From Escherichia phage vB_EcoM_VR25: a stretch of 64,000 nucleotides of DNA. Location: sequence record NC_028925.1; one strand, written 5' to 3'. Positions 1-64,000 of this stretch are shown piece after piece; within the stretch, counting starts at the first letter, position 1, and each line of letters starts with the position of its first letter. The notes beneath the pieces are model-generated. The model had not been told where the DNA came from. It saw only the letters and a list, made by a program, of their open reading frames with translations, and ran no database searches. A program made the position numbers and the translations under genes.

Positions 1-58
1 CTTCACAGATTAGTGCACGGATTTGGTCTTCAATTTCTTTAACAGTTTTAGTAGTCAT
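1..58 (-). CDS. hypothetical protein, 5' fragment (gene continues beyond window start)
   Basis: ATG at 56-58 (minus) preceded by AAGGA RBS; open frame runs off the left edge (MTTKTVKEIEDQIRAL...). Confidence 0.3.
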   Translation of the reverse strand, partial: MTTKTVKEIEDQIRALICE

Positions 59-66
59 TTATTTCC

Positions 67-264
67 TTAGCATTCGTAAGAGGAGGACACCCAAGAGGTA
101 CCGCTAATAGTAATGCATCCATTATAAAGCGTGATATGCCTGTCTAAGTCACGAACACCGCTAATATAGATATCAGCTTCTTCACGTTCTTCTTTACAAA
201 TCTGGATAACATTTTCAATAGCCGCTTTAGCGGTACGGATTGCACAATCTAATTCACGAGACAT
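67..264 (-). CDS. small hypothetical protein, member 1 of WVSSSxEC C-terminal tail family
   Basis: ORF track 65 aa; AAGGA RBS upstream of ATG at 264; C-terminus ...GTSWVSSSYEC. Confidence 0.5.
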   Translation of the reverse strand: MSRELDCAIRTAKAAIENVIQICKEEREEADIYISGVRDLDRHITLYNGCITISGTSWVSSSYEC

Positions 265-273
265 AATATTTCC

Positions 274-555
274 TTAACATTCAGCAGAAGAGGACACCCA
301 ACCACCTTCTGCAAGGTCTGTGGTGTAGTCATGTTGGTTAACAATAGCATATTGGGCTTCACCGTAGTTTTCCCAATGTTCAAGGTCAGCTTTCAGGGCG
401 CCAGGAGAATAATAGTCACCGCCCATACCGCGAGCAGGGTATATATTAAAATGAGTCTCATATTTGTCTGCAATTTCCTCAGCGCGACGAATAGCTTCAT
501 GGATTTCTTTTACTGCGGCCAGAAGCTCTGGTTGGTTATGGTTATCATTCATCAT
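274..555 (-). CDS. small hypothetical protein, member 2 of WVSSSxEC family
   Basis: ORF track 274..756 trimmed to internal ATG at 553-555 (MMNDNHN...) because the upstream part overlaps the next gene; C-terminus ...GGWVSSSAEC. Confidence 0.45.
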   Translation of the reverse strand: MMNDNHNQPELLAAVKEIHEAIRRAEEIADKYETHFNIYPARGMGGDYYSPGALKADLEHWENYGEAQYAIVNQHDYTTDLAEGGWVSSSAEC

Positions 556-556
556 A

Positions 557-847
557 TTAACACATCTCAGAAGAGGAGACCCAAGCACCAACGGTAACAA
601 CCCCATTTTCAACTTTTCCACCGTTGGCTTCAATATGATGGGTAAACCATTCAGAGCATTCATAACCGACTGGGTGGTATGTACGACCTGTGCCGTAATC
701 GCCGGTGCTGAATTCAATGCCATATTCATCAGCGATTTCTTCACAATGTGTTTCAATTTCAGAGGTCTTATTTAGAAGAGAATAGATAGCTTTTTCTGCA
801 GATTTCTCATCATAATACTTAGGGATAGCGATTTCAATTTTATTCAT
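557..847 (-). CDS. small hypothetical protein, member 3 of WVSSSxEC family
   Basis: ORF track 96 aa; start ATG overlaps stop of upstream gene (ATGA); C-terminus ...GAWVSSSEMC. Confidence 0.5.
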   Translation of the reverse strand: MNKIEIAIPKYYDEKSAEKAIYSLLNKTSEIETHCEEIADEYGIEFSTGDYGTGRTYHPVGYECSEWFTHHIEANGGKVENGVVTVGAWVSSSEMC

Positions 848-1197
848 GATTTACATTCCTTAATAAAGGTTTCAAGGTCATTACGTTTTGTTTTGTTCAG
901 GAACTTATTATACTCAGCCATTGCCAAAGCGTATCTCTTACGGATGGGAGCATTCAAGGCGTTTGTGTAACAGATATCATACACAACCGGGATAAAATAG
1001 GCCACAACAGCCGGAGCAATTATCATAAAGAAGCCCATCTCAATAGGCATGACTCCCTCGATTGCAGCCATAACCGTTGTCATTACCAGGCCAACCAGGC
1101 CACCGAGCATAGCGGTGGCAATCCCTAATAATAAATTGGCACCAATATCATATTCAGCCAATTGATAAACATGTGATGCAAGACTAGGCCGTTCCAT
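844..1197 (-). CDS. small membrane protein (two predicted hydrophobic helices)
   Basis: ORF track 844..1290 trimmed to ATG at 1195-1197 with AAGGAGG RBS; hydrophobic stretches LLLGIATAMLGGLVGLVMTTVMAAI and FFMIIAPAVVAYFIPVV. Confidence 0.5.
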   Translation of the reverse strand: MERPSLASHVYQLAEYDIGANLLLGIATAMLGGLVGLVMTTVMAAIEGVMPIEMGFFMIIAPAVVAYFIPVVYDICYTNALNAPIRKRYALAMAEYNKFLNKTKRNDLETFIKECKS

Positions 1198-1543
1198 TAC
1201 GAACCTCCTTGATAAATTCTTCTGCACATTTAATTTTGTGCTCTTTTTGTAGGGAAACGCATTTTTGTTCCCACTCTTTAACTCGACCACGATATCCTTT
1301 ATTCATATGATTTTGATGCCACACATTTATCAATATCATACTCAGGACTGTAATAAAAGGAGCTGCAATTATTAGTGCCCAGGCGACTCCAACACTAATG
1401 ATATTCATATCCCCACAAAGCACCATCATTATAACCCCAACGATGCACATGGACAGAGCTCCAAATGGAGGCATAAGGTCTTTATCAATCTTGTCTGCGT
1501 ACACAAATTTTTCTGGTTTACCTGGCAGATATAACGTTCGCAT
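1184..1543 (-). CDS. small membrane protein
   Basis: ORF track 1184..1567 trimmed to ATG at 1541-1543; hydrophobic segments CIVGVIMMVL and VAWALIIAAPFITVLSMILI. Confidence 0.45.
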   Translation of the reverse strand: MRTLYLPGKPEKFVYADKIDKDLMPPFGALSMCIVGVIMMVLCGDMNIISVGVAWALIIAAPFITVLSMILINVWHQNHMNKGYRGRVKEWEQKCVSLQKEHKIKCAEEFIKEVRNGTA

Positions 1544-2072
1544 TTTGAACCCCTTTAGCGTATTCACGGCATTCTTTAATAAAACGATTAAGCTTACGCT
1601 GCTGTTTACGACTTTCTAATGTATATTCGTCGGCCAAAATAGTAAGCTCATCTTTATCGTAATTTTTAATATCAGAGTAAGATGGTCTACGGTCAACCAT
1701 TCCAAATACATCGCCATTTTCTAGCGCTACATAACATACTAAATGGTAATCATCATCTGCTATATTAAGAAGCACACAATCATCGCTCTCGTTTAACGCA
1801 TACACAGAATAGCGTAATCCAGCGAATTCCACTCGTTGAATACCCAGATTTACATCAATAATTTCCAAGGCATCTGCGAAAGAAAGGTCTTCAGCTAAAG
1901 CAAAAATAAAAGGCAATTTTGTAGTATCGCCACGGCTAGTTGTTCTTCTTAAGAAATCATTGGAATAACCCAAGTCACCGCGGATTCTGTAAAGAACTGT
2001 ATTAGTTTCAGTAGCAAGGCCACTACCGCCAAACCAGTCTACATTTGATATAAGGTCAGTATATAAGCTCAT
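1518..2072 (-). CDS. hypothetical protein
   Basis: ORF track 1518..2090 trimmed to ATG at 2070-2072 with GGAGAGGAG RBS. Confidence 0.5.
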   Translation of the reverse strand: MSLYTDLISNVDWFGGSGLATETNTVLYRIRGDLGYSNDFLRRTTSRGDTTKLPFIFALAEDLSFADALEIIDVNLGIQRVEFAGLRYSVYALNESDDCVLLNIADDDYHLVCYVALENGDVFGMVDRRPSYSDIKNYDKDELTILADEYTLESRKQQRKLNRFIKECREYAKGVQNANVISAR

Positions 2073-2093
2073 AATTTTCTCCTCTCCCAATTA

Positions 2094-2116
2094 GGGGGCA
2101 AAGCCCCCTTTATCTT
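2094..2116. terminator. GC hairpin GGGGGC-aaa-GCCCCC with T-run on plus side
   Basis: perfect 6-bp inverted repeat between two minus-strand genes; U-tract is on the plus-strand side, so function on the minus transcript is uncertain. Confidence 0.3.
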
Positions 2117-2708
2117 ACTTAAGTGAATTGATGTATTCTTCAATGTCAGCGGATGTGGTATCCACACCAACCTGTGGACCTTTGAAGGTTTCAACACGCA
2201 TCAGAGTGTCTTCAATATCAATCTTAGTCAATGCAGCGATTTCAACAACATCATCTGCGGTTGCAATACCTAGGGCAGACACCTTACGGGTTTCGCGGAT
2301 GTATTCCAGTTTAACAGCTAGTTCCTGACGAGAGTCATCCAGCTCTTTAACTTTCAATTTAATTTCATTACGCATTTCAACATAATCATCTGCCTTCTTA
2401 CGAAGTTGTTTAGCAGTGCGACGATACAGGAGACCCAGTTTAGCATGGACCTGGACATCAGCACCATCAGCAATCAGTTTACGAATTTCACGCTCTTTTG
2501 AAGCGGCGAGCTGGTCTTTTTCATTCGCTAACTCGCGGATGCGTTTTTCTTCATTAACAGACTTAACGTGGGCAGTCTGGAGCTCAGTAATCTTGTCAAT
2601 CAGGGTAGAAGCCGCTTTAGTATATTGGTCTTCAATAGACAGGTTTTGTGCCATTGCAGTACCCAGTTTGGAGCGGATGAATTCAACAAGTTTCTTTAAA
2701 GTATTCAT
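2115..2708 (-). CDS. hypothetical protein, probably coiled-coil (K/E/R-rich heptad-like sequence)
   Basis: ORF track 197 aa. Confidence 0.55.
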
Positions 2709-2784
2709 GGTATTTCCTTCAGTTGGTTAATGTTTTATTATCCAGGGAACATACTATCATGTTCCCGTTAAAGCGTACACTGAT

Positions 2785-3090
2785 TTAGATTTTATTTTCC
2801 TGCACACCATAGTAAAGTTCATCAGACACGATATTCAGGATGCGGCGAACATATTCATCATGGTAACGACATTCAAAATCAAATTCAACTGTAGTTTCTG
2901 CTTCACGAGTAAACTTAACAACCACATTCAGGTGGTTAACAACTTTAGTAAAGCTGTCAGTAAAGAATTCTTTTGCTACTGCTTGTTGTACTTGTACTTT
3001 GAACTTAGTGTTGCGAATCATGTTTTCAGCTGATGCGAAATTACCAGTTTTATCAAAGTCAACAAGCGCCAGGTTGATGATGAATTTCAT
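2785..3090 (-). CDS. hypothetical protein
   Basis: ORF track 101 aa; conserved leader ...ATACTGAGTTACCAAATAAAACTGGAGAATAAA-ATG directly upstream. Confidence 0.55.
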   Translation of the reverse strand: MKFIINLALVDFDKTGNFASAENMIRNTKFKVQVQQAVAKEFFTDSFTKVVNHLNVVVKFTREAETTVEFDFECRYHDEYVRRILNIVSDELYYGVQENKI

Positions 3091-3107
3091 TTTATTCTCC
3101 AGTTTTA

Positions 3108-3158
3108 TTTGGTAACTCAGTATGGAATCATTATGCCTTAAAGCAGGGGGCTTGTATA
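3108..3158 (-). promoter_or_regulatory. early promoter-like -10 (CATAAT) plus conserved leader cassette
   Basis: 24-mer TAACTCAGTATGGAATCATTATGC (plus-strand spelling) repeated at 3113, 3641, 4529; sits immediately upstream of the gene start at 3090. Confidence 0.45.
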
Positions 3159-3168
3159 CCCCCTTTTT
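3146..3168. terminator. GC hairpin GGGGG-cttgtata-CCCCC followed by TTTTT (plus side)
   Basis: inverted repeat read directly; lies between gene end 3172 and the promoter cassette. Confidence 0.35.
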
Positions 3169-3171
3169 GAA

Positions 3172-3615
3172 TTAAATTTCAAATTCTTTGCGGAAGTTGG
3201 AAGCATAAGATTGAACAGATGCTTTGTTGAATCCAAACTCACGCACAATCATATCAATAACAGCTCTGCGAGCAGCACCATTAGACATATTAACAGTTTT
3301 GAACATATCATAGCATAAATCTTTGTTGCTCATACCGGAGCGTTTAGGTGCCTTACGCTCAGCTTTTGGTTCAGCTTTAGGAGTAGGTTTAACTTCTGGT
3401 TTAACCTGCCCATCATTCAGACCTTTAAAAATTTTACCTGCCAGAGTTGCCAGTTTAGCAGCTTCACCACGAGTGATACCAAATACTGCCGGGTTAAATG
3501 AAATACCTTCAGCTGTCAGACGTTTGAAGAACATACGCGCTGCGGATTGCGCTTCAGCTTCAGAAGAGTTGTTTAATGCCAGTTTAACGTACTTAACCAG
3601 TTTTGAAGTTTTCAT
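3172..3615 (-). CDS. hypothetical protein; lysine/proline-rich linker; C-terminal domain shared with 4068..4493
   Basis: ORF track 147 aa; C-terminus ...AARRAVIDMIVREFGFNKASVQSYASNFRK. Confidence 0.55.
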   Translation of the reverse strand: MKTSKLVKYVKLALNNSSEAEAQSAARMFFKRLTAEGISFNPAVFGITRGEAAKLATLAGKIFKGLNDGQVKPEVKPTPKAEPKAERKAPKRSGMSNKDLCYDMFKTVNMSNGAARRAVIDMIVREFGFNKASVQSYASNFRKEFEI

Positions 3616-3635
3616 TTTATTATCCCGTTTGTTTA

Positions 3636-3686
3636 TTTGGTAACTCAGTATGGAATCATTATGCCTTAGTTAAATTCCAAAGTACA
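3636..3686 (-). promoter_or_regulatory. early promoter (-35 TGTACT, 17 bp, -10 CATAAT) plus conserved leader
   Basis: minus-strand reading; same leader repeat as 3108 and 4525. Confidence 0.45.
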
Positions 3687-3688
3687 CA

Positions 3689-3985
3689 TTAATTTTCAGA
3701 AGTTGGGAAATAAACTTCAAAGTCATACATGTTTACTACTGCAGATGCAATTGCTTGATACTGCATACCCAAGAAAGTTTTCTTGTTCTTGCGCCATAAG
3801 TTAACCATTTCTGTTTTGATGCATGCCAGAGAATAGTTGGATGCAGGATACTGTTTGATGATTGCAACAACTTCTTCAGAAGCAGTTTCGCACAATTCAT
3901 TCAGTTGAGCTTCAATTTTAGCAGAAATGATTGCTTTGTTTTCTTCTTGAGCTTGTGTAGCGTGCCATGCAGGTGCGTTAAACAT
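3689..3985 (-). CDS. hypothetical protein
   Basis: ORF track 98 aa; GGAG RBS; conserved leader upstream. Confidence 0.55.
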   Translation of the reverse strand: MFNAPAWHATQAQEENKAIISAKIEAQLNELCETASEEVVAIIKQYPASNYSLACIKTEMVNLWRKNKKTFLGMQYQAIASAVVNMYDFEVYFPTSEN

Positions 3986-4004
3986 TTTATTCTCCAGTGT
4001 TTTA

Positions 4005-4056
4005 TTTGGTAACTCAGTATGGGATAATTATACACTATCCCACCTGGAAGTAAAAC
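4005..4056 (-). promoter_or_regulatory. early promoter (-35 TTTTAC, 17 bp, -10 TATAAT) with -10 inside GGGATA/TATCCC inverted repeat, plus conserved leader
   Basis: minus-strand reading of 4021-4055; 23-mer TGGGATAATTATACACTATCCCA is an exact repeat of 6394-6416. Confidence 0.5.
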
Positions 4057-4067
4057 ACTTTTCTCAA

Positions 4068-4493
4068 TTATTTTTGAGCTTTGCGGAAGTTGGAAGCATA
4101 AGACTGAACAACAGTCTTTTTGATATCATGGGTGGTAACCAGAACATCAATCAGAGCGCGGCGTGCTGCATTATCATTCATATCAATTTCTGCAAATGCC
4201 TGGAAGCAAATGTCACGGGCGTTACCAGATTTGGACTGGATTTTTTCTTCTTTAACTTCTTCAATTGGGAATTCAATCATTTCAGCTTGGATTAATTCAA
4301 TGATGGATTCTTTTGACTGTTTGGTGTTTACCTTCAGTTCAGAATTAAGGGACTTAGCGATGGCAACAATCTGGGTTGAAGTCAGATGGATAAGTGCATC
4401 TTCACGAATACAGATTTCACATACTTCGTCGGCAACCATTTTGTTAGTGATGCGGGTAACAGAGAATGCAGAGGTCAGGGTCAGAAAGTTCAT
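4068..4493 (-). CDS. hypothetical protein; C-terminal domain paralogous to 3172..3615
   Basis: ORF track 4068..4574 trimmed to ATG at 4491-4493 (GGAG RBS) because a promoter/leader cassette occupies 4525-4573; C-terminus ...AARRALIDVLV...VQSYASNFRK. Confidence 0.5.
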   Translation of the reverse strand: MNFLTLTSAFSVTRITNKMVADEVCEICIREDALIHLTSTQIVAIAKSLNSELKVNTKQSKESIIELIQAEMIEFPIEEVKEEKIQSKSGNARDICFQAFAEIDMNDNAARRALIDVLVTTHDIKKTVVQSYASNFRKAQK

Positions 4494-4524
4494 TTTATTT
4501 CTCCAAAGTTTTGTTTGATTCAGT

Positions 4525-4573
4525 GTGTAACTCAGTATGGAATCATTATGCACCCGGTCAATTCGGATGTACA
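4525..4573 (-). promoter_or_regulatory. early promoter (-35 TGTACA, 17 bp, -10 CATAAT) plus leader
   Basis: minus-strand reading; shares the 24-mer repeat. Confidence 0.45.
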
Positions 4574-4611
4574 CTACTTTTTGAAGAAAATTTCAAATTT
4601 ATTCGGGGTAT

Positions 4612-4640
4612 AAAAAAGCCCCAACCTTTCGGAAGGGGCT
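4612..4640 (-). terminator. rho-independent terminator closing the tRNA cluster transcript
   Basis: hairpin AGCCCC-N12-GGGGCT followed on the minus strand by a U6 run (plus-strand A6 at 4612-4617). Confidence 0.5.
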
Positions 4641-4689
4641 AAGCCTTGCGGCAACCTTGTCGGGGTTCCACCTGCTAGGCAAGTGTTTG

Positions 4690-4783
4690 TACGAAACGCC
4701 GGGATTTGAACCCGGTTATCAAGTAGTTGACGCTACTCAATATTTTTAAAAGGCCATATCTCGACCATATCCGAACGTTCCGT
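4690..4783 (-). ncRNA. tRNA-like element (acceptor-like ends with G-U pair, T-arm CCGGG-TTCAAAT-CCCGG); type unresolved
   Basis: T-arm and acceptor complementarity read by eye; D and anticodon arms could not be folded canonically, so this may be a type II tRNA or a stable RNA like T4 species 1/2. Confidence 0.25.
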
Positions 4784-4957
4784 CAAAAACGCCACTCGGC
4801 TTACGGCAAAGATATTTCCTCGAATCGTTAATTAGGTGCGCCGTTTCAGCTGTGAAATAAGGGACTTTAAGAGGTCAACTCATGTACGCCTTAAAATCGG
4901 GTCTTATTCAGGGAACTTCAGTCCGACGACTTACCGGTAGCGACCCGGCTTCTTGTT

Positions 4958-5033
4958 TGGTCGAGACAGTAGGGATCGAACCTACGACCTAGGACTTAGA
5001 AGGTCCTTGCTCTTCCTTCTGAGCTATGCCTCG
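4958..5033 (-). tRNA. tRNA-Arg (anticodon UCU)
   Basis: full cloverleaf folded by hand: acceptor CGAGGCA/TGTCTCG, D arm GCTC-AGAAGGAA-GAGC, anticodon arm AGGAC-CTTCTAA-GTCCT, T arm GTAGG-TTCGATC-CCTAC, encoded CCA. Confidence 0.7.
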
Positions 5034-5034
5034 T

Positions 5035-5167
5035 GTTTGTTCATAGCGGGGTGGACTCGAACCACCAATATTAAGTCACTCATGCTCCAAGCATGCTAGG
5101 GCACTTACCCCGGACGGAATCGAACCGCATCTACAATACCTATCGCCATGATAATTTAAAATAAGTT
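5035..5167 (-). ncRNA. tRNA-like / stable-RNA candidate region carrying two T-arm-like motifs
   Basis: plus-strand spellings GGTGGACTCGAACCACC (5050-5066) and GGAATCGAACC (5117-5127) are reverse complements of GGTTCGANTCC T-loops; no canonical cloverleaf found by hand. Confidence 0.25.
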
Positions 5168-5241
5168 TGGTGGCCCTGGGTGGAATCGAACCACCATCCA
5201 GCGATTATGAGTCGCTCGCTTGACCGTCCAGCTACAGGGCC
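5168..5241 (-). tRNA. tRNA with anticodon CAU (Met, or Ile if C34 is modified)
   Basis: cloverleaf folded by hand: acceptor GGCCCTG/CAGGGCC, anticodon arm AGCGA-CTCATAA-TCGCT, T arm GGTGG-TTCGATT-CCACC, encoded CCA. Confidence 0.7.
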
Positions 5242-5301
5242 TTAATTCTATTATGAAAGGCTCTTTGAGGGAAGAACCTTTGGTAATAGAGGGTACTTAT
5301 T

Positions 5302-5327
5302 AATAATAACGCGTTTTTATTAAAGCA
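5302..5327 (-). promoter_or_regulatory. middle-promoter-like element (MotA-box-like TGCTTTA, about 11 bp, TATTAT) upstream of the tRNA cluster
   Basis: minus-strand reading; overlaps the stop codon of 5320..5799. Confidence 0.3.
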
Positions 5328-5799
5328 TATCAAGTGCTTTAACGTTCGGAATTTGGATTTCTTCTTCGATGATGTATAATTTTACCCACGAAACTACGCG
5401 CATAAAATCGCTATCATATTCCACTGGCTCGCCCAGTAATTCCTGGAGAGAATATAATAATTCAAATTCCTGGTCATTGTCACCTTCAACCAGGTTTTCC
5501 AGATTTTCAATACAAAGTGTTTTGTTAATGAATTCAGAAGTTAATTGACCAGATTTTACACCAGATTCAATGTGTGCGATAACCAAGTCTTTAACTACGT
5601 CCCATTCCGAATTGCCACATTTATCTGGATAGTTACAATGAGAACCTTGAAAAAGTTCCAGGATATATTTGTACTGCTGGATTTCTTGTTCTTCTACACC
5701 AAATATTGTCTGGGTTTTATAGTTGTCACCATCATTTTCCCAGGTTTCAATTTCAATCACATAACCTTTAGGGATGGTCTGACCAAATTTAATATTCAT
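5320..5799 (-). CDS. hypothetical protein (acidic)
   Basis: ORF track 5320..5805 trimmed to ATG at 5797-5799 with GAAGG RBS. Confidence 0.5.
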   Translation of the reverse strand: MNIKFGQTIPKGYVIEIETWENDGDNYKTQTIFGVEEQEIQQYKYILELFQGSHCNYPDKCGNSEWDVVKDLVIAHIESGVKSGQLTSEFINKTLCIENLENLVEGDNDQEFELLYSLQELLGEPVEYDSDFMRVVSWVKLYIIEEEIQIPNVKALDML

Positions 5800-5801
5800 A
5801 A

Positions 5802-6185
5802 TCAACCTTCATCAACAATAGTATGGGTATTGGCATTAACAATCTGCCACCAGTCAAAACGGTTAGAACCATAACATGGTTTATTCTCGTTTTCTTTAAT
5901 GATATCACGCAGTTCATCTTCAGTCGCAGCTTTTGCGATTAGGTCTGCATAACCGCCACGGGGATAATAGCTATCGCCAGCAAACAGTAAAAAGTTTGTT
6001 TTGATATTCTTGAATTCTTCAAGAGTAATAACCGTTCCAGATGGTTGTTGAACAATATCTACGTAACTATACCCCAATTGCTGGGCTTTATCTACCGCTT
6101 CAAGCAGGGTGTCATGTGCCCACCCAATTTGACATTCTGGTTTGTCAGATGGGTTTGCCTGATAATCCGCATACACTTTATACAT
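5802..6185 (-). CDS. hypothetical protein
   Basis: ORF track 5802..6233 trimmed to ATG at 6183-6185 with AAGGTGAG RBS. Confidence 0.45.
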   Translation of the reverse strand: MYKVYADYQANPSDKPECQIGWAHDTLLEAVDKAQQLGYSYVDIVQQPSGTVITLEEFKNIKTNFLLFAGDSYYPRGGYADLIAKAATEDELRDIIKENENKPCYGSNRFDWWQIVNANTHTIVDEG

Positions 6186-6186
6186 T

Positions 6187-6372
6187 TTACTCACCTTTAG
6201 ACATTTTATCCATAACGAAAGAGATTGAACCAATTAAGAATGCAACTACTAAAGAGATTATATTCTCAGAAGTTGAAAGCATATTCAACATAAAGCCAGC
6301 AAACATGCTAAAACCAAAAGCGGTAACAGCAACAAGGGCAGTAACATTTCTAATTAATTCACAACGTTTCAT
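6187..6372 (-). CDS. small hydrophobic (membrane) protein
   Basis: ORF track 61 aa; GAGGAG RBS; hydrophobic core VTALVAVTAFGFSMFAGFML. Confidence 0.4.
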   Translation of the reverse strand: MKRCELIRNVTALVAVTAFGFSMFAGFMLNMLSTSENIISLVVAFLIGSISFVMDKMSKGE

Positions 6373-6384
6373 TTTATTCTCCTC

Positions 6385-6430
6385 ATTAGTTGATGGGATA
6401 ATTATACACTATCCCATATCTAAAAGTACA
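6385..6430 (-). promoter_or_regulatory. early promoter with -10 TATAAT inside GGGATA/TATCCC inverted repeat
   Basis: minus-strand reading; exact 23-mer shared with 4020-4042. Confidence 0.45.
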
Positions 6431-6431
6431 C

Positions 6432-6665
6432 TTATTTTTTACGGAAAATTGATTTATACTTGTTAGCCCATTTCTCGATAACTTCTGCCGGACCCTGGAT
6501 AACAAAATAGTCCCCAAACTCTTCACCGCCGAGCTGACCGTAATTATCTAAGGCGTCGCGGAGAGTTCCATAAGGCATTTCGCCCATTTTATCTTTCTTG
6601 CCGGTGTAAATGAATTGCACTTTAACATCAGCAGTTTCATTAATAAATTCTTGATAAGTTTTCAT
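6432..6665 (-). CDS. internal-protein-like small protein with N-terminal capsid-targeting sequence (MKTYQEFINE)
   Basis: ORF track 77 aa; N-terminus nearly matches the T4 IPI/IPII/IPIII targeting peptide MKTYQEFIAE as I recall it; sits at the position of the T4 ipI locus (between tRNAs and 57B). Confidence 0.6.
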   Translation of the reverse strand: MKTYQEFINETADVKVQFIYTGKKDKMGEMPYGTLRDALDNYGQLGGEEFGDYFVIQGPAEVIEKWANKYKSIFRKK

Positions 6666-6674
6666 GTTGTCTCC

Positions 6675-6719
6675 AGTAGTTGATGGGATAATTATACTGC
6701 ATTTATCCCATCGTGTACA
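6675..6719 (-). promoter_or_regulatory. early promoter (-35 TGTACA, 17 bp, -10 TATAAT) with -10 flanked by GGGATA/TATCCC
   Basis: minus-strand reading of 6683-6719. Confidence 0.45.
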
Positions 6720-7019
6720 TTACATTTTTGAACCGCGAATTACACCATAAGCGGCGAAGTCGTCAGTGATATTTTTAGGGGTGTTCTTACCAGTTTCAAT
6801 ATATGCAATGCTGGATTTCTGACTAAATGAGGTAATTTTATTATAGTTAGAGTCAAGGAAGGTATAACCATTTTTACGCAGCTGGTCAAAGTCTTCAGCG
6901 TCGCCTTTACCTTTGAAGTCAACCCATTTGTATGTGTTTTTCTTCTGAAGGCCCAGAGGCCAAGTTTTTGCTTCTGCCAGGTAATTATTTTCTACCAAAA
7001 ATTCGTGGAACGTTTGCAT
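6720..7019 (-). CDS. internal-protein-like small protein with targeting-like N-terminus (MQTFHEFLVE)
   Basis: ORF track 99 aa. Confidence 0.55.
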   Translation of the reverse strand: MQTFHEFLVENNYLAEAKTWPLGLQKKNTYKWVDFKGKGDAEDFDQLRKNGYTFLDSNYNKITSFSQKSSIAYIETGKNTPKNITDDFAAYGVIRGSKM

Positions 7020-7027
7020 TTGAAATC

Positions 7028-7300
7028 CTATTTTAGATAAATTGCGTATTTTTTATAACCAGCTGTCTCATGGCGGAGACCCTTGTCATTGGCAAAACGC
7101 TCAATGTTGTTGATTTGGTTCTGGTCAAGTTCAGAGATGTCAAACGCGAAAAAGTTGCGTTTGTTACCAATTGTTATATGGTCAGTCAAGTCAATGCTGT
7201 ACAGGTGATTGATATTGTCAATCATAGCTTTGACTGCTTTACTAATTTTTACTTCTTCATTCAGTTGGGACTCGTTGAAAAGTTCATTAAAAGTTTTCAT
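7028..7300 (-). CDS. internal-protein-like small protein with targeting-like N-terminus (MKTFNELFNE)
   Basis: ORF track 90 aa; late-promoter octamer TATAAATA 13 nt upstream of the ATG. Confidence 0.55.
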   Translation of the reverse strand: MKTFNELFNESQLNEEVKISKAVKAMIDNINHLYSIDLTDHITIGNKRNFFAFDISELDQNQINNIERFANDKGLRHETAGYKKYAIYLK

Positions 7301-7308
7301 AAGAAACC

Positions 7309-7641
7309 TTATTTATACAGTTTAGCTAGTTCTTTACGTCCGCGAGCAGACATAATGAATTGTTCATCACCAATTTTGAAATAAGCCATACCGCCGTCAA
7401 CAGCGATGCCAATTTCTTTAGTACCTTCTTTGCCTTTCCACTTGCCACCAGATTTCAGGACAGCTTCAACTGCAGCTTTGGAATATTTGGACGTTTGAAA
7501 ACGTTCATTACCAATCTGAAAGAAAACACCATCTGCATTTTTGGATAAACCAAATTTCAGAGAGCCTTCACTATCATCAATTGATTTGGTTTCATTGATG
7601 GCGGATTCGGCTAAAAACTCGTTATAAGTCTTGATGTTCAT
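7309..7641 (-). CDS. internal-protein-like small protein with targeting-like N-terminus (MNIKTYNEFLAE)
   Basis: ORF track 7309..7674 trimmed to ATG at 7639-7641 with GGAG RBS. Confidence 0.5.
   Translation of the reverse strand: MNIKTYNEFLAESAINETKSIDDSEGSLKFGLSKNADGVFFQIGNERFQTSKYSKAAVEAVLKSGGKWKGKEGTKEIGIAVDGGMAYFKIGDEQFIMSARGRKELAKLYK
7310..7317 (-). promoter_or_regulatory. T4-type late promoter core TATAAATA
   Basis: exact octamer on the minus strand upstream of the gene starting at 7300. Confidence 0.4.
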
Positions 7642-7659
7642 TTTAACTCCGTTTGTTCG

Positions 7660-7701
7660 TGGGTGTAGGAACATAATACTGTGCCTACACTCATTTGTAC
7701 A

Positions 7702-7702
<1 letters not shown>
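7660..7702 (-). promoter_or_regulatory. early promoter (-35 TGTACA, -10 TATTAT) with -10 inside TGTAGG/CCTACA inverted repeat
   Basis: minus-strand reading of 7664-7702. Confidence 0.4.
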
Positions 7703-8386
<684 letters not shown>

Positions 8387-8387
<1 letters not shown>

Positions 8388-9064
8388 TATATTACCTTAT
8401 TAATTTTATCAAAAAGTTCTTCGAGTGTGCCATCGTTTTTAATAACAATGTCACTAGCTAGTGGTGGAAGTCCAGCTTCCGTAATGTGTGTATCAGTAGA
8501 ATGATTTGCTTCATCGCGTTCTACAAAGATTATTGTAGCACCCATCGCCCGAAGCGAATCAAGTTCGTTCTTTTGGCGAACATCTGGGACAACGTAATAT
8601 TTATATCCAGAATAGAGGTTGTCAAGATAATCGCATGCAAAAGTTTTAATCCAAAACATGCTGTCGAACTCTGTACAAACGATGTCAGTTCCAAGGGTCT
8701 GCATGAAACGTCTAACTGTCCAGGGCTCAACATTATTTAGTGTGTGAAATTCAATGATTTTACGAACCATATCTGGATTCGGAAGGTCAAGATTATATTG
8801 CTGTTTCAACCATTCAAGAGCGTCAACCAGAAGAATATGAGCTTCAGTGTTGTTCATTATCAAGGTTTTTTCACGGTCATAACCTTGTCCATCAAAATTT
8901 TCCAGGGTCAAATTGTGTGGCAGGTCTTGACGAACCCACGCTTTATAAAGCGCTTCTTTAATTGGACCAGCAAGTTGCCACTTTGTTCCGTTTTGACTAA
9001 TAACATAATCAGCAGTCGTATCTTTACCACTGCGTTTTTTACCCACAATCGCAATTAATTTCAT
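8387..9064 (-). CDS. 1: deoxynucleoside monophosphate kinase (gene 1)
   Basis: ORF track 225 aa; P-loop GKKRSGKDT near the N-terminus; conserved position. Confidence 0.8.
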
Positions 9065-9660
9065 ACGTTTCTCATAGATGGATGCATTGACTTAGACCTG
9101 ATTTCCTGTTGCATTGCTGCATTACTATCAATCTGTGGTCTACCTTCTATTATTATACCATCAATTTCTACAGCAAAAGACTTAAAGTTAAAAGTTGCTG
9201 TTGCATTGATAGCAGGGTCAGAATCTTCTTTATATGAATACTGAATCTCTGACAGGTCGGACGGCCATGCTCCATAGTAATGGATTGACATGACAATTTT
9301 GTCCTTGTTATTATCTAAGATATGAAGCGTGACCGCTTCGGGACGACCCTTTGGATGCCATGCTTTTGATTCGTGTGTGATGTAATTGTTAAGCGAGAGC
9401 ATCCATTTATAGATATCAAGCCATGCCCTTAGGTCTTTGTCACACAGAAAGTTAACAATCAGCGGGTCGAATTCTATTGTACTACCAGGAAGACTGGAGC
9501 GATTTATACCTTGCGTTCCGCCGGGGACATCTGTAACAGGGATGTGAACCCCTGGGAGGGTAACGTCTTGAACGTTGAGTTTAAAAGTCTGTGTGAGGTT
9601 TGAATCGCTTACCTCTAATATAAAGTTAGTCGTGTTAGTTTGATTATATAAACCTGACAT
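9061..9660 (-). CDS. 3: gp3 tail completion / sheath stabiliser
   Basis: ORF track 199 aa; position between genes 1 and 2 as in T4; sequence identity not independently recalled. Confidence 0.6.
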   Translation of the reverse strand: MSGLYNQTNTTNFILEVSDSNLTQTFKLNVQDVTLPGVHIPVTDVPGGTQGINRSSLPGSTIEFDPLIVNFLCDKDLRAWLDIYKWMLSLNNYITHESKAWHPKGRPEAVTLHILDNNKDKIVMSIHYYGAWPSDLSEIQYSYKEDSDPAINATATFNFKSFAVEIDGIIIEGRPQIDSNAAMQQEIRSKSMHPSMRNV

Positions 9661-9672
9661 AGTGCACCTTGT

Positions 9673-9710
9673 TTGCTTTAAACCAATCAGTGTTATAATG
9701 GTTCTAGACC
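9673..9710 (+). promoter_or_regulatory. middle-promoter-like element (TTGCTTTA, 13 bp, TATAAT, GGTTCTAGACC) oriented antisense to the HNH gene
   Basis: plus-strand reading; same TATAATGGTTCTAGACC core as the minus-oriented copies at 44704 and 52228. Confidence 0.35.
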
Positions 9711-9745
9711 TTTTGTCCTTACCAATAACACTGACCGATAATAGA

Positions 9746-10420
9746 TTATTTTATTAATGTGTTAAGTCTTAGCTTAGTCATAAACGGATAACGTTCCAAC
9801 ATTGGCTTTACCCAGTATCGAGGATGCAATTCCTTTTTATATGCTAGGACCAACTCTCGAGCTTGCTCGACGGTATCAACTCCGAAGTTTTTACACATTT
9901 CTTGCCTATCTTTTTCCCACCGGCGCTTTCTCAATTCATCCTGAATCTCTTTATTTTTAAAATGTCCATTATTGCGAGAATGTTTTGTGCCCTTGGTTGG
10001 ACTGTAATGTCTTCCTTTGACAAACCCATCCGGAACATCTTCCCATGGAAATAGTTTTATCGATTTGACACCATTAGTAAAGTAAACTTTACCGGTTTGA
10101 CTTTTAGAAATATTGTCAGCGTGTCTACGTCTTAACCAGCCAAATAATTTATTATTACGTTTCAAATACTTGCTTGACTGACTCATAGATGTGGCGGCAA
10201 AACTTAAACCTGGATTTGTAGGATATATTTTAACCAATAGTTGATGGGCTACATAATGTTCCTCGGGAGTCAAATCGACTAGGTTATCAGGAGCATTTGA
10301 ACCACCCATACATTTCGGAATGATGTGATGAGATTCTTTATATGAAATCAGGACCCTGTTACGGGCCCTTTCAATTAACGATGAATATATAAACTGATAA
10401 TTCAAAGTGAATTTCTCCAT
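9746..10420 (-). CDS. free-standing HNH homing endonuclease
   Basis: ORF track 224 aa; HNH motif [29 protein letters not shown]; basic C-terminal half; inserted between genes 3 and 2, which are adjacent in T4. Confidence 0.75.
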
Positions 10421-11238
10421 ACTTTCTGTGAAGAAAATCTTTTGCCTTTTGAAAAAAACTGCTGAAGGGGAAGTAATACCACATTTGCCCAGTCGCTGGG
10501 CTTGATTTCAGTGATAGTACCTTTTATATTACCAGGTATATATGCTTTAATCATCTGGTCAGCCCCTTTAAATCCCTTCACCTTTGACCAATCAATCTTC
10601 AGATGAGTCTTGTTCGTAATCGTAGGAGTATTAGCATATTGCTTAAGAAGTTCCTCAAGGAACTCTTGACGCGCCTTCGGTGGAATATAGTGCAAGTTCA
10701 AACCATACATCAAATTGTGTTTGCCTAACCCAAGATAAATGATTAACGGATATTTGTCCCAGTATGGAAGAGTATCCTTATGCTTTGCATCATAGATATA
10801 AGCATAAATCTTACCTGGTTGAGGTTTAGCCGTTACGTGTCCTCTGACAGCTTTCTTAATTGTCTCTGCGAACCATCTGGCAGATTTGGTGTTGCTTGCA
10901 GCGCCTTCGTTAGCAATCTTATCTCTTATACTCTTTCTAAAGCTATTCACCATTATCAGTTGGCGTTCAGTCTTCGTAAGTTTACCAGCAGGTTTCTTTT
11001 TGAGTTTGGATACTTTATAAGCAGTCTGAATTCTCGAATGATATCTTGACATGCTTTTGGTAAAGGTTGAATAGTTGATTCCTTTCTCTTCAGCAAACTT
11101 TTTCGAGGTCATTCCCTTTTCTTTTGCTGTATAAAATTCAACCCCTATCTCAACCCATTGTTGTTCGGATTTACTGGGTTTTGGACCTGGTTTATCTGCA
11201 GATTCATTGATAAATGTAAAAATACTCATCCTTTCCAT
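10402..11238 (-). CDS. 2: gp2 DNA end-protector protein
   Basis: ORF track 278 aa (T4 gp2 about 274 aa); conserved position. Confidence 0.7.
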
Positions 11239-11675
11239 CCTAATTTTTTCAGTGAGTTTTCAGTGATTATCCTGAACGTTATACCCATTTTATCTGCCGT
11301 AGATTGTGCAGCTTTCCATTTGTCCGAGTTAACAGCCCAGGTATACATCTCGTTAATAAATCTCTTTTTGCTCGCAGCGGTATTATTAACAGGTTTGGTT
11401 GGTGGTCTTGTTTCTTTTAATGGCTTAACTTCGAAAAAGAACTGTTGTCCTGTATCAAACTTAACCCAGAAATCCATATAATACCTGCGCTTTTTACCAT
11501 CGGCATTGCTAAAGTAAGGGATGATAACAGTCTCAGAACCCCATTGAACAACGTTCGGATGGTTGTCGAGCCATCTCATAAGCCATGCCTCCCAGCTTGA
11601 CCTGTATTGTATTTTCTTCCAGTCGCCCTTATATTTTTCTATATTAGTGGGCTTAAATTTCCCGGAGTATGCCAT
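11226..11675 (-). CDS. 4: gp4 head completion protein
   Basis: ORF track 149 aa; MAYSGKF... resembles T4 gp4 (about 150 aa). Confidence 0.8.
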
Positions 11676-11723
11676 ATAGCCTCCTAATAAATATTGATAT
11701 ACTTATTTATAAATGGAGGCTTT

Positions 11724-12326
11724 ATGCTTTTTTCATTTTTTAACCCAATTGATTATGATGCTAAAACAATCAGAAAAAACCCTGCATCATTGACGAAAGA
11801 AGATGTCTTAAGCATTCCAATGACAGACATCTTCAGAAATTATCGTGCTTACTTTGATAAGGTCGCGGTCAATTATACACCAAAAACCTATTACATCGCC
11901 GGAGCTCCGAGACCTGAAGAATTATCATATCAGCTTTACGGTAACACGCAGCTATATTGGGTTCTCCTTATGCTCAATGATATCTATGACCCTTATTATG
12001 GTTGGCTTTGTACCCAAGAAGCATCGTATCAAGCATCAATTCAGAAATATTCGAATGTCGGGGGTAATCAGGTCCTTTATCATGTGAATGAAGATGGTGA
12101 AAAGTTCTGGAACCTTGTTTCTTATCCTGATAATCCATACACATGGTACGATAAAGGTGACAAGAACAAATTATATCCACAATACGAAGGTCCATTAGCT
12201 GCAGTGGATATCTATGAAGATGCTATCCGTAAAAATGAATACAAACGCGAAATAAAAATAATCGACCCGGAAGATATTGAGTCATTTATTTCCGCACTTA
12301 TCCGTGAAATGGAGAAGGCGCTATGA
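11724..12326 (+). CDS. 53: gp53 baseplate wedge protein
   Basis: ORF track 11694..12326 trimmed to ATG at 11724 preceded by GGAGG; divergent from gene 4 as in T4. Confidence 0.8.
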   Translation: MLFSFFNPIDYDAKTIRKNPASLTKEDVLSIPMTDIFRNYRAYFDKVAVNYTPKTYYIAGAPRPEELSYQLYGNTQLYWVLLMLNDIYDPYYGWLCTQEASYQASIQKYSNVGGNQVLYHVNEDGEKFWNLVSYPDNPYTWYDKGDKNKLYPQYEGPLAAVDIYEDAIRKNEYKREIKIIDPEDIESFISALIREMEKAL

Positions 12327-14053
12327 TTAATATGTCAGATAGTGTAAGTTGGTTCGTCGGTGTAGTTGAAGACCGAATGGACCCGCTTCAGCAAGGCCGT
12401 GTGCGCGTTCGCGTGTGGGGTATGCATCCATATGAGAAAGCACAAGGTCCTGTGAAAGGTATCAGAACCGAAGACCTCCCTTGGATGTCTGTATTGATGC
12501 CAACATCATCTGCGTCGGTTTCTGGAATTCAAACCGCAATGACTGGTATGGTACCAGGGACTCAGGTATATGGTCACTTTTTGGACAAGTGGAAGCTCAA
12601 CGGTCTTGTCATTGGTACATATGGTTCAGCCTCAAGACAAAAAGCAAATCCTAACGAAGGCTTCTCTGACCCCACGGGACAATATCCACTTTATGTCGGT
12701 AATGATGCTGCAGCGCTTAACCGTGGGGGTGAAGTTGGTTATGATGCTACTTCGAACGTAATCCAGGATGCAAACCTTGACCTTGGTATTAACCCTGATG
12801 GCCTTGATTTAAGCCAGGTTAAGCCAGATGATAATCCCAATTTCACAATTGAAAATATGCTTCACCGCGATGAAGGTCTTCGTTTGAAAGTATATTGGGA
12901 CTCCGAAGGATATCCGACTGTCGGGATTGGTCACCTTATTACCCCGCAAAAAATTCGTAATATGGAACAAATCAACTTGATATTATCAAAGCAAGTTGAC
13001 CGTGAAGTTAAAGGAAACCCAGGCACAATATCCATGGATGAAGCTTCGAAGTTATTCCAGGAAGACCTTAAGAAAGTACAAAAAGATATTGGCAGTACAA
13101 ATGCGCTTTTATCCCAGGTTTATAACCAAGAAAACAGGTCAAGACAAATGGCCCTGGAAAACATGGCATTCCAAATGGGTGTAGGTGGACTGGCTAAGTT
13201 TCGTAGCATGCTAGGCAATATGCTTGTTAAAGATTATAAAGCCGCTTTCGATAACGCAAGGGATTCGGTTTGGTTCCAACAGACAAAAGGCCGGGCATCA
13301 AGGGTATCGATGATTATCTTGACTGGCAACATGGAGTCATATGGCATCATGGCTCCAAAAGAAGGTGGACGTGCTCGCATGACTACTTTTGCCGAACCAA
13401 GAGAAGCCGACCCGGCTGACCCGTGGACTCCAGAAGATACAAGGATTCTGTTTAAAGAACCAGAATCAAGTTACAAAGGCGAATATCCTTACATACAGAC
13501 AATGCAAACCGAAGGCGGTCACATTCAGGAATTCGATAACACTCCTGGACAAGAACGTTATCGACTGATTCACCCGACTGGCTCCTATGAGGAAGTTGCT
13601 CCGGATGGTCGTAAGACTTCAAAGACAGTAGCCGATGGTTATTATATGACCCAGGGCGATTCGAGCACTTATGTTGGCGGTAATAATAAAGTCAACGTCG
13701 GCGGCGATGAAACCTATTACAATATGGCTAACGTTCGCAGACAAACCGATGGAAACGAAAGCATTCATATCAGAGGGAATGAAACCAAAACTATCGAAGG
13801 TGACGGTACAATTATTGTCAAAGGTAATGTAAGTATTCTGGTCGAAGGTAATGCTGAAATAACTGTTAAAGGTGATGCAAAAACTCTTGTCGAAGGTAAC
13901 CATGATTATACAGTAAATGGTAATGTCAAATGGTCCGTTAATGGAAACGTTGATATGACTGTAGCTGGCAACTGGTCCGAGACTATGGCTTCAATGAGTT
14001 CTATTGCATCCGGACAATATACTATTGATGGTTCGAGGATTGACATTGGCTAA
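12323..14053 (+). CDS. 5: gp5 baseplate hub / cell-puncturing protein with lysozyme domain
   Basis: ORF track 576 aa; WFVGVVED...GRVRVRV N-terminus, lysozyme-like DEGLRLKVYWDSEGYPTVGIGHL, C-terminal VxGxxxxx beta-helix repeats. Confidence 0.9.
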   Translation: MINMSDSVSWFVGVVEDRMDPLQQGRVRVRVWGMHPYEKAQGPVKGIRTEDLPWMSVLMPTSSASVSGIQTAMTGMVPGTQVYGHFLDKWKLNGLVIGTYGSASRQKANPNEGFSDPTGQYPLYVGNDAAALNRGGEVGYDATSNVIQDANLDLGINPDGLDLSQVKPDDNPNFTIENMLHRDEGLRLKVYWDSEGYPTVGIGHLITPQKIRNMEQINLILSKQVDREVKGNPGTISMDEASKLFQEDLKKVQKDIGSTNALLSQVYNQENRSRQMALENMAFQMGVGGLAKFRSMLGNMLVKDYKAAFDNARDSVWFQQTKGRASRVSMIILTGNMESYGIMAPKEGGRARMTTFAEPREADPADPWTPEDTRILFKEPESSYKGEYPYIQTMQTEGGHIQEFDNTPGQERYRLIHPTGSYEEVAPDGRKTSKTVADGYYMTQGDSSTYVGGNNKVNVGGDETYYNMANVRRQTDGNESIHIRGNETKTIEGDGTIIVKGNVSILVEGNAEITVKGDAKTLVEGNHDYTVNGNVKWSVNGNVDMTVAGNWSETMASMSSIASGQYTIDGSRIDIG

Positions 14054-14063
14054 TATCCTACCA

Positions 14064-14585
14064 ATGAGCGCTGATTTAGGAGACTCCATGGAAGGAGCCT
14101 CAATCGATGTTACGTTTACAGCTCAATTAGAAACAAACGAAACATTAGTCGAAATAAATATAACTGAATATGAGGCCACCCCTGGCGTTAATGTTGAGGG
14201 CAATCATCTTTATGGTGTTTATGAATCCGTGTTCGGATTTGCAGATGATGCGCTTAAATATCGGCTTAACGATGAATTTAAAACTGCTGGTTCATGGGAA
14301 GACCTTCCTGCGGATAAGAGTACTCAATTGTATCTCTGGAGGGCCCCAGCGAGCCTCCAGAAGGTCTTTTCATACACAGTAACCCTAACCTATGACTTTC
14401 AAGAAGAGAGCTCTGGTGGAGACACAGGGAACTCTGGTGGCAGTAATAGTCGTGCAGGTAATGAGACTAACCCACCGCCAGCTCCAGTAAGGAAGACAAT
14501 GACAAAAGTTTACACAAAAACTATCGTCGGTAACTGGAGCCGGTGGGCAGATAAATTGCGTTCATACGTATACGCGAGGGATTAA
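14064..14585 (+). CDS. 5.1: gp5.1-like hypothetical protein
   Basis: ORF track 14004..14585 trimmed to the first ATG after the gene 5 stop; position between 5 and 5.4. Confidence 0.5.
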
Positions 14586-14878
14586 TGGCTGGATTAAGTT
14601 TTAATCAATGTGTTACAGCAGGTCACGAAGCATGGCCGCCGACTGTAATCAATGCAACTCAAGGTAAAGTATTCACCGGGGGAATTCCTGTGTTAGTTGC
14701 CGGGGACCCTATTACCGAGCATACCGAAATTAAAAAACCATATGAAACCCACGGTGGAGTAACACAACCAAGAACTCCGAAGGTATTTGTTACCGGTAAG
14801 AAAGCTGTTCAAATGGCGGACCCGATTTCATGTGGTGATACTGTGGCTCAAGCCTCATCAAAAGTCTTTATAAAATAG
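14585..14878 (+). CDS. 5.4: gp5.4 PAAR-like spike-tip protein
   Basis: ORF track 97 aa, same length as T4 gp5.4; position after 5.1. Confidence 0.7.
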
Positions 14879-14886
14879 GAAATAAA

Positions 14887-16845
14887 ATGGCTACTCCTAC
14901 GAATTACCAATTAACAAGAACCGTTAACGCTATCCCAAAAGTATTTGTGGGAGCTACGTTTGAAGAAATTAAAAAGAACATCATCGACTGGTTATCAAGC
15001 CAGGATGAATTTAAGGATTATGATTTCGTAGGTTCGCGAATGAACATCCTGATTGATATGCTTGCATATAATACATTGTATATGCAGCAGTTTGCTAATA
15101 CAGCGGTTTATGAAACATTCATCGGAACTGCAAACTTAAGGTCTTCGGTTGTTCAGGCTGCACAGGATAATGGTTATCTACCATCTTCACGTTCGGCTGC
15201 AAAGACTTCGGTTATGTTGACATGTTCTCACGCTCTGCAACCATCGAATATTGAAATTCCGCGCGGGACTAAGTTCCTGGCTTATGCTCGTGATACATCA
15301 GCTGACCCTTATATGTTTGTCACAACGGATAATGTAATCGCGGTAAAAGACATTAACAACCAATATCTGCCGATTGTATCCCTTGCACAAGGTCGTATTA
15401 TTCGTACTGAACTTTTGTATGACCCGAAACAACCTATTCTTATTCGTGACCCGGATATTGACCGAAAAGAAGTTAAGCTTTTCGTGAACGGTATCGAGTG
15501 GACAGACTGGACAAACAAATCAATGGTTCATGCTGGCTCAACGTCCACTATTTTCTATATGCGCGAAACTGTTGATGGTAATACCGAATTCTTCTTTGGT
15601 GAAGGTGAAGCATCGAAATCTGTTGCCGGGGGTGTCATGGAAGCCAACTATATTGGTGGTCTGAAACCTGTACAAGACTCGACCATTGTTATCGAATATC
15701 TTCGCACTTCAGGAGCCGATGCAAACGGCGCAGTTGATTTCAGCTATGCAGACTCCTTGACTTATATCACAGTTGACAAGATTACAGAAAACTACAATAA
15801 TGACCCAGATTATGTTGGTGCTGATGGTGGCGGTGACCCGGAAGATATTGAACGAATTCGTGAACTGGCTGTAGTTAAACGTGAAGCGCAAATGCGTGCA
15901 GTCACCGGGACCGATTATGATACCTTCGTATCAGAAAGATTCGGCTCAATCGTGCAAGCCGTACAGACGTTTACGGACGCGAATAAGCCTGGGTATGCGT
16001 TTATATCAGTTAAACCTAAATCGGGCTTGTATCTCACCGCAGTGCAGCGTGAGGACATCAAAAACTACCTTAGTGAGTTCAACGTATCGACAATTACACC
16101 ATCGGTAATTTCTCCCGATTATTTGTTCCTTAAACACAATATCAAAGTGTCTTATGCGCTGAATAAATTACAGGAATCTGAACAGTGGTTACAAGCACAA
16201 ATCATTAACCAGATTGACCGTTATTATATTGATGAAGTTGAATTGTTTAACCACAGCTTTGCCAAATCGAAAATGCTCACTTATGTGGATAATACTGACC
16301 ATAGTATTTTGGGTTCGTCTGCAACAGTGACAATGGTTCGTGAAGTCTTGAACTTCTTTAAGACTCCGGAATCCGGCATTAAATATTATAATCAATATAC
16401 TAATAGGTCTGTGGAATCAAGCGAATTCGAATTTGTTCCAACTAACCAAAGTGATACCGTTACCTCCTATAATGTTCGTATTGTAGCGACTGACCGTAAC
16501 TCATCTGGTGATGGTAAAATGGTCATTGGCCCATTCCGTGTGGGTGATGTGCAGCTTAATGCGAATATTCAACCTTATACAGGTACTGACTTTAATAAGA
16601 TGGCTGCTCCGGCTGACCAGACTCAATACTTTGTAATCGGCGAAATCGATTATTGGTCTGATTATATTTTCTGGGACATTGCTGCAATTGGTTTATCTTC
16701 TGAACGTTTTGAAGTGCAATCAATCGAATTGTATGCAGGCCCCGACCAGGACAACATCTATACAAAAGACGGTTCGCTTATCGTATTCGAAAATGACCTT
16801 CGTCCACAGTATACGACTATTAATTTAGAACCAATTACATTATAA
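14887..16845 (+). CDS. 6: gp6 baseplate wedge protein
   Basis: ORF track 652 aa; conserved order. Confidence 0.85.
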   Translation: MATPTNYQLTRTVNAIPKVFVGATFEEIKKNIIDWLSSQDEFKDYDFVGSRMNILIDMLAYNTLYMQQFANTAVYETFIGTANLRSSVVQAAQDNGYLPSSRSAAKTSVMLTCSHALQPSNIEIPRGTKFLAYARDTSADPYMFVTTDNVIAVKDINNQYLPIVSLAQGRIIRTELLYDPKQPILIRDPDIDRKEVKLFVNGIEWTDWTNKSMVHAGSTSTIFYMRETVDGNTEFFFGEGEASKSVAGGVMEANYIGGLKPVQDSTIVIEYLRTSGADANGAVDFSYADSLTYITVDKITENYNNDPDYVGADGGGDPEDIERIRELAVVKREAQMRAVTGTDYDTFVSERFGSIVQAVQTFTDANKPGYAFISVKPKSGLYLTAVQREDIKNYLSEFNVSTITPSVISPDYLFLKHNIKVSYALNKLQESEQWLQAQIINQIDRYYIDEVELFNHSFAKSKMLTYVDNTDHSILGSSATVTMVREVLNFFKTPESGIKYYNQYTNRSVESSEFEFVPTNQSDTVTSYNVRIVATDRNSSGDGKMVIGPFRVGDVQLNANIQPYTGTDFNKMAAPADQTQYFVIGEIDYWSDYIFWDIAAIGLSSERFEVQSIELYAGPDQDNIYTKDGSLIVFENDLRPQYTTINLEPITL

Positions 16846-16873
16846 GCCTCTCCGGAGGCTTTAAGGAATCTTA

Positions 16874-19800
16874 ATGACCGTTAAAGCCCCTTCTGTTACT
16901 AGCTTGCGGATTGATAAACTATCTGCCAACCAGGTTAGTATTAAATGGGATGATGTAGGCTCCAACTTTTACTATTTTGTGGAGATTGCGCAAATCACAG
17001 AAAATGGAGTACACATCCCAACTAGAGATTTAATTTGGCGTGACCTTGGTTATACCGCAGACAATGAATGGTTCGAGCAGGAATATATTCGTCCGTTAAC
17101 AAGTTATCAGATGCGTGTGTCTGTTGCGGCAATGGGCTTCGAACAGTCTGATTGGGAATACACCGAAGAATTTGAAACCTTTGCAACAAACGCATATACT
17201 TTTGAACATATGCGCGAATTTAGTTTGGCCAATAAATTCATTGAAGAAAAATTCACCAATAACAATCAGAGATATATCAACTTTAACAATGATGCTATTA
17301 TGGCCTCATTGATGTCCGAAGACTTTACATGGACCTCTGCATATTCTCATTTGTCTTCAATCTCGAACTATGTTTTACAAGAAGACCAATATCACGAAAT
17401 CCAGGGACCGATTCAAGCAGTTTGTGTTGACCAAAACCGCACGATGCTTGCTGAACTCGGTGGAGTTCTTTATTTGTTCGAACGCTTCCAGCCGATGGTT
17501 AAAGTCTCCAATGACAAAGGTCAGAACTGGTATTACATAAGACTCTTTAACGAGCGTATCGGTAACCCTGTATCAAGAACTGTGTATTACCAGACTGATA
17601 CCACAACTTACGTTTTGGGGTATGACCGTATATTCTATGGTCGCCAATCAAGTGACATAAGATGGTCTGCAGATGATGTTCGATTCAGTTCTGAAGATAT
17701 TACATTTGCTAAAGTCGGTTCGGATATTAACCTTGGATTTGATATTGAAATCTTCGGTAACTATGCAAGACTTCCGGCCTATATTTCGCAAATAGCAGAA
17801 GCTATTACGGTTTCGGATGAGTTCATTTATGTCGCGGCTCGTGGTCGTGTATATAAAGCAAAAACCTCTGATGCGCCGATTGATACAACCCCAGGGTCTC
17901 CGACCTTTGGTGAAAAACTATTTGAAACTGGTTACAGTACAATTACGGCGAACCCTAAAGCAGTTTGCTATAAAATGGATTCGGTTCAAGGTCATACGTT
18001 TGCATTAATTACGGGCGAAGTTAAAGAAGAAAGACAAGACCCAACTAAACCTGAAAACGTTGTTGACTCTCTGGATAAAGGTGTTTATAAATTAGACCCT
18101 GTTACTGATACATGGACGAGAGTTTTTGGTAATACAGAAGAAGAACGTCGTCGAATCGAACATGGTTATGCGAGCATGTCAACTGATGGCATCGAAGTGT
18201 TCTTTAGCTCCAGCAACTTCAAATATTCGGTTGAGCCTGATACTGAACTCCCTCTTAAATATCCTGATGAAGTTAACGAAGCAGTCAAATACGTTTACGA
18301 TGAACAATGGATACATGATAAGCATTACCTGATGATGAGCTTCAGAGCTGGTGAAGATTCTGGCTTCGAAGAGTTCAAACCTGGGCGTATGACTTACTAT
18401 GCAGAGCCGTTCTTTAACTGGTCAAGACGTGACGATACTCGTTGTTGGATTACAACTTCTGACCGAGCAATGGTCGTATATAACGATGTCCTTTATCAGT
18501 ACATCATCGATACATTTGGTGGAACTTCCCCAGAACGTATTGTACATGAATACTGGAACAAAGGTCAAGTAACGATTACTGCACCTAACATCGAATTCAA
18601 TAGCTTTAAAAAATATGCCTCCGGGATTATGCTTCATAAAAATACCGGGGAATTAATTGGCTATTTTGAGTTTGACTATCGCGTGCGTGATGAAGTGCGT
18701 ATCATCTGGAAGCCAAAAGAAATTATGCTTATGGCTGAACTGCAAAACCAGGAACACGATATTCCATGGACTCCGGAAAATGAGAACAAGGAAAAAGACC
18801 CTGACTTACAGCCACTGTTAACGAAGATGGTCCCGGATAGTTATCTTTTACAGGATAGCAAATTTGAAAAATTCTGTGAATACTATTTGCAGTTCATCAG
18901 TGATGGCTCCGGTACATACTATAACAACCTGTTGAATCTTATTCGCAACCAATATCCGCGAGAGGAAGATGCATGGGAATATCTCTGGAGCGAAATGTAC
19001 AAACGCAACATTTATCTCTCCAAGGAAAAACGTGACGAAGCTGTTCGATTCTTCCAAGCCAGACAATCTGATTTTTGGGCAACAAAAGGCACAGAAGCGT
19101 CTTATAAGTTCCTGTTCAAATTGTTATATAATGAAGATGTTGAAATTGACATCGAATCCAAGAACGGAACCGAGTATGATATCGTAGTTGAATCTGATAA
19201 TATCAGTGAAGACATTGTAGGCCAAACCATTTATACCGCTACCGGGCGCAGTAATGTGACTTATATGGAGCGCGATTATAAAGATGGTAAATTAAGATGG
19301 CGCATCACGATTCATAACCTCCTGGGCCGTTTTATTGCTGGACAAGAAATTAAATCAGAAAGAACCTCATTCGAGGGGATGATTGTACAAGGTGTTCGTG
19401 GTAAAGAGTTGTTGAGTAACAACATCGATTATATTAACCGTAATCGCTCTTATTACGTAATGACAATTAAGTCAAACCTTCCGACCTCCCGTTATCGTAA
19501 TGACGTTTTAAGATTCGTTCACCCGGTTGGATTTGGATTCATCGGTATTACGTTGCTGACAATGTTTGTTAACGTTGGTTTGACTCTTAAACACACCGAG
19601 ACAATCATTAATAAATTAAGTAACTATAGATGGTCTTCTGGTATTCCGTCCGAATGGAATGACCGAGTTGCGGTGATTGGTGTTGATGGTACTATTGAGA
19701 AAAACCCTACCACAGGCGAAGCAATATATAACATCGCTCCTAATGCTGGTCAACCTTTCCCGTTACCTGCGGATTATGATGCTGAGAATGATTTCTCCAT

Positions 19801-19969
19801 GTTCTATGGGTTGTTACCGTCACAACGTCGTGGAAAATATAGTCCACTGTTTGACCAGTCTGCTGTTACATTCTCGAATTGGAGAGCATTAGTTGACCAA
19901 CGTCTTAAAGATGATATTGGTAATCCAAGAGACCCGGTTAATCCTACACAGGTAAATGTAAATGAATAA
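16874..19969 (+). CDS. 7: gp7 baseplate wedge initiator
   Basis: ORF track 1031 aa (T4 about 1032); conserved order. Confidence 0.85.
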   Translation: MTVKAPSVTSLRIDKLSANQVSIKWDDVGSNFYYFVEIAQITENGVHIPTRDLIWRDLGYTADNEWFEQEYIRPLTSYQMRVSVAAMGFEQSDWEYTEEFETFATNAYTFEHMREFSLANKFIEEKFTNNNQRYINFNNDAIMASLMSEDFTWTSAYSHLSSISNYVLQEDQYHEIQGPIQAVCVDQNRTMLAELGGVLYLFERFQPMVKVSNDKGQNWYYIRLFNERIGNPVSRTVYYQTDTTTYVLGYDRIFYGRQSSDIRWSADDVRFSSEDITFAKVGSDINLGFDIEIFGNYARLPAYISQIAEAITVSDEFIYVAARGRVYKAKTSDAPIDTTPGSPTFGEKLFETGYSTITANPKAVCYKMDSVQGHTFALITGEVKEERQDPTKPENVVDSLDKGVYKLDPVTDTWTRVFGNTEEERRRIEHGYASMSTDGIEVFFSSSNFKYSVEPDTELPLKYPDEVNEAVKYVYDEQWIHDKHYLMMSFRAGEDSGFEEFKPGRMTYYAEPFFNWSRRDDTRCWITTSDRAMVVYNDVLYQYIIDTFGGTSPERIVHEYWNKGQVTITAPNIEFNSFKKYASGIMLHKNTGELIGYFEFDYRVRDEVRIIWKPKEIMLMAELQNQEHDIPWTPENENKEKDPDLQPLLTKMVPDSYLLQDSKFEKFCEYYLQFISDGSGTYYNNLLNLIRNQYPREEDAWEYLWSEMYKRNIYLSKEKRDEAVRFFQARQSDFWATKGTEASYKFLFKLLYNEDVEIDIESKNGTEYDIVVESDNISEDIVGQTIYTATGRSNVTYMERDYKDGKLRWRITIHNLLGRFIAGQEIKSERTSFEGMIVQGVRGKELLSNNIDYINRNRSYYVMTIKSNLPTSRYRNDVLRFVHPVGFGFIGITLLTMFVNVGLTLKHTETIINKLSNYRWSSGIPSEWNDRVAVIGVDGTIEKNPTTGEAIYNIAPNAGQPFPLPADYDAENDFSMFYGLLPSQRRGKYSPLFDQSAVTFSNWRALVDQRLKDDIGNPRDPVNPTQVNVNE

Positions 19970-20966
19970 CTCTACCATAGTTTACCGTTCGATTGTTACA
20001 TCAAAATTCAGAACGGAAAAAATGTATAACTTTTACGGCGCTATCGGGGATAGCGCCACTGAAAATACAATGTATGTCACGTTCGGTCGTGCAGAACCAT
20101 GGGCTGCAAACGAGAACGACCCAGGGTTTGCTCCACCTTATCCGGTTGATGATGCTCAAGGCGTTGAAGATGTTTGGACTAATATGATGGGGGCAGTCAA
20201 GGTGTATAAATCTATGCTTGACTGTGTAGTTCCTCGTAAAGATTGGGGTGATGTTCGTTATCCTAACCCGTTGAACTTCCAGATTGGTGAAATTGTTGTA
20301 AGTAATACCGCGCCATATAACCGAACTGATGTTGGTAAAGGTTGGATGGTTTATCGTTGTGTGGATGTTCCTGAATCTGGTACATGTTCGATTTATTCCA
20401 TCACCAATAAGCAAGAATGTCTTAAGCTTGGTGGCAAATGGACATCAGACTATGCTTCCAGCCGTGCTCCATCTGGGACCGGTGACACCGAAGGTCGTGT
20501 TGATATGGGTGATGGCTATCTCTGGGAATATCTCTATGAGATTCCGCCTGACGTATCCATTAACCGCTGTACAAACGAATATATCGTTGTTCCATGGCCA
20601 GAAGAAATTGCAGAAGACCCAGAACGTTGGGGGTACAAAGATAACCTGACATGGCAGCAAGATGATTATGGTTTAATCTATCGTATCAAGGGTAATACAA
20701 TTCGATTCAAGGCTTTCATGGATTCGATTTATTTCCCCCAGTTCAGTCTTCCAGGTAACAAAGGATTTAGACAGATTTCAATTGTCGCCAACCCTCTGGA
20801 AATTAAAGCTGCACCTAATGACCCGAACATCAAAGCAACAAAAGAATATTACGATGCTATTGATTTGAGTCGACATTCTGGTGAAATGATTTACATGGAA
20901 AACAGACCACCTGTTTATCGTGCAATGGACCAAACCGAAGAAGTAAATATTATTTTTGAATTCTAA
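19962..20966 (+). CDS. 8: gp8 baseplate wedge protein
   Basis: ORF track 334 aa (T4 334). Confidence 0.85.
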   Translation: MNNSTIVYRSIVTSKFRTEKMYNFYGAIGDSATENTMYVTFGRAEPWAANENDPGFAPPYPVDDAQGVEDVWTNMMGAVKVYKSMLDCVVPRKDWGDVRYPNPLNFQIGEIVVSNTAPYNRTDVGKGWMVYRCVDVPESGTCSIYSITNKQECLKLGGKWTSDYASSRAPSGTGDTEGRVDMGDGYLWEYLYEIPPDVSINRCTNEYIVVPWPEEIAEDPERWGYKDNLTWQQDDYGLIYRIKGNTIRFKAFMDSIYFPQFSLPGNKGFRQISIVANPLEIKAAPNDPNIKATKEYYDAIDLSRHSGEMIYMENRPPVYRAMDQTEEVNIIFEF

Positions 20967-20969
20967 CTA

Positions 20970-20991
20970 GGGACCTTCGGGTCCCTTTTTT
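20970..20991 (+). terminator. rho-independent terminator GGGACC-UUCG-GGUCCC plus U-run
   Basis: perfect hairpin with UUCG tetraloop followed by TTTTTT. Confidence 0.6.
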
Positions 20992-20995
20992 ATTT

Positions 20996-21003
20996 TATAA
21001 ATA
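20996..21003 (+). promoter_or_regulatory. late promoter TATAAATA
   Basis: exact octamer 28 nt upstream of the gene 9 ATG. Confidence 0.55.
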
Positions 21004-21030
21004 TAGCTATATCAATAATGAGGCTTACCT

Positions 21031-21900
21031 ATGATTAATCAAACCCCAAAACTTTTAATAGATGTCGGCGAAATTGGTAACGCCAGCACCGGCGATATCT
21101 TATATGATGGTGGTCGTAAAATTAACGAAGATTTTGATAACGTCTACAATACCTTCGGTGACCAACGTCTTTATTCAATCGATAACGGTCAGAACTCCCA
21201 AGTCTTGCATGCTACTGGTTATTATCAAAAAGCAACAAACATAATCGAATGGAACACTCCTGTTGCACTCGGTTCTCTCCGTGACGTTGATACCTCCAAG
21301 GGTGTTGTTACTGCCAGGATTGCCCGCGGTAAAATGGGTGAAGGTATTATCTTCATTAACTCTAACGGGACTTTATCACCGACTCAATCTCTGGAAATCG
21401 AACTACAAGGCACAGATACTTTCGTTTCGGCTCCGACCAACAAAATTCGCTTCACCAGCCCTTACACAAAGATTACTCTTTGGTGTATCGATGATGCAAA
21501 CGGCGTCGGTACCTGGGATTATTCAATCGAAAATATGTTTGGTGTAAAACACATTCCTTTGGACCGAACTTATAATATTGGCCTGAACGCAAGAGATATT
21601 CCGATTGCATTGCGCGGTGATTTCAAAACAATGAAACTTTTGTTAACCGCTATATCTACTGATGAAACTAAATACAAAGCATCAGAGGTCATGCTCTTTG
21701 TAGACACTCAAGCTAACCAAGTGTATAGCACAGAATACGGTGTATTGCGTCGTGGTCACGTGAATGACGATGATGAGTTATATACCATTAACTTTAAAAT
21801 AGGCGCTGACAACTTCGTTACGGCGACCGTAAGCGCACCAGTCTCCATGAAGCTCGCCTTTAAGGTAGCCGAGACACAAACCATTGGGGTAGCAATCTAA
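21031..21900 (+). CDS. 9: gp9 baseplate wedge tail-fiber connector
   Basis: ORF track 289 aa; ...IDVGEIGNASTGDILYDGG... matches T4 gp9. Confidence 0.88.
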   Translation: MINQTPKLLIDVGEIGNASTGDILYDGGRKINEDFDNVYNTFGDQRLYSIDNGQNSQVLHATGYYQKATNIIEWNTPVALGSLRDVDTSKGVVTARIARGKMGEGIIFINSNGTLSPTQSLEIELQGTDTFVSAPTNKIRFTSPYTKITLWCIDDANGVGTWDYSIENMFGVKHIPLDRTYNIGLNARDIPIALRGDFKTMKLLLTAISTDETKYKASEVMLFVDTQANQVYSTEYGVLRRGHVNDDDELYTINFKIGADNFVTATVSAPVSMKLAFKVAETQTIGVAI

Positions 21901-23711
21901 TGAAACAAAATTTAAAAATAGGCGTGATGGTCGATGATGGCACCGGCGATTATCTTCGTCTCGGCGGCCAAAAAATTAATAATAACTTTGATGACCTTTA
22001 CTACCAGCTCGGTGATGGGGAAAATCCTCATGCTGCTGGCGCATGGAAAACATGGTCAGTAGCTGATGGTACAACCCTGGAAGCTGTTATGGGTCGTAGC
22101 TATGCAGTGAATACCTCAAATGGTATGATTACTGTTAAACTCCCTAAAGGAACTCCAGCCGAATATAATTACGTTATTCGTTTGCGTGATGTATTTGCAA
22201 CATGGCAAGTCTCCCCGGTGACGATTGTTCCGGCTGTCGGTGACACAATGAAAGGTTCTCCTGACCCTGTTATTATCCGTCGCAACCTGGCAGATATCGA
22301 ACTGGTTTATTGCTCTCCGGGTCGTTGGGAATATATTGACAACAAACAAATTGACAAGATTTCGAATAACGATGTAGCAACCGTTGAGACCCAGCAATTC
22401 ATTGCAACAGAAGGCCAAACGGACTTCCTGGATGTGTTTAATGGTCGTCCTTATAACATTGCTAGCCTCGAAGTTAAACATCGTGGTAACGACCTGTTTT
22501 ATGGTAAAGATGATATTTTCGACCCGGTTAATGCTGAATTCGGTTCCCCTGGGGCATCACCTGGTGAAATTGTAACCCTTGATGGTCGCAATATTCGTTT
22601 ACGTATGCCTTGTGCTGCCGGTGATACAGTCATTGTTAGAACATTCAACGATGGTATTGCCCAGTATCGTAGTTCTTATAACCGCCGTGATGTTCAAATT
22701 CGTGATTCGAAATTTACCCTTGAAACCCCGGTTGAAGGTTCTTTGGTTGTAGCTGATTTATCTACTAAACATCTTTTTATGGTTACTGAACTGGCGGTAT
22801 CTCCAAGCAGTCCGATTAACCCGAATGCATGCGAAGTTTATATCAACAGCATATTGCAGCACGAAGCCGGGACTGCAAACTATCCAGCTTATACATGCGA
22901 AGGTGCTGATGGTGAAACTGCAGAAGAGTGTACAGATAATGGTGGTCAATGGTCTAAATCAAAAGAAGACTATATAACAGCCTTTGATGAAGACAACCGT
23001 ATTGAATCTTTTGAGTTTGCTCGCACATTTGAAGATGGTGATATTCTGTCTATCGTTTGGTATAATAACGATATCGGCACCACAATGACTCTTGACGAAA
23101 TTACAGATGAAACAAATAACATCTATGTTTCCCAGGGTCCAGAAGTTTCAATCACCGGCGATATAAGAATTACGGATTACGATAATCCATTTGCTCCTAA
23201 CCTGGAACCGGTTGACCCGAGCGAAATTAAACCATCTGCTGTTTCGATTCTCTTTAATATGTTCCACCCAATTGGCACAATTTATGAGAATACGACTAAC
23301 CCAAATAACCCTGCAACATATATGGGTATGGGAACATGGAAGCGCCTTGAAGAGCGTGTTTTGATTGGTTGGTCTGCTGACCCTGCCTCGAACTTCCATA
23401 CGAACAATAACGACCTAGATTCTTCTGGTGTTCCACAGGCAACTGCAGGCGGAACTGGTGGTGATGTGCAGATTCATATTAAACCGGCCAATATTCCTAA
23501 AATTCAGACCGATGAAAAAGTATTGGTAGCTGATGCAACTGGCCCAATTATTGTTGGTGGTTGTCAGATTGACCCGGATGCGCAAGGTCCTGCTTATACA
23601 AACTATCGTGAAGACAAAGCAACCATTAACGAAGCTCTTGACCCACTGGCCCAGCCAATAGCTACGCTTCCTCCATATTTGATTGTTTACCGTTGGGTAA
23701 GGATTGCATAA
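21900..23711 (+). CDS. 10: gp10 baseplate wedge / tail pin
   Basis: ORF track 603 aa; ...VDDGTGDYLR...GAWKT... and C-terminus ...YRWVRIA match T4 gp10. Confidence 0.88.
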   Translation: MKQNLKIGVMVDDGTGDYLRLGGQKINNNFDDLYYQLGDGENPHAAGAWKTWSVADGTTLEAVMGRSYAVNTSNGMITVKLPKGTPAEYNYVIRLRDVFATWQVSPVTIVPAVGDTMKGSPDPVIIRRNLADIELVYCSPGRWEYIDNKQIDKISNNDVATVETQQFIATEGQTDFLDVFNGRPYNIASLEVKHRGNDLFYGKDDIFDPVNAEFGSPGASPGEIVTLDGRNIRLRMPCAAGDTVIVRTFNDGIAQYRSSYNRRDVQIRDSKFTLETPVEGSLVVADLSTKHLFMVTELAVSPSSPINPNACEVYINSILQHEAGTANYPAYTCEGADGETAEECTDNGGQWSKSKEDYITAFDEDNRIESFEFARTFEDGDILSIVWYNNDIGTTMTLDEITDETNNIYVSQGPEVSITGDIRITDYDNPFAPNLEPVDPSEIKPSAVSILFNMFHPIGTIYENTTNPNNPATYMGMGTWKRLEERVLIGWSADPASNFHTNNNDLDSSGVPQATAGGTGGDVQIHIKPANIPKIQTDEKVLVADATGPIIVGGCQIDPDAQGPAYTNYREDKATINEALDPLAQPIATLPPYLIVYRWVRIA

Positions 23712-24376
23712 TGACTACGTTGACAAATAAAAAGGCGAGTGTAATATCTCGCCAGGCTGGTTACCTCCAGTTTGATTATACAACTACTGATTCCACTGCT
23801 GTAGCGGGTAACCGCTATATCGGTGGCCCGTCTGCTAACCAGACAAATGATGGTGTGTTCTATCCAACAGTCCAAAGTGCAATTGATGATATTGCATTTC
23901 GTGCAGAACTCCCTGTTGGTTCGATAATTACTCGTCATGAGAATACCGCCCCTGGATTTATTAGTCAGTCTGATAAAATTAAGTTCACTGGGTCTATTTC
24001 CGGTGAAACTCTTGGCGCAACCGTGCTTATTAAAGTATTCGGTTTCCCGGTAGAAGTTATTGTTGGTGACTCAAGCGTGCTGGTTGCATCGAAGGTCAAT
24101 GATGTTCTTTTGACTGCAATTTCACAAGGTCTTATTCTTGCGGAAACAGCAATTGATGCACTGGACCAGTCTATATTAAATATTACATATAACGACTATC
24201 AGAATCATATCTTTGAATCCAAATCCCAATATGGTTGCGTTATGGAACAAACTATTGTTCAACAACCACGTGCTGGGTATGGACAATGGGAATATCTTGG
24301 TGCACAAGATGTAACCTTGCAAGGTGGTTCGGTTAATGGTCCAACATCTCTTTACTACTATAAGCGAGTCTACTAA
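23711..24376 (+). CDS. 11: gp11 baseplate wedge / short tail fiber attachment
   Basis: ORF track 23693..24376 trimmed to ATG at 23711 overlapping the gene 10 stop (TAATG). Confidence 0.8.
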   Translation: MTTLTNKKASVISRQAGYLQFDYTTTDSTAVAGNRYIGGPSANQTNDGVFYPTVQSAIDDIAFRAELPVGSIITRHENTAPGFISQSDKIKFTGSISGETLGATVLIKVFGFPVEVIVGDSSVLVASKVNDVLLTAISQGLILAETAIDALDQSILNITYNDYQNHIFESKSQYGCVMEQTIVQQPRAGYGQWEYLGAQDVTLQGGSVNGPTSLYYYKRVY

Positions 24377-25911
24377 TGACAACGACTAACACGCTAAAAC
24401 ATATTAGCGATAAATCCGAATATAAAACATTTGACCCGACGGGAACTTCATTTCCTCCGTCAGTAACAAATGTTCAGGAAGCATTGGGGGCTTTGGCTCC
24501 TATTGCTATTGATGGATTTATCCCAGAATCTACGGTTGCGGTACCAGGTATTATTCGCCTGGCGACTGAACAAGAAGTTATTGATGGCATAGGCAATAAC
24601 ACAGCAGTAACCCCCGAAACTCTTAAAGCTCGTTTGAATATTCCAACCCAGGCCACAGAGACTGTTGTCGGAATTACCCGTTACGCAACCAATGCAGAAG
24701 CTATTGATGGCACAGTAACCGATGCAGCTATTGTCCCATCAAGCCTTAAAGCTTCTATTGATAATACATTTAATACCCGCACTTCTACAGAAGACCGTAA
24801 TGGTGTAATTAAGATTTCGACCCAAGCCGCTGCTCTGGCAGGAACGGATGATACAACGGCCATGACTCCTTTGAAGGTTTCATTGGCCATCGGTGCAGCA
24901 ACTGCAGCTCTTCCAACTTATAGCACAGCAACAACCACTATACAAGGGATTGTTAAAATTGCAACCCCAGCCGAGGTTCAAGCTGGTGCAATGAATAACG
25001 GTGTGGCAGTTTCTCCACTTGGGCTTATTTCATTGACTGCAAATGCCTCCCGCAGAGGGTTGGTCCAATTGGCTTCCAGTGCTGAAGCAATTACAGGTAC
25101 GGATGCAACAAAAGCAATTACTCCACAAGCTCTTCAGGCAAAAACTGGTAATACCGGGCGACTTGGCATTGTCAAACTGACAACTACCGTTGGTTCAGGG
25201 GATGGTAACACTGCTCTTGCATATAATGCAAACGTAATTTCAACCACTGGCGGTACAATTAATGGAACTCTTAACGTTAATGGAACTTTACGCAGAAATG
25301 GTCAGGATGTTGTAACCCGTAACGAACTAAAAGATAGTGTGCCAATCGGAACTATTATTATGTGGGGCGGTCAAACTGGTAATATTCCTTCTGGTTGGGA
25401 AATTTGTGACGGCGGTAATGTCGGTGATGCTGGTTTCCGAAATGTCGTTGGTAGTAAATGGGGCGCAACTGGTAATAAGCCAGATTTTCGTGGATTGTTT
25501 CCCCGTGGTTCCAACAGCTCTAACGATGGTGCTATGAAGGAATGGGAAACAAACATTAATATAAGAAACGCCAAGGGAAATGATTCCAAACAAAAACCTA
25601 AATTGGGCCAAGGTGTTGGTTCATATGGTCACGGTACAGTACAGGCACAACAACTCCGTTTCCACAAGCACGCCGGTGGTTTTGGTGAACATGATAATTC
25701 GGGTGCATTTGGTAACACAGTTCGTTCAAACTATGCAGGCACCCGTAAAGGTTTGGACTGGGATAACCGTTCTTATTTTACGAACGAAGGTTATGAAATC
25801 GATGGCGCTGGTAGCCGTGATTCTCGAACTACATTAAACAGCGAAGGTCTGATAGGTAATGAAAGCCGCCCATGGTCCATGTCCATTCTTTTTATTATTA
25901 AGGTCAGATAA
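24376..25911 (+). CDS. 12: gp12 short tail fiber
   Basis: ORF track 511 aa; conserved order. Confidence 0.85.
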   Translation: MTTTNTLKHISDKSEYKTFDPTGTSFPPSVTNVQEALGALAPIAIDGFIPESTVAVPGIIRLATEQEVIDGIGNNTAVTPETLKARLNIPTQATETVVGITRYATNAEAIDGTVTDAAIVPSSLKASIDNTFNTRTSTEDRNGVIKISTQAAALAGTDDTTAMTPLKVSLAIGAATAALPTYSTATTTIQGIVKIATPAEVQAGAMNNGVAVSPLGLISLTANASRRGLVQLASSAEAITGTDATKAITPQALQAKTGNTGRLGIVKLTTTVGSGDGNTALAYNANVISTTGGTINGTLNVNGTLRRNGQDVVTRNELKDSVPIGTIIMWGGQTGNIPSGWEICDGGNVGDAGFRNVVGSKWGATGNKPDFRGLFPRGSNSSNDGAMKEWETNINIRNAKGNDSKQKPKLGQGVGSYGHGTVQAQQLRFHKHAGGFGEHDNSGAFGNTVRSNYAGTRKGLDWDNRSYFTNEGYEIDGAGSRDSRTTLNSEGLIGNESRPWSMSILFIIKVR

Positions 25912-25920
25912 GGAATAAAA

Positions 25921-27507
25921 ATGATTAACAAATTAGAATTAGCGAATCTTCCGTTTGTCGATGGTGTACCAGAAGCTGACCAGAAACGAATTGAATGGAT
26001 TCGCAACGGTGATTGCTTAACTGCAGCCACTACCAAATACGGGCACGATGGTGCCCTTAATGCTGCAGCTTTGGGTGTGCAGACCAACGTTGAAACTCTG
26101 GAAAAGAATGACACGACCACTAAAGACAAAGTAAACGAAATTGTCGATAGCGTTAACCAGATTAAAGAAGCTCTGGATATTTCTACAGATGCAAGCGTTA
26201 TTCAACAGATTGAAACCAACCGTATTAATATTGTAAGCCTCCAGACAGGATTAGCTGAAACTGATATTGCTTTACTTGATACCAGTACAAATCTCGGTGA
26301 ATTACAGGAAGATGTTGGTTATTATAACCCACTGGAAGATGGACCATATTTGACCGTGCGCGCCAATATTAATCGTATTAAGCGCGAAATGGGCCATTAT
26401 GCGAACCAAGATATCAACGGTGACCCATTGCCTGAAGGTGAAACCAATGATGCCACCGGGATGAAACGTATTATCATCGATAACAGTACGGCAATTGCAA
26501 CCACGCAACGTCGTCTTACTATTCTCGAAGATAATTATAATGATTCGGATGTTGGTGGCCTCACGATTAAATTAAATGAGATGCGCGAAGAACTTGGTCC
26601 TCGCACTGAAGGTATTGGTAAATCTCCTGTTTATACTCGTTTGACTGCAGTCGAAGCTAAAGCGGAAACTAATGAAACTGATGTAAGCAATATCAAAGCC
26701 GCAATTGGTTTTGACCAAGGACAAAGTATTGCAAACCGTGTTGGGACTCTGGAAACCAAGGCAACAAATTTAGAAAATACCACATCTGGTATGAATACAA
26801 GATTGTCAACGGTTGAAACTGATATTGGCACTGATGCCGAACCTACTTCAATTAATGGTCGTCTAAAAACGTTGCGTGACGATATGACAGGTGTTCGTGT
26901 TGTTATCGGGGAAAATACAAGCAGTGGTTTGCAAGGACAAGTTGTTGCCCTTAACGTTGCAGTAGGTATTAGCGATAGCCCGGCGCCAACTTCCTTGATT
27001 CCGCGTATGCGTGAAGTCGAAACTTCTAGTCGCGCAAATACCGCGGCTATTCAGGATATTCAGGCTGAAATTGGTAACAATCAGTCAGGCATCAAAGGTT
27101 CTATCCTGACGATTAAATCACAAATCGACGGGACTAACCCAAACGGTTCTACGGTTGCTGAAAAAGGTATTCTTCCGACTGTTGAAACTCTTAACAACGA
27201 AATGCCTACCAAAATTAGTGATGCTCCATCTGATACGAAGATATATGGTCGCCGTGATGCAGCATGGGTAGAAATCGCTACAGGCGGTGATGTATCTGCT
27301 CTGACATTGCGTGTGGATGGTATCGAAACGCGCACCGGTGAAGCCGAGACGAAGATAACTGAACTAGAAGGTAAAGTATCAGCCCTAGAAACAGAGCTCT
27401 CCAAAAGGCCTCCTGTCGCCCCTGCGGCTGATGGTCTTCCTTATGTACTTGTTGATAATGCATGGGTTCTTTTGTCTACATTCGTGACATTAAATCCAGC
27501 GCCATAA
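25921..27507 (+). CDS. wac: fibritin (whisker antigen control)
   Basis: ORF track 528 aa; coiled-coil body and C-terminal foldon-like ...PYVLVDNAWVLLSTF... Confidence 0.85.
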   Translation: MINKLELANLPFVDGVPEADQKRIEWIRNGDCLTAATTKYGHDGALNAAALGVQTNVETLEKNDTTTKDKVNEIVDSVNQIKEALDISTDASVIQQIETNRINIVSLQTGLAETDIALLDTSTNLGELQEDVGYYNPLEDGPYLTVRANINRIKREMGHYANQDINGDPLPEGETNDATGMKRIIIDNSTAIATTQRRLTILEDNYNDSDVGGLTIKLNEMREELGPRTEGIGKSPVYTRLTAVEAKAETNETDVSNIKAAIGFDQGQSIANRVGTLETKATNLENTTSGMNTRLSTVETDIGTDAEPTSINGRLKTLRDDMTGVRVVIGENTSSGLQGQVVALNVAVGISDSPAPTSLIPRMREVETSSRANTAAIQDIQAEIGNNQSGIKGSILTIKSQIDGTNPNGSTVAEKGILPTVETLNNEMPTKISDAPSDTKIYGRRDAAWVEIATGGDVSALTLRVDGIETRTGEAETKITELEGKVSALETELSKRPPVAPAADGLPYVLVDNAWVLLSTFVTLNPAP

Positions 27508-27513
27508 CAAAAA

Positions 27514-27531
27514 GGGCTTCGGCCCTTTTTT
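27514..27531 (+). terminator. rho-independent terminator GGGC-UUCG-GCCC plus U6
   Basis: hairpin read directly. Confidence 0.6.
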
Positions 27532-27533
27532 CG

Positions 27534-27541
27534 TATAAATA
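27534..27541 (+). promoter_or_regulatory. late promoter TATAAATA
   Basis: exact octamer upstream of gene 13. Confidence 0.55.
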
Positions 27542-27559
27542 CAGTAAAGAGGAAAACAT

Positions 27560-28498
27560 ATGGCAACTGAATCATACAACCCGAAACAATTAAAAGATGC
27601 AATCCTTCGTCGTCTTGGTGCACCAATCACGAATATCGAAGTTACGACCGAACAGGTTTATGATTGTATCCAGCGTGCATTAGAATTATATGGCGAATAT
27701 CATTATAATGGTTACAACAAAGGCTATCAGGCTTTTTATATTGGTCATGATGAAGTTTCACAACAGAAATTCCGTGATGGTGTTTTCGATTTAAAAGGTC
27801 GTAATATTTTTGCAGTAACACAAATTATTCGTACTAACGTCGGTTCATTAACTTCAATGGATGGCCAGGCAACATATCCATGGTTTACAGATTTCGTTCT
27901 GGGACTTGCCGGGATTAACGGTGGGATGGGTAGCTCGTGTAATAGCTTTGGGCCAAATGCCTTTGGTGCAGACCTTGGTTATTTTACACAGCTTATGCAA
28001 TATCGTTCGATGATGCAAGACCTGATGGTTCCACTGCCAGATTACTGGTATAATGACGATACTGAACAACTTAAAATTATGGGCAACTTCCGCCAGGGAG
28101 ATGTGATTGTAATTGAAGTTTACACCAAATCCTTTAATGGCGTTGATGCAATGGCCAGCAATACGGCAGGTTATGGTTATGCTTCTGGTGATTGTTCAAA
28201 TCCATGGAACACTGGTGCGCAGTGGGATAACCCTGCACGCAGAATAAGCGGCATGAGAGCTGGTGAGGACCTTGGACTTCAAGATGGCGCATACAACAAC
28301 CGTTGGGTGAAAGACTATGCCACGGCGCTTGTTAAGGAAGTTAACGGCAACGTATTGGCAAAGCACCAGGGAATGATGATGCCAGGTGGAGTTACGGTTG
28401 ATGGTGTTCGTTTAATTGAAGAAGCTCGTATGGAAAAAGAACGTCTCCGCGAAGAACTTGACCTGCTGGATGCACCGACTCCTATATTGGTGGGCTAA
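27560..28498 (+). CDS. 13: gp13 neck protein
   Basis: ORF track 312 aa; conserved order. Confidence 0.82.
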
Positions 28499-29283
28499 TG
28501 ACTACATACGACGCAAGATTATTCGCCCGGCTCGAAGACGGGACCGGGTATGACAATACCAATGCTACAGAGATATTGAACCCTTATGTAAACTTTATGC
28601 ATCATGAAAATACCCAGACTTTAGCCGATGCTATTGTTGCTGAAAGTATTCAGATGCGCGGGATGTCTCTCTATTACATCCCAAGACAATTCGTTAAACC
28701 AGATTTGTTATTCGGTGAAGACCTCCAGAGTAAATTTGATAAAGCATGGAAATTTGCTGGTTATCTGGATACGTTCGATGCTTATCAGGGTGATGGTTCC
28801 ATCTTCAGTAAATTTGGTATGACTGTGAATGATGAAATCACAGTGTCGATTAACCCTAATCTGTTTAAACATCAATGCAACGGCACCGAACCTATTGCAG
28901 GGGATTTGATTTATTTCCCTCTTGATAACAGTCTGTTCGAAATAACCTGGGTGCAACCTTATGACCCGTTCTATCAGGTAGGTCAAAACGCCATCCGTAA
29001 AATCACCGCGAGCAAATACATTTACTCCGGAGAAGAGCTTAAACCTGAATTGCAACGAAATGAAGGTATTAATATTCCAGAATTCAGTGAGCTCGATTTG
29101 CAACCAATCCACAATATCGATGGCCTTACAGATATCAGTGATATCCCTTATGCTGAATCCGATGAGATTAACGCAGAAGCAGCTGAATATGTTAAACCAT
29201 ATTTTGTGCAGAATGGCCGTGGACTTGAGTCACCGCCTAAGGCAAAACAGGATAGCTTTGACGATAGTTTCTTTGATGAATAA
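28498..29283 (+). CDS. 14: gp14 neck protein
   Basis: ORF track 261 aa; conserved order. Confidence 0.82.
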
Positions 29284-29326
29284 ATACATTTATTAATGCG
29301 CCCGAACTGGGCGCCTGGAGGTTACT

Positions 29327-30198
29327 TTGTTTGGGCATTTTTATAATTCGTCTCTGCGTCGCTATATCGTTTTAATGGGCGATTTATTTTCCCATGTACA
29401 AGTGGCCAGAACCAGAGAAGACACTGGACTTAAATATATTAAGGTCCCTATTTCCTATGCATCAAAAGAAAAATTCATGATGCAGCTTGGAAAATGGACC
29501 GCAATTCAGAATACACCGACTCCTGACATGTCACCACAAGAACGTGCTGCTCAGAAGGCTAAAATCGAGACCGTACTGCCCCGTATGAACTTACATCTTG
29601 TTGACTTGATGTATAACGGGCAATATAAAACGGCTCTCCAGAATCACACACAGGCGCGATTTGCTAATAACGACCCTCGCAAGCAGATATCTCAATATTC
29701 TCCGGTGCCGGTCAAAATGATTTTTGAGCTTGGAATATATACAAGGCATCAAGATGATATGTTCCAGATTATCGAACAAATCATGCCTTACTTCCAGCCA
29801 CATTTTAATACAACTATCACCGAACTTTACACGAATGAAATTACATTCGAACGTGATATACGAATCGTGCTTCAGTCCATTGCTATGGATGAGCAAATTG
29901 AAGGTGATGCAATGACTCGTCGTAGACTCGAATGGTCCATTATGTTCGAAGTCAACGGTTGGTTATATCCACCGGTTAAAGAAGTGGCCGGAGAAATCCG
30001 TACTATCTATCTTGACTTCTTTGCAAATTCCAGAGAGCTTGCGCCGGAAGGTAATTTCGAATCTGTTGACTCGGAAGCCGTTCCGCGAGATGTCGACCAA
30101 GAAGACTGGCAAGGTGAATCCGTTCAAACATACTCGCAGGATATTCCTGTACCGGTTGACCCAGCGCCTCCAGCACCAAGAAAAAATAGGGTACCATT

Positions 30199-30202
<4 letters not shown>
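29327..30202 (+). CDS. 15: gp15 tail sheath terminator/completion protein
   Basis: ORF track 291 aa with TTG start after GGAG; N-terminus [13 protein letters not shown]... matches T4 gp15. Confidence 0.8.
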
Positions 30203-32509
<2,307 letters not shown>

Positions 32510-32538
32510 AAGTAAAGCAAACTATTAGAGGACTCAAA

Positions 32539-34518
32539 ATGGCTTTATTATCCCCGGGCATTGAGCTCAAAGAAACAACGGTCCAAAGCACTGTTGTTCG
32601 TAACGCGACGGGTCGTGCGGCGCTGGTTGGTAAATTCCAGTGGGGCCCAGCTTTCCAGGTAACTCAGATTACAAACGAAGTGGAACTTGTTGATTTGTTT
32701 GGTGGCCCGAACAATATCACAGCTGACTACTTTATGAGTGGAATGAACTTCCTTCAATATGGTAATGACCTGCGCACAGTTCGTGTAGTTAACCGCGACC
32801 ACGCTAAAAACGCATCCCCGGTAGCAGGGAACATCGAAAGTACAATCGCTACTGCAGGTTCTAACTATGCAGTCGGTGACGTTATCCAGGTTAAACACAA
32901 CCAGACTGTTGTTGAAACTTCTGGCCGTATTACCAAGGTTGACGTTGACGGGAAAATCCTCGCGGTCTTCATTCCGTCTGACAAAATTATTGCCTTTGCA
33001 AAATCTGTAAACCAGTATCCGGACCTTGGTCCAGCATGGACTGCTGAAATCCTGACCACTTCTTCAGGTGTGTCTGGTACGATTACCCTTGGGAAAATTG
33101 TCACCGATTCTGGTATCCTGTTGACCGAAGCAGAAAATAGCGAAGAAGCTATTACCTCTTTGGAATTCCAGGCTTCCCTGCAGAAATATGCAATGCCAGG
33201 TGTTGTTGCTCTTTATCCTGGTGAAATCGGTTCGACTCTCGAAGTTGAAATCGTTTCCAAAGCTGCATATGATGTTGGCGCTTCGAAGATGCTTGACATT
33301 TATCCGAATGGTGGTTCCCGTGCTTCTGTTGCTCGTGCGGTGTTTAACTATGGTCCGCAGACTGACGACCAGTATGCAATCATCGTTCGTCGTGATGGCG
33401 CTATCGTTGAAAACGTTGTTCTGTCAACCAAAGAAGGCGATAAAGACGTTTACGGCAACAACATTTATCTGGACGACTACTTTGCAAAAGGTACTTCCAA
33501 TTACATCTATGCAACTTCTCTGAACTGGCCAAAAGGCTTTGCAGGCATCATCAATCTGATGGGTGGTATTTCTGCAAACGACCAGGTTACTGCTGGTGAT
33601 TTGATGCAAGGTTGGGACCTGTTTGCTGACCGTGAAGCACTGCATATTAACCTGCTTATCGCTGGTGCAGTAGCTGGTGAAGGTGATGCAACCGCTTCAA
33701 CTGTTCAGAAGCACGTGGTTTCTATCGCTGACGAACGTCAGGATTGCCTGGCATTTATCTCTCCACCAAAAGGCCTTCTGGTTAACGTTCCTCTGACCCG
33801 TGCAGTGGATAACCTGATTGACTGGCGTACAGGTGGCGGCTCATTCGATACTGATAACATGAATATCAGCACGACTTATGCAGCGATTGATGGCAACTAT
33901 AAATATCAGTATGATAAATATAACGACGTTAACCGTTGGGTTCCTCTGGCAGCTGATATGGCTGGTCTGTGTGCTCGTACTGATGATGTTTCTCAGCCTT
34001 GGATGTCTCCGGCCGGTTATAACCGTGGTCAGATTCTGAACGTACTGAAATTGGCTATCGAACCTCGTCAGACCCAACGTGACCGCATGTATCAAGAAGC
34101 TATCAACCCGGTTGTTGGTTTCGCAGGTGGTGATGGTTTTGTTCTTTACGGTGATAAGACTGCAACTAAAGTTCCATCTCCGATGGACCATATCAACGTT
34201 CGTCGTCTTACGAATATGCTGAAGAAAAATATCGGTGACGCATCCAAATATAAACTGTTTGAGCTTAACGATAACTTCACTCGTGCATCATTCCGTATGG
34301 AAACTTCTCAATACTTGGATGGTATTCGTGCGCTCGGTGGCATTTATGAAGGTCGTGTGGTTTGTGATACTACCAACAACACCCCGTCGGTCATAGACCG
34401 AAATGAGTTTGTTGCTAGCATTTATTTTAAACCTGCGCGCAGCATCAACTACATCACACTTAATTTCGTAGCCACAAGCACTGGTGCTGATTTTGATGAG
34501 CTGATTGGGCCGCAATAA
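32539..34518 (+). CDS. 18: gp18 contractile tail sheath
   Basis: ORF track 659 aa (T4 659). Confidence 0.92.
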   Translation: MALLSPGIELKETTVQSTVVRNATGRAALVGKFQWGPAFQVTQITNEVELVDLFGGPNNITADYFMSGMNFLQYGNDLRTVRVVNRDHAKNASPVAGNIESTIATAGSNYAVGDVIQVKHNQTVVETSGRITKVDVDGKILAVFIPSDKIIAFAKSVNQYPDLGPAWTAEILTTSSGVSGTITLGKIVTDSGILLTEAENSEEAITSLEFQASLQKYAMPGVVALYPGEIGSTLEVEIVSKAAYDVGASKMLDIYPNGGSRASVARAVFNYGPQTDDQYAIIVRRDGAIVENVVLSTKEGDKDVYGNNIYLDDYFAKGTSNYIYATSLNWPKGFAGIINLMGGISANDQVTAGDLMQGWDLFADREALHINLLIAGAVAGEGDATASTVQKHVVSIADERQDCLAFISPPKGLLVNVPLTRAVDNLIDWRTGGGSFDTDNMNISTTYAAIDGNYKYQYDKYNDVNRWVPLAADMAGLCARTDDVSQPWMSPAGYNRGQILNVLKLAIEPRQTQRDRMYQEAINPVVGFAGGDGFVLYGDKTATKVPSPMDHINVRRLTNMLKKNIGDASKYKLFELNDNFTRASFRMETSQYLDGIRALGGIYEGRVVCDTTNNTPSVIDRNEFVASIYFKPARSINYITLNFVATSTGADFDELIGPQ

Positions 34519-34551
34519 TTATCATCGCTTAGAATTTAATTAGTAGTGAAA

Positions 34552-34602
34552 CCGTAGAACCATTATACAGTGTTATAAATAAAAGCATAATCGGTTCTAC
34601 GG
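34552..34602. promoter_or_regulatory. 10-bp perfect inverted repeat (CCGTAGAACC / GGTTCTACGG) with 31-nt loop containing TATAAATA and a minus-oriented MotA-box-like/TATAAT pair
   Basis: read directly in the gene 18-19 intergenic region. Confidence 0.4.
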
Positions 34603-34660
34603 GCTCCTGTAATCAATTCTGGGAAGCCATTATCTTGAGATGATGAATCATATTACCTAG

Positions 34661-34668
34661 TATAAATA
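34661..34668 (+). promoter_or_regulatory. late promoter TATAAATA
   Basis: exact octamer upstream of gene 19. Confidence 0.55.
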
Positions 34669-34720
34669 CATGCATCAGGGACGCGTTCGCGCGACCTGTG
34701 TCTATAAAGAGGATTCCTTA

Positions 34721-35212
34721 ATGGAGTTGACCGATATCACACGCGCTTTCGAATCCGGTGACTTTGCTCGCCCTAACCTGTTCGAAGTCGAAATCCCATT
34801 CCTGGGTAAAAACTTTGCTTTCCATTGTAAAGCAGCCCCGATGCCTGCTGGCATTGTAGAAAAAGTACCAGTTGGTTATATGAACCGTAAAATCAACGTT
34901 GCGGGAGACCGTACATTTGATGACTGGACTATTACGATTTATAACGACGATGCTCATAAAGTTCGTCAAGCAATTGTTGATTGGCAAAATATGTGTCACG
35001 GTATGACTAACGAAATTACCGGTGCAGCTCCTGCTGATTATAAGAAAACCGCTACTGTCCGCCAGTTCCATCGTGATGGCAAGACCATTACTAAAGAAGT
35101 TGTTATCACCGGCATGTGGCCAACTAACGTTGGGGAAGTCCAGATGGATTGGGATTCGAATAATGAGATTGAGACATTCGAAACTACGTTTGCAATTGAC
35201 TGGTGGGAATAA
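34721..35212 (+). CDS. 19: gp19 tail tube protein
   Basis: ORF track 34670..35212 trimmed to ATG at 34721 (AAAGAGGA RBS), giving 163 aa as in T4. Confidence 0.88.
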   Translation: MELTDITRAFESGDFARPNLFEVEIPFLGKNFAFHCKAAPMPAGIVEKVPVGYMNRKINVAGDRTFDDWTITIYNDDAHKVRQAIVDWQNMCHGMTNEITGAAPADYKKTATVRQFHRDGKTITKEVVITGMWPTNVGEVQMDWDSNNEIETFETTFAIDWWE

Positions 35213-35213
35213 G

Positions 35214-35221
35214 TATAAATA
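35214..35221 (+). promoter_or_regulatory. late promoter TATAAATA
   Basis: exact octamer upstream of gene 20. Confidence 0.55.
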
Positions 35222-35269
35222 AAGTTATTATGAGGCTTCGGCCTCATTTCCCAAACTTCGGAGACTCTA

Positions 35270-36844
35270 ATGGCAGGTTTTAATACAATACTAAATTTTC
35301 TTAAGCCTTGGGCTAAAGAAGATGAACAAGAATATAAGCAACAAGAAAAAAATAATTTAGAGTCAATGACCGGGCCGAAGTTTGATGATGGGGCTCGCGA
35401 AATTGAGTCACAAGAACAAAACGTCCCGTATAATGCATTGATGCAACAGATGTTCGGGAGCAACGAACCGGAAGTAAAAAACACCAGGGAATTAATTGAC
35501 ACATACCGCAACCTACTAAATAATTATGAAGTTGATAACGCGGTGCAAGAAATTGTGTCTGATGCTATCGTTTTTGAAGATGGTAAAGATGTCGTAGCTC
35601 TTAACCTTGATGCTACTGAATTTAGTCAGAAAATTAAAGACCGAATTCTCGAAGAATTCTCGGAAGTTAATAACCTCCTTAATTTCGAGCGTAAAGGTTC
35701 TGACCACTTTAAACGTTGGTATGTGGATTCTCGAATTTTCTTCCACAAAATTATCAACCCTTCAAAACTTAAAGAAGGCGTTCAAGAACTTCGTCGCCTT
35801 GACCCAAGACAAATCCAGTTCATCCGTGAAATCGTTACACGCATGGAAAATGGTACGAAAATTGTTGACGGTTACAGAGAATATTTTGTATACGATACTG
35901 GACATGAAAGCTATTGTGCCGATGGTCGTATATATGAAGCGGGTACTAAAATAAAAATTCCTCGTGCGGCAATTGTATATGCACATTCCGGATTACTTGA
36001 TTGTTGCGGTAAGAATATCATCGGATACCTGCAACGAGCAATCAAACCTGCAAACCAATTAAAACTATTAGAAGATGCTTTAGTCATTTATCGTATAACT
36101 CGTGCGCCAGACCGCCGAGTCTTTTATATCGATACTGGGAATATGCCGTCTCGTAAAGCAGCAGCACATATGCAACATATTATGAACACGATGAAAAACC
36201 GTGTCGTATATGATGCAACTACGGGTAAAATCAAAAATCAACAGCATAATATGTCAATGACAGAAGACTATTGGTTGCAACGTCGTGACGGTAAAGCAGT
36301 CACTGAAGTTGATACTCTCCCAGGTGCACAAGGCATGTCGGATATGGACGATGTTCGCTGGTTTAAGAACAACCTATATCAGGCTCTCAGAATTCCATTA
36401 TCTCGTATCCCTAATGACCAGAACAGTGGCGTTATGTTTGATGCGGGGGCGACAATTACTCGCGATGAATTGAATTTCTCTAAATGGATTAGACAACTAC
36501 AGAATAAATTTGAAGAAGTTTTCCTCGACCCGCTTAAAACCAACCTTATCCTGAAAAAAGTTATTTCAGAAGAGGAATGGGACAAGGAACTAAATAATAT
36601 TAAAGTTACGTTCAACCGTGATAGCTATTTCACCGAAATGAAAGATGCAGAAATCATGGAACGCAGAATCAATATGCTAACGATGGCTGAACCGTTTATC
36701 GGTAAATATATTTCGCATCAAACTGCAATGAAGGATTTCCTCCAGATGTCTGATGAAGAAATTAATCAAGAAGCTAAGCAAATTGAATTGGAGTCCAAAG
36801 AGGCTCGTTTCCAAAACCCTGAAGAAGAAGAAGAGGATTTCTAA
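35270..36844 (+). CDS. 20: gp20 portal vertex protein
   Basis: ORF track 524 aa (T4 524). Confidence 0.92.
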
Positions 36845-37098
36845 TGGATGATTTATTTGAAGCCATTAAATCAAACGACCTCGTAGCCGTTCGCAAATAT
36901 TTTGCTGAAAACATTGGCCCAGTATGCGGTAGTTTGATTGAAGAACGTAAGATTGAAATTGCACGTTCCATCATGATTGAAGGTGAAGAGCCTAAAGAAG
37001 ATGATGAAAACAAGGACGACAAAGCAGAAAAGAAAGACAAAAAAGAATCTGACGACGCTGACGAAGGCGACGACGATGAAGATGAGGACGATGAATAA
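36844..37098 (+). CDS. 67: gp67 prohead core protein
   Basis: ORF track 84 aa with acidic C-terminal tail; conserved position. Confidence 0.72.
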
Positions 37099-37526
37099 TG
37101 TTTATTATCCCTGACGATTACGAATTAACTCTTGAAAACATCGAAAGTGTTTCCGAAGAAGCTCAGGGACAATTTGATTCATTATCTGAAGCCTTAGAAA
37201 AAGACGATATAAATATTATTGTAGAAAACATGTTTGCAGCCGGTGAATATGAAAAAGCAACGGTTATCGGCGCACTGAATGAAGGTGTTCAGCTTAACGA
37301 ATTTATCGTTAAACATGTATCGTCTCGCGGTGAGTTAACCCGCACAAAAGACCGAGCTACTCGTAAGCGTAATGCTTTCCAAACAACTGGTCTTTCTAAA
37401 GCTAAACGTCGTCAAATTGCCCGACTGGCTACTAAAACGAAAAGAGCAAACCCATCTACGCAAATCAGAGCAGAGCGCAAGCGTAAAAAAGCTCGAGCTA
37501 AGCGTAAAGCATTCGGACTTGATTAA
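37098..37526 (+). CDS. 68: gp68 prohead core protein
   Basis: ORF track 142 aa; conserved position. Confidence 0.72.
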
Positions 37527-38164
37527 TGGAACAGAAACCAGAGTTACTAATCGAACACTGGGGTCAACCGGGCGAAATTAAAGATGGTGTACCGATGTTG
37601 GAATCTCATGATGGTTCCAGCAGCGGTTTAAAGCCAGGACTTTATATTGAAGGTATTTTCCTACAAGCTGAAGTTGTTAACCGTAATAAACGACTTTATC
37701 CTAAACGTATTTTGGAAAAAGCCGTTGCGGACTATATCGCCGAACAGGTTGAAACCAAGCAGTCTCTTGGAGAATTAAACCATCCACCTCGTGCAAACGT
37801 TGACCCTATGCAGGCAGCAATTATTATCGAGGAAATGTGGTGGAAAGGGAATGATGTATATGGCCGCGCGCGTATTATCGAAGGCGACCATGGTCCAGGT
37901 GATAAACTTGCTGCGAATATAAGAGCGGGTTGGATTCCTGGTGTATCTAGTCGTGGGCTCGGTTCCCTGACTAAATCAGCAAAAGGTTATAACATCGTCA
38001 ATGAAGGTTTTAAATTGACGGTTGGAGTAGATGCAGTATGGGGGCCAAGTGCTCCGGACGCTTGGGTCAAACCAAAGCAGATTACAGAATCACAAACGGC
38101 GGAAGCCGATACAAGTGCCGACGACGCCTTTATGGCTCTCGCAGAGGCTTTAAAGACGTTATAA
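37526..38164 (+). CDS. 21: gp21 prohead core protease
   Basis: ORF track 212 aa (T4 212). Confidence 0.88.
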   Translation: MEQKPELLIEHWGQPGEIKDGVPMLESHDGSSSGLKPGLYIEGIFLQAEVVNRNKRLYPKRILEKAVADYIAEQVETKQSLGELNHPPRANVDPMQAAIIIEEMWWKGNDVYGRARIIEGDHGPGDKLAANIRAGWIPGVSSRGLGSLTKSAKGYNIVNEGFKLTVGVDAVWGPSAPDAWVKPKQITESQTAEADTSADDAFMALAEALKTL

Positions 38165-38167
38165 ATA
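38160..38167 (+). promoter_or_regulatory. late promoter TATAAATA
   Basis: exact octamer upstream of gene 22. Confidence 0.55.
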
Positions 38168-38196
38168 AATGTATATCTTAACAACAGGACTACAAA

Positions 38197-39015
38197 ATGC
38201 TTAAAGAACAACTCATTTCTGAAGCTCAAAACATCGATGCTTCCGTTGCTCTCGATAGTATTTTCGAATCAGTTAATTTGTCCCCGGAAGCGAAAGCTAC
38301 CTTCGGCACTGTATTCGAAGCTACCGTCAAGCAACACGCCATCAAACTGGCAGAATCTCACATTCACGCCATCGCTGAAAAAGCTGAAGAAGAAGTCGAA
38401 AAGAATAAAGAAGAATCCGACGAAAAAGCAGAGAAAAAACTGAAAGAATCTGCAGCTAAATTCCTGGACCACGTTGCTAAAGAATGGCTTGCTGAAAACA
38501 AACTGGCTGTCGACCGTGGCATTAAAGCTGACCTGTTCGAATCCATGTTTACCGGCATGAAAGAACTGTTCGTTGAGCACAACGTTGTTGTTCCAGAAGA
38601 ATCTGTTGATGTTGTTGCAGAAATGCAGGAAGAACTGGAAGAGCAAAAAGCTGAAACCGCTAGTCTGTTCGAAGAAGTTTCTAAGCGTGATGCTTATATC
38701 AATTATGTCCAGCGCGAAGTTGCGTTGACTGAAGCGACCAAAGACCTGACCGAATCTCAAAAAGAAAAAGTTGGTTCTCTGGTAGAAGGTATGGATTATT
38801 CCGATGCGTTCGGTACCAAAATTGGCGCTATCGTTGAAATGGTTAAAGGTCAGGTAGACACCGCCGAAAAACCTATCACCGAAGCAGCTATAAATAATTC
38901 TGTAGACGATGCTGCGGCACTGAATTACATCTCAGAAGCAGTTGAAGAAAAAGGCGCCAAGCCTACCCTGTCCTTCGCGGACTTGTCTGCTCTCGCAGCA
39001 TCACGAATTTCTTAA
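38197..39015 (+). CDS. 22: gp22 prohead scaffold core protein
   Basis: ORF track 272 aa; E/K-rich helical sequence. Confidence 0.85.
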   Translation: MLKEQLISEAQNIDASVALDSIFESVNLSPEAKATFGTVFEATVKQHAIKLAESHIHAIAEKAEEEVEKNKEESDEKAEKKLKESAAKFLDHVAKEWLAENKLAVDRGIKADLFESMFTGMKELFVEHNVVVPEESVDVVAEMQEELEEQKAETASLFEEVSKRDAYINYVQREVALTEATKDLTESQKEKVGSLVEGMDYSDAFGTKIGAIVEMVKGQVDTAEKPITEAAINNSVDDAAALNYISEAVEEKGAKPTLSFADLSALAASRIS

Positions 39016-39036
39016 TTTAATAAGGTTATACAACAC

Positions 39037-40596
39037 ATGAAAAAGAATGCATTAGTTCAAAAATGGTCCGCTCTGCTGGAAAACGAAGCTCTTCCTGAAA
39101 TCGTTGGTGCTTCTAAACAAGCTATCATCGCTAAAATCTTTGAAAACCAGGAACAAGATATCCTGACCGCTCCTGAATACCGTGACGAAAAAATCTCCGA
39201 AGCATTTGGTTCTTTCCTGACTGAAGCTGAAATCGGTGGTGACCATGGTTATGATGCTACCAATATCGCGGCTGGCCAGACCTCTGGTGCAGTAACTCAG
39301 ATTGGGCCGGCAGTTATGGGTATGGTTCGTCGTGCTATCCCGCATCTGATTGCGTTTGATATTTGTGGCGTGCAGCCTCTGAACAACCCGACTGGCCAGG
39401 TATTTGCCCTGCGTGCAGTTTACGGTAAAGACCCTGTAGCTGCTGGTGCTAAAGAAGCTTTCCACCCGATGTATGCTCCGAACGCTATGTTCTCTGGTCA
39501 GGGCGCTGCTGAAGCTTTCGAAGCTCTGGCTGCAAGCAAAGTTCTTACCGTTGGTAAAATTTATTCTCACTTCTTCGAAGCAACCGGTTCCGCACACTAC
39601 CAGGCTGTTGAAGCTGTAACCGTTGATGCTGGCGCTACTGATGCTGCTAAACTTGACGCTGAAGTTACCAAACTGCTCGAAGCTGGTAAACTGGCAGAAA
39701 TTGCTGAAGGTATGGCTACCTCTATCGCCGAACTGCAGGAAGGTTTCAACGGTTCTCAGGATAACCCGTGGAACGAAATGGGCTTCCGCATCGATAAACA
39801 AGTTATCGAAGCTAAATCCCGTCAGCTGAAAGCAAGCTACTCTATCGAACTGGCACAGGACCTGCGCGCTGTTCACGGTATGGACGCTGATGCTGAATTG
39901 AGTGGTATTCTGGCTACTGAAATTATGCTGGAAATCAACCGCGAAGTTATCGATTGGATTAACTACTCCGCACAGGTTGGTAAATCTGGTATGACCAACA
40001 CCGTTGGCGCTAAAGCTGGTGTGTTTGACTTCCAGGACCCAATTGATATCCGTGGCGCTCGTTGGGCTGGTGAAAGCTTCAAAGCTTTACTGTTCCAGAT
40101 TGATAAAGAAGCCGCTGAAATCGCTCGTCAGACCGGTCGTGGTGCAGGTAACTTCATCATCGCTTCCCGTAACGTAGTTAACGTACTGGCTGCAGTTGAT
40201 ACCTCCGTATCTTATGCTGCTCAGGGTCTGGGTAAAGGTTTCAACGTTGACACCACTAAAGCTGTGTTCGCTGGTGTTCTGGGTGGCAAATACCGTGTCT
40301 ATATCGACCAGTATGCTCGCGCAGATTACTTCACCATCGGTTACAAAGGCGCTAACGAAATGGATGCTGGTATCTACTACGCACCATATGTTGCACTGAC
40401 CCCGCTGCGTGGCTCTGACCCGAAAAACTTCCAGCCGGTTATGGGCTTCAAAACCCGTTACGGTATCGGTATTAACCCGTTCGCTGACCCGGCAGCTCAG
40501 GCTCCGACCAAGCGTATTCAAAACGGCATGCCGGACATTGTTAACAGCCTCGGCTTGAACGGTTACTTTAGACGTGTATATGTAAAAGGTATCTAA
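39037..40596 (+). CDS. 23: gp23 major capsid protein
   Basis: ORF track 519 aa; codon usage typical of a highly expressed gene; conserved position. Confidence 0.95.
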   Translation: MKKNALVQKWSALLENEALPEIVGASKQAIIAKIFENQEQDILTAPEYRDEKISEAFGSFLTEAEIGGDHGYDATNIAAGQTSGAVTQIGPAVMGMVRRAIPHLIAFDICGVQPLNNPTGQVFALRAVYGKDPVAAGAKEAFHPMYAPNAMFSGQGAAEAFEALAASKVLTVGKIYSHFFEATGSAHYQAVEAVTVDAGATDAAKLDAEVTKLLEAGKLAEIAEGMATSIAELQEGFNGSQDNPWNEMGFRIDKQVIEAKSRQLKASYSIELAQDLRAVHGMDADAELSGILATEIMLEINREVIDWINYSAQVGKSGMTNTVGAKAGVFDFQDPIDIRGARWAGESFKALLFQIDKEAAEIARQTGRGAGNFIIASRNVVNVLAAVDTSVSYAAQGLGKGFNVDTTKAVFAGVLGGKYRVYIDQYARADYFTIGYKGANEMDAGIYYAPYVALTPLRGSDPKNFQPVMGFKTRYGIGINPFADPAAQAPTKRIQNGMPDIVNSLGLNGYFRRVYVKGI

Positions 40597-40614
40597 GCCT
40601 TAAAAATTAAAAAA

Positions 40615-40641
40615 GGGACCTTCGGGTCCCTTTCTTGTTTT
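40615..40641. terminator. bidirectional-looking terminator GGGACC-UUCG-GGUCCC flanked by A-run and U-rich tract
   Basis: hairpin read directly between gene 23 (+) and the convergent 97-aa ORF (-). Confidence 0.6.
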
Positions 40642-40934
40642 CATACCATACCATTTAAATGAACTTCTACCCGGCGCTTGATGAGGTCTCTGAAATTAAC
40701 ACTGTTCTCTTGAAGTTTCAACCAGTTACCTGATTTGTCTTTGGTGTGAGTAGAATAATTACCATTCCACCAAAAATCAGTATCATATGCTAAGTTTTCA
40801 TATTTTTTAACTAGTTTGTTCAGAGCATTACCATTAACACCATTTGGGTATTTGTTGACCAATGCAACAACTTCAATTTCCAGATTTTTAAAGGTATTCC
40901 GAAGGAAAGATACTTTGTTCATTTTAGACTCCAT
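40641..40934 (-). CDS. hypothetical protein (early gene embedded in the late module)
   Basis: ORF track 97 aa; own early promoter and conserved leader upstream. Confidence 0.5.
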   Translation of the reverse strand: MESKMNKVSFLRNTFKNLEIEVVALVNKYPNGVNGNALNKLVKKYENLAYDTDFWWNGNYSTHTKDKSGNWLKLQENSVNFRDLIKRRVEVHLNGMV

Positions 40935-40937
40935 TGT

Positions 40938-40988
40938 TTGGTAACTCAGTATGAAATCATTATGTCTTATCTTAATCGGGTTGTAAAC
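40938..40988 (-). promoter_or_regulatory. early promoter (-35 GTTTAC, 17 bp, -10 CATAAT) plus conserved leader
   Basis: minus-strand reading; leader GGTAACTCAGTATG shared with the cassettes at 3.1-4.5 kb. Confidence 0.5.
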
Positions 40989-40994
40989 AACTTT

Positions 40995-41002
40995 TATAAA
41001 TA
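40995..41002 (+). promoter_or_regulatory. late promoter TATAAATA
   Basis: exact octamer upstream of gene 24. Confidence 0.55.
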
Positions 41003-41027
41003 AAGTATATCACAAAAGGAAAGCGCA

Positions 41028-42308
41028 ATGGCAAAGATTAACGAACTGCTGCGCGAGTCAACTACCACTACCAGCAACTCCTTGGGCCGCCCGAATCTTG
41101 TTGCTTTGACCCGTGCTACAACCAAATTGATTTACCGCGATATTATCGCTGAACAACGTACTAACCAGCCAGTTGCGGCTCTGTACGGTGTTAAATATCT
41201 TACTCCTGATAATGAATTCAGTTTCCAGACTGGTGCTACTTATGGTGGTGAAGTCGGTTCTAAAGACCGTACAACTATTCCAGAATTAGCTACAGCTACT
41301 CAGCCTGTTGCTAAAGGCGAATATGTAAAATATCAAAATATCGTTTACAAAGCTCTGGTGGATAATCCATTTGCAACAACCACAGAAACAGTATTATCTG
41401 ATGTTCTACAGGAAGGTCTTATTGCATCGACTATTCGTTTAGTTCCTGATGCAGCGCATACCGAGAAATTTGAAGCCGGTGATGTTGAAATTAGTAACGC
41501 CGTGTTCCAGGTTAATAAATGGAATGCTCCTGTTAAATCCCGTAAATTGAAAACTGCACTGACTGTTGAACTTGCTCAGGATATGGAAGCAAACGGTTTT
41601 AATGCTCCTGCTTTCCTGGAAGACCTGCTTGCAACTACCATGGCAGACGAAATTAACAAAGATGTTCTGCAGTCTCTGATTACCGTTTCCAAGCGTTATA
41701 AAGTCACTGGCGTTTCTGATAAAGGTTTCATCGATTTGACATATGATTCAGCTCCAGAAGGCGCACGTAAACTATACGAACTGGTTTGCGAAATGAACTC
41801 TGAAATTCAGAAAACTACATCTTACTCTGGTACATTCGTTGTTGCCTCAAGTCGTGTGGCCGCGATGCTCGCCGGTTCCGGTTGGTTGAAACATAAACCT
41901 GAAGATGAACAATGGCTCCCGGAAACCGCGTACGGCTATTTGATTAATGGTCTTCCTGTATTCTGTGATGTTAACAGTCCATTGGATTATGTAACCGTTG
42001 GCGTTAAAGAAAATTACGGTGGAAACGAAGTCGTAGGCTCAATCTTCTATGCTCCTTATACCGAAGGCCTGGACTTAGATGATGAAGAACATGTAGGTGC
42101 GTTTAAGGTCATTGTGGACCCAGACAGCTTGCAGCCATCTATCTCCTTGATGGTTCGATATGCACTTTCAGCTAACCCTTACACCGTTGCTAAAGACGAC
42201 AAAGAAGCTCGTATTATCGATGCAACTAATATGGATTTAATGGCCGGCCAGAGCAACATGTCTTATCTGCTCGGTGTTAAACTTCCACCAATCATTTATG
42301 AGGCGTAA
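41028..42308 (+). CDS. 24: gp24 head vertex protein
   Basis: ORF track 426 aa; N-terminus MAKINELLRESTTT...GRPNLVALTRATTKLIY matches T4 gp24. Confidence 0.9.
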   Translation: MAKINELLRESTTTTSNSLGRPNLVALTRATTKLIYRDIIAEQRTNQPVAALYGVKYLTPDNEFSFQTGATYGGEVGSKDRTTIPELATATQPVAKGEYVKYQNIVYKALVDNPFATTTETVLSDVLQEGLIASTIRLVPDAAHTEKFEAGDVEISNAVFQVNKWNAPVKSRKLKTALTVELAQDMEANGFNAPAFLEDLLATTMADEINKDVLQSLITVSKRYKVTGVSDKGFIDLTYDSAPEGARKLYELVCEMNSEIQKTTSYSGTFVVASSRVAAMLAGSGWLKHKPEDEQWLPETAYGYLINGLPVFCDVNSPLDYVTVGVKENYGGNEVVGSIFYAPYTEGLDLDDEEHVGAFKVIVDPDSLQPSISLMVRYALSANPYTVAKDDKEARIIDATNMDLMAGQSNMSYLLGVKLPPIIYEA

Positions 42309-43592
42309 ATGCAAAAGATTAACGCACTAATTCACGAATCAACATTAACGGCGGCCAACCAGGTCGCCCGTCCTAATTTGCTTTCTTATACTCGGGCTAC
42401 GAATAAACGAATTTTTAAAGCTCTTGTGGCCGAACAGAAAACTACTCAGCCAGTCGCAGCGCTGTATGGCGTTCGTGTTCTGAACCCAGATGATAAAATG
42501 ACTTATCTTGGTGGAGCAACATTTGCAGGCCAGATTGGTATGTTCGAGCGTAAGAATATTCCAGAATTTACGAACAAAGACGAAGCTTATGCAGTCGGCA
42601 ACATGTTCCAGTTTGAAAGCATTGTATTCAAAGCTTTGGAAGCTTCTCCTTTTGCCGGGACCCTCGAAACTGATTTGGGTGAAGTTATTTCTGAAGCCAT
42701 TGCGGCTGGCCATATAAGAATGATGTCAGATGCGGCTTTCACTGATAAATTTGAACAAGGACATCCTGAAATTGCTGAAGCCGGTTTCCGTATTGATAAA
42801 TGGCAGACTGAAGTTAAATCCAGAAAACTGAAAACCTCTTTAACCGTTGAGCTTGCGCAAGACCTGGAAGCAAATGGTTTCGACGCAACAGATTTTATTG
42901 ATAATATCCTTGGTATTCAAATGGCAGAGGAAATTAATAAGGACGTACTGCAATCTTTAATTACCGTGAGTTCGCGTTTTAAAGTCCAGGGTGTTTCCGA
43001 AAAAGGTGTACTTAATCTTACTGATGCCGCTTATGATAATGCTCAGGACCGTGCTCGAACTCTGTATTATTATATGTGCGAAATGAATTCCGCAGTTCAA
43101 CGTCAGACTTCGTTCGCTGGTACATATGCAGTCGCTTCTTCCCGTTGTGCAGCTATTTTAGCAGCTTCTGGCTGGGTTGAGAAAAAGGAAGACCAAGATG
43201 AATTGGCCTATGGTGTTCTGAAGAACGGTTTGCCACTTTATGCAGATATGAATAGCCCGTGCGATTATGTTATTGTTGGTGTAAATGCTGATATGGGTGA
43301 AGGTCAGACAGTCGCATCTTTGTATTATGCGCCTTATACGGAAGGTCTTAGTGAAGTTGATGATGAGGGTGACACCTCGGTTGGGGAATTCAAGGTTATC
43401 GTTGACCCCGAAAGTTTACAGCCTACAGTTGCACTGTTAGCTCGTTATGCACTGACTGCAAACCCTTACACCGTTGCTAAAGACGATAAAGAAGCTCGCA
43501 TTATTGATGGAGCTGATATGGATAAGATGGCTAACCAAAGCCAATTGAGTTCTTATCTTGGTGTTAAACTTCCACCACTGGAAAAAGAATAA
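42309..43592 (+). CDS. gp24 paralog (second head vertex protein copy, tandem duplicate)
   Basis: ORF track 427 aa; collinear similarity to the preceding gene (MQKINALIHEST..., ...PYTVAKDDKEARIID...GVKLPP). Confidence 0.85.
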   Translation: MQKINALIHESTLTAANQVARPNLLSYTRATNKRIFKALVAEQKTTQPVAALYGVRVLNPDDKMTYLGGATFAGQIGMFERKNIPEFTNKDEAYAVGNMFQFESIVFKALEASPFAGTLETDLGEVISEAIAAGHIRMMSDAAFTDKFEQGHPEIAEAGFRIDKWQTEVKSRKLKTSLTVELAQDLEANGFDATDFIDNILGIQMAEEINKDVLQSLITVSSRFKVQGVSEKGVLNLTDAAYDNAQDRARTLYYYMCEMNSAVQRQTSFAGTYAVASSRCAAILAASGWVEKKEDQDELAYGVLKNGLPLYADMNSPCDYVIVGVNADMGEGQTVASLYYAPYTEGLSEVDDEGDTSVGEFKVIVDPESLQPTVALLARYALTANPYTVAKDDKEARIIDGADMDKMANQSQLSSYLGVKLPPLEKE

Positions 43593-43611
43593 GGGCCTTG
43601 CGGCCCTTTTT
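43593..43611. terminator. terminator hairpin GGGCC-UUGC-GGCCC plus U-run
   Basis: read directly between the gp24 paralog (+) and rnlB (-). Confidence 0.55.
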
Positions 43612-43612
43612 A

Positions 43613-44617
43613 TTAACTAATTAATGCAATCCAAACATGTCTTAATGTATCTCTTACATTTGCAATGAGTTGCTTTTTAACTTCAACAGGATTTTCCGTC
43701 TGGGTTAATTCAAGGCCTTCCCGACCTGCTTCTTCCAAAATATCTTGAACAGTCAAACCCATTACCTTTCCAAAATCCTTTGGCGTTACTTCCCCAATTT
43801 TACTGATAACATTGTTGATGCGGTTAACAGTCACATAATCAGTGAACTTCCATAAAATGTCCAGGTCTTCCTGGGACAACACAACAGCAGCCTTGATAGG
43901 CTTATCAGACTTTTTCTTTTCGCTGAATTTAGAGTTCTTACATTTAATCGCTACGCGCTCACCATTAGGTAACCAGGCCGGAGTATCAGGTTTAAGAACA
44001 TACCCTTCTGCAGTGAATACTTTACCTTCAACCTTTGCGTCAAAATCGGTGGTATTCGCGGTAGTCAAACCCGCATTATCTACTGTAAAATTGTAATCAG
44101 GAACCACAGAATCCAGGTCGTTAGGGAGCTTAATCAAGTCTTCAAAGCTACCCGTAGCCAGTCGTGGGGCAACCTTAAATTTATGGATAATACAGAAGGC
44201 TTCCATCAATGAATCAGTCAAAACAGATTCAGAGCCATCTTCCTTAGTAACGCGGATATCAAATACATAGAAATCTTTGTCACCATAATCAACATTCTTC
44301 TGGATACCCGCCCCGGCAAACTCACCATAAATTTGGTATGATTGATAATTAATATCCTGTAAAAGTCTCTGCACAGTTTTAATGGAATCTGCATAGTTCT
44401 TGAGTACAATTTCGTAGCCATAGAAATCTTCTGCAGGTAGGATAGGTCCAGTGCGTTTCGCACATGTCACATTGTCTTGTTCAATGATTAATGAAAAGTT
44501 GGTGCCATGAATTTTCTCACGCGCTACCCATTCACCGCTGGTGAAGCCTTGCAGGCGAATCTTTTCAATGAACTTGTTGTTATAGTGATTTTCAAGGCTG
44601 TTGTATTTCTTAAACAT
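43613..44617 (-). CDS. rnlB: RNA ligase 2
   Basis: ORF track 334 aa (T4 Rnl2 334); [13 protein letters not shown]... and nucleotidyltransferase motif KIHGTN. Confidence 0.9.
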
Positions 44618-44703
44618 AATCTCTCACTTTTGATGTTATAAATATCATTATAAATTATACCCTCTATACTTTCTTTCTCTGAAAGGAATTAATCGTATCG
44701 GAA

Positions 44704-44740
44704 GGTCTAGAACCATTATACCACAATTTTATTTGAAGCA
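44704..44740 (-). promoter_or_regulatory. middle-promoter-like element (MotA-box-like TGCTTCA, 13 bp, TATAAT, GGTTCTAGACC) upstream of rnlB
   Basis: minus-strand reading. Confidence 0.45.
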
Positions 44741-44746
44741 AAAAGG

Positions 44747-45010
44747 TCAGAATTTTACATACAATGTTGGCTTGTTTTCTTGCCAATTATAATTCCAGGT
44801 AAATGATGTAAATTTTTCTGCCCGCAGAAAATCAGATATCTTTGTGCGGTTTCCTTCTTCATACTCTTTTTCAGAAACTGCCATATTAACAGCATCTTTG
44901 CCATTCTCGGCAGCGGCAATAGCCACTTTGCGAAATATAACAATAAAGTCATTTGCAACTTTATCTTGTGATTCTTTAGCCATTTGGCGTAGTTCTTCTG
45001 CGAATGTCAT
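44747..45010 (-). CDS. hypothetical protein
   Basis: ORF track 87 aa. Confidence 0.45.
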   Translation of the reverse strand: MTFAEELRQMAKESQDKVANDFIVIFRKVAIAAAENGKDAVNMAVSEKEYEEGNRTKISDFLRAEKFTSFTWNYNWQENKPTLYVKF

Positions 45011-45210
45011 TTCTTCACCTTTTTGTTAAACAACCGCTTGCGGTATACGATTTTCTCTCGTGACTTGAACTTTTCTTTAGCTTGTTCAACATCAACCCAT
45101 GCCTTTGCCATTTCTTTAGCGGTCCCGCCTAATACCTTGGCGATTTCAATAAATGTCATACCAGTTTCATGCAGGAAATGTACTTTAACCTTATTCATAA
45201 CCATTCTCAT
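45007..45210 (-). CDS. hypothetical small basic protein
   Basis: ORF track 67 aa; start/stop overlap with the downstream gene. Confidence 0.4.
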   Translation of the reverse strand: MRMVMNKVKVHFLHETGMTFIEIAKVLGGTAKEMAKAWVDVEQAKEKFKSREKIVYRKRLFNKKVKK

Positions 45211-45347
45211 GTTGAGTTAGTGAAGCTATCTTAACATGGAATTTTTAACTTGTAAACAGGAGTTTTATGCCAGATATTCTTGAACGTAAAGATTTACTTT
45301 ACAACCGCCACTACTTTAATAAATATTAAATTAATAACGGAGGATTT

Positions 45348-46928
45348 ATGACACAAACTACAGGTGAAAAAGAAGGCGTATTTTACGGTTATTCTCTTTA
45401 TGATTTGAATAAAGAAAAACTAATAACTTTTGATGAATTACTTACAGGTGTTCAAGGAGAGCCCGGAGAAAATGGCGATATTGGACCAAAAGGCCCTATT
45501 GGTTTAACAGGTCCTCAAGGACCGAAAGGTGATACCGGGTCAAAAGGTATTAAAGGTGATACCGGCCCTCAAGGTATTCAAGGGCCCGCTGGCCCACAAG
45601 GTCCTCAGGGAGAAAAGGGAGTCCAAGGTTTAGCTGGAGTCCAAGGCATTCAAGGACCAGTCGGCCACCAAGGAGTGAAAGGTGATACCGGCCCTCAAGG
45701 TATTCAAGGACCGAAAGGTGATACAGGTCCTCAAGGCCCACAAGGTGACAAAGGCGAAATGGGTCCGGTGGGTCCGGCTGGTCTAACATGGAAAGGAACA
45801 TGGGACGCTGATGTAGAGTATTCTATAAATGAGGCTGTCGGATATGGTGGTTCTTTATATTTCGCCAAAACAAAAGTTCCTAATGGCGAAATACCAACAC
45901 CGACTTCTAACTATTGGGGTGTTTTGGCTACCGAGGGTCCACAAGGTCCACAAGGTCAACAAGGTCTTAAAGGTGATACCGGTCCTCAAGGTATTCAAGG
46001 ACCTGTAGGGCCTGTAGGGCAGCAGGGTATTCAGGGACCAAGAGGACTTCAAGGGTCAGAAGGTGAAATAGGACCGCGGGGTATTCAAGGGCTAAAAGGC
46101 GAAACTGGGCCCGCTGGTCCACAGGGTATTCAAGGGCTAAAAGGCGAGGTGGGTGCTCAGGGTCCTTCTGGTTCTCCTGGACTTACAGGACCAGAAGGAC
46201 CTCGTGGGTTAACAGGCGAAGCTGGAGCTCAAGGACCTCGTGGTGCTATAGGTCCTATCGGTTTAACAGGTCCTATCGGTTTAACGGGTCCTCAAGGTAT
46301 TCAAGGTCCTAAAGGTGATACAGGTCCTCAAGGCTTACAAGGTCCTCAAGGCTTACGAGGTATTCAAGGAGCTCCTGGAGTAAAAGGAGAAGCGGGTGCA
46401 CAAGGTCCTATCGGTTTAACAGGTCCGAAAGGTGATACCGGTCCTCAAGGTATTCAAGGACCGAAAGGTGATACAGGAGCACAAGGTCCTATTGGTTTAA
46501 CTGGACCTAAAGGTGATACAGGCCCGAGCCCTTATACTGTTTATAATTATTCTAATGTTGCAACTGGTTATGCTGAAATGGTTATGCCTGGTGTGTCATC
46601 AAACACAGTATTTAGACTTCGTTCAGTTGGAACTAATATAGAATATAGTGTTCTAAGTAAAGGCGGAGCTAATAGATATGTAGATTGGCACTTTTCAATT
46701 CCAAGTGTTTCCGGCAATACAGTAAGTACTAATAGCGGAACTAATACATTAACTCCTACAGGTAATTTTACTATTGTGGCGACCGCTTATAATGGACTAA
46801 GGGGATTTACAATAACATTATGCGAGTGGGGTTCAAGAGCTATTGTTGATATCACTGTTTATCATCATGGGCGTTCGGGAGACACAACCAAAGCTGTGGC
46901 TATTCGTATGACTACTACAAAATACTAA
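45348..46928 (+). CDS. collagen-like (Gly-X-Y repeat) protein with C-terminal globular domain
   Basis: ORF track 526 aa; two long Gly-X-Y runs separated by a roughly 50-aa non-collagenous insert; GGAGG RBS; no counterpart in T4 at this position. Confidence 0.8.
   Translation: MTQTTGEKEGVFYGYSLYDLNKEKLITFDELLTGVQGEPGENGDIGPKGPIGLTGPQGPKGDTGSKGIKGDTGPQGIQGPAGPQGPQGEKGVQGLAGVQGIQGPVGHQGVKGDTGPQGIQGPKGDTGPQGPQGDKGEMGPVGPAGLTWKGTWDADVEYSINEAVGYGGSLYFAKTKVPNGEIPTPTSNYWGVLATEGPQGPQGQQGLKGDTGPQGIQGPVGPVGQQGIQGPRGLQGSEGEIGPRGIQGLKGETGPAGPQGIQGLKGEVGAQGPSGSPGLTGPEGPRGLTGEAGAQGPRGAIGPIGLTGPIGLTGPQGIQGPKGDTGPQGLQGPQGLRGIQGAPGVKGEAGAQGPIGLTGPKGDTGPQGIQGPKGDTGAQGPIGLTGPKGDTGPSPYTVYNYSNVATGYAEMVMPGVSSNTVFRLRSVGTNIEYSVLSKGGANRYVDWHFSIPSVSGNTVSTNSGTNTLTPTGNFTIVATAYNGLRGFTITLCEWGSRAIVDITVYHHGRSGDTTKAVAIRMTTTKY
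45553..46477 (+). repeat. near-identical direct repeats inside the collagen-like gene
   Basis: 32-mer AAAGGTGATACCGGCCCTCAAGGTATTCAAGG exact at 45553 and 45678, one mismatch at 45969, again within 46425-46477; tandem CCTATCGGTTTAACAGGT at 46252/46267. Confidence 0.7.
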
Positions 46929-46937
46929 GGAGCTTTA

Positions 46938-47801
46938 ATGGAACCGGTTAAAGCTGTGTTAGAGCCTGATGTAATAGATGTGGAATATGGTAATACATAC
47001 TCGGCTACTGTAACTCTGTCTCCTATAGAAAATATTCCAGATGGTTCCGTGATAAGATATGATTGGGTTGTTAATAACAAGTTCGTTGGTACGGGTGAAG
47101 CTACTCGTACCACCCAACCATCTCAGACCGGAAATTATGTATTATCATGTAGAGTATTCATTACTCCGCCTAATGAAAATACTGTAATGATAACAACTAA
47201 TAAATCATATGGGTATGTATATAAAAATTCCGATACAAGTCCAGTAGATGCAGAAATATTATATGATAACAAGATATACCAAATAGGAAGCAAAGTTAGA
47301 TTATTAGCCGTTGCCAATAACCCAGATACCAACTTTGTTAAAGGTATTATATGGAAGGATGCTGATGGTAAGATAATAGGTATAGGTCGGGAATATATCC
47401 ATACAATGCAATCAGAGTATGATATAGTTCGAGCTAAAGTTACAATGGATTCGCCTATAAGAGATGAATTTAGTAAGAACTTTACTATACATTTGTACGC
47501 TATAAATGTTCAAGAAGGAACATGTATAAGATATATTCATCCTTTAGACCACAGGGATGCAGGATTTATCTGGTGTGGTTGGTGGGTTATGGATGAAATC
47601 CAACGAGCGATAAAACTTGGGCTGGATTGGAAAAATCCAAAAGAGCTAGATTTAAATTACAAGTGTGATTTAGAGACATTAGCGTTATTGCTCAAGACAT
47701 ATCCTGAAGCCGAAGTTCAAGAATCAAGACACGGATATATAATAACCAGACTACAAATTGAGACTGGCGAAATATATAAAAAACCATATGAAGTAAAATA
47801 A
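46938..47801 (+). CDS. Hoc-like capsid decoration protein (second copy)
   Basis: ORF track 287 aa; C-terminal ...HPLDHRDAGFIWCGWWVMDEIQRAIK...YPEAEVQESRHGYII... parallels the capsid-binding C-terminus of the hoc product downstream. Confidence 0.7.
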   Translation: MEPVKAVLEPDVIDVEYGNTYSATVTLSPIENIPDGSVIRYDWVVNNKFVGTGEATRTTQPSQTGNYVLSCRVFITPPNENTVMITTNKSYGYVYKNSDTSPVDAEILYDNKIYQIGSKVRLLAVANNPDTNFVKGIIWKDADGKIIGIGREYIHTMQSEYDIVRAKVTMDSPIRDEFSKNFTIHLYAINVQEGTCIRYIHPLDHRDAGFIWCGWWVMDEIQRAIKLGLDWKNPKELDLNYKCDLETLALLLKTYPEAEVQESRHGYIITRLQIETGEIYKKPYEVK

Positions 47802-47804
47802 AAG

Positions 47805-47822
47805 GGCCTTGCGGCCCTTTAT
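47805..47822. terminator. terminator hairpin GGGCC-UUGC-GGCCC between convergent genes
   Basis: read directly. Confidence 0.5.
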
Positions 47823-47824
47823 CA

Positions 47825-48928
47825 TTAATAGACGTAATCGTATATAATACCAGCTTCCAATGCCGAACGGTGGACGATACGACCGTTACGAGATTCCTGT
47901 ACATCAACTTCCGGGTAATCACTAAGCATTTTGGCTAATACCGCCAGATGACAATAATATGGTGTATCCTCTTTAGTGGCTTTTTTCCAATCTGTACTTT
48001 CAGATGTTAATTTCTGAATAGCGTCCATAACCCACCAGCCACACCAAATATACGCAGTATTACGGACAGGAAGTGGATGTACATAAATTAAAGGGCATTC
48101 TTCTGGAATAACAGGCTCTGCTTCTTCCACAGTAACGGACTTAGTACCTGATTTAACTGAATTTGTAAAGCCTGTTTGTGATGCGGTAACTTCACAAGTA
48201 TATGTCTTCAAGCCTTCAGTGGATTCCGTTATTGCTCTTGTTGCTTCTGTTGAGTTGTCGTCCCATTTATATGCAAGAGTCGCACCAGGGATAGCAGGGG
48301 ACACAGAAGCTGTCAAATTGAATGGAACATCAACCGTTGCAGTAGACGGGCCTGAAATCTCAACAGTGAACTCAGGAAATGTATTGTTTTCGACCGTAAC
48401 AACTACTGCCTCAGGATTAATAACTTGATTGTCATAATCTGCCGCAGAAACGGTAATTTGGCAAGTTAAAGAAACTGGTCCTGCGTCAGTAGCAGCACGA
48501 GTAATATCTTTAGTAATTTCACCAGTAGACCACAAATATGCTATTGTAGCTCCACCGGGTTCACCTGTTACATTAGCCGAAGCGTTATATTCCTGACCAA
48601 CTTTAACAGTAGGAGTGGAAGTTGTTAATGTTGCTGTTGCAGCCATAGTCTTATTATTAACCGTAATGGTTGTTTGAGCCTCTGCCGTTTCAGGCTCTCC
48701 TTCTTCCGGCGTTGTGGTGGCAACAACTTTAATTACTTTTGAACCTGCTGGGCCAGCTGCAATATAATCCATAGTAGCAATAACAGAATCTTGTGGAACA
48801 TCATCAACGGTCCATACAAAAGATTCGGTACCAGCGACAGCGGCTCCAGCCCCAGTAGCAGTAAAATTAGTTGTTGCACCTATAACCGCTGTAGGTGTTA
48901 AAGGGGCAATTGATACAGTATAAGCCAT
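47825..48928 (-). CDS. hoc: Hoc, highly immunogenic outer capsid protein
   Basis: ORF track 367 aa (T4 about 376); C-terminus ...CPLIYVHP...AYIWCGWWVMD...YPEVDVQESRNGRIVH... matches T4 Hoc; minus orientation as in T4. Confidence 0.8.
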   Translation of the reverse strand: MAYTVSIAPLTPTAVIGATTNFTATGAGAAVAGTESFVWTVDDVPQDSVIATMDYIAAGPAGSKVIKVVATTTPEEGEPETAEAQTTITVNNKTMAATATLTTSTPTVKVGQEYNASANVTGEPGGATIAYLWSTGEITKDITRAATDAGPVSLTCQITVSAADYDNQVINPEAVVVTVENNTFPEFTVEISGPSTATVDVPFNLTASVSPAIPGATLAYKWDDNSTEATRAITESTEGLKTYTCEVTASQTGFTNSVKSGTKSVTVEEAEPVIPEECPLIYVHPLPVRNTAYIWCGWWVMDAIQKLTSESTDWKKATKEDTPYYCHLAVLAKMLSDYPEVDVQESRNGRIVHRSALEAGIIYDYVY

Positions 48929-48939
48929 AAAACCTCCAA

Positions 48940-48958
48940 GGGCCGAAGCCCTTTTGTT
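48940..48958. terminator. GC hairpin GGGC-N4-GCCC (UUCG loop on the minus strand)
   Basis: read directly between inh end and hoc start; may be a terminator or a stabilising 5' hairpin. Confidence 0.35.
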
Positions 48959-49637
48959 AATTTAAACGAATAAAAGATGAGTTACGTGTTTCACGAATAA
49001 GAATGGAACCGTCACGATTGATATAGTAAATCAAACTAAACAATGTTTGGTGTGCGCTTGCATGAGTAAAAGAAGTAGGGCGTTCTTTCCAGTCCGGGGT
49101 CTCTTTAATCCACTGGTAAATCCACCAAGGGAGAGTACAATATCCAGGAGCTTTGCCCAGCATAAGCAGATTGGGGCTAAAATTTTTAGGCAGTGTAAAT
49201 TTAGGAGTTTCAGCTTCGATGATTTGAGCGACAGCTTCTTCAAAGTCTTCGGAAACAAACGGCACTTCAATTTCAACGAGTTTAACTTCTGATTCAGGAA
49301 CAACTTCCTGGGTAACTTCGACTACTTCAACGGGTGCTTCTGGAGCATCAAACAAAAGAACAGCTTCAGGTTTAGCTGATTCTTCACCTTCAAACTTACC
49401 ACCTGATAATTCATCATCGGCATTAATAAGGTCGGTGATGCTTAAGCCTTCGTTATCGTCCGGCATAGGCATGTCAGCAAATGCTTGCAGCCCGGCTTCC
49501 AGGTCAATCAACATATTATCGAAAGTTTTTGTTTTCTTAACATCAACACCAAGCGATGATGCATATTCAGCTAATTTTTCTTTGGCTTCTTTTTTCTCGA
49601 GGACACGAATTTCCTCAATATAGTTCTTATCAATCAT
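48957..49637 (-). CDS. inh: Inh, inhibitor of prohead protease
   Basis: ORF track 226 aa (T4 Inh 226); position next to hoc. Confidence 0.7.
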   Translation of the reverse strand: MIDKNYIEEIRVLEKKEAKEKLAEYASSLGVDVKKTKTFDNMLIDLEAGLQAFADMPMPDDNEGLSITDLINADDELSGGKFEGEESAKPEAVLLFDAPEAPVEVVEVTQEVVPESEVKLVEIEVPFVSEDFEEAVAQIIEAETPKFTLPKNFSPNLLMLGKAPGYCTLPWWIYQWIKETPDWKERPTSFTHASAHQTLFSLIYYINRDGSILIRETRNSSFIRLN

Positions 49638-49655
49638 AATGAACCTCGGTTATTG

Positions 49656-49663
49656 TATAAATA
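49656..49663 (+). promoter_or_regulatory. late promoter TATAAATA
   Basis: exact octamer upstream of uvsW. Confidence 0.5.
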
Positions 49664-49691
49664 TAGATATATTTATTACCTTGGAATCATC

Positions 49692-51191
49692 ATGGATATC
49701 AAAATCAACTTTTTAAATTTTAGTCATGTACATGTTGAATGTGAAGATAGTATCTTCTATGAACTCCGTGACTATTTCAGTTTTGAAGCCGAAAACTATC
49801 GGTTTAACCCTAAATTCAGAGCGGGAGTTTGGGACGGACGTATCCGTCTCCTGGATTATAACCGTAAATTACCGTACGGCTTAGTTAACCAGATTAAAAA
49901 ATTCGCTGACCAGTTTGGTTATTCATTTTGGATTGACCCTCAAATCACCGAGAAAGAGGAAATCTCCCGTGTGGATTTCGATAAATGGGTCGAGTCAAAA
50001 GAAATCTATTCAGGCCATACCAAGATTACTCCCCATTGGTACCAAACAGACGCCGTATACGACGGTCTGGTCAACAGAAGAAAGATATTGAACTTACCTA
50101 CGTCTGCAGGTAAAAGCCTCATCCAGGCGCTCCTGGCGCGATATTATCTCGAGAACTATGAAGGCAAGGTTCTTATCCTTGTACCTACAACCGCGCTCGT
50201 TGACCAGATGATTAACGATTTCGTCGATTACAGATTGTTCCCTCGAGAAGCCTGTCTCGGTATCCGCTCCGGAACTAAACGTGATTCGGATGCAATGATT
50301 TATGTGTCTACTTATCAGACGGCAGTAAAACAACCTAAAGAATGGTTTTCACAGTTCGGTCAGTTTATGAATGATGAATGTCATATGGCTACTGGTAAAT
50401 CCATTTCGACCGTTATCGAAGGCCTGACTAATTGTATGTTTAAATTTGGTCTCTCTGGTTCTCTCCGTGATGGCAAAGCAAACCTTATGCAATATATGGG
50501 TCTGTTTGGTGATATCTTTAAACCCGTATCCACATCCCAATTAATGGATGAAGGCCAAGTTACTGACCTTAAGATAAATAGTATTTTCCTTCGTTACCCT
50601 GATGAATTCACCATTAAAATGAAAGGCAAATCTTATCAAGATGAAATCAAGGTAATTACAAAAGCTACGCGTAGAAATAAATGGGTAACAAACCTTGCAC
50701 TCAAGCTTGCTAAAAAAGATGAAAACGTCTTTTTGATGTTTAAGAATATCGAGCACGGTAAATCGATGTTTGAAATGCTTAAGGAAGCTGGTCATGAGAA
50801 TGTGTATTATGTTTCCGGGGAAGTTGATACAGAAACACGTAACGCATTAAAGGTCATGGCAGAGAATGGAAAGGGAATTATCGTTGTAGCTTCATATGGT
50901 GTATTCTCGACGGGAATTTCCGTTAAAAACCTCCATCATATTATTTTCGCTCACCCGGTCAAGTCAAAGGTAATTGTACTCCAGACAATTGGTCGTGTAC
51001 TTCGAAAACATGAATCCAAATCGACCGCAAACGTGTGGGACATCGTGGACGATATGGGGGTCAAACCCAAATCAGCAAACGCTAAAAAGAAATATGTTCA
51101 CTTGAACTTTGCACTGAAACACGCATTAGAACGTATTCAGCGGTATGCAGACGAAAAATTCAATTATATCATTAAACAGGTGGAAATATAA
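49692..51191 (+). CDS. uvsW: UvsW RNA-DNA / DNA helicase
   Basis: ORF track 49653..51191 trimmed to MDIKINF... (T4 UvsW starts MDIKVHF); helicase motif I PTSAGKS and DECH box. Confidence 0.88.
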   Translation: MDIKINFLNFSHVHVECEDSIFYELRDYFSFEAENYRFNPKFRAGVWDGRIRLLDYNRKLPYGLVNQIKKFADQFGYSFWIDPQITEKEEISRVDFDKWVESKEIYSGHTKITPHWYQTDAVYDGLVNRRKILNLPTSAGKSLIQALLARYYLENYEGKVLILVPTTALVDQMINDFVDYRLFPREACLGIRSGTKRDSDAMIYVSTYQTAVKQPKEWFSQFGQFMNDECHMATGKSISTVIEGLTNCMFKFGLSGSLRDGKANLMQYMGLFGDIFKPVSTSQLMDEGQVTDLKINSIFLRYPDEFTIKMKGKSYQDEIKVITKATRRNKWVTNLALKLAKKDENVFLMFKNIEHGKSMFEMLKEAGHENVYYVSGEVDTETRNALKVMAENGKGIIVVASYGVFSTGISVKNLHHIIFAHPVKSKVIVLQTIGRVLRKHESKSTANVWDIVDDMGVKPKSANAKKKYVHLNFALKHALERIQRYADEKFNYIIKQVEI

Positions 51192-51418
51192 TGAAGTCAT
51201 TTGAAGAAATTATGTATGAAGCGGCAATTGAAAGCTTCATGTCTAAGATAGGTTCTTGTCAGACCATGGACGGTCTGAAGGAGCTGGAAGGTTATTATAA
51301 AAAGCGCAGCAAAGAAGCTGAATTGAAAGATTCCGATGATATCAGTGTTCGCGATGCTCTAGCGGGTAAACGTGCCGAGCTTGAGGATATGGACGACGAA
51401 GAAGACGAAGATTTCTAA
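51191..51418 (+). CDS. uvsW.1: UvsW.1 small acidic protein
   Basis: ORF track 75 aa; overlaps the uvsW stop. Confidence 0.65.
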   Translation: MKSFEEIMYEAAIESFMSKIGSCQTMDGLKELEGYYKKRSKEAELKDSDDISVRDALAGKRAELEDMDDEEDEDF

Positions 51419-51420
51419 AT

Positions 51421-51449
51421 AAAAAGGCCCCAACCAAAAAGGAAGGGGC
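51421..51449 (-). terminator. rho-independent terminator (minus): GCCCC-N13-GGGGC then U5
   Basis: read directly downstream of the small minus-strand ORFs that follow uvsY. Confidence 0.45.
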
Positions 51450-51475
51450 AAAACCAAAATGGTTAACAACACTAG

Positions 51476-51643
51476 CTAAATTAAAAGTTGGGTCTCGTTC
51501 AGTTGCTCTTGTGTATTTTCCGTAACTGGCAAACTCTGAACATAATTATAACAGGCGCCCGGATGCACCGGACCTTGGTCTGTATCCACAACCAATGCAG
51601 AATCGATTGGAGTTTTACAGACAACACAAATCTTATCTGACAT
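51476..51643 (-). CDS. small Cys-containing protein (uvsY.-2-like position), 55 aa
   Basis: hand-translated MSDKICVVCKTPIDSALVVDTDQGPVHPGACYNYVQ...; GGAG RBS; below the ORF-track size cut-off. Confidence 0.4.
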   Translation of the reverse strand: MSDKICVVCKTPIDSALVVDTDQGPVHPGACYNYVQSLPVTENTQEQLNETQLLI

Positions 51644-51675
51644 GATTGTCTCCTCAGTTAAACTTACATATCTAT

Positions 51676-51780
51676 TTAGTGCTTCTTTAATGCGGCATTA
51701 ATAAACTGTTGAAATTCACGCATCTTCTCTTCAGAAGGTTTTAATGGTTTTCTAATATTTGCTTTACGACAACCCATCAT
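51676..51780 (-). CDS. very small basic ORF (34 aa), possibly uvsY.-1-like
   Basis: hand-translated MMGCRKANIRKPLKPSEEKMREFQQFINAALKKH; ATG overlaps the uvsY stop (ATGA). Confidence 0.25.
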   Translation of the reverse strand: MMGCRKANIRKPLKPSEEKMREFQQFINAALKKH

Positions 51781-52211
51781 TTACCTGCCTCAAATTGTCT
51801 TATTTCTAACATATGTTTAAGCGCGAAACTTCGTGACTTAACACCATCTAATGCAGCGCTACAGAAGTCCTGGAGCAGTGCCCAATATTGAATTGAAGTA
51901 TCAATCTTAAGCACGCTTGAATCTGCAGCCATGACTGTTTTCAATTCTGACTTCTCGTACACATCCATGCATACTTCTTCCCCTGGGTCACCCCTTCCTG
52001 TATAATGGTCAAGCCTCTTTTTAAGAGCTGTTTTCTTCTGAATCTCAAGACGCATTATTTCTTTCTTGCAGTTAGTATACAATCTCAACCATTTGCTATG
52101 CAACAAAACGTTGTTTTGTGTTTCATATTGAATTTGTGTACCATCAATTTTTAAATCTGCATCCAACTCATCCTGAAATACTTCCAACTTATATTCAATC
52201 TCTGTTTTCAT
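51777..52211 (-). CDS. uvsY: UvsY recombination mediator
   Basis: ORF track 51777..52241 trimmed to ATG at 52209-52211 because the upstream ATG lies inside the -10; C-terminus ...YWALLQDFCSAALDGVKSRSFALKHM...FEAGK matches T4 UvsY. Confidence 0.85.
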   Translation of the reverse strand: MKTEIEYKLEVFQDELDADLKIDGTQIQYETQNNVLLHSKWLRLYTNCKKEIMRLEIQKKTALKKRLDHYTGRGDPGEEVCMDVYEKSELKTVMAADSSVLKIDTSIQYWALLQDFCSAALDGVKSRSFALKHMLEIRQFEAGK

Positions 52212-52227
52212 AATGTATCCAATGTAA

Positions 52228-52264
52228 GGGTCTAGAACCATTATACAGCCATAAAATTAAAGCA
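52228..52264 (-). promoter_or_regulatory. middle promoter candidate for uvsY (MotA-box-like TGCTTTA, 12 bp, TATAAT, GGTTCTAGACC)
   Basis: minus-strand reading; T4 uvsY is known to have a MotA-dependent middle promoter. Confidence 0.5.
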
Positions 52265-52654
52265 TTAACCATTTTGACTTAACTGAATCCTGATTTGTTC
52301 GAGGGTGTCAGGGTCATCAACAATGCTGAACTGAACCGTTACGATGATGGAGTTATCATCATACATAGGGACAACCGCAACCTGTAGATTGCTTATCCTT
52401 GGTTCGAAGTTCCGCACCGCGGAGACGATGTTGCGTTTAATAGTATCTGTGATTAATGGAGTGATATTCTCAAAAAGCTGATTACTTATATCACATCCAA
52501 ATTCAGGCATAAAAGGCCTTGACCCTTTTCTTGTGGTGATTATTCCCAGAAGACTGTTCTTAACAGACCTTGCACCAGTTACTTTAGCAACGTCTTTATC
52601 CCAACTCATTGACAAGTCGGGAGGCACATCGCTATACATTTTGTTTATATTCAT
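52265..52654 (-). CDS. 25: gp25 baseplate wedge protein
   Basis: ORF track 129 aa; ...SLLGIITTRKGSRPF.PEFGCD... matches T4 gp25. Confidence 0.9.
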   Translation of the reverse strand: MNINKMYSDVPPDLSMSWDKDVAKVTGARSVKNSLLGIITTRKGSRPFMPEFGCDISNQLFENITPLITDTIKRNIVSAVRNFEPRISNLQVAVVPMYDDNSIIVTVQFSIVDDPDTLEQIRIQLSQNG

Positions 52655-53278
52655 TTACATAAACTTAAAGAATTCTTTAAGCCCCTTAATTACATGGACA
52701 GAATGCGCTCCACACTCACAAGAGATAGGAATAGCCATTTGGACCTGTGGCTTGAGAAGTTCTTCCGTTAGTGCATTGATATCATCGAGGGTAATTGCAT
52801 TGTACAGGTCCTCGATTTCGGCCTCATTTAAGTCATCAACAACGATGCGCTCGCCGCCTTCCGTGATAATATATTCAATGCAACAAGCAATCATTTTTCC
52901 TTTATCACCGTCTTCAAACAGCCCAGGATAACGGAATTTGATTTTAAACGACCCGAAATCACGAATAACTTCAGACTCGTCCACGATGCTCGCACGGCTA
53001 ATCGTTACCGGAATATCTTGTTCCTTTCCACACTCACATACCCATGTATGCTCGACGTTGACAGCTCCGAGACTATTTGCCCAGAGATTAATAAGAAGCA
53101 GTTCAGCTTCCTGTTTGTTTAACCCTTTAGCATCAGTGCATTTATTAAGCAGTTCAATTATTGCAGGTTCCATACGCTTTTCTAATTTTGCCTGAAGCAA
53201 ATCTTTATATTCGCGCAAGGTAAAAGCCCTACAATTTATAGTTTTATTTTTAATTTGGACAATAAATTCATAAGTCAT
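52655..53278 (-). CDS. 26: gp26 baseplate hub protein
   Basis: ORF track 52655..53311 trimmed to ATG at 53276-53278 with AAAGGAG RBS (207 aa; T4 208). Confidence 0.75.
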   Translation of the reverse strand: MTYEFIVQIKNKTINCRAFTLREYKDLLQAKLEKRMEPAIIELLNKCTDAKGLNKQEAELLLINLWANSLGAVNVEHTWVCECGKEQDIPVTISRASIVDESEVIRDFGSFKIKFRYPGLFEDGDKGKMIACCIEYIITEGGERIVVDDLNEAEIEDLYNAITLDDINALTEELLKPQVQMAIPISCECGAHSVHVIKGLKEFFKFM

Positions 53279-53299
53279 AATTTGCTCCTTTACTGTATT

Positions 53300-53307
53300 T
53301 ATAAATA
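53300..53307 (+). promoter_or_regulatory. late promoter TATAAATA
   Basis: exact octamer upstream of gene 51. Confidence 0.5.
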
Positions 53308-53331
53308 TCAATAAAGATAAAAGGGGATTCT

Positions 53332-54084
53332 ATGGCCAATATCGTAAGATGTGAAATGCCAGACGGAGTTCATCGTTTCAAACCGTTTACAGTCGCTGAT
53401 TACCGTGATTTACTGCTTGTGCGAAACGACATGAACAACAAACCCGTCGAAGAACAAAAACAATTATTAGACGAACTGTTAGAAGATTATTTTGGAGAGT
53501 ATCCGAAAGCATGGAGACCTTACATATTCTTGAAGGTATTCACTTCCTCTATCGGCAAGACAAAAGTCCCGGTAGCGTTCGAATGTCAAAAATGTAAAAA
53601 GACAAAGCAGACTTTGTTTAACATGAGTCAAGGCCCATTGATAAATCCAACGATGGAAACCGCAGGGATAAAAATACAATTTAAGTTCCCTGAAATGGAA
53701 TATAAAGATAAGTCGGAGCTTGTTCTAAACACCATCCAGACTGTCGAAGACTCAGAACAAAAGTACAATTGGGAAGACCTTCCTGAAGAAACGAAGATGC
53801 AGGTTATTGATGCCATTGATATAGAGAGTCTCGAAGAGCTCCTTAAGAAAATGCACTCGATTTATCTTCCATTTACATATGGTTGTTGCGAAAAGCACAA
53901 AACCGAATACACTGACCTGCTTGATGTCTTTAAGCTCATCCTTAACCCGGATGAAGTCTTTATATTTTACCAAATTAACCACTTGCTGGTAAAGAATCAA
54001 TATTCGCTGGATAGCATCATGCACATGATTCCTATCGAACGAGGTATCGCTTTATCGTTAGTTGAGAAGGACTTGAAGAAATGA
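53332..54084 (+). CDS. 51: gp51 baseplate hub assembly catalyst
   Basis: ORF track 250 aa (T4 249); conserved position. Confidence 0.78.
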
Positions 54085-55250
54085 CAGCTAAATCTATGCA
54101 GCGCGAAGGCTTTCCTAATATCAGCATACGCCTTTACGAAGATTATGATGCCTGGCTTGAACACCGTTTTGTAGAACTGGCTGCAACATTTACAACGTTA
54201 ACCATGCGTGATTCCCTTTATGGAAGAAACGAGGGGCTGTTGCAATTCTATGACACAAAGAACTTACATACAAAAATGAATGGCGAACAAATTATTCAGG
54301 TCTCCGTTAAGAATGCCAACTCAGACCGAACCCAATCCAGGATATACGGAAGCAAGCACTTTGCTGTTTCTGTGGATGCAAAGGGTGATAACATAATTAC
54401 AATTCAACTGGCACCGATTCATGAAATTGAGGACCTGAAATTTAGCCGTATGTTTTACCCGAGTGTACAAGAAACATTAGTCGAAATGACCGGGGTAATT
54501 TATCAGGACCGACCATTACTTGCTCCTCCGATAAACGGCATAAACGTTTATGCTCCTAATGTTCCATGGTGTGATTCGATGAACCAATATATGGAATTCA
54601 TAAGGGAAGTAGGTCTTGCGGTTGAGTCTGATAAATTTGTATTTGTTTGGGAAGATATCGATGGCATAAGTATTCAGGATTATGAGTGGTTAACCACCCA
54701 AGAGCCGATTAATTTTGTGGTAGGAGAACCTCGATTGGTTGGTCAGTTTGTACAAAACCTCGAGACTCCGTTAGCCTTCGATTTTGAATGGTTAACAAAA
54801 GCAAACCAACATACAAGAAAACCATATGAAAACGCAACCGTGTACGCGCATTCATTCCTTGACAAGAATGCAACCAGAATAACTTTTGGGGAAGGACAAA
54901 ACAGCATTCTGGTATCTCGTTCCGGGGGCTATTCGGATTACACATACCGAAATGGTTTCGAGGAAGCACAACGATTAATAACCATGTCTCAATATGATGG
55001 TTACGCGCACTGCAAAACATACGGGAACTTTGAATTAACCCCGGGTGATAAGATTAACTTCTATGACCCGAAGAACCAATTCAAATATGATTTTTACGTA
55101 GACGAAGTTATTCATGAAGTGAGTAACAATACATCAATTACAAACCTCTATATGTTTACCAATGGTAAGCCTATCGAAGTTGAAGAACCACCGAAGGTTA
55201 AAAATGAACTTAAAACTGATTCTGCCGACGAAGAAAATACAGCTGGGTGA
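54081..55250 (+). CDS. 27: gp27 baseplate hub protein
   Basis: ORF track 389 aa (T4 391). Confidence 0.88.
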
Positions 55251-55722
55251 TAAAGAGATTCACGTTCCTAAGCTTGGACTCAAGCATCACAATCTGATTA
55301 AAAACGAGGCCAACCCTTACGCTGCATTAAGAAAGGTTATGCAATCGATATTCCCTAATCTTACGGCAGCCGAATCCGACTTTGTATCCTTACATCTTCT
55401 GGAATTCAATGGCAAGCTAAAAGACAAACGCGAGATTAATGGATTTACATATAAGCTGGACGATGTTTATATCTGCCAACGTCTTGAATTCTCTTATCAA
55501 GGAAAGACATTTAAATTCCGCTCGAATAAACCGTATGAAGAATTCGGGCCAGTTGACAATCTTCTGGAGACTCTTTATCTCGGGGAAGATGTTCCAGACT
55601 TTCTGGATATGCCTGCTTTTGTTGCTAAGTGGGCAGACGATATCACAAGCACATTAGCAATCCCGGGCCCGAATGGTCCTGTTAAGGGGTTACTGAAAAT
55701 AATGGAACTCCTAAATGAATAA
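55204..55722 (+). CDS. 28: gp28 baseplate hub distal subunit
   Basis: ORF track 55162..55722 trimmed to internal ATG ([11 protein letters not shown]...); overlaps the gene 27 end in another frame. Confidence 0.72.
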
Positions 55723-57460
55723 GAACTCCGAACAAACGAGCTTCAGACGCGGTGGACCGAATAAAAAGCTTATCGAAGAATTAGCACCACAAAGGAGGGC
55801 GGAAGCCCTCTCTGCTGAACAGAATGATGAACTATCGAATCTGAATACGACTCTTACAAATACTCAGGCTGCGACCGAACTTGTATCGGAAGCTATTGAG
55901 GATAAGGGTAATCAGATTATCGAGAATATCCAAACCAATAATGGAGTCCTCCAGGATATCAGTGCCGGGGTCGAACTGACGGCTGAAGCCACCGAGAAGA
56001 CTCAACAAGGGATTAAAAACCTCACGGATATTCTCTCGGATAAGCTCGACAAACTCAGCGCAATGATAAGCGGTAAAATAGGCGTCACGTCTCCTGTGGC
56101 TGGTTCTGAAAGCCTTAAACCCGTTGAGGATGCATTACCAGAGCCTGAAGAGAATAAGCCCACAGCGAGCGTTCCAGCGCTTATACCACCCGAAGAACAA
56201 AAGCCAGATGCAGACTTCATACCGGAACCGGAGCAGCCAAAGAATGATGCAGAAGGTAAAGAGACTAACACTTGGTCTCTCGGCGATAAGCTTGACACTC
56301 TTTCGAAGATAACCGAAAAAGGATTTAAGGCATCGGTTTCTGTAGCCGACCGAATCTCAGGGATGCTGTTCAAATACACAATAACTGCGGCAGCAGAAGC
56401 AGCTAAATTAATAGGCGGATTATTGTTGTTGGTATTCGGTATCGATGCAATACGAGTTTACTTCCAATATTTTATGAAGCAATTTGAAGCTGGTTGGAAA
56501 GAATTTAATGATAAGTTCAAAGAGTGGGGGCCGTTACTCGAAGGATTAATGACTTGGGCTAAGAATGCTGAAGCTATGTTTAGTGAAAGAAATTGGCTTG
56601 GGCTGGCAGAAGCTATTATCCGTGGAATGGTTAACTTAACGAAGAATATGGCTCAACTTCTTATGCTTGGTATTTCAAAATTAATCTCGGCTATCTTAAG
56701 TAAAATCCCTGGGATGGGTGACCTGGCAGATAATGTGGAAGCCTCTGCGTTGATGTCTTATCAGCAAAACACGGGCGCAGCCCTTGATGATGAAGACCAA
56801 ACGAAGATAGCTAAGTATCACGATAAACGTTCGGCCGAAGCAATGAAAACTGCGGAGAAGATGAATAAGAAGTATAAGGATAAACCTGAACTGATTAATC
56901 AAGCCGAAAAATATGGCAATCTTACCAAGGAACAAGCTGACCAGCTTCGTGCGGGTGGTATTGACACAAGCTTCAGAGACCTTCCAGAAGAAGAACGTCT
57001 GGACTATTTCAAGAAGCGTGATAAAACCCAAGCCGATATTATTCGTTTAACCCAGACTGCAGATAACTTAATGAAGCCAGATGCAACCGATAAAAAGAAT
57101 GCTGAAGCCTCATATAAAGCAATCCAGGAACAGTTGGCTGACCCTGTTATGGCAAAAGGTGGAGCCCCGAAAGACCTTAATATGCATGCCCTCCTGGAAA
57201 AACTCGATAAGTCTCTTGAGAAGTTCAAAGACGAACCGAAAGTTAAACCACCTGATGTTAAGGCTTCTCCGGATGCACAACAAGCTGCGAAGGTTGACGA
57301 AGGCATGAAGGCCAAAGAAAATAAATACAAGGATGCACCAGCTAATGCGCAAATTAACACGGTCAATAATATTCAGAAGACTTCCAGGACGCAATACAAT
57401 ATGCCTCCTCAAAGTTCAACCCCTGCCCCTGGCATGAGACAGGCCACGAGAATTAACTAA
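55715..57460 (+). CDS. 29: gp29 baseplate hub / tail length determinator
   Basis: ORF track 581 aa (T4 590). Confidence 0.85.
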   Translation: MNKNSEQTSFRRGGPNKKLIEELAPQRRAEALSAEQNDELSNLNTTLTNTQAATELVSEAIEDKGNQIIENIQTNNGVLQDISAGVELTAEATEKTQQGIKNLTDILSDKLDKLSAMISGKIGVTSPVAGSESLKPVEDALPEPEENKPTASVPALIPPEEQKPDADFIPEPEQPKNDAEGKETNTWSLGDKLDTLSKITEKGFKASVSVADRISGMLFKYTITAAAEAAKLIGGLLLLVFGIDAIRVYFQYFMKQFEAGWKEFNDKFKEWGPLLEGLMTWAKNAEAMFSERNWLGLAEAIIRGMVNLTKNMAQLLMLGISKLISAILSKIPGMGDLADNVEASALMSYQQNTGAALDDEDQTKIAKYHDKRSAEAMKTAEKMNKKYKDKPELINQAEKYGNLTKEQADQLRAGGIDTSFRDLPEEERLDYFKKRDKTQADIIRLTQTADNLMKPDATDKKNAEASYKAIQEQLADPVMAKGGAPKDLNMHALLEKLDKSLEKFKDEPKVKPPDVKASPDAQQAAKVDEGMKAKENKYKDAPANAQINTVNNIQKTSRTQYNMPPQSSTPAPGMRQATRIN

Positions 57461-57468
57461 GGAATAAC

Positions 57469-58569
57469 ATGAAAGTAAAAGAACTCGATTTCGATTTAGA
57501 TATTGCGGGTTTATTTAACGGAGGTTCTAAGACCTCCGCTGGGCAGTCAAAAGCTGCCCAGACTCAAGCTACTATTGTGGCGCAATATCCAGCAGAACGA
57601 GCTTCCGGTAATGATTCTTCAGATGATATGCGAGTTAATGACCTTTATAAAAATGGTCTGTTATTCACGGCATACAATTTCAGTTCAAGAACATCTCCGG
57701 AATTACGCTCAGACCGGTCAAGCCAATTGACTTCATTAAAGAAAGTTTCCAATGGTGCTTCATTTAACCCGGTTAAAAGTTTAACATCTTTTGCTAAATC
57801 AAAATTAACCGGCTCCGGTTCAACAGGTAAAAGTTTTGATTCGAACGCTGTTGCAAATATCCTGTTGCCTCGTTCGAAGTCTGATGTAGAATCCGTATCG
57901 CATCGATTCAATGATGTTGGCGAATCTCTTGTTACGAAAGGCGGCGGCTCAGCCACTGGTATTCTTAGTAACATCGCATCGACTGCAGTTTTTGGCGCGC
58001 TCGAATCAGTTACAAACGGTGTAATGGCCGACCATGGCGAACAGATTTACACAACGGCAAGAAGCATGTATGCTGGTCCGGATAACAGGACAAAAGTTTA
58101 CACATGGGAAATGACTCCACGTAGCGCGCAAGACTTAATCCAGATAGTGAAGATATACGAGATTTTCAACTATTATTCTTATGGTGAAACTGGTAAAAGC
58201 TCCTTTGCTTCCGAGCTGAAAGATAAAATCGATACGTGGTATAAATCCACCTTCAAAAAGGAAGCAATCGATAACTTTGATGGTAAGTTGCTCGGTGAAG
58301 AGATAACAAGCTTCTTAACGAACGTTCTGGTGGTCTCTAACCCTACTATCTGGTATATCCGCAACTTCGGTGATACAAGCTCATACGATGGCCGTGGGGA
58401 GCTATTTGGGCCATGTCAGATTCAGAGCATAAGATTCGATAAATCTCCGGATGGTCATTTCGGTGGATTAGCTATTGCTCCTAACCTGCCATCGACTTTT
58501 GTACTTGAAATCACTTTCCGTGAAATCATTACGCTTAACCGTGGCTCATTATATGCGGAAGGTTTCTAA
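57469..58569 (+). CDS. 48: gp48 baseplate tail-tube cap
   Basis: ORF track 366 aa (T4 364). Confidence 0.85.
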   Translation: MKVKELDFDLDIAGLFNGGSKTSAGQSKAAQTQATIVAQYPAERASGNDSSDDMRVNDLYKNGLLFTAYNFSSRTSPELRSDRSSQLTSLKKVSNGASFNPVKSLTSFAKSKLTGSGSTGKSFDSNAVANILLPRSKSDVESVSHRFNDVGESLVTKGGGSATGILSNIASTAVFGALESVTNGVMADHGEQIYTTARSMYAGPDNRTKVYTWEMTPRSAQDLIQIVKIYEIFNYYSYGETGKSSFASELKDKIDTWYKSTFKKEAIDNFDGKLLGEEITSFLTNVLVVSNPTIWYIRNFGDTSSYDGRGELFGPCQIQSIRFDKSPDGHFGGLAIAPNLPSTFVLEITFREIITLNRGSLYAEGF

Positions 58570-59528
58570 TGTTTACTTTACAAGAATTTCAAACACAAGC
58601 GATTAATATCGACTTGCAGAGGAATAACCTTTTTAGCGTGGTCTTCGCGACCGCGCCTTCCTCTAAATCTCAGAATCTATTGGACCAGTTCGGTGGTGCG
58701 TTATTCAGTAACCTTCCTGTTAACTCGGATTGGTTTGGTTTAACGCAAGGCGACTTAACCCAGGGAATAACAACTCTTGTTACTGCCGGGACACAAAAGC
58801 TTATTCGTAAATCAGGGATAAGCAAATATCTTATAGGGGCAATGAGTAACCGTGTTGTGCAATCATTATTAGGGGAATTTGAGGTTGGTACTTACCTGCT
58901 TGATTTCTTTAATATGGCTTATCCAACTGCTGGGCTATTAGTTCACTCCGTTAAGCTTCCGGACAACACATTGAACTACGAAATGGACCTTAACCATAAC
59001 GCGCCAAATATCAAGATAACAGGGAGAGAATATTCTCCGTTGGTATTAAGCTTTAGAATGGATTCAGAGGCAGGGAACTTCAGAGCATTTAACGATTGGG
59101 TTAACTCTGTACAGGACCCAGTTACCCAGCTAAGGGCTTTGCCTGAAGATGTTGAAGCAGATATTCAGGTCAACCTTCACTCACGTAATGGATTGCCACA
59201 CACGGTTGTTATGTTAACTGGTTGTGTTCCTGTAAGTGTATCTGCACCTGAATTGAGTTATGAAGGGGATAATCAGATAGCTACATTTGATGTGACTTTT
59301 GCTTATCGCGTTATGTCAACTGGGGCGGTGGGAAGAAATGCTGCATTAGAATGGTTAGAAGATAAGGTTATTAAGGGTGTATCTGGTATTAGTTCAGATA
59401 ACAACTTGAACGCAGAAGTTGCCAAATTGAGTCGCCTGTCTGGTGCCCAATCTGGATTAACAAGTCTGTACAATACGTTCACTGGTTCTGGGAGAGCAGT
59501 CTCTGGTGGAAGTCAACGTATATTATAA
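58569..59528 (+). CDS. 54: gp54 baseplate tail-tube initiator
   Basis: ORF track 319 aa (T4 320). Confidence 0.85.
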   Translation: MFTLQEFQTQAINIDLQRNNLFSVVFATAPSSKSQNLLDQFGGALFSNLPVNSDWFGLTQGDLTQGITTLVTAGTQKLIRKSGISKYLIGAMSNRVVQSLLGEFEVGTYLLDFFNMAYPTAGLLVHSVKLPDNTLNYEMDLNHNAPNIKITGREYSPLVLSFRMDSEAGNFRAFNDWVNSVQDPVTQLRALPEDVEADIQVNLHSRNGLPHTVVMLTGCVPVSVSAPELSYEGDNQIATFDVTFAYRVMSTGAVGRNAALEWLEDKVIKGVSGISSDNNLNAEVAKLSRLSGAQSGLTSLYNTFTGSGRAVSGGSQRIL

Positions 59529-59535
59529 AAAGAAA

Positions 59536-59557
59536 GGGACCCGAAGGTCCCTTTTTT
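59536..59557. terminator. terminator GGGACC-CGAA-GGUCCC with flanking A-run and U6
   Basis: read directly between gene 54 (+) and the convergent minus-strand genes. Confidence 0.6.
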
Positions 59558-59846
59558 ATTTGCGGAATGAAATGAAACCTGCTACAGTCATTACAGCTTC
59601 TTTCTTAACAAAGACTGTAATCGCAATTGGTGCTTCAGATTCAAGCTGTCCAGTTACTATACCATTAAAAATATTTTCTGTTTGTTCAGAATTTACAAAG
59701 TTTTCAACAGGGCGAAGGTCGAACTTCTTATCTTCACCAAATACACGTCGTAATTCATTACCCACTGCGCTGTCAAACTCTTCTGAAGCTGGGATAACAT
59801 TCTCAACTACCAGTTCCTGACCATTAAAGCGAAAAGATGATTTCAT
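59556..59846 (-). CDS. hypothetical protein (alt.-1-like position)
   Basis: ORF track 59556..59879 trimmed to ATG at 59844-59846 with GAGGA RBS. Confidence 0.45.
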   Translation of the reverse strand: MKSSFRFNGQELVVENVIPASEEFDSAVGNELRRVFGEDKKFDLRPVENFVNSEQTENIFNGIVTGQLESEAPIAITVFVKKEAVMTVAGFISFRK

Positions 59847-59909
59847 TTTGTTTTCCTCATGTGCAATTGATATGAACATTGTATCGCACTTCCTTGTGCT
59901 TGTAAACCC

Positions 59910-61961
59910 CTACGAAAGGAATTTAGGAGGAATACTTTCCAAATTAATACAACTAGCAAGAATACCAAGGCCTTGGTTGACTTTCTTCGTCACCCTGGAG
60001 GATGCAAACGATGCGAAGTCAACAGATTCTTCTGGTTCCTCGCCTTTATAAACGACAAGCTCGCCAGTTTCCATCAACACATCACCATCATAGATAACTG
60101 CATTTTCATCCAGTTGGTCAGTGGTCTGAATGTCAGCTTCCAGCATTTTGACGTTCGCATTTCCTTGATACGACGCATCCGTAATTTTTGTAATCTTAAC
60201 TATAGTTCCACGAGGAAGAATAACTTCTTGCTCGGTCGGGTTTCCTGACAATTCACCAGGAACAATTACGTTAATTAAGTCCGCTCCAGAAATTTTCCAA
60301 CCGACATGCATCATTACGTGGTCGCGGCGGGCATCCGGCATATCTGGTAAAACAATTTCGTCATCAGCCTGGAAAGATGTCCCATCACGATAGTCCTGAT
60401 GAACTGCGGCCATAGCAACGTTCGCCACCCAGCCACCAAAGATAATCGGTTTAAACGACGTTGATACATAGTTCCTGAAATAAAATAATTTAGATTTCTT
60501 AATTTTATCAAATGTAGGAACGTTTAAATATTGACCACGCCAAAGAGTTGTATTAGGCGGCAACTTATGTCCAATTTCAAAGGCCGAATCCAATTCCTTA
60601 ATTGTTTCGACAACTCTGTCTAGATTTAGGAATTCAGCTTCTTCTTCATAATATTTGCCCATCAAATAATTATTAATATCGGCATAGTTTGCTCCACAAT
60701 AATCTGCAATTGCTTCTCGCTGGCCATAATGGAAACGGTTGTCAGTATACCCTGCTGTGAAATTAAGAGTATTTTCTGATGCTTCTTCGGCAAAGTCTTT
60801 AACTGCAACACGAATGGCGCTTGTGTATTCTTTTTCCCAGAGCGAGGCTGCATAAGTGGCTGCATCCAGGTTAGGAGGAGCATCATTCATTTTTCTTTCG
60901 ATAAATGCGGCTTTGCGAAGGTTAAGAATCTCTGCGCATGATTCGGCAAAAATCTGCATCTGCTTCATGCTACCAACTGGGGCACGTTTAAGTTCACGAT
61001 GCATACGGTTAAAAATTGGGTCAGTGTCTTCAACACGAATTTCTTCTTTCCAAACACCATTTGCTCGCATAGCCGTATCCGCGGCGCGCATACGAGCCAT
61101 AGTATTCGTTTCAGAAGGCCGGACGAAAATTTCCAGTTCTTCGGCATCATCAATTAATTCAGCAGTTGCAGGTCGACTAAATTTAGCAGCTTCTGCATCA
61201 ATTTCGTCCCAACCTTCTGGCACGGAATCACTTGGTGCGTACTGGGCTTGTGCAATAGCTCGGCGACTGATTTTAGTTTTCTGTGCAACAGAAGCATCAG
61301 TCTTTTTGTTTGCGGCATCAATCAGAACTTCGGCTGCAATTTCTTGTTTGGAGACTTGTGCACCGTTATCTTTATTAGTGAATACGTCGCCAACTTTTGT
61401 TGTGACTTTTTGATATTTCTCAGGGACTGGTGGCATACCATCAACCGAAAGTAAGTCAACCCCCTTTTTGTACATAATTACATAAGCGTTCTTTTTACCG
61501 AGACCAGATGCATTCGGAAGAACATGATAACGCCCGGAAGTTTTCATTTGAATCAGTCGATTCATAATACGAATAACAGCTTGCTCTTGACCTTTCATCT
61601 TTTTGGAGGGGAAACGGAACAAGACTACATCAGGTTTGCCTAGCTTAATACTTTCCCAGACTGTGGTAAAAATCAGGTTAATCGCATCAAGAGGTTTTTC
61701 ACCTAGGCCGCCTTTCAGAGGAACAGCATGACCATGTGAAGTCCCGGATAACAGGAATACCTCAGCAATTGCATCACCGCGTTTATATTGTTTAACTGTT
61801 TCTTTACCCGTGAATTGCATCAAACGAGCCATAAGAGAATTGGTCCCAGGAACACCGAATTGCCACACCTGTGGGACCTTGTATTTCGGGTTCATATTAA
61901 TGACAGGATAACCGAAGACTTCGATATATTTGTCAAAGAGTTCATTTAATTGTTCAGACAT
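59910..61961 (-). CDS. alt: Alt ADP-ribosyltransferase (packaged, modifies host RNA polymerase)
   Basis: ORF track 683 aa (T4 Alt 682); conserved position between gene 54 and gene 30. Confidence 0.82.
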   Translation of the reverse strand: MSEQLNELFDKYIEVFGYPVINMNPKYKVPQVWQFGVPGTNSLMARLMQFTGKETVKQYKRGDAIAEVFLLSGTSHGHAVPLKGGLGEKPLDAINLIFTTVWESIKLGKPDVVLFRFPSKKMKGQEQAVIRIMNRLIQMKTSGRYHVLPNASGLGKKNAYVIMYKKGVDLLSVDGMPPVPEKYQKVTTKVGDVFTNKDNGAQVSKQEIAAEVLIDAANKKTDASVAQKTKISRRAIAQAQYAPSDSVPEGWDEIDAEAAKFSRPATAELIDDAEELEIFVRPSETNTMARMRAADTAMRANGVWKEEIRVEDTDPIFNRMHRELKRAPVGSMKQMQIFAESCAEILNLRKAAFIERKMNDAPPNLDAATYAASLWEKEYTSAIRVAVKDFAEEASENTLNFTAGYTDNRFHYGQREAIADYCGANYADINNYLMGKYYEEEAEFLNLDRVVETIKELDSAFEIGHKLPPNTTLWRGQYLNVPTFDKIKKSKLFYFRNYVSTSFKPIIFGGWVANVAMAAVHQDYRDGTSFQADDEIVLPDMPDARRDHVMMHVGWKISGADLINVIVPGELSGNPTEQEVILPRGTIVKITKITDASYQGNANVKMLEADIQTTDQLDENAVIYDGDVLMETGELVVYKGEEPEESVDFASFASSRVTKKVNQGLGILASCINLESIPPKFLS

Positions 61962-62002
61962 AATAGGTTCCTTATAAAATATGATGTATTTATACTAAAA
62001 AA

Positions 62003-62018
62003 GGGCCGAAGCCCTTTT
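62003..62018. terminator. GC hairpin GGGC-CGAA-GCCC plus T-run between gene 30 and alt
   Basis: read directly. Confidence 0.4.
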
Positions 62019-62019
62019 G

Positions 62020-63552
62020 TTATTTTAACCCCGTCTGTGACCAGTCGCCAAATACTTCTTCGAAAGTATCTGCCTTATCTTTATCGAATCTGAAACCTTT
62101 GATAATCGGAAGGAACAGTTTAACGGTATTATCTTTACGAGTTTCAGAAGTCAACCAACCATTACATTCACAATCAGCAATCATTCCAACTAATTCACCT
62201 TTGCGAGCCTTAATCATAAGAGCTTCGCGGTCCATTTCATGACGCTCATCAATTGGGATAATAGTCCATTTCTTAGTCTTCGGGTCTTTGACTTGTGTTG
62301 TATCTTTGAAGCCTGACCCACAATTGGTAACAATTTTACCGCAAGAAGATTGAAGTACAACACCACCAATTTTATTTGGGTCTTTCTCGTGCTCATAGAA
62401 TCCGATAATTTCCAAAGCGATGTCAATAACTTCTTTGAACTTGTACATATTCTTAGAACGCTTGTTTTCCCAAGGAGCTGCAGTGTTTTTAAGAATAATA
62501 CCTTCGAGTTTTAAAGCAATATATTTCTTATAGATGGCTTTGGCTTCTTCGAGGTTATTAACCACGTGGTTTTCAATCAGAATCATACGGTCGTAGCCAT
62601 GAAGCACCACGTTATCTGCAATCATCTTCTCTAATACCGCGAACCGCACATCATATTTCAGAGGGTTAAGAATTTTAACATCTGAATACACTTCAATCAA
62701 CGGAACATAATCCCAGACCTGGAATTTCATGCCAGCTGCTTCAACCGCAGTGATAGTTCCTTTTAATGATTTGTTCGCTAGACCGTTTGACTTAGTACGA
62801 GATTCCGCAGATTCAATTTGAGTCTCGGCTTGCTCTGTATCGCCAAAAAGGAAGCCCAAACCGTCATTCTGGGGAGCTACTTTCTGTTCATGGTATACTA
62901 ACTCGCCATCAATTAAAACGCCCTCAGGATGTCTCTCACGCGCTTCACGGGTAGCTTCAATCAATTCCTTTTTAAGGAGGTCAAGCTTAAGGTATTCGTT
63001 ACCAGCTCGGGATAGCAATCGAACATCATCCAACTCATCGCCACGAACTTCTGCAAAACACCGAGCACCATCGGCTTTCAATTGTGCAAAGGCCGGGAAC
63101 TTAATGTTCTTGGCAATACCGGCTTCATCATAGGAAGAAGCGAGCATCTGCGGTTGTTCGGGAATTAAACCTTTCCAAACTTTATTCGCAATCGATACGG
63201 ATGCACCACATTCCAGGTCACGCATCATCACACGGCGCAGGACTTCAACATCATCTTTTTTACCATCAGCAATATAGCCAGATAATTCCTCAATTGCAGC
63301 ATTACCTGTTAATTTACGAGGTGCCAATGTAAATTCGATAAAGTCAAGCATATCATCGATATTCAACATGCCAAAGCTTTGAGTCGTTGTCCCGGGTTTT
63401 GGCCATTTCTTGATATAAAACTGAATACCTTTGGAATATGTCAAACGATATACACGTTTAAGGGTTTCATTTTCAGAATACGATTCCAGGATAGCTTGTT
63501 TCTCTTTCGTAGAATCGGTTGCAGCAATTTCATTTAAAATATCTAAAATCAT
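62020..63552 (-). CDS. 30: ATP-dependent DNA ligase (gene 30)
   Basis: ORF track 510 aa; N-terminus MILDILNEIA...KRVYRLTYS...YIKKWPKPG and adenylation motif KADGAR match T4 DNA ligase. Confidence 0.9.
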   Translation of the reverse strand: MILDILNEIAATDSTKEKQAILESYSENETLKRVYRLTYSKGIQFYIKKWPKPGTTTQSFGMLNIDDMLDFIEFTLAPRKLTGNAAIEELSGYIADGKKDDVEVLRRVMMRDLECGASVSIANKVWKGLIPEQPQMLASSYDEAGIAKNIKFPAFAQLKADGARCFAEVRGDELDDVRLLSRAGNEYLKLDLLKKELIEATREARERHPEGVLIDGELVYHEQKVAPQNDGLGFLFGDTEQAETQIESAESRTKSNGLANKSLKGTITAVEAAGMKFQVWDYVPLIEVYSDVKILNPLKYDVRFAVLEKMIADNVVLHGYDRMILIENHVVNNLEEAKAIYKKYIALKLEGIILKNTAAPWENKRSKNMYKFKEVIDIALEIIGFYEHEKDPNKIGGVVLQSSCGKIVTNCGSGFKDTTQVKDPKTKKWTIIPIDERHEMDREALMIKARKGELVGMIADCECNGWLTSETRKDNTVKLFLPIIKGFRFDKDKADTFEEVFGDWSQTGLK

Positions 63553-63562
63553 TAATCACCTC

Positions 63563-63841
63563 TTAGTCGTTGGCTCTATTATATGCCACGTCTTCCAAAA
63601 GCAAATCCAGACGCTTATGATATGAGAACACAAATTTCGTGGCACCATCTGGTTTCATTTTAGTCATGAAGTGAACATAAATGAATCCTTGCTCAACACA
63701 TTCACGCCAAACGGGATTATCTTTAGCCGGATTAATATCAAACGAGTAATCATGATTCACATGACGAATAAACTGGTTAACATGACCATAATCCATCGTG
63801 GTGGTTGGACCACGGTCAGAAATAGTATGAACGACAAACAT
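63563..63841 (-). CDS. hypothetical protein (30.1-like position)
   Basis: ORF track 63563..63883 trimmed to ATG at 63839-63841 with GGAAGGGG RBS. Confidence 0.45.
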   Translation of the reverse strand: MFVVHTISDRGPTTTMDYGHVNQFIRHVNHDYSFDINPAKDNPVWRECVEQGFIYVHFMTKMKPDGATKFVFSYHKRLDLLLEDVAYNRAND

Positions 63842-64000
63842 ATTAACCCCTTCCACAGGTCGGTTGATTATACCAGTATTCAATACCAGTACCTACGCCA
63901 TATTGGTATGGATATGCTGGATTATATCCAGGAGTCCATGGCTGACCTGGCTGCCAGCCTTGTTGCATTTGTTGCTGAAGACGTCGAGTTTCACGAAACA
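63842..64000 (-). CDS. hypothetical Pro/Gly/Tyr-rich small protein, 3' fragment (start beyond window end)
   Basis: hand-translated ...MQQGWQPGQPWTPGYNPAYPYQYGVGTGIEYWYNQPTCGRG; frame open to the right edge. Confidence 0.2.

What the first reader, a model, noticed from the sequence alone, without database searches (positions are those of the whole stretch)
67..847. Three tandem small genes whose products share a C-terminal tail G-x-W-V-S-S-S-x-(E/M)-C
The products of 67..264, 274..555 and 557..847 end ...GTSWVSSSYEC, ...GGWVSSSAEC and ...GAWVSSSEMC; otherwise they are only loosely similar (acidic, with HxxI/EEIAD-like patches). The codons vary synonymously (GTG/GTC, TCC/TCT), which argues for selection on the peptide. 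The same stretch is pyrimidine-rich (UCCUCYUCU) in the mRNA and sits 12-20 nt upstream of the next start codon, so it could also pair with the downstream Shine-Dalgarno for translational coupling. I do not recognise this motif from T4, so it may be a new small-protein family or tag.
Basis: seen in the sequence. Interest (0 to 1): 0.7.

Follow-up and report, generated by a model that had tools for sequence, protein, structure and literature searches.

The report
Tail-tagged small proteins partnering phage nucleotidyltransferase
The three small genes belong to a widespread, unstudied family of acidic phage proteins that all end in Trp-x-x-Ser-Ser-(x-x)-Cys and are almost always encoded just upstream of one predicted nucleotide-transferring enzyme, so the shared tail is most likely how these proteins work with that enzyme.

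Summary
Window 557..847, 274..555 and 67..264 (all minus strand) encode acidic proteins of 96, 93 and 65 aa ending WVSSSEMC, WVSSSAEC and WVSSSYEC. A fourth member starts at 57..1 and is cut by the window edge. The window is a Gaprivervirus (T4-like) genome.

The tail W-x-x-S-S-x(0,2)-C is conserved as a peptide. Tail Ser codons switch between TCN and AGY (28% AGY), so the pyrimidine tract is not conserved. The junction RNAs fold no better than shuffles.

The family (PHROG 899/4882; no Pfam, no literature, no PDB fold match) occurs in T4-like, jumbo, rV5-like and Pseudomonas phages, at 1-6 copies per locus. It is tightly linked to a ~315-aa protein (Pfam DUF7277+DUF7275). In 80 viral loci taken around that gene, 186 tail ORFs were found, all on the same strand and upstream (74/80 loci). 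Four of four informative metagenome contigs reached from distant small proteins carry the enzyme gene downstream.

Best reading, inferred and not shown: the tail is the element this nucleotidyltransferase recognises, probably as an acceptor site. The function is untested.

The parts
557..847 (-). Tail-family gene, 96 aa, pI 4.6, ends GAWVSSSEMC. The AF2 model has a long helix (residues 14-42) plus a small beta-sheet.
   Evidence: PHROG 899, E 1.9e-22; pLDDT 91
560..583 (-). Codons of the tail W-V-S-S-S-E-M-C of the 96-aa protein
274..555 (-). Tail-family gene, 93 aa, pI 4.6, ends GGWVSSSAEC. Its only Cys is the terminal one. The start ATG lies 1 nt after the upstream stop codon.
   Evidence: (PHROG 899, E 5.3e-20)
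277..300 (-). Codons of the tail W-V-S-S-S-A-E-C of the 93-aa protein
67..264 (-). Tail-family gene, 65 aa, pI 4.75, ends TSWVSSSYEC
   Evidence: (PHROG 4882, E 2.7e-36)
70..93 (-). Codons of the tail W-V-S-S-S-Y-E-C of the 65-aa protein
1..57 (-). N-terminus (MTTKTVKEIEDQIRALICE...) of a fourth tail-family gene, cut by the window edge. Orthologues are 72-76 aa and end ...GFW(F/Y)(N/T/S)SSMSC.

Best explanation
The three genes (plus a fourth cut by the window edge, and probably a fifth beyond it) encode members of a phage-specific family of small acidic cytoplasmic proteins. The only universally conserved feature of the family is the C-terminal motif W-x-x-S-S-x(0,2)-C. They form a conserved, co-oriented module with a downstream ~315-aa enzyme (Pfam DUF7277+DUF7275) that has a MenT/AbiEii/ANT-type nucleotidyltransferase fold and an intact catalytic core.

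Proposed mechanism:
- The Trp anchors the last beta-strand.
- The Ser-Ser...Cys turn is presented to the nucleotidyltransferase.
- The enzyme recognises this shared tail on several different protein bodies and transfers a nucleotidyl (or phospho-linked) group to a tail Ser hydroxyl or to the Cys thiol, so that one enzyme modifies a set of early effector proteins.

Shown here: the family, peptide-level selection on the tail, the genetic linkage, and the enzyme fold with its conserved catalytic residues.

Inferred only: physical recognition of the tail by the enzyme, covalent transfer, and the biological role (host takeover or anti-defence, suggested by the location in an early-gene region).
For: (1) Linkage.
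- In 80 viral loci collected with the enzyme as bait, 186 ORFs end in W..SS.{0,2}C. All are on the enzyme's strand and upstream. None occurs among the ~6,000 ORFs in the other three quadrants.
- 74 of 80 loci have at least one, at a median of 879 bp from the enzyme's start.
- 24 of 27 enzyme clusters at 70% identity have tail ORFs.
- Clustering all neighbouring ORFs shows that only two families are shared by nearly all loci: the enzyme (80 loci) and the tail proteins (72 loci in the main cluster).

(2) Reverse direction.
- Starting from distant small-protein representatives, 4 of 4 informative metagenome contigs have the enzyme gene downstream. One contig carries six tail genes.
- Per-genus record counts for the two proteins in GenBank phages nearly coincide: Escherichia 251/258, Aeromonas 60/59, Enterobacter 34/36, Klebsiella 34/35, Shigella 18/18.
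- In the window's closest relative the enzyme lies 0.74-1.7 kb beyond the window's left edge.
- T4 lacks both genes in the 100 kb examined.

(3) Enzyme.
- The AF2 model has pLDDT 92.
- G6, S7, D25 and D27 are invariant in all 79 sequences that cover the N-terminus. K125, H128, K139, R165, E240, E241, E248, R249, K270, C272, S274, S277 and R281 are invariant in 80/80, and H194, D195 and H198 in 79/80. This is an active enzyme, not a pseudo-enzyme.

(4) Tail as a shared handle.
- In 232 non-identical members, W, S, S and C are 100% conserved by construction of the search pattern. They are also the only invariant columns in unbiased alignments.
- 95 of 232 members have no Cys other than the tail Cys.
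- The bodies have diverged into separate PHROGs.
- This pattern, variable bodies with one invariant nucleophile-rich terminal motif, is what substrates of a shared modifying enzyme look like (established knowledge: sortase LPXTG, the lipobox, the ACP DSL motif).

(5) Precedent, from papers and general knowledge.
- NTase-fold enzymes O-nucleotidylylate hydroxyl groups (ANT(2''), LnuA: descriptions).
- MenT-type NTases are encoded downstream of small partner proteins (PMC7450476).

(6) Clade-specific residues. R129, H174, C272, S277 and R281 of the enzyme are invariant or nearly so (R129 77/80, H174 79/80, the rest 80/80) in the tail-associated clade. All five are replaced in the three distant tail-less homologues from Gordonia, Streptomyces and Vibrio phages.
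Against: - There is no direct evidence of binding or modification. Gene neighbourhood is the only link.
- The tail genes are often separated from the enzyme gene by unrelated small genes, so this is not a tight 1:1 pair.
- In the AF2 model the Trp and the following residues are part of the last beta-strand, and SSxxC forms a short helix. The motif could therefore be mainly structural.
- Some members carry one residue after the Cys (W-x-S-S-T-x-x-C-N/S/R), and some have a second internal copy (DW-x-SS-x-C). A free C-terminal carboxylate is therefore not required.
- The closest structural relatives, the MenT toxins, act on tRNA 3' ends, not on proteins (PMC7450476).
- Six of 80 enzyme loci have no strict tail ORF. 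DSS3_VP1 keeps C272, S277 and R281 but has no tail gene within 4 kb.
Confidence: 0.35

Rival explanations
1. The small proteins are regulators of the nucleotidyltransferase (MenA/antitoxin-like or specificity adaptors), not its substrates. They bind the enzyme through the tail and the N-terminal helix. They either hold its activity in check or direct it to different targets such as host tRNAs. No covalent modification of the tail occurs.
Against: There are up to 5-6 anciently diverged paralogues per genome, and they are often not adjacent to the enzyme gene, which is unlike toxin-antitoxin pairs. The hosts are strictly lytic phages. There is no sequence similarity to any antitoxin family. The invariant residues are nucleophiles (Ser, Ser, Cys) rather than a hydrophobic interface. 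The enzyme's pI is about 6.4, which is not the electropositive surface expected of a tRNA binder.
Confidence: 0.25
2. The tail is an intrinsic structural or ligand-binding element of an autonomous effector family. Examples: a Trp core anchor plus a Cys used for a metal site or for oligomerisation, or a small-molecule pocket formed together with the YG(M/S)GGTYYP loop. In this view the nucleotidyltransferase is linked only at pathway level or by co-inheritance.
For: The AF2 model places W-V-S in the last beta-strand with high confidence, so the tail is not a floppy tag. A second conserved motif, YGxGGTYYP, is present in many members. Internal second copies of the motif exist. Multi-copy small acidic phage proteins often act on their own as binders or sponges (general knowledge).
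Against: This does not explain why the only gene family that travels with the tail proteins, across T4-like, jumbo, rV5-like and Otagovirus phages and at different genome positions, is the enzyme, always downstream on the same strand. The YGxGGTYYP motif is absent from two subfamilies that keep the tail. 95 of 232 members have a single Cys, so a metal site would need oligomers or a partner.
Confidence: 0.25
3. RNA-level explanation. The UCCUCYUCU stretch is conserved because it pairs with the downstream Shine-Dalgarno to couple translation of the tandem genes.
For: In the window and its close relatives the tails are followed after 1-10 nt by the next start codon. The stop codon TAA overlaps a TAAGGA Shine-Dalgarno. 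The first Ser codon is enriched for TCC (15.8% against 7.5% in the bodies).
Against: Across 182 distinct genes, 28% of tail Ser codons are AGC/AGT, which destroys the pyrimidine tract while keeping Ser. Many tails are followed by no start codon within 30 nt. The junction RNAs fold with z +0.61 to +0.79 against shuffles, and the minimum-energy structures do not consistently pair the tract with the Shine-Dalgarno. The amino-acid motif persists in phages with unrelated junction sequences.
Confidence: 0.02
4. RiPP-like precursors. A tail Ser is activated, for example adenylylated by the NTase, and eliminated to dehydroalanine. The Cys thiol then adds to it and forms a C-terminal lanthionine-type ring.
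For: The S-x-x-C spacing at a C-terminus resembles lanthionine or AviCys ring-forming motifs (from memory, not tested). Several tandem precursor-like genes sit beside a single enzyme gene.
Against: No dehydratase, cyclase or LanD-like gene is conserved in the neighbourhood. The proteins are 65-150 aa and confidently folded, with the motif partly inside a beta-strand. It is the would-be core that is invariant while the rest varies, the opposite of RiPP families. The SSC variants have a different spacing.
Confidence: 0.05

Closest known systems
MenA/MenT and AbiE (DUF1814) nucleotidyltransferase toxin-antitoxin systems
   Different: There is no sequence-level DUF1814 match (Pfam search). The module is found in phages and, in the genome scan, only in 5 MAG contigs that carry the same module. 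There are 1-6 paralogous small partners defined by a C-terminal W-x-x-S-S-x(0,2)-C motif, unrelated to MenA or AbiEi and often not adjacent to the enzyme gene. Toxicity and tRNA activity are untested.
Aminoglycoside/lincosamide O-nucleotidyltransferases ANT(2'') (AadB) and LnuA
   Different: These are single-gene resistance enzymes that act on small molecules. They have no partner proteins and are much shorter (158-175 aa), lacking the DUF7275 lobe.
MNT-HEPN (type VII TA) and GlnD/GlnE-type protein nucleotidylylation; CitX/MdcG holo-ACP synthases (recalled from memory, not tested here)
   Same: Pol-beta-fold enzymes that covalently attach nucleotides or nucleotide-derived groups to Tyr or Ser of a small partner protein. 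This is the functional analogy for the best explanation.
PHROG 899 / PHROG 4882 (small proteins) and PHROG 2141 / Pfam DUF7277 (PF23942) + DUF7275 (PF23940) (enzyme)
   Same: The window proteins and the linked enzyme are clear members of these automatically or curatorially defined families.
   Different: All are labelled 'unknown function'. None records the tail motif, the nucleotidyltransferase fold or the linkage between the two families. No paper in the searched library mentions them.
Lanthipeptide/AviCys-type RiPP precursors
   Same: Tandem small genes with Ser...Cys near the C-terminus, next to one enzyme gene.
   Different: No RiPP enzymes are conserved nearby. The proteins are folded. 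The conserved and variable parts are inverted relative to the usual leader/core arrangement.

Membership tests
PHROG 899 / 4882 (phage small proteins of unknown function) | Significant match to the family profile HMM | tested here: met
   557..847: PHROG 899, E 1.9e-22. 274..555: PHROG 899, E 5.3e-20. 67..264: PHROG 4882, E 2.7e-36.
Tail family as defined here | C-terminal W-x-x-S-S-x(0,2)-C, with Cys last or next to last | tested here: met
   All three window proteins have it. So do 52 of 62 distant representatives, and most of the rest are near-variants.
Tail family as defined here | Encoded upstream of, and co-oriented with, a DUF7277+DUF7275 gene | tested here: inconclusive
   The window ends inside the array, so its own enzyme gene cannot be seen, and no copy exists elsewhere in the 64 kb. 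The closest relatives TH15, SP18 and VR26 have it 0.7-2.5 kb further on.
DUF1814 / MenT / AbiEii nucleotidyltransferases (for the linked enzyme) | Pol-beta motif I, hG[GS]...Dh[DE]h, and a third carboxylate | tested here: met
   G6, S7, D25 and D27 are invariant in 79/79 sequences that cover the N-terminus. E69 is present in 73/80.
DUF1814 / MenT / AbiEii nucleotidyltransferases (for the linked enzyme) | Sequence match to the DUF1814/AbiEii family model | tested here: not met
   A Pfam scan at E<=1 returns only DUF7275 and DUF7277. PADLOC and NCBIfam return nothing. A PDB sequence profile search returns nothing relevant.
DUF1814 / MenT / AbiEii nucleotidyltransferases (for the linked enzyme) | Bi-lobed MenT-like fold | tested here: met
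DUF1814 / MenT / AbiEii nucleotidyltransferases (for the linked enzyme) | C-terminal motifs III and IV that form the catalytic site | tested here: inconclusive
   Invariant K125/H128/R129 and D193/H194/D195 exist in the helical lobe. Their equivalence to motifs III and IV was not established residue by residue.
DUF1814 / MenT / AbiEii nucleotidyltransferases (for the linked enzyme) | Growth-inhibiting tRNA 3'-end nucleotidyl transfer that is neutralised by the partner | not testable with these tools
   Needs expression and biochemical assays.
Lanthipeptide-type RiPP cluster | Dehydratase/cyclase (LanB/C, LanM, LanKC/L) or LanD gene conserved next to the precursors | tested here: not met
   Neighbourhood clustering of 80 loci finds only the NTase as a conserved partner.
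Translational-coupling RNA element | Conserved base-pairing between the tail-coding tract and the downstream Shine-Dalgarno, with a stable local fold | tested here: not met
   z +0.61 to +0.79 against shuffles. AGY codons make up 28% of tail Ser codons, and some tails have no downstream start.

The most novel reading that the evidence does not exclude
Many large lytic phages carry a previously unrecognised protein-tagging system. A dedicated MenT/ANT-fold nucleotidyltransferase covalently charges the invariant Ser-Ser/Cys C-terminal motif of a panel of 1-6 small acidic effector proteins with a nucleotide or nucleotide-derived group. That would be a new post-translational modification pathway and a new class of phage early effectors, probably for host takeover or anti-defence.
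Probability: 0.3. Interest if true: 0.85.

Novelty: new variant of a known kind. Interest (0 to 1): 0.68.

Why it matters
The module occurs in at least about 700 sequenced phages (730 GenBank records for the enzyme). These include therapeutic-type T4-like coliphages (Gaprivervirus, Dhakavirus, Mosigvirus), Klebsiella, Enterobacter, Acinetobacter and Aeromonas myoviruses, rV5-like phages, Pseudomonas Otagovirus and ~360-kb jumbo phages. T4 lacks it in the 100 kb examined, which fits with nobody having studied it.

The work turns a block of 'hypothetical proteins' into a defined two-component system with a sharp, testable prediction: one enzyme and one eight-residue motif.

If the tail is an acceptor or docking site, the finding would reveal a new phage protein-modification or regulation mechanism. 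It would also give a portable recognition tag and assign a role to two Pfam DUFs and three PHROGs. If the enzyme instead acts on tRNA as MenT does, the small proteins would be the first phage-encoded partners of that enzyme class.

Tried and rejected
- RNA pairing of the tail-coding tract with the downstream Shine-Dalgarno was rejected.
- Pfam, NCBIfam and PADLOC scans of the small proteins gave nothing.
- A PDB sequence profile search gave nothing for either family.
- Six literature searches found no paper on either family. They covered the DUF and PHROG names, the motif string, RB69 and phage 31 ORF names, MenT with phage, C-terminal cysteine with NTase, and RB69 with NTase and anti-defence. 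The jumbo-phage survey PMC7824862 describes RlaP and CCA-adding NTases but not this one. PMC13326640 was irrelevant.
- A bacterial origin was tested. Only 5 MAG contigs among 185,579 species genomes carry the enzyme, and all five have tail ORFs upstream, so these are probably phage sequence binned with bacterial genomes.
- A locus search with the family alignment failed for lack of a conserved 7-10-column stretch. Single-protein scans only re-found contigs already known.
- Correlation of the enzyme's Cys residues with the presence of tail genes: C243 varies (Y in 10 of 80) and is not informative. C272 is clade-specific but is retained in the tail-less DSS3_VP1.
- Domain fusions (Rosetta-stone evidence): none among 64 representatives, which are all 65-119 aa.
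- A RiPP cluster was rejected because no RiPP enzymes are conserved nearby.

Full report
**1. Observation**

The minus strand of window 1..900 carries three tightly packed ORFs.
- 557..847: 96 aa, ending ...VTVGAWVSSSEMC.
- 274..555: 93 aa, ending ...AEGGWVSSSAEC.
- 67..264: 65 aa, ending ...SGTSWVSSSYEC.

Among 582 ORFs of at least 30 aa in the whole 64-kb window, only these three end in W..SS.{0,2}C. All three proteins are acidic (pI 4.6-4.75). Outside the tail they are 16-35% identical to one another, and only M1, W, S, S and C are invariant columns.

It is incomplete in one respect. Window 57..1(-) is the start of a fourth member (MTTKTVKEIEDQIRALICE...). Its orthologues end ...GFWFNSSMSC. 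A fifth type (...DWLNSSCYGEE...GKIWYPSSC, with the motif present twice) follows in relatives.

**2. Genomic setting**

The window is 90-93% identical to Gaprivervirus phages (TH15, VR20, VR26, SP18), which are T4-like Straboviridae. The array lies directly downstream of the e.4- and e.3-like membrane-protein genes. In T4, e.3 is followed immediately by e.2. The first 100 kb of T4, which include this junction and nrdC.10/nrdC.11, contain neither the small-protein family nor its partner enzyme. The last 69 kb of T4 were not scanned.

**3. Peptide or RNA?**

Across 182 distinct tail genes from 80 loci plus the window, tail Ser codons are TCT 36%, TCC 16%, TCA 13%, TCG 7%, AGT 14% and AGC 14%. AGY codons therefore make up 28% of tail Ser codons, against 36% in the protein bodies. 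A TCN-to-AGY switch keeps the amino acid but destroys the pyrimidine tract. Several tails are followed by no start codon within 30 nt. The three window junctions fold at -5.3, -5.8 and -4.8 kcal/mol, with z-scores of +0.79, +0.64 and +0.61 against dinucleotide shuffles. The minimum-energy structures do not consistently pair the tract with the Shine-Dalgarno. Selection is on the peptide, and the RNA-pairing idea is rejected as the cause of conservation. The 1-10-nt spacers with TAA overlapping TAAGGA are ordinary T4-type coupling.

**4. The family**

- Two of the window proteins match PHROG 899 and one matches PHROG 4882. Both are labelled unknown function.
- Pfam, NCBIfam and PADLOC give nothing.
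- tblastn finds relatives in 487 phage records: Escherichia, Aeromonas, Enterobacter, Klebsiella, Pseudomonas, Shigella, Serratia, Citrobacter, Yersinia and others.
- A full HMMER scan of 1.8 billion cluster representatives finds 64 clusters, all 65-119 aa.
- Of 62 representatives that were new, 52 end in the strict motif. Seven are near-variants of the type W-x-S-S-(S/T)-x-x-C followed by one more residue, and one ends WYSSSMSRC. Two lack the end: one stops at ...GGWISSS and one has no motif at all.
- Some members have a second internal copy of the motif (DW-x-SS-x-C).
- In 232 non-identical members, 201 have SSxxC, 30 have SSC and 1 has SSxC. Median length is 87 aa and median pI 4.4. Ninety-five members have no Cys other than the tail Cys.
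- Many members also share a YG(M/S)GGTYYP loop. Two subfamilies lack it and keep only the tail.
- AF2 gives a confident model of the 96-aa protein (pLDDT 91). It has a 29-residue helix and a small sheet. W89-V-S lies in the last strand and S-S-E-M forms a short terminal helix.

**5. The key finding: a conserved partner**

In SP18, APCEc01 (Mosigvirus), phiPsa381 (Otagovirus, 99 kb), anhysbys (Phapecoctavirus) and phiAS4 (Aeromonas), tandem tail genes are always followed on the same strand by a ~300-326-aa protein. That protein is Pfam DUF7277+DUF7275, PHROG 2141, with 2,057 database homologues.

Using it as bait I collected 80 viral loci. They contain 186 ORFs ending W..SS.{0,2}C.
- All 186 lie in the upstream, same-strand quadrant. 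The other three quadrants, with about 6,000 ORFs, have none.
- 74 of 80 loci have at least one, and one further locus has a W-D-S-S-T-C variant.
- The median distance from stop codon to the enzyme's start is 879 bp.
- There are 1-5 copies per locus.
- At 70% enzyme identity, 24 of 27 clusters have tail genes.
- All-against-all clustering of the neighbouring ORFs shows that only the enzyme (80 loci) and the tail proteins (72 loci in the main cluster, plus smaller clusters) are shared broadly. Every other family is clade-specific.

The module sits at different genome positions in different phages. It is in the e/tRNA region in coliphages, next to nrdD/nrdC in phiAS4, and between genes 41 and 61 in Acinetobacter phage KARL-1. 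This argues against simple inherited synteny.

The reverse test also holds. Starting from distant small-protein representatives, all four informative metagenome contigs have the enzyme gene downstream, and one of them carries six tail genes. Three other look-ups ended too soon to tell. Genus-level record counts for the two proteins nearly coincide. In 185,579 prokaryotic species genomes the enzyme appears in only 5 MAG contigs, each with tail ORFs upstream. The window itself has no enzyme gene. In its closest relative, TH15, the enzyme gene lies 0.74-1.7 kb beyond the window's left edge, after five tail genes.

**6. What the partner is**

- The AF2 model has pLDDT 92.
- G6, S7, D25 and D27 (the Pol-beta GS...DxD core) are invariant in all 79 sequences that cover the N-terminus. 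K125, H128, K139, R165, E240, E241, E248, R249, K270, C272, S274, S277 and R281 are invariant in 80/80, and H194, D195 and H198 in 79/80.
- The median pI is 6.4.

This is therefore an active nucleotidyltransferase of the MenT/AbiEii/ANT structural class. There is no sequence-level DUF1814 match.

MenT toxins add pyrimidines to tRNA 3' ends and are encoded downstream of small antitoxins such as the 68-aa MenA1 (PMC7450476). MenA1 induces MenT1 auto-phosphorylation (PMC11375011). ANT(2'') and LnuA O-nucleotidylylate hydroxyl groups of drugs.

**7. A distant branch**

Enzyme homologues of 251-301 aa in Streptomyces, Gordonia, Vibrio K406 and DSS3_VP1 phages have no tail genes within 4 kb. Three of the four have a different conserved ~110-127-aa ORF immediately downstream. 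Two have an RNA ligase nearby. In the Streptomyces, Gordonia and Vibrio enzymes, R129, H174, C272, S277 and R281 are all replaced. In the tail-associated clade these five residues are invariant or nearly so (77/80, 79/80 and 80/80). They are therefore candidates for the tail-recognition site. DSS3_VP1 is an exception: it keeps C272, S277 and R281 without having a tail gene nearby.

**8. Interpretation**

Shown:
- a real protein family;
- peptide-level selection on W-x-x-S-S-x(0,2)-C;
- a strong, bidirectional, cross-lineage genetic linkage to one nucleotidyltransferase that looks catalytically intact.

Inferred:
- The shared tail is what this enzyme engages.
- I favour the acceptor model, in which an NMP or phospho-linked group is transferred to a tail Ser or Cys (confidence about 0.35). 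The only invariant residues on otherwise divergent bodies are a Trp anchor and three nucleophiles, and the structural relatives of the enzyme carry out O-nucleotidylylation.
- A MenA-like regulator or adaptor role (about 0.25) and an autonomous effector whose tail is structural or ligand-binding (about 0.25) remain fully open.
- A RiPP-like reading is unlikely (about 0.05), and the RNA reading is essentially excluded (about 0.02).

The location among early, hyperplastic-region genes suggests host takeover or anti-defence, but nothing here tests that.

**9. Novelty**

No paper in the searched library mentions DUF7275, DUF7277, the PHROG numbers, the motif, or RB69/phage 31 orthologue names. The families exist only as unnamed clusters. 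I found no record in these libraries of the tail signature, the fold assignment of the enzyme, or the linkage between the two families.

I rate the finding a new variant of a known kind: a nucleotidyltransferase with small partner proteins. There is roughly a 0.3 chance that it is a new protein-tagging pathway.

Noticed in passing
window 844..1200(-), 1184..1543(-), 1518..2090(-): The three genes just upstream of the array (e.3-, e.4- and e.5-like; the first two are predicted membrane proteins, PHROG 2330 and 2604) share a different C-terminal motif, F-I-K-E-C/V-K/R (...ETFIKECKS...EEFIKEVRNGTA...NRFIKECREYAKG...). The same motif recurs in APCEc01 neighbours.
   Followed up: partly
window 1..57(-): N-terminus of a fourth tail-family gene, cut by the window edge. 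The module's nucleotidyltransferase gene is expected about 0.7-1.7 kb beyond position 1, as in TH15.
   Followed up: yes
window 553..559(-): The junction between the 96-aa and 93-aa genes is TAA-T-ATG (1 nt, no Shine-Dalgarno). Relatives have TAAGGAAACGCTATG (9 nt, with a Shine-Dalgarno). This is an 8-nt deletion that implies termination-reinitiation coupling in this phage.
   Followed up: no
L092 4630..5322, L093 4600..4983, L095 4620..4985: Distant, tail-less homologues of the nucleotidyltransferase in Streptomyces, Gordonia and Vibrio phages are followed immediately by a different conserved ~110-127-aa ORF (...GYY(D/N)SWD...V.P....IT.Y). RNA ligase genes lie nearby in Annadreamy and DSS3_VP1. 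This enzyme superfamily may pair with different small partners in different phage groups.
   Followed up: partly
L121 (metagenome contig SRR25434966_1799064) 991..4323: Six tail-motif ORFs lie in 3.3 kb, directly upstream of a contig-truncated nucleotidyltransferase gene. This is the largest array seen.
   Followed up: no
tail codons in window 70..93, 277..300, 560..583 and relatives: The first Ser codon of the tail is enriched for the otherwise rare TCC (15.8% of tail Ser codons against 7.5% in the gene bodies). The three window tails are nearly identical at DNA level (TGGGTSTCCTCYTCT). This could reflect gene conversion between paralogues or a local translational preference.
   Followed up: no
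L094 2700..2876 (Acinetobacter phage KARL-1 gp213): A member sits inside a tail-gene array but ends ...NWSNSES, without the Cys. It is either a degenerate copy or a natural Cys-less variant.
   Followed up: no

Follow-up and report, generated by a model that had tools for sequence, protein, structure and literature searches.

Putative early-promoter cassettes in the window

The window is a stretch of 64,000 nucleotides from Escherichia phage vB_EcoM_VR25 (NC_028925.1), and its source is a Gaprivervirus, a VR7-like T4-type coliphage. Five cassettes on the minus strand, designated A to E, each lie upstream of one small gene (Table 1). Four of the five are in the tRNA-adjacent hyperplastic region. 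The gene of cassette E is antisense between gp23 and gp24 and ends at a terminator (40614-40641). The 24-mer TAACTCAGTATGGAATCATTATGC is found exactly at 3113-3136, 3641-3664 and 4528-4551, and as variants at 4010-4033 (3 mismatches) and 40942-40965 (2 mismatches). The original prediction had listed the exact copies at 3113, 3641 and 4529 and the variants at 4013 and 40943, and their recurrence is confirmed with these small shifts. No match to the 24-mer occurred in 100 dinucleotide-preserving shuffles (0 expected). A repeat search of the window returned the same five copies as one family (D4).

On the minus strand, the cassettes share one order of elements: an A-tract, a GT(T/G/A)TAC -35 box, a spacer of 16-17 nt and a (C/T)ATAAT -10 box. 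The tracts upstream of the -35 boxes are of the AAAAAGT type. The spacer is not conserved across copies. A near-invariant start region and leader, GATTCCATACTGAGTTACC, follows and runs on to a GGAG Shine-Dalgarno (SD) sequence and ATG. The -35/17 nt/-10 arrangement proposed for the minus strand was reproduced by a promoter scan for cassettes A, C and D, while the boxes of cassettes B and E come from direct reading of the sequence. Direct reading also bears out the proposed succession of conserved leader, GGAG and ATG; the SD sequence is GGAG or GGGA, followed by ATG, in all five window copies and in every VR7 copy.

Table 1. Cassettes, the other early-type promoter and the attached genes, in window coordinates
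Feature	Position	Strand	-35 box	-10 box	Promoter scan	Predicted start	SD	Remarks
Cassette A	3091-3175	-	TATACA 3158-3153	CATAAT 3135-3130	TATACA-17-CATAAT, 3158-3130	A 3123	3100-3090, strong RegB-consensus site GGAGAATAAAA	GC hairpin 3145-3164 with -35 in loop; conserved leader; upstream of ORF 2785-3090
Cassette B	3616-3703	-	(G)TGTACT about 3687-3681	CATAAT 3663-3658		3651	GGGAU	weak 6-bp TGGAAT/ATTCCA stem around -10; upstream of ORF 3172-3615
Cassette C	3986-4072	-	TTTACT 4054-4049	TATAAT 4032-4027	TTTACT-16-TATAAT, 4054-4027	4020	3995-3985, RegB consensus	GGGATAG/CTATCCC hairpin about 4020-4042 encloses -10; upstream of ORF 3689-3985
Cassette D	4494-4645	-	TGTACA 4573-4568	CATAAT 4550-4545	TGTACA-17-CATAAT, 4573-4545	4538	GGAG	terminator hairpin about 4618-4639 and T-run upstream; 13-nt GGGCTTTTTTATA at 4620-4608 (-), junction of 555-nt gene indel; private leader variant ..ACACACTGAATCA..; upstream of ORF 4068-4493
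Cassette E	40923-41004	-	(G)TTTACA about 40988-40982	CATAAT 40964-40959		40952	GGAGTC	upstream of 93-aa gene 40641-40922
Other early-type promoter	2709-2784	-	GTGTAC	TAGTAT				8-bp hairpin GGGAACAT/ATGTTCCC encloses -10
Cassette A gene	2785-3090	-						101 aa; phrog_7474, function unknown
Cassette B gene	3172-3615	-						147 aa; phrog_18416; truncated in VR7
Cassette C gene	3689-3985	-						98 aa, 297 nt; phrog_27242; polymorphic module
Cassette D gene	4068-4493	-						141 aa; phrog_9997
Cassette E gene	40641-40922							93 aa

The A-tract, the GTTTAC-type -35, the TATAAT-type -10 and the C before the start agree with the T4-type early promoter consensus. The CC-A start of the cassettes fits the C that T4-like early promoters are reported to prefer at -3 to -1. 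It is likely from these elements that the cassettes are active as early promoters, and that transcription starts at the A 7 nt after the -10 box. Two other promoter classes were considered and rejected. Middle promoters, which depend on MotA, have the MotA box (a/t)(a/t)TGCTT(t/c)a with its centre at -30, separated from the -10 by 11-13 nt. The five cassettes have no conserved MotA box at this distance; cassette A carries TGCTTTAAGG, but at a distance of just 3 nt from the -10. Elsewhere the window does contain true MotA-box promoters. A T7-like promoter for a phage RNA polymerase is ruled out by the canonical -35/-10 geometry and the freely varying spacers. It also disagrees with a T4-type genome carrying asiA, motA, gp55, alt and modA/B, and no phage RNA polymerase is annotated in VR7.

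Stem-loops are clear in cassettes A, C and D, weak in B and absent from E. Two GC hairpins had been proposed to precede cassettes, and both are real. The one expected at 3146-3168 is a part of cassette A. The other, expected at 2094-2116, lies at 2093-2109 and is attached to none of the five cassettes; it directly precedes the SD sequence of ORF 1518-2072, where there is no promoter. Cognate promoter halves are more complementary to each other than swapped halves, and none of 5000 permutations reached the observed value. In family 1 alone, to which these cassettes belong, 7 of 19 copies show complementarity of 6-11 nt between spacer and leader (0/2000 shuffles). Promoter-early-stem-loop elements (PeSLs) are described with a stem-loop upstream, over the -35, between the boxes, over the -10 or just downstream; here stem-loops at such positions are a statistical signal of the family and vary from copy to copy.

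The five leader RNAs are unstructured, with folding energies of -0.9 to -2.7 kcal/mol and z-scores of +0.35 to +1.38 against shuffles. The strong consensus for RegB/S1 sites in T4 early mRNAs is GG*AGRAYARAA (Uzan and Miller 2010, PMC3014915). Perfect matches to GGAGRAYARAA constitute the SD sequences of cassette A (3090-3100) and cassette C (3985-3995). Cassettes B, D and E match the 11-nt consensus only in part. The window contains 3 matches against 0.35 expected. In VR7, which encodes regB, all nine consensus sites are on the early strand, seven of them just downstream of early-type promoters. The SD sequences of cassettes A and C may be cleaved by RegB, as the consensus matches suggest.

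Pfam gives no function for the flanked genes, and PHROGs give only families of unknown function. This agrees with the original prediction of ORFans as far as the window is concerned, but in VR7 the cassettes also precede conserved T4-type genes (srd, nrdC.8 and 30.8). A PDB sequence search for the flanked genes returned no match, and the 19 homologues found among 5.8 billion proteins are all unnamed. The AF2 model of the cassette D gene product (pLDDT 84) has no significant fold match in PDB, and matches only uncharacterised viral proteins. The genes of cassettes B and D form a paralogous set with VR7 ORF277c (39-43% amino acid identity); in the cassette B gene the paralogous part is the C-terminal domain. 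The cassette of VR7 ORF277c, a gene adjoining motA, has the same private leader variant as cassette D. A copy of a promoter-gene module is present at another locus, at a distance of 97 kb.

Distribution and gene-content junctions in related phages

The cassettes are not unique to the window, as copies are found in 43 phage records in all. They belong to Gaprivervirus, apart from Morganella/Providencia phages, which have a few copies, and a small number of other Escherichia/Shigella phages, IME341 among them, with one weaker match each. Across the clade each genome contains 10-13 copies. All 11 copies in VR7 are intergenic and on the early strand; they are upstream of srd, ORF045c, nrdC.8, ORF098c, ORF145c-147c, ORF190c, 30.8, ORF277c and ORF287c. 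In T4, an early-type promoter occupies the orthologous site at srd. Together with the consensus match, it gives indirect support to the reading of the cassettes by unmodified host sigma70 RNA polymerase at the onset of infection. In the MP1 record, the cassette sites are annotated as promoters, and the MP1 paper mentions no more than "12 promoters", which MEME detected. The literature covered by the search contains no work on VR7 promoters. A scan of IMG/VR matched only the isolate genomes VR20, VR26, MP1 and IME341, and thus added no diversity to that known from GenBank.

Comparison of gene content among these phages showed that the 297-nt gene of cassette C is present in some and absent from about 16 related genomes. 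Genomes without this gene keep one hybrid cassette, its upstream part being of type C and its downstream part of type B. The hybrid of P479, TH40 and phage 212 follows C as far as TATAATTATCC and B from CAAACGGGAT on. These switch points place the crossover within the shared 22-nt leader CCATACTGAGTTACCAAATAAA. The full-length hybrid cassette is seen in 19 records, and intact cassette B in 14. By their flanking SNPs, the hybrid genomes fall into at least three haplotypes, and the nearest neighbour of each is an intact genome. Such a distribution is ambiguous; it indicates either recurrence or recombination in the flanks, which SNPs do not separate. The junctions support the gain or loss of the 297-nt module by recombination inside the shared leader. 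The original prediction regarded the flanked genes as candidates for recent acquisition. What is evident is presence/absence polymorphism among relatives; for the 297-nt module it fits gain as well as loss, in a single event or in several.

Other indels are observed nearby. The junction of a 555-nt gene indel is a 13-nt terminator-tail repeat upstream of cassette D. An extra 399-nt gene is inserted at the other early-type promoter in P479, phage 212 and VR20, and all four combinations of the 297-nt and 399-nt indels exist. A cassette-mediated junction was rejected for the 399-nt indel (2766/2783), which lies inside that other promoter; its junction is ambiguous because no flanking repeat is evident. 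Some nearby indels are not mediated by cassettes. For example, the VR7 deletion that corresponds to window positions 1511-3426 has an end within a gene. Early-promoter cassettes as a whole hold an excess of breakpoint clusters (7/21 in 9% of the sequence, p about 0.002); family-1 cassettes alone contain 3/21 and show no significant enrichment (p about 0.10).

Likeness to PeSLs and other known elements

PeSLs were described from RB49/phi1 (Arbiol et al. 2010, PMC2839356) and from PST/T4 and nt-1/KVP40 (Comeau et al. 2014, PMC4122927). Like PeSLs, the cassettes are repeated intergenic motifs on the early strand with an AT-rich tract, sigma70-like -35 and -10 boxes separated by 17 nt, in many copies a stem-loop in variable position (upstream, over the -35 or over the -10), and an SD sequence and ATG at the 3' end. 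Both are concentrated in hyperplastic regions and tied to indels that distinguish sibling phages. Also shared is the location of the crossovers, between the -10 and the SD/ATG, as seen in sequenced RB49 mini-circles. In contrast, the Gaprivervirus/Gualtarvirus clade is outside the phages of the 2010 and 2014 studies. The most conserved part here is the -10 with a start region and leader of 20-25 nt instead of G-run/C-run stems, and this block is conserved more deeply than the adjacent genes. The stem-loops here are uneven, often consisting of spacer pairing with the conserved start region. Arbiol et al. used reporter assays and inverse PCR to study promoter and terminator/attenuator activity and the excision of mini-circles during infection. 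At the sequence level the present cassettes appear to be PeSLs with a stem-loop uneven from copy to copy. The original prediction of PeSL-type modular shuffling is supported by the nucleotide-level junctions in related phages. The element type itself is already known.

T4 early promoters (Hinton 2010, PMC2988021; Nolan et al. 2006, PMC1524935) resemble the cassettes in the UP-like A-tract, the types of the -35 and -10 boxes, the preference for C before the start, and the location 5' of early genes and novel ORFs, including the orthologous promoter upstream of srd in T4. The published consensus logos stop at the start site, while about one third of early promoters here share ~22 nt of near-invariant transcribed sequence. 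The -35 here is mostly GTGTAC, not GTTTAC. As for the RegB sites (PMC3014915), five VR7 family-1 copies have the same SD sequence, GGAGAATAAAA, as cassettes A and C, likewise in an unstructured, A-rich context on predicted early transcripts. In contrast, cassettes B, D and E deviate, and regB is seen in the relative VR7, not inside the window.

Interpretation of the cassettes

With a probability of roughly 0.8, the cassettes are PeSL-type composite regulatory units of a Gaprivervirus phage, whose copies recombine and shuffle promoter-gene modules. Each would be a self-contained early expression unit of four modules. An upstream stem-loop or terminator would insulate the unit, in many copies enclosing the -35 or the -10. 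A strong host sigma70 promoter of the T4 early type would follow, with an A-tract, GT(G/T)TAC(A), 16-17 nt and (C/T)ATAAT, and after the -10 a G and then CC before the start A. The third module would be the near-invariant unstructured start region and leader, AUACUGAGUUACC(A)AAUAAA, and the fourth the GGAG SD sequence, in the best copies a perfect strong RegB/S1 cleavage site. With the early promoter and the RegB-site SD together, expression of the gene would begin immediately, and its mRNA would be inactivated after a few minutes. Identity of 22-50 nt between copies would allow neighbouring or distant cassettes to recombine, presumably by homologous recombination or through mini-circles. Such recombination would excise or insert promoter-gene modules, leading to presence/absence polymorphism of genes among siblings and to the duplication of whole modules at other loci.

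Recombination alone does not fully explain the conservation of the block beside diverged genes. In contig L035, the block from -14 to +22, GCATAATGATTCCATACTGAGTTAC, is 100% conserved; its -35 and spacer are scrambled, and the downstream gene shows 55% protein identity and 68.9% nucleotide identity (67-69% for the attached genes). It is possible, although with less than an even chance, that the block is conserved only as an optimised contact surface for RNA polymerase, composed of the -10, the discriminator G, the CC-A start and the initially transcribed region, and acting on open-complex stability and promoter escape. Recombination would then be incidental, with no role in its persistence. 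The span -14 to +22 is roughly comparable to the downstream half of the RNA polymerase open-complex footprint. The pattern in L035 favours this reading, and so do the G directly after the -10 in 26 of 33 VR7 early promoters and a sister start-region family found in 713 Tevenvirinae records, T4 included. The extra, unexplained consensus regions in T4 early promoters (Hinton 2010, PMC2988021) point in the same direction. However, about two thirds of the equally well-formed VR7 early promoters use other start regions, so the sequence is not required for an early promoter, and the T4 start region differs at the orthologous srd promoter. Junctions inside the block create gene-content variation; thus, recombination has real consequences. 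The contact-surface reading overlaps with the PeSL-type reading and does not exclude it. It is unlikely that the block, beyond serving as promoter and as homology for recombination, is a dedicated operator or pause site of about one third of the early promoters, for the timing or abrupt shut-off of a sub-class of early genes. A related and likewise unlikely idea is that inverted repeats with the -10 in their hairpin loop allow cruciform extrusion, or its cleavage by Endo VII, to couple promoter function to recombination. A dedicated cis-site, if real, would explain the conservation across genera, deeper than that of the genes driven. Slightly less likely still is a cis-acting site which gives a sub-class of early genes common timing, either as an operator for a phage shut-off factor or as a sigma70-dependent promoter-proximal pause at CATACT (-1 to +5). 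CATACT retains A2 and T6 of the -10 element, and in D-type copies it pairs with TTGACC 16 nt upstream (4561-4534). The block is conserved far more deeply than flanking DNA and coding sequence, its conservation extends across genera, and the shut-off of T4 early promoters is reported to be incompletely understood. This reading is inferential throughout; no candidate binding protein was identified, the block is non-palindromic, and the sister family does not have the CATACT element.

The three other explanations are less probable. The cassettes could be sites of a dedicated, integron-like site-specific recombinase or targets of homing endonucleases, which is very unlikely. The choice between homologous and site-specific recombination was left open by Arbiol et al. 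(2010, PMC2839356). Hairpins overlap the sites, and the excised unit, a circular permutation of one cassette and one gene, is formally integron-like. Nevertheless, the VR7 annotation shows no evident gene for an integrase or recombinase, and the second junction is at another repeat, the terminator tail, which is what exchange driven by homology would produce. General recombination is very active in T4-type phages, which also argues against a dedicated enzyme. Marginally less probable is that the copies are passive remnants of recent duplication, free of function and selection. They are near-identical over 24-36 nt and four are clustered, but differences saturate the spacers and -35 flanks directly next to the block, variants specific to one copy stay the same from genome to genome, and the block is kept in another genus (MP1) and in the contig whose genes are only 55% identical. 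All copies are also at a fixed distance from the SD sequence and ATG on the early strand. This conservation pattern already contradicts passive remnants. The least probable explanation is a structured RNA element in the leader, for instance a riboregulator or a hairpin for processing. RNA elements commonly show a conserved 5' UTR, but the leaders fold no better than shuffles, and a search of Rfam (window 1-12000, E<=0.1) returned only two tRNAs and one weak chance match. Moreover, in the copies with inverted repeats the 5' arm is upstream of the predicted start, and thus outside the transcript of the promoter itself.

On the basis of three phage pairs, PeSLs were put forward as the engine of gene shuffling in T4-like hyperplastic regions. 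With the window comes a fourth, independent lineage, for which about 30 siblings have been sequenced. Its polymorphic promoter-gene module, with a junction resolved to the 22-nt shared leader, shows no linkage to SNP haplotypes a few hundred bases from it. Together with the copy at 97 kb, this makes the clade well suited, as a natural system, to measuring how often cassettes move accessory genes, among which there may be genes for anti-defence or host range. A question is newly exposed: the start region is conserved more than the adjacent coding sequence, yet two thirds of early promoters manage without it. The cassette is a compact, portable unit predicted to be strong early and quickly silenced, and could serve phage engineering.

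The flanks of the ip locus of T-even phages are similar in that tandem small genes by the tRNA cluster are individually promoted and interchangeable, as far as the locus is described in the part of the literature considered here; family-1 cassettes differ in flanking non-ip genes. Repoila et al. (1994), as cited by Comeau et al. (2014, PMC4122927), reported conserved ip-locus flanks, with no mechanism proposed in that citation. In the ip region of the window, a sister leader family is observed at 6374 and 6664.

Anatomy and distribution of the cassettes

The 24-mer TAACTCAGTATGGAATCATTATGC is present in three exact and two variant copies, within 1-3 nt of the sites named in the original prediction. 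It had 0 matches in 100 dinucleotide-preserving shuffles. A repeat-finder run on the window returned the same five sites as a single family (D4). All five copies, designated cassettes A to E, share one order of parts on the minus strand: A-tract, GT(T/G/A)TAC, spacer, (C/T)ATAAT, leader, Shine-Dalgarno (SD) sequence and ATG. The spacer between -35 and -10 is 16-17 nt long and is not conserved. In every copy, (C/T)ATAAT is followed by GATTCCATACTGAGTTAC(C/A) and an A-rich stretch; downstream of this shared part, the C-type leader reads ACACTGGAGAATAAAATG. The SD is GGAG, except for GGGA in cassette B. The predicted succession of conserved leader, GGAG and ATG thus holds for all copies with that one substitution, and the sigma70-like reading was recovered independently for A, C and D as -35/-10 pairs in a consensus scan. 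The transcription start is likely to be the A 7 nt after the -10, at minus-strand positions 3123, 3651, 4020, 4538 and 40952 in cassettes A to E, which the CC-A after CATAAT-GATT fits.

Two GC hairpins had been associated with the promoters. One is part of cassette A and has the -35 in its loop. The other, AGGGGGC-AAA-GCCCCCT, is real but has no promoter attached. It lies between ORFs 2115-2708 and 1518-2072 and is terminator-like on the plus strand only. Because an SD, not a T-run, comes next on the minus (coding) strand, a role in mRNA stability or processing is suggested.

Features of the window
Feature	Position	Strand	Remarks
Cassette A	3091..3175	minus	24-mer at 3113, exact; ORF 2785-3090 downstream; GC hairpin (3145-3164) over -35
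Cassette B	3616..3703	minus	24-mer at 3641, exact; ORF 3172-3615 downstream; weak stem-loop
Cassette C	3986..4072	minus	24-mer at 4010, 3 mismatches; ORF 3689-3985 (297-nt gene) downstream; 9-bp stem around -10 (z -1.4)
Cassette D	4494..4645	minus	24-mer at 4528, exact; ORF 4068-4493 downstream; terminator and spacer hairpin (z -2.3)
Cassette E	40923..41004	minus	24-mer at 40942, 2 mismatches; ORF 40641-40922 downstream; no stem-loop
GC hairpin	2093-2109
TTGACC/CATACT pair	4534-4561	minus	in cassette D
Retained copy of GGGCTTTTTTATA	4608-4620
Sister leaders	6374-6400, 6664-6690, 10225-10251	minus	TATCCCATCAACTA(C/A)TG(A)GGAG; repeats at 6374, 6664, 10225 (D15)
Breakpoints near sister leaders	6397-6440, 6636-6730
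Region of VR7 deletion	1511-3426
Terminator copies	20969-20996, 40614-40641, 59535-59562		AGGGACC-TTCG-GGTCCC and T-run
MotA-box promoters	9640-9712	plus
	44700-44770, 52225-52295	minus
ORF-free stretch	4641-4957	minus	conserved in relatives at 4826-4953
tRNA-like T-arm	4699-4715	minus	CCGGG-TTCAAAT-CCCGG
Plastid-ycf2 match	5170-5241	plus
Collagen-like arrays	45446-46525	plus
Gene 24 copies	41028-42308, 42309-43592	plus	426 and 427 aa

The window region matches Gaprivervirus T4-type coliphages (VR7, VR20, TH22, CJ20 and others) at 92-97% identity, in pieces only. The cassette region is located in the hyperplastic early segment between e.x genes, tRNA genes, ip genes and 57B. A search with the 36-nt core found 43 phage records only. 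Gaprivervirus genomes contain 10-13 copies each. Outside this genus, the core is found at 5 places in Morganella phage MP1, in single copies in Providencia phages, and as single, weaker matches in a few other Escherichia/Shigella phages, e.g., IME341. A pattern scan of IMG/VR returned the same isolates and no further phages.

The complete VR7 genome, joined from four retrieved segments, contains 11 copies. Each is intergenic and lies on the early strand; they precede srd, ORF045c, nrdC.8, ORF098c, ORF145c, ORF146c, ORF147c, ORF190c, 30.8, ORF277c and ORF287c. The ORF190c copy, between genes 23 and 24, is the counterpart of cassette E; the ORF277c copy adjoins motA. The cassettes had been described as flanking ORFans. 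This holds in part: the flanked genes of the window belong to families of unknown function, but the VR7 copies also precede conserved T4-type genes (srd, nrdC.8 and 30.8). The element is therefore a genome-wide class, not an ORFan peculiarity.

The pattern census of VR7 found about 32 early-type promoters, nearly all on the early strand. Around 11 belong to start-region family 1, that of the cassettes, with CCATACTGAGTTAC, and around 11 to a second family with the related (C/T)ATCAACTACTG(A)GAG. The remainder have individual start regions. In the window, three early-type promoters of the ip-gene region are followed by this sister leader. It is found in 713 records across Tevenvirinae; in T4, which is among them, it stands upstream of trna.4. 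The window's sister leaders are also a place where homology breakpoints among relatives cluster. At the orthologous srd position, T4 has an early-type promoter (A-rich tract, GTTTACA, 17 nt, TATAGT) whose distal leader is clearly orthologous and whose start region differs.

Gene-module exchange at the cassettes

The homologous region was retrieved from nine relatives and homology blocks were mapped. In P479, TH40 and phage 212, homology runs as far as window position 3662, where the core of cassette B ends, and resumes at 3983, at the ATG that follows cassette C. In the subject, the overlap between the two blocks is ~50 nt. These phages have a single cassette. Its upstream part, through GTATAATTATCC, is identical to C, and everything from CAAACGGGATAATAAAATG on is identical to B. 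The shared CCATACTGAGTTACCAAATAAA is the only possible place of the exchange. The present/absent segment consists of the 3' part of the leader, the SD, the 297-nt gene, and the -35, spacer, -10 and 5' part of the leader of cassette B. It amounts to one cassette plus one gene, circularly permuted. Exactly such a permutation is predicted by the PeSL (promoter-early stem-loop) mini-circle model, and sequenced crossovers in RB49 mini-circles lie between the -10 and the SD/ATG, as in the hybrid.

The full-length hybrid is present in 19 records, representing ~16 distinct genomes including SP18 and VR26, and the intact cassette B in 14 records. By flanking variable sites, phage 212 resembles VR20/CJ20, TH40 resembles VR7 and the window, and P479 is distinct, so that the three hybrid genomes compared do not form a single lineage. 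All four combinations of the 297-nt gene indel with the indel of a 399-nt gene 900 bp away exist. It follows from these two observations that either the 297-nt gene event recurred or recombination unlinked it from its flanks; both are modular shuffling.

Other junctions are of several kinds. A 555-nt gene found in P479, VR7 and others upstream of cassette D has GGGCTTTTTTATA on both sides. On each side the sequence belongs to a different terminator, forming its 3' arm and T-run; the window keeps one copy. The 399-nt gene junction is within another promoter and has no evident repeat. A deletion in VR7 ends inside a gene and is not cassette-mediated. Early-promoter cassettes make up 9% of the 9-kb region and, by a rough test, contain 7 of 21 breakpoint clusters (p about 0.002). 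For family-1 cassettes alone the figure is 3 of 21, and counting gives no significant excess (p about 0.10). The window has three copies of one terminator, and in VR7 its tail GGGTCC-TTTTTTATTTT stands directly before several family-1 cassettes; terminator and promoter therefore move together in many cases.

The cassette B and D genes have a C-terminal domain in common (42% identity). VR7 ORF277c (162326-162541), 97 kb away by motA, is a third paralogue (39-43% identity), and its cassette shares with cassette D the private leader variant ..GTTACACACTGAATCA..AAAACTTTGGAGAA... These paralogous genes and their common leader variant show that promoter-gene units have been copied from locus to locus. 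The ~55-nt promoter-leader is ~95% identical where the proteins have diverged to ~40%. The three are small early proteins with a common helical C-terminal domain of ~60 aa. The flanked genes have no match in Pfam or in a PDB sequence search, and none of their PHROG families has an assigned function. Of the 19 homologues of the D gene, none is named. One lies on a 45-kb contig from an unrelated phage (L032), which indicates horizontal spread. The AF2 model of the D gene product (pLDDT 84) has no significant match to solved folds and matches only uncharacterised viral proteins, including those of MP1 and VR7 ORF277c. These proteins are candidate accessory or anti-host proteins.

The comparisons support the view that the copies are PeSL-type early promoter/leader cassettes of Gaprivervirus/Gualtarvirus and that they serve as exchange points for gene modules, the latter with direct comparative evidence among relatives. 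Modular gene shuffling via the cassettes, as originally proposed, is borne out by gene content: the 297-nt gene is lost or gained with a hybrid junction in the shared leader, and the 555-nt gene is also polymorphic. The promoter activity and start sites of the cassettes are predictions, as are cleavage by RegB and the formation of mini-circles.

Conservation of the start region and stem-loops

MP1 belongs to another genus (Gualtarvirus). Close to its own tRNA genes it has 5-6 cassettes that share the core CATACTGAGTTA(A/C)CAAA and are annotated as MEME-predicted promoters. A metagenomic T4-like contig (L035) carries orthologues of the D and B genes (55% protein and 67-69% nucleotide identity), both with GGGCATAATGATTCCATACTGAGTTAC upstream. 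Between this contig and the window, 27-34 of 36 positions of the -10/start block are identical, versus 10-17 of 31 in the -35 and spacer. This pattern rules out passive recent duplication of the copies. It also implies that exchange driven by homology does not by itself suffice to explain the conservation, which requires either that the block is under selection or that conversion restricted to it has recurred. The leading explanation for the conserved -14 to +22 block is an optimised sequence for RNA polymerase contact and escape. It may instead be a dedicated regulatory site, the more novel reading. Published logos of T4-like early promoters extend no further than the start site and comprise an A-rich UP region, GTTTAC, TATAAT and a preference for C at -3 to -1 (PMC1524935); further consensus regions are mentioned as unexplained in the Hinton review (PMC2988021). 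The deep conservation of one -14 to +22 block in a third of early promoters is the feature that existing descriptions leave unaccounted for. Cassette D and the VR7 copy by motA also have TTGACC in the spacer, exactly 16 nt upstream of the -10-like CATACT in the start region. This pair might form a second promoter that overlaps the first, or else a sigma-dependent pause element.

In MP1 and several VR7 copies (for example VR7 46359 and 166428), the spacer holds the reverse complement of the conserved start region, so that a 10-13-bp hairpin has the -10 in its loop. When all 33 VR7 early-type promoters are taken together, complementarity is higher between the two halves (upstream and downstream) of one promoter than between swapped halves (mean stem 5.76 vs. 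5.01 nt; MFE -13.1 vs. -10.3 kcal/mol), and 0 of 5000 permutations reach the observed values. For family 1 alone, complementarity of at least 6 nt is seen in 7 of 19 distinct copies, which 0 of 2000 spacer shuffles reach. The stem-loop positions are those of the PeSL subclasses of Arbiol et al. (PMC2839356): over the -10, over the -35 and upstream. Among the window copies the feature is uneven: clear in A, C and D, weak in B and absent in E. Since its 5' arm is upstream of the predicted start, the hairpin could form in read-through transcripts, single-stranded DNA or cruciform DNA only, consistent with a putative insulator or attenuator.

Leader RNA and further observations

The five predicted leaders fold at -0.9 to -2.7 kcal/mol, no better than shuffles (z +0.35 to +1.38), and an Rfam scan of window positions 1-12000 (E<=0.1) found nothing besides two tRNAs and one weak match. 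This match, to the Plastid-ycf2 5' UTR and antisense to tRNA-Met (35 bits vs. a gathering score of 65.7), is almost certainly chance. Strong RegB/S1 sites follow the consensus GG*AGRAYARAA, and secondary structure shields from RegB (PMC3014915). Cassettes A and C have GGAGAATAAAA, whose last A is overlapped by the ATG; RegB would cut within GG^AG at 3097-3100 and 3992-3995. In the window there are three RegB-consensus sites, all minus-strand SDs (0.35 expected). VR7, which encodes regB, has nine, all on the early strand; seven are at most 60 nt downstream of an early-type promoter, five of these in family-1 cassettes. The cassette probably switches strong expression on at once, after which RegB would rapidly inactivate the mRNA.

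Three MotA-box middle-type promoters in the window, (T/A)TGCTT(T/C)A, 12-13 nt and TATAAT, have the identical start region TATAATGGTTCTAGACC, which suggests that the early cassette families have a counterpart among middle promoters, comparable to the 'PmSL' of Comeau 2014 (PMC4122927). An ORF-free stretch of ~310 nt between the cassette D terminator and tRNA-Arg includes a perfect tRNA-like T-arm that neither ARAGORN nor Rfam called, perhaps from a decayed tRNA or from a small RNA like T4 'species 1/2'. The long collagen-like GXY repeat arrays have 9-nt periodicity and correspond to VR7ORF196w, a collagen triple-helix repeat protein located between 24.3 and hoc paralogues. Capsid vertex gene 24 is tandemly duplicated (repeat D6, 74% identical), as in the VR7 annotation 24(1)/24(2).

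What the first reader, a model, noticed from the sequence alone, without database searches (positions are those of the whole stretch)
4612..5327. Reduced tRNA cluster with two clear tRNAs and two unresolved tRNA-like segments
Only tRNA-Arg(UCU) (4958-5033) and a CAU-anticodon tRNA (5168-5241) fold into canonical cloverleaves; T4 carries eight tRNAs. Between and beside them are two segments with perfect T-arm-like motifs and acceptor-like complementarity (4690-4783; 5035-5167) that I could not fold into standard tRNAs. They may correspond to the T4 species 1/2 stable RNAs of unknown function, or to degenerate tRNAs. The cluster is bracketed by a middle-promoter-like element (5302-5327) and a terminator (4612-4640).
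Basis: partly seen in the sequence, partly recalled or inferred. Interest (0 to 1): 0.45.

Follow-up and report, generated by a model that had tools for sequence, protein, structure and literature searches.

The report
Phage tRNA operon with new tRNA-like RNA
This stretch of a T4-like phage genome is one small RNA operon holding two ordinary tRNAs, the two long-known T4 "species 1 and 2" RNAs of unknown function, and a fifth, unannotated 110-base tRNA-like RNA that is also found in unrelated N4-like phages and matches no described RNA family.

Summary
ARAGORN and Rfam find only tRNA-Arg(UCU) at 4958-5033 and a CAU tRNA at 5168-5241, both on the minus strand. All five T-loop motifs of the 64-kb window lie at 4702-5192, where 0.31 are expected by chance.

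- **Segment 4690-4783** is the 3' two-thirds of a 139-nt homolog of T4 rnaC (species 1 RNA), at 4690-4828.
- **The rnaD homolog** (species 2 RNA) lies at 4835-4956.
- **Segment 5035-5167** is neither a species 1/2 RNA nor a degenerate tRNA. It holds a discrete 109-111-nt element, here called X (5041-5151).

X has an acceptor-like stem abutting a true T-arm. These enclose a second T-arm-like hairpin, a capped stem and a hairpin with a D-loop-like UUGG loop. There is no anticodon arm.

X is 95-100% identical in three T4-like genera and about 78% identical in N4-like Gamaleyavirus phages. Across 16 distinct sequences, all 416 tested base-pair cells pair, and five pairs show compensatory changes. 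No Rfam family, tRNA finder or GenBank record recognises X.

X is most likely a stable, non-decoding tRNA mimic cut out of the operon transcript by RNase P. Its function is inferred, not shown.

The parts
5303..5327 (-). MotA-type middle promoter: TGCTTTA (5327-5321), 12-nt spacer, -10 TATTAT (5308-5303)
   Evidence: Read from the sequence. The pattern TGCTTNA-N11-13-TANNNT has 8 matches in the window against 2.68 expected. It is conserved in SP18 and VR5. Activity was not tested.
5168..5241 (-). tRNA with anticodon CAU, probably tRNA-Ile2 (lysidine, AUA-reading) rather than tRNA-Met
   Evidence: ARAGORN; Rfam tRNA 62.6 bits. The closest E. coli genes, at 80.5% identity over the full length, are annotated tRNA-Ile.
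5041..5151 (-). Element X, a new tRNA-like RNA. Closing acceptor-like stem: 5151-5144 with 5048-5041. hp1, T-arm-like: 5128-5114. hp2, capped stem: 5111-5098. hp3, UUGGA loop, D-loop-like: 5095-5081. True T-arm: 5066-5050. There is no anticodon arm and no encoded CCA.
   Evidence: Alignment A2 of 16 distinct homologs. All 416 cells pair, and 5 pairs have changes on both sides. RNAalifold independently predicts the acceptor stem, hp1, hp3 and the T-arm. The X covariance model scores members at 120-153 bits and ordinary tRNAs at 35 bits or less. There is no Rfam hit. The block conserved with PEi20, KLB31 and CkP1 ends at the stem ends.
4958..5033 (-). tRNA-Arg(UCU)
   Evidence: ARAGORN; Rfam 66 bits. 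It occupies the same position as tRNA-Arg in T4.
4835..4956 (-). Homolog of T4 rnaD (species 2 stable RNA). The 5' and 3' parts are conserved and the centre has diverged.
   Evidence: Alignment with T4 rnaD. It matches 733 phage records and is annotated rnaD in RB6.
4690..4828 (-). Homolog of T4 rnaC (species 1 stable RNA), with a T-arm at 4715-4699 and an acceptor-like closing stem
   Evidence: Alignment with T4 rnaC. It matches 738 records, 669 of them at 95-99% identity, and is annotated rnaC in T4 and RB68. MFE is -51 kcal/mol with z = -4.65.
4612..4640 (-). Intrinsic terminator: AGCCCC-UU-CC-GAAA-GG-UU-GGGGCU followed by U6
   Evidence: Fold. It aligns with the T4 and SP18 terminator. The simple scan misses it because of the internal U.U mismatches.

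Best explanation
Window 5327->4612 (minus strand) is one small-RNA operon of a T4-like (Dhakavirus-type) phage. A MotA-type middle promoter drives five RNA genes in a row, ending at an intrinsic terminator. The genes are tRNA(CAU, probably Ile2), element X, tRNA-Arg(UCU), the rnaD homolog and the rnaC homolog.

The two 'unresolved' segments are different things. One is part of the known species 1 RNA. The other, X, is a previously unannotated RNA family.

X keeps the half of a tRNA that processing enzymes read: a 6-8-bp acceptor-like stem stacked on a 5-bp T-arm. In place of the D and anticodon arms it has three hairpins. These are a second T-arm-like hairpin, a capped stem and a hairpin with a D-loop-like UUGG loop.

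Inferred mechanism:
- RNase P cuts at the 5' side of each acceptor/T-arm unit of the precursor.
- 3' exonucleases trim the short ACAAACA spacer.
- X is released as a stable RNA of about 110 nt that cannot decode.
- X acts as a tRNA mimic, occupying or diverting a protein that recognises tRNA shape. Candidates are a host tRNA-directed defence nuclease or a tRNA processing or modifying enzyme.

Shown here: the gene order, the homologies, and the conserved fold of X. Inferred: transcription, processing, stability and the mimic function.
For: - **tRNAs:** only two canonical tRNAs are found.
- **Known RNAs:** the stretch 4957->4690 is collinear with T4 tRNA-Arg/rnaD/rnaC/terminator.
- **Distribution of X:** it is identical in VR5, TH15 and TH22. 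It is 95-98% identical in Kanagawavirus (PEi20, KLB31) and Karamvirus (CkP1), although the flanks are unalignable. It is 76-80% identical in 28 N4-like Gamaleyavirus records.
- **Fold of X:** on 16 distinct sequences every one of 26 proposed pairs is a standard pair in every sequence (416 of 416 cells). Slid controls give 40-62% and shuffles give 91.6%. There are 29 double-sided changes in 5 pairs, a count reached by 0 of 500 shuffles. RNAalifold recovers four of the helices on its own. hp2 variants also compensate: GGUGGA/UCCACU, GGUAGA/UCUACU and GGGGU/GCCCU.
- **Stability:** the consensus fold is within 1.6 kcal/mol of the MFE.
- **Context:** X always sits in tRNA clusters, starting 2-16 nt after the CCA of a tRNA in T4-like phages.
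- **Family boundary:** the X model separates members (120-153 bits) from tRNAs (35 bits or less).
- **Absence elsewhere:** there is no match in E. coli genomes. No X member was found among the 15 genome-contig loci (one genome per bacterial and archaeal species) that matched an X-derived pattern.
- **Precedent for expression:** the neighbouring rnaC and rnaD are expressed stable RNAs of unknown function in T4 (PMC9697503, PMC3014915).
- **Precedent for recognition:** tRNA-like modules in Y RNAs are substrates of RNase P, the CCA-adding enzyme, TruB and DusA (PMC4201824).
Against: - No expression, end-mapping or binding data exist for X.
- Single-sequence folding is not better than shuffles (z = -0.8), so support for the fold rests on comparative evidence.
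- That evidence comes from only two clades, so several 'compensatory' changes may trace to a single ancestral split.
- The junction helix P2 is thermodynamically unfavourable and shows only one-sided changes.
- The acceptor stem has a mismatch next to the T-arm and an extra -1:73 pair in most T4-like copies, so RNase P cleavage at the expected site is not guaranteed.
- Nothing in the sequence points to a specific protein partner.
- VR5 lacks rnaC, SP18 lacks X, and T4 lacks X, so none of these RNAs is essential.
Confidence: 0.7

Rival explanations
1. X is a decaying relic of two fused or tandem tRNA genes (a pseudo-tRNA) that is carried along by recombination in tRNA clusters and has no function of its own.
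For: - The order T-arm / capped stem / D-like hairpin / T-arm is what the junction of two adjacent tRNAs looks like. PMC4201824 warns about exactly this.
- The X model aligns a cyanophage tRNA junction in this register, at 17 bits.
- X's outer T-arm is 18/19 identical to that of the adjacent CAU tRNA.
- SP18 carries a normal tRNA-Asn in the same slot.
- CkP1 carries what looks like a tRNA 3' half just upstream of X.
Against: - A relic would accumulate helix-breaking changes. Instead all 416 pair cells remain paired at about 22% divergence, with compensatory changes in the acceptor stem, hp1, hp2 and hp3.
- The conserved block ends precisely at the stem ends in four genera whose flanks are unrelated.
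- X is 95-98% identical between genera whose adjacent tRNAs differ.
Confidence: 0.12
2. X is a cis-acting processing or stability element. It is a tRNA-shaped punctuation mark that recruits RNase P to separate and stabilise neighbouring tRNAs, and it has no function once released.
For: - In T4-like phages X always directly follows a tRNA and lies inside a polycistronic tRNA transcript.
- tRNA-like 't-elements' serve this role in plant mitochondria (PMC1920247).
Against: - The adjacent tRNAs are themselves RNase P substrates and need no extra punctuation.
- In G7C, HK2 and EC1-UPM, X lies in an ORF-free region in which ARAGORN finds no tRNA and Rfam finds none in G7C.
- The three internal hairpins and their invariant loops (UUCGAUU, UUGG) are conserved, although punctuation would need only the acceptor/T-arm unit.
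Confidence: 0.1
3. X is a functional decoding tRNA of unusual shape, for example with hp3 as an anticodon arm (loop CUUGGAG, anticodon UGG) or with an intron.
For: X has an acceptor stem, a T-arm and U8-A9-like residues in T4-like copies. The hp3 loop could be read as 7 nt with U33 if its closing C-G pair opens.
Against: - ARAGORN and the Rfam tRNA model (none at E<=10) both fail.
- The hp3 loop is closed to 5 nt by an invariant C-G pair.
- The base that would be position 37 is U in the N4-like copies and in PEi20.
- There is no D-arm at the canonical place.
- The spacings are incompatible with an L-shape that places hp3 at the decoding end.
Confidence: 0.03

Closest known systems
T4 species 1 RNA (rnaC) and species 2 RNA (rnaD)
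   Same: The window carries true homologs of both, at 4690-4828 and 4835-4956, in the T4 order tRNA-Arg / rnaD / rnaC / terminator. Like rnaC, X is a tRNA-cluster RNA with an acceptor-like stem directly abutting a T-arm, no anticodon arm and no encoded CCA. Both are followed by ACAAACAC, and both carry ACUUAAUA just 5' of the T-arm.
   Different: X is not a detectable sequence or model homolog of rnaC. The X model gives rnaC about 10 bits, for the T-arm only, and local alignment equals shuffles. rnaC has one long hairpin plus a 10-bp hairpin. X has a second T-arm-like hairpin and a D-like hairpin. rnaC is in 738 phage records and X in 38. X also occurs in N4-like phages, and blastn found no rnaC/rnaD similarity in the ten N4-like loci tested.
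YrlA-type bacterial Y RNAs (Rfam RF02553)
   Same: The inner part of X has the same order of modules as the YrlA tRNA-like domain: a T stem-loop, a capped 'acceptor' stem-loop, then a D stem-loop (PMC4201824). The T-loop is UUCGAUU and the D-like loop contains GG.
   Different: There is no RF02553 match on X. The ends of X form an acceptor/T-arm unit, not a Ro60-binding helix with the GNCGAA motif. The U8-A14-type conserved residues are absent from the inner module. No Ro60 gene was looked for. X has two T-loops and YrlA has one.
tRNA-like domain of tmRNA
   Same: The topology matches: 5' acceptor strand, short linker with GG, internal domain, T-arm, 3' acceptor strand. G3.U70 is present in 4 of 5 T4-like copies.
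   Different: ARAGORN and the Rfam tmRNA models do not match, apart from the T-loops at 9 bits or less. The internal domain is about 70 nt, holds many stop codons and has no tag frame. G3.U70 is absent from all N4-like copies. No CCA is encoded.
Canonical tRNA (RF00005)
   Same: X has an acceptor stem plus a T-arm with a consensus T-loop. It lies in a tRNA cluster with tRNA-like spacing to its neighbours.
   Different: X has no anticodon arm and no D-arm in place, and it is 109-111 nt long. Neither ARAGORN nor Infernal detects it.

Membership tests
Canonical tRNA (RF00005) | Recognised by the tRNA covariance model (>=29 bits) or by ARAGORN | tested here: not met
   For X (5041-5151) and for 4690-4828 there is no ARAGORN call and no RF00005 hit, even at E<=10. 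The two real tRNAs score 66 and 62.6 bits.
Canonical tRNA (RF00005) | Anticodon arm (5-bp stem, 7-nt loop) and D-arm at canonical positions | tested here: not met
   The consensus structure of X has neither. The hp3 loop is 5 nt, closed by an invariant C-G pair.
Canonical tRNA (RF00005) | Seven-bp acceptor stem stacked on a 5-bp T-arm with a UUCRANY loop | tested here: met
   X has 6 conserved pairs, one mismatch and a 5-bp T-stem in tRNA register, with compensatory changes in 3 acceptor pairs. rnaC has 7 positions with two U.U mismatches next to its T-arm.
T4 rnaC (species 1 RNA) | Full-length sequence homology to T4 rnaC, and position between rnaD and the operon terminator | tested here: met
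   Window 4690-4828 aligns over 139 nt with T4 rnaC. It is 97% identical to records where the feature is annotated rnaC.
T4 rnaC (species 1 RNA) | Membership of X (5041-5151) in the rnaC family | tested here: not met
   The X model scores rnaC at 10 bits. The Smith-Waterman score is 16, against shuffles of 15.1 +/- 2.2.
T4 rnaD (species 2 RNA) | Sequence homology to T4 rnaD, and position directly 3' of tRNA-Arg | tested here: met
   Window 4835-4956 has conserved 5' and 3' blocks and a diverged centre. It is 77% identical to the annotated rnaD of RB6 over the full length.
T4 rnaC/rnaD | Accumulates as a stable small RNA in infected cells | not testable with these tools
   Shown for T4 by Northern blot and RNA-seq (PMC9697503). 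No data exist for this phage.
YrlA / bacterial Y RNA (RF02553) | Match to the family model (gathering score 69 bits) | tested here: not met
   The only hit is 14.5 bits, at 5009-5068, straddling X's 3' end and tRNA-Arg. There is none on X alone.
YrlA / bacterial Y RNA (RF02553) | Terminal helix with the Ro60-binding GNCGAA motif; adjacent Ro60 (rsr) gene | tested here: not met
   The ends of X form the acceptor-like stem next to a T-arm, and no GNCGAA motif is seen there. The presence of a Ro60 gene in the window was not examined.
YrlA / bacterial Y RNA (RF02553) | T stem-loop, capped acceptor-like stem-loop and D stem-loop, in that order | tested here: inconclusive
   hp1, hp2 and hp3 have this order and suitable loops. 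The tRNA tertiary-pair residues are not conserved, and a tRNA-dimer junction gives the same picture (PMC4201824).
tmRNA | Detected by ARAGORN or the Rfam tmRNA models; internal tag reading frame | tested here: not met
   There is no tmRNA call, and only T-loop fragments at 9 bits or less. The internal 70 nt hold multiple stop codons in all frames.
MotA-dependent T4 middle promoter | MotA box (a/t)(a/t)TGCTT(t/c)A placed 12 +/- 1 bp upstream of a TAnnnT -10 element | tested here: met
   ATGCTTTA, 12 nt, then TATTAT at 5328-5303(-). The consensus is taken from established T4 literature. Activity is not testable here.
Intrinsic (rho-independent) terminator | G+C-rich hairpin followed by a U run | tested here: met
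   The hairpin at 4640-4618 with a GAAA loop, followed by U6, is present in the -31.4 kcal/mol fold of 4608-4690. It is homologous to the T4 tRNA-operon terminator.

The most novel reading that the evidence does not exclude
X defines a new class of phage-encoded, anticodon-less tRNA mimics that carry two T-loops. These are exchanged as roughly 110-nt cassettes between unrelated coliphage families (Straboviridae and Schitoviridae). They may be related to a roughly 93-nt double-T-loop element in cyanophage-type tRNA arrays. On this reading they work as decoys or inhibitors of host proteins that read tRNA shape, such as tRNA-cleaving defence nucleases or RNase P and modification enzymes. If so, X would also offer a comparative handle on the function of the T4 species 1/2 RNAs, which has been unknown for 50 years.
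Probability: 0.2. Interest if true: 0.75.

Novelty: new variant of a known kind. Interest (0 to 1): 0.55.

Why it matters
**Known content.** Most of the locus is already known: two tRNAs plus the rnaC and rnaD homologs. These RNAs have been sequenced since the 1970s. They were still described as of unknown function in 2010, 2022 and 2025 (PMC3014915, PMC9697503, PMC12685909).

**New content.** The new item is X, a structured RNA supported by covariation. It is absent from Rfam 15 and carries no RNA annotation in any of the 38 phage records that hold it.

**Why X is of interest.**
- Its presence in both T4-like and N4-like coliphages, as a sharply bounded cassette, points to horizontal spread and selection for the RNA itself.
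- Phage tRNA genes are now understood as counter-measures to host tRNA-targeting defences. A non-decoding tRNA mimic in the same operons would therefore be a plausible new type of counter-defence or host-takeover RNA.
- X is small enough to test directly by deletion, Northern blot, RNase P assay and pull-down.
- It also shows that tRNA finders leave real RNA genes unannotated inside phage tRNA clusters.

Tried and rejected
- **X as a paralog of rnaC: rejected.** The shared ACUUAAUA and ACAAACAC motifs suggested it. However, the X covariance model gives rnaC only 10 bits, and local alignment is no better than shuffles.
- **X as a member of any Rfam family: rejected.** Gathering and E<=10 scans find nothing real. 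The weak YrlA, tmRNA, Plastid-ycf2 and snoRNA hits are T-loop fragments, antisense tRNA matches or noise.
- **X derived from the host: rejected.** There is no blastn match in 5,426 E. coli genomes. Among the 15 loci returned by a pattern scan of one genome per bacterial and archaeal species, the X model found no member.
- **Search for distant X relatives: none found.** Three IMG/VR pattern scans and one metagenome scan followed by model searches found only T4-like and N4-like copies, with no intermediate scorers. The patterns were derived from X, so very divergent relatives could have been missed.
- **Junction helix P2 (GGUA/UAUU): kept only as tentative.** It always pairs but shows only one-sided changes, and it costs 1-4 kcal/mol.
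- **rnaC/rnaD homologs in the N4-like ORF-free region: not found** by blastn.
- **Literature on X, or on tRNA-like RNAs of G7C or VR5 phages: nothing found**.
- **Single-sequence folding: uninformative.** The MFE of X mispairs the 3' half.
- **Simple terminator scan: missed the real terminator** and flagged a hairpin inside rnaC instead.
Full report
**What the window is.** The region belongs to a T4-like phage close to Dhakavirus and Gaprivervirus isolates. Megablast of 4400-5500 finds 773 phage records. The best are Escherichia phages TH22 and TH15 (94-96% over the whole stretch), VR5 and SP18. All features discussed here lie on the minus strand.

**Checking the observation.**
- ARAGORN on the whole window finds two tRNAs: tRNA-Arg(UCU) at 4958-5033 and a CAU tRNA at 5168-5241.
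- Rfam at gathering threshold finds the same two and nothing else in 64 kb.
- The T-loop motif GGTTCRANYCC occurs five times in the window, all at 4702-5192 on the minus strand, against 0.31 expected. The cluster of T-arm-like motifs is therefore real and not chance.
- The promoter-like element reads TGCTTTA (5327-5321), a 12-nt spacer, then TATTAT (5308-5303). That is the MotA-box geometry of T4 middle promoters (established T4 knowledge). The pattern is enriched in the window, with 8 matches against 2.7 expected, and it is conserved in SP18 and VR5.
- The terminator at 4640-4612 is a GAAA-capped hairpin followed by U6, and it aligns with the T4 tRNA-operon terminator.
- T4 does carry eight tRNAs, followed by rnaD and rnaC.

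**Segment 4690-4783: part of the species 1 RNA gene.**
- The window from tRNA-Arg to the terminator was aligned with T4, SP18 and VR5. It is collinear with T4 tRNA-Arg / rnaD / rnaC / terminator.
- The rnaC homolog is 4828->4690 (139 nt).
- It matches 738 phage records, 669 of them at 95-99% identity, and is annotated rnaC in T4 and RB68.
- It folds far better than shuffles (-51 kcal/mol, z = -4.65). An acceptor-like closing stem directly abuts the T-arm at 4715-4699.
Its ends are conserved and its centre has diverged. It matches 733 records and is annotated rnaD in RB6.
- Both RNAs are known stable late RNAs of T4 whose function is still unknown (PMC3014915; PMC9697503). A convergent SNP in rnaD was reported during adaptation of a T4-like phage to a semi-permissive host (PMC12685909).
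- VR5 has lost rnaC by a clean deletion.

**Segment 5035-5167: a distinct element, X.**
- The segment is not a tRNA by ARAGORN or Rfam, and Rfam gives no credible hit to any of its 4227 families even at E<=10 on the element alone.
- Blastn finds it in only 38 phage records:
  - identical in VR5, TH15 and TH22;
  - 98.6% in TH40;
  - 95-98% in the Kanagawavirus phages PEi20, PEi26 and KLB31 and the Karamvirus phage CkP1;
  - 76-81% over about 90 nt in 28 N4-like Gamaleyavirus podophages (G7C, EC1-UPM, pSb-1, PhAPEC5/7 and others).
- No record annotates an RNA there.
- Between T4-like genera the similarity starts and stops at the ends of the closing stem (window 5150 to about 5039), while the flanks, including the upstream tRNA, are unrelated. 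X is therefore a discrete unit of 109-111 nt, at 5151/5150->5042/5041.
- In Kanagawavirus phages and CkP1 it starts 2-3 nt after the CCA of an upstream tRNA or tRNA remnant. In an IMG/VR T4-like contig it follows tRNA-Arg instead.
- In the N4-like phages it lies in an ORF-free region of about 1.2 kb between gp47 and gp48 that ends in a terminator. ARAGORN finds no canonical tRNA in that region in G7C, HK2 or EC1-UPM, and Rfam finds none in G7C.
- SP18 has an ordinary tRNA-Asn in the slot that X occupies here.

**Structure of X.** Sixteen distinct sequences (5 T4-like, 11 N4-like) were aligned (A2). The helices are:

| Helix | Window coordinates | Notes |
|---|---|---|
| Acceptor-like stem | 5149-5144 with 5048-5043 | Extended by 1-2 pairs in this phage |
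| hp1 | 5128-5114 | 4-bp hairpin with a perfect T-loop, UUCGAUU |
| hp2 | 5111-5098 | 5-6-bp capped stem |
| hp3 | 5095-5081 | 5-bp hairpin with invariant loop UUGG(A/U) |
| T-arm | 5066-5050 | True 5-bp T-arm in tRNA register with the acceptor 3' strand |

- For 26 proposed pairs, all 416 cells are standard pairs. Shuffles give 91.6% and slid controls 40-62%.
- Five pairs carry changes on both sides, in 29 cells, a count reached by 0 of 500 shuffles.
- RNAalifold, given no structure, recovers the acceptor stem, hp1, hp3 and the T-arm.
- hp2 is misaligned by an indel in A2, but its variants compensate: GGUGGA/UCCACU, GGUAGA/UCUACU, AGUGGA/UCCACU and GGGGU/GCCCU.
- The consensus fold is within 1.6 kcal/mol of the MFE for the window copy. 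Single-sequence folding alone is uninformative.
- A junction helix (GGUA/UAUU) is possible but unsupported beyond one-sided changes, and it is energetically unfavourable. I treat it as tentative.
- Caveat: the sequences form two clades, so several compensatory changes may reflect one ancient split. There is nonetheless independent variation within each clade: acceptor pairs at columns 10/118 and 11/117, hp1 at 30/44, hp2, and T-arm at 97/111.

**Family boundaries.**
- A covariance model of X scores members at 120-153 bits and ordinary tRNAs at 35 bits or less.
- Nine more members, all of the N4-like type, came from a metagenome pattern scan.
- None came from one genome per bacterial species or from E. 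coli genomes.
- IMG/VR holds only eight loci with the X-specific pattern.
- X is thus a narrow family, restricted to enterobacterial phages as far as these pattern-limited searches can see.

**Comparison with known RNAs.**
- **rnaC.** X resembles rnaC in kind: a tRNA-cluster RNA with an acceptor/T-arm unit, no anticodon arm and no encoded CCA. It shares two short motifs with it, but homology is not supported.
- **YrlA.** The inner hp1-hp2-hp3 order (T-like, capped stem, D-like) is the order of the tRNA-like module of YrlA Y RNAs (PMC4201824). X fails the YrlA model, however, and lacks the Ro-binding helix.
- **tmRNA.** The outer topology resembles the tmRNA tRNA-like domain, but there is no tag frame and no tmRNA match.
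- **Possible origin.** The same T / stem / D order arises at the junction of two adjacent tRNAs. X's outer T-arm is 18/19 identical to that of the neighbouring CAU tRNA. The N4-type leader AGAAUUAA equals the leader of that tRNA. An origin from a tRNA pair is therefore plausible. The maintained pairing argues that X is now selected as an RNA.

**Most likely mechanism (inference).**
- The middle promoter drives a precursor of about 690 nt containing tRNA(CAU), X, tRNA-Arg, rnaD and rnaC.
- RNase P cleaves 5' of each acceptor/T-arm unit, and exonucleases trim the short A/C-rich spacers.
- X accumulates as a non-decoding tRNA mimic of about 110 nt that engages a tRNA-shape-reading protein.
- The precedent is that tRNA-like modules of Y RNAs are handled by RNase P, the CCA-adding enzyme, TruB and DusA (PMC4201824), and that rnaC and rnaD from the same T4 operon are stable RNAs (PMC9697503).
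- Which protein X engages, and whether the effect is counter-defence, is unknown.

**Verdict.** The locus is mostly ordinary T4-type content. It also contains one unannotated, comparatively well-supported new tRNA-like RNA family, of moderate interest.

Noticed in passing
window 5168-5241 (-): The CAU tRNA that ARAGORN calls tRNA-Met has as its closest E. coli relatives (80.5% identity, full length) genes annotated tRNA-Ile. It is probably a lysidine-dependent AUA-reading tRNA-Ile2, matching the tRNA-Ile of T4.
   Followed up: partly
L108, L109 (~11838-11925 -), L126, L128, L129 (~4690-4782 +), L161, L175, L203, L212 (~643-735 +): A recurrent element of about 93 nt ('Z') fills a tRNA-sized slot in large tRNA arrays of cyanophage-type IMG/VR contigs. 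It has a 7-bp acceptor stem with compensatory changes, a CACC-UUGGU-GGUG hairpin, and an inner T-arm-like hairpin whose 24 nt nearly equal X's hp1 region. Its outer T-arm is identical to that of N4-type X. ARAGORN and Rfam miss it. The X model gives it only 17 bits, so homology with X is not established.
   Followed up: partly
In 71 of 118 matches ARAGORN called neither T-loop as part of a tRNA. Phage tRNA clusters may hold many unannotated non-canonical tRNA-like genes.
   Followed up: no
L004 (G7C) 1966-3191; L011, L013: The Gamaleyavirus region that holds X is about 1.2 kb without ORFs and ends in a terminator. It contains further non-canonical tRNA-like hairpins, for example a 7-bp acceptor-like stem plus UUAGGUUCAACUCCUAA about 50 nt upstream of X. 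Odd tRNA calls appear in relatives: tRNA-Ile(AAT), tRNA-???, and annotated 'tRNA-OTHER'/'tRNA-Xle'.
   Followed up: partly
window 5040-5034 and 4689-4683 (-): X and the rnaC homolog are both followed by the same trailer, ACAAACAC, and both carry ACUUAAUA just 5' of their T-arm. KLB31's X has the same trailer. This could be a shared processing signal. It is not evidence of homology, because alignment equals shuffles.
   Followed up: partly
window 5249-5242 and L004 2481-2488: The 8-nt leader AGAAUUAA before the window's CAU tRNA is identical to the leader before X in N4-like phages. X's outer T-arm is 18/19 identical to that tRNA's T-arm. This hints that X's outer shell derives from this tRNA lineage.
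   Followed up: no
L002 (VR5) 2150-2175 versus window 4835-4685: VR5 has X and rnaD but lacks rnaC through a clean deletion that joins the end of rnaD to the CACUUGCC trailer. SP18 has rnaC and rnaD but carries tRNA-Asn instead of X, plus an extra 80-codon ORF between tRNA-Arg and rnaD. The operon is built from exchangeable cassettes.
   Followed up: partly
L006 (CkP1) ~2456-2497: Just upstream of X in CkP1 lies the 3' half of a tRNA nearly identical to PEi20's CAU tRNA, ending in CCA. ARAGORN finds no tRNA there, and an annotated CDS (CkP1_0150) runs into it.
   Followed up: no
window 4685-4669 (-): A 7-bp hairpin (CACUUGC-CUA-GCAGGUG) lies between rnaC and the terminator. It is conserved in T4, SP18 and VR5. 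Its function is unknown; it may be a 3' processing or stability element.
   Followed up: no
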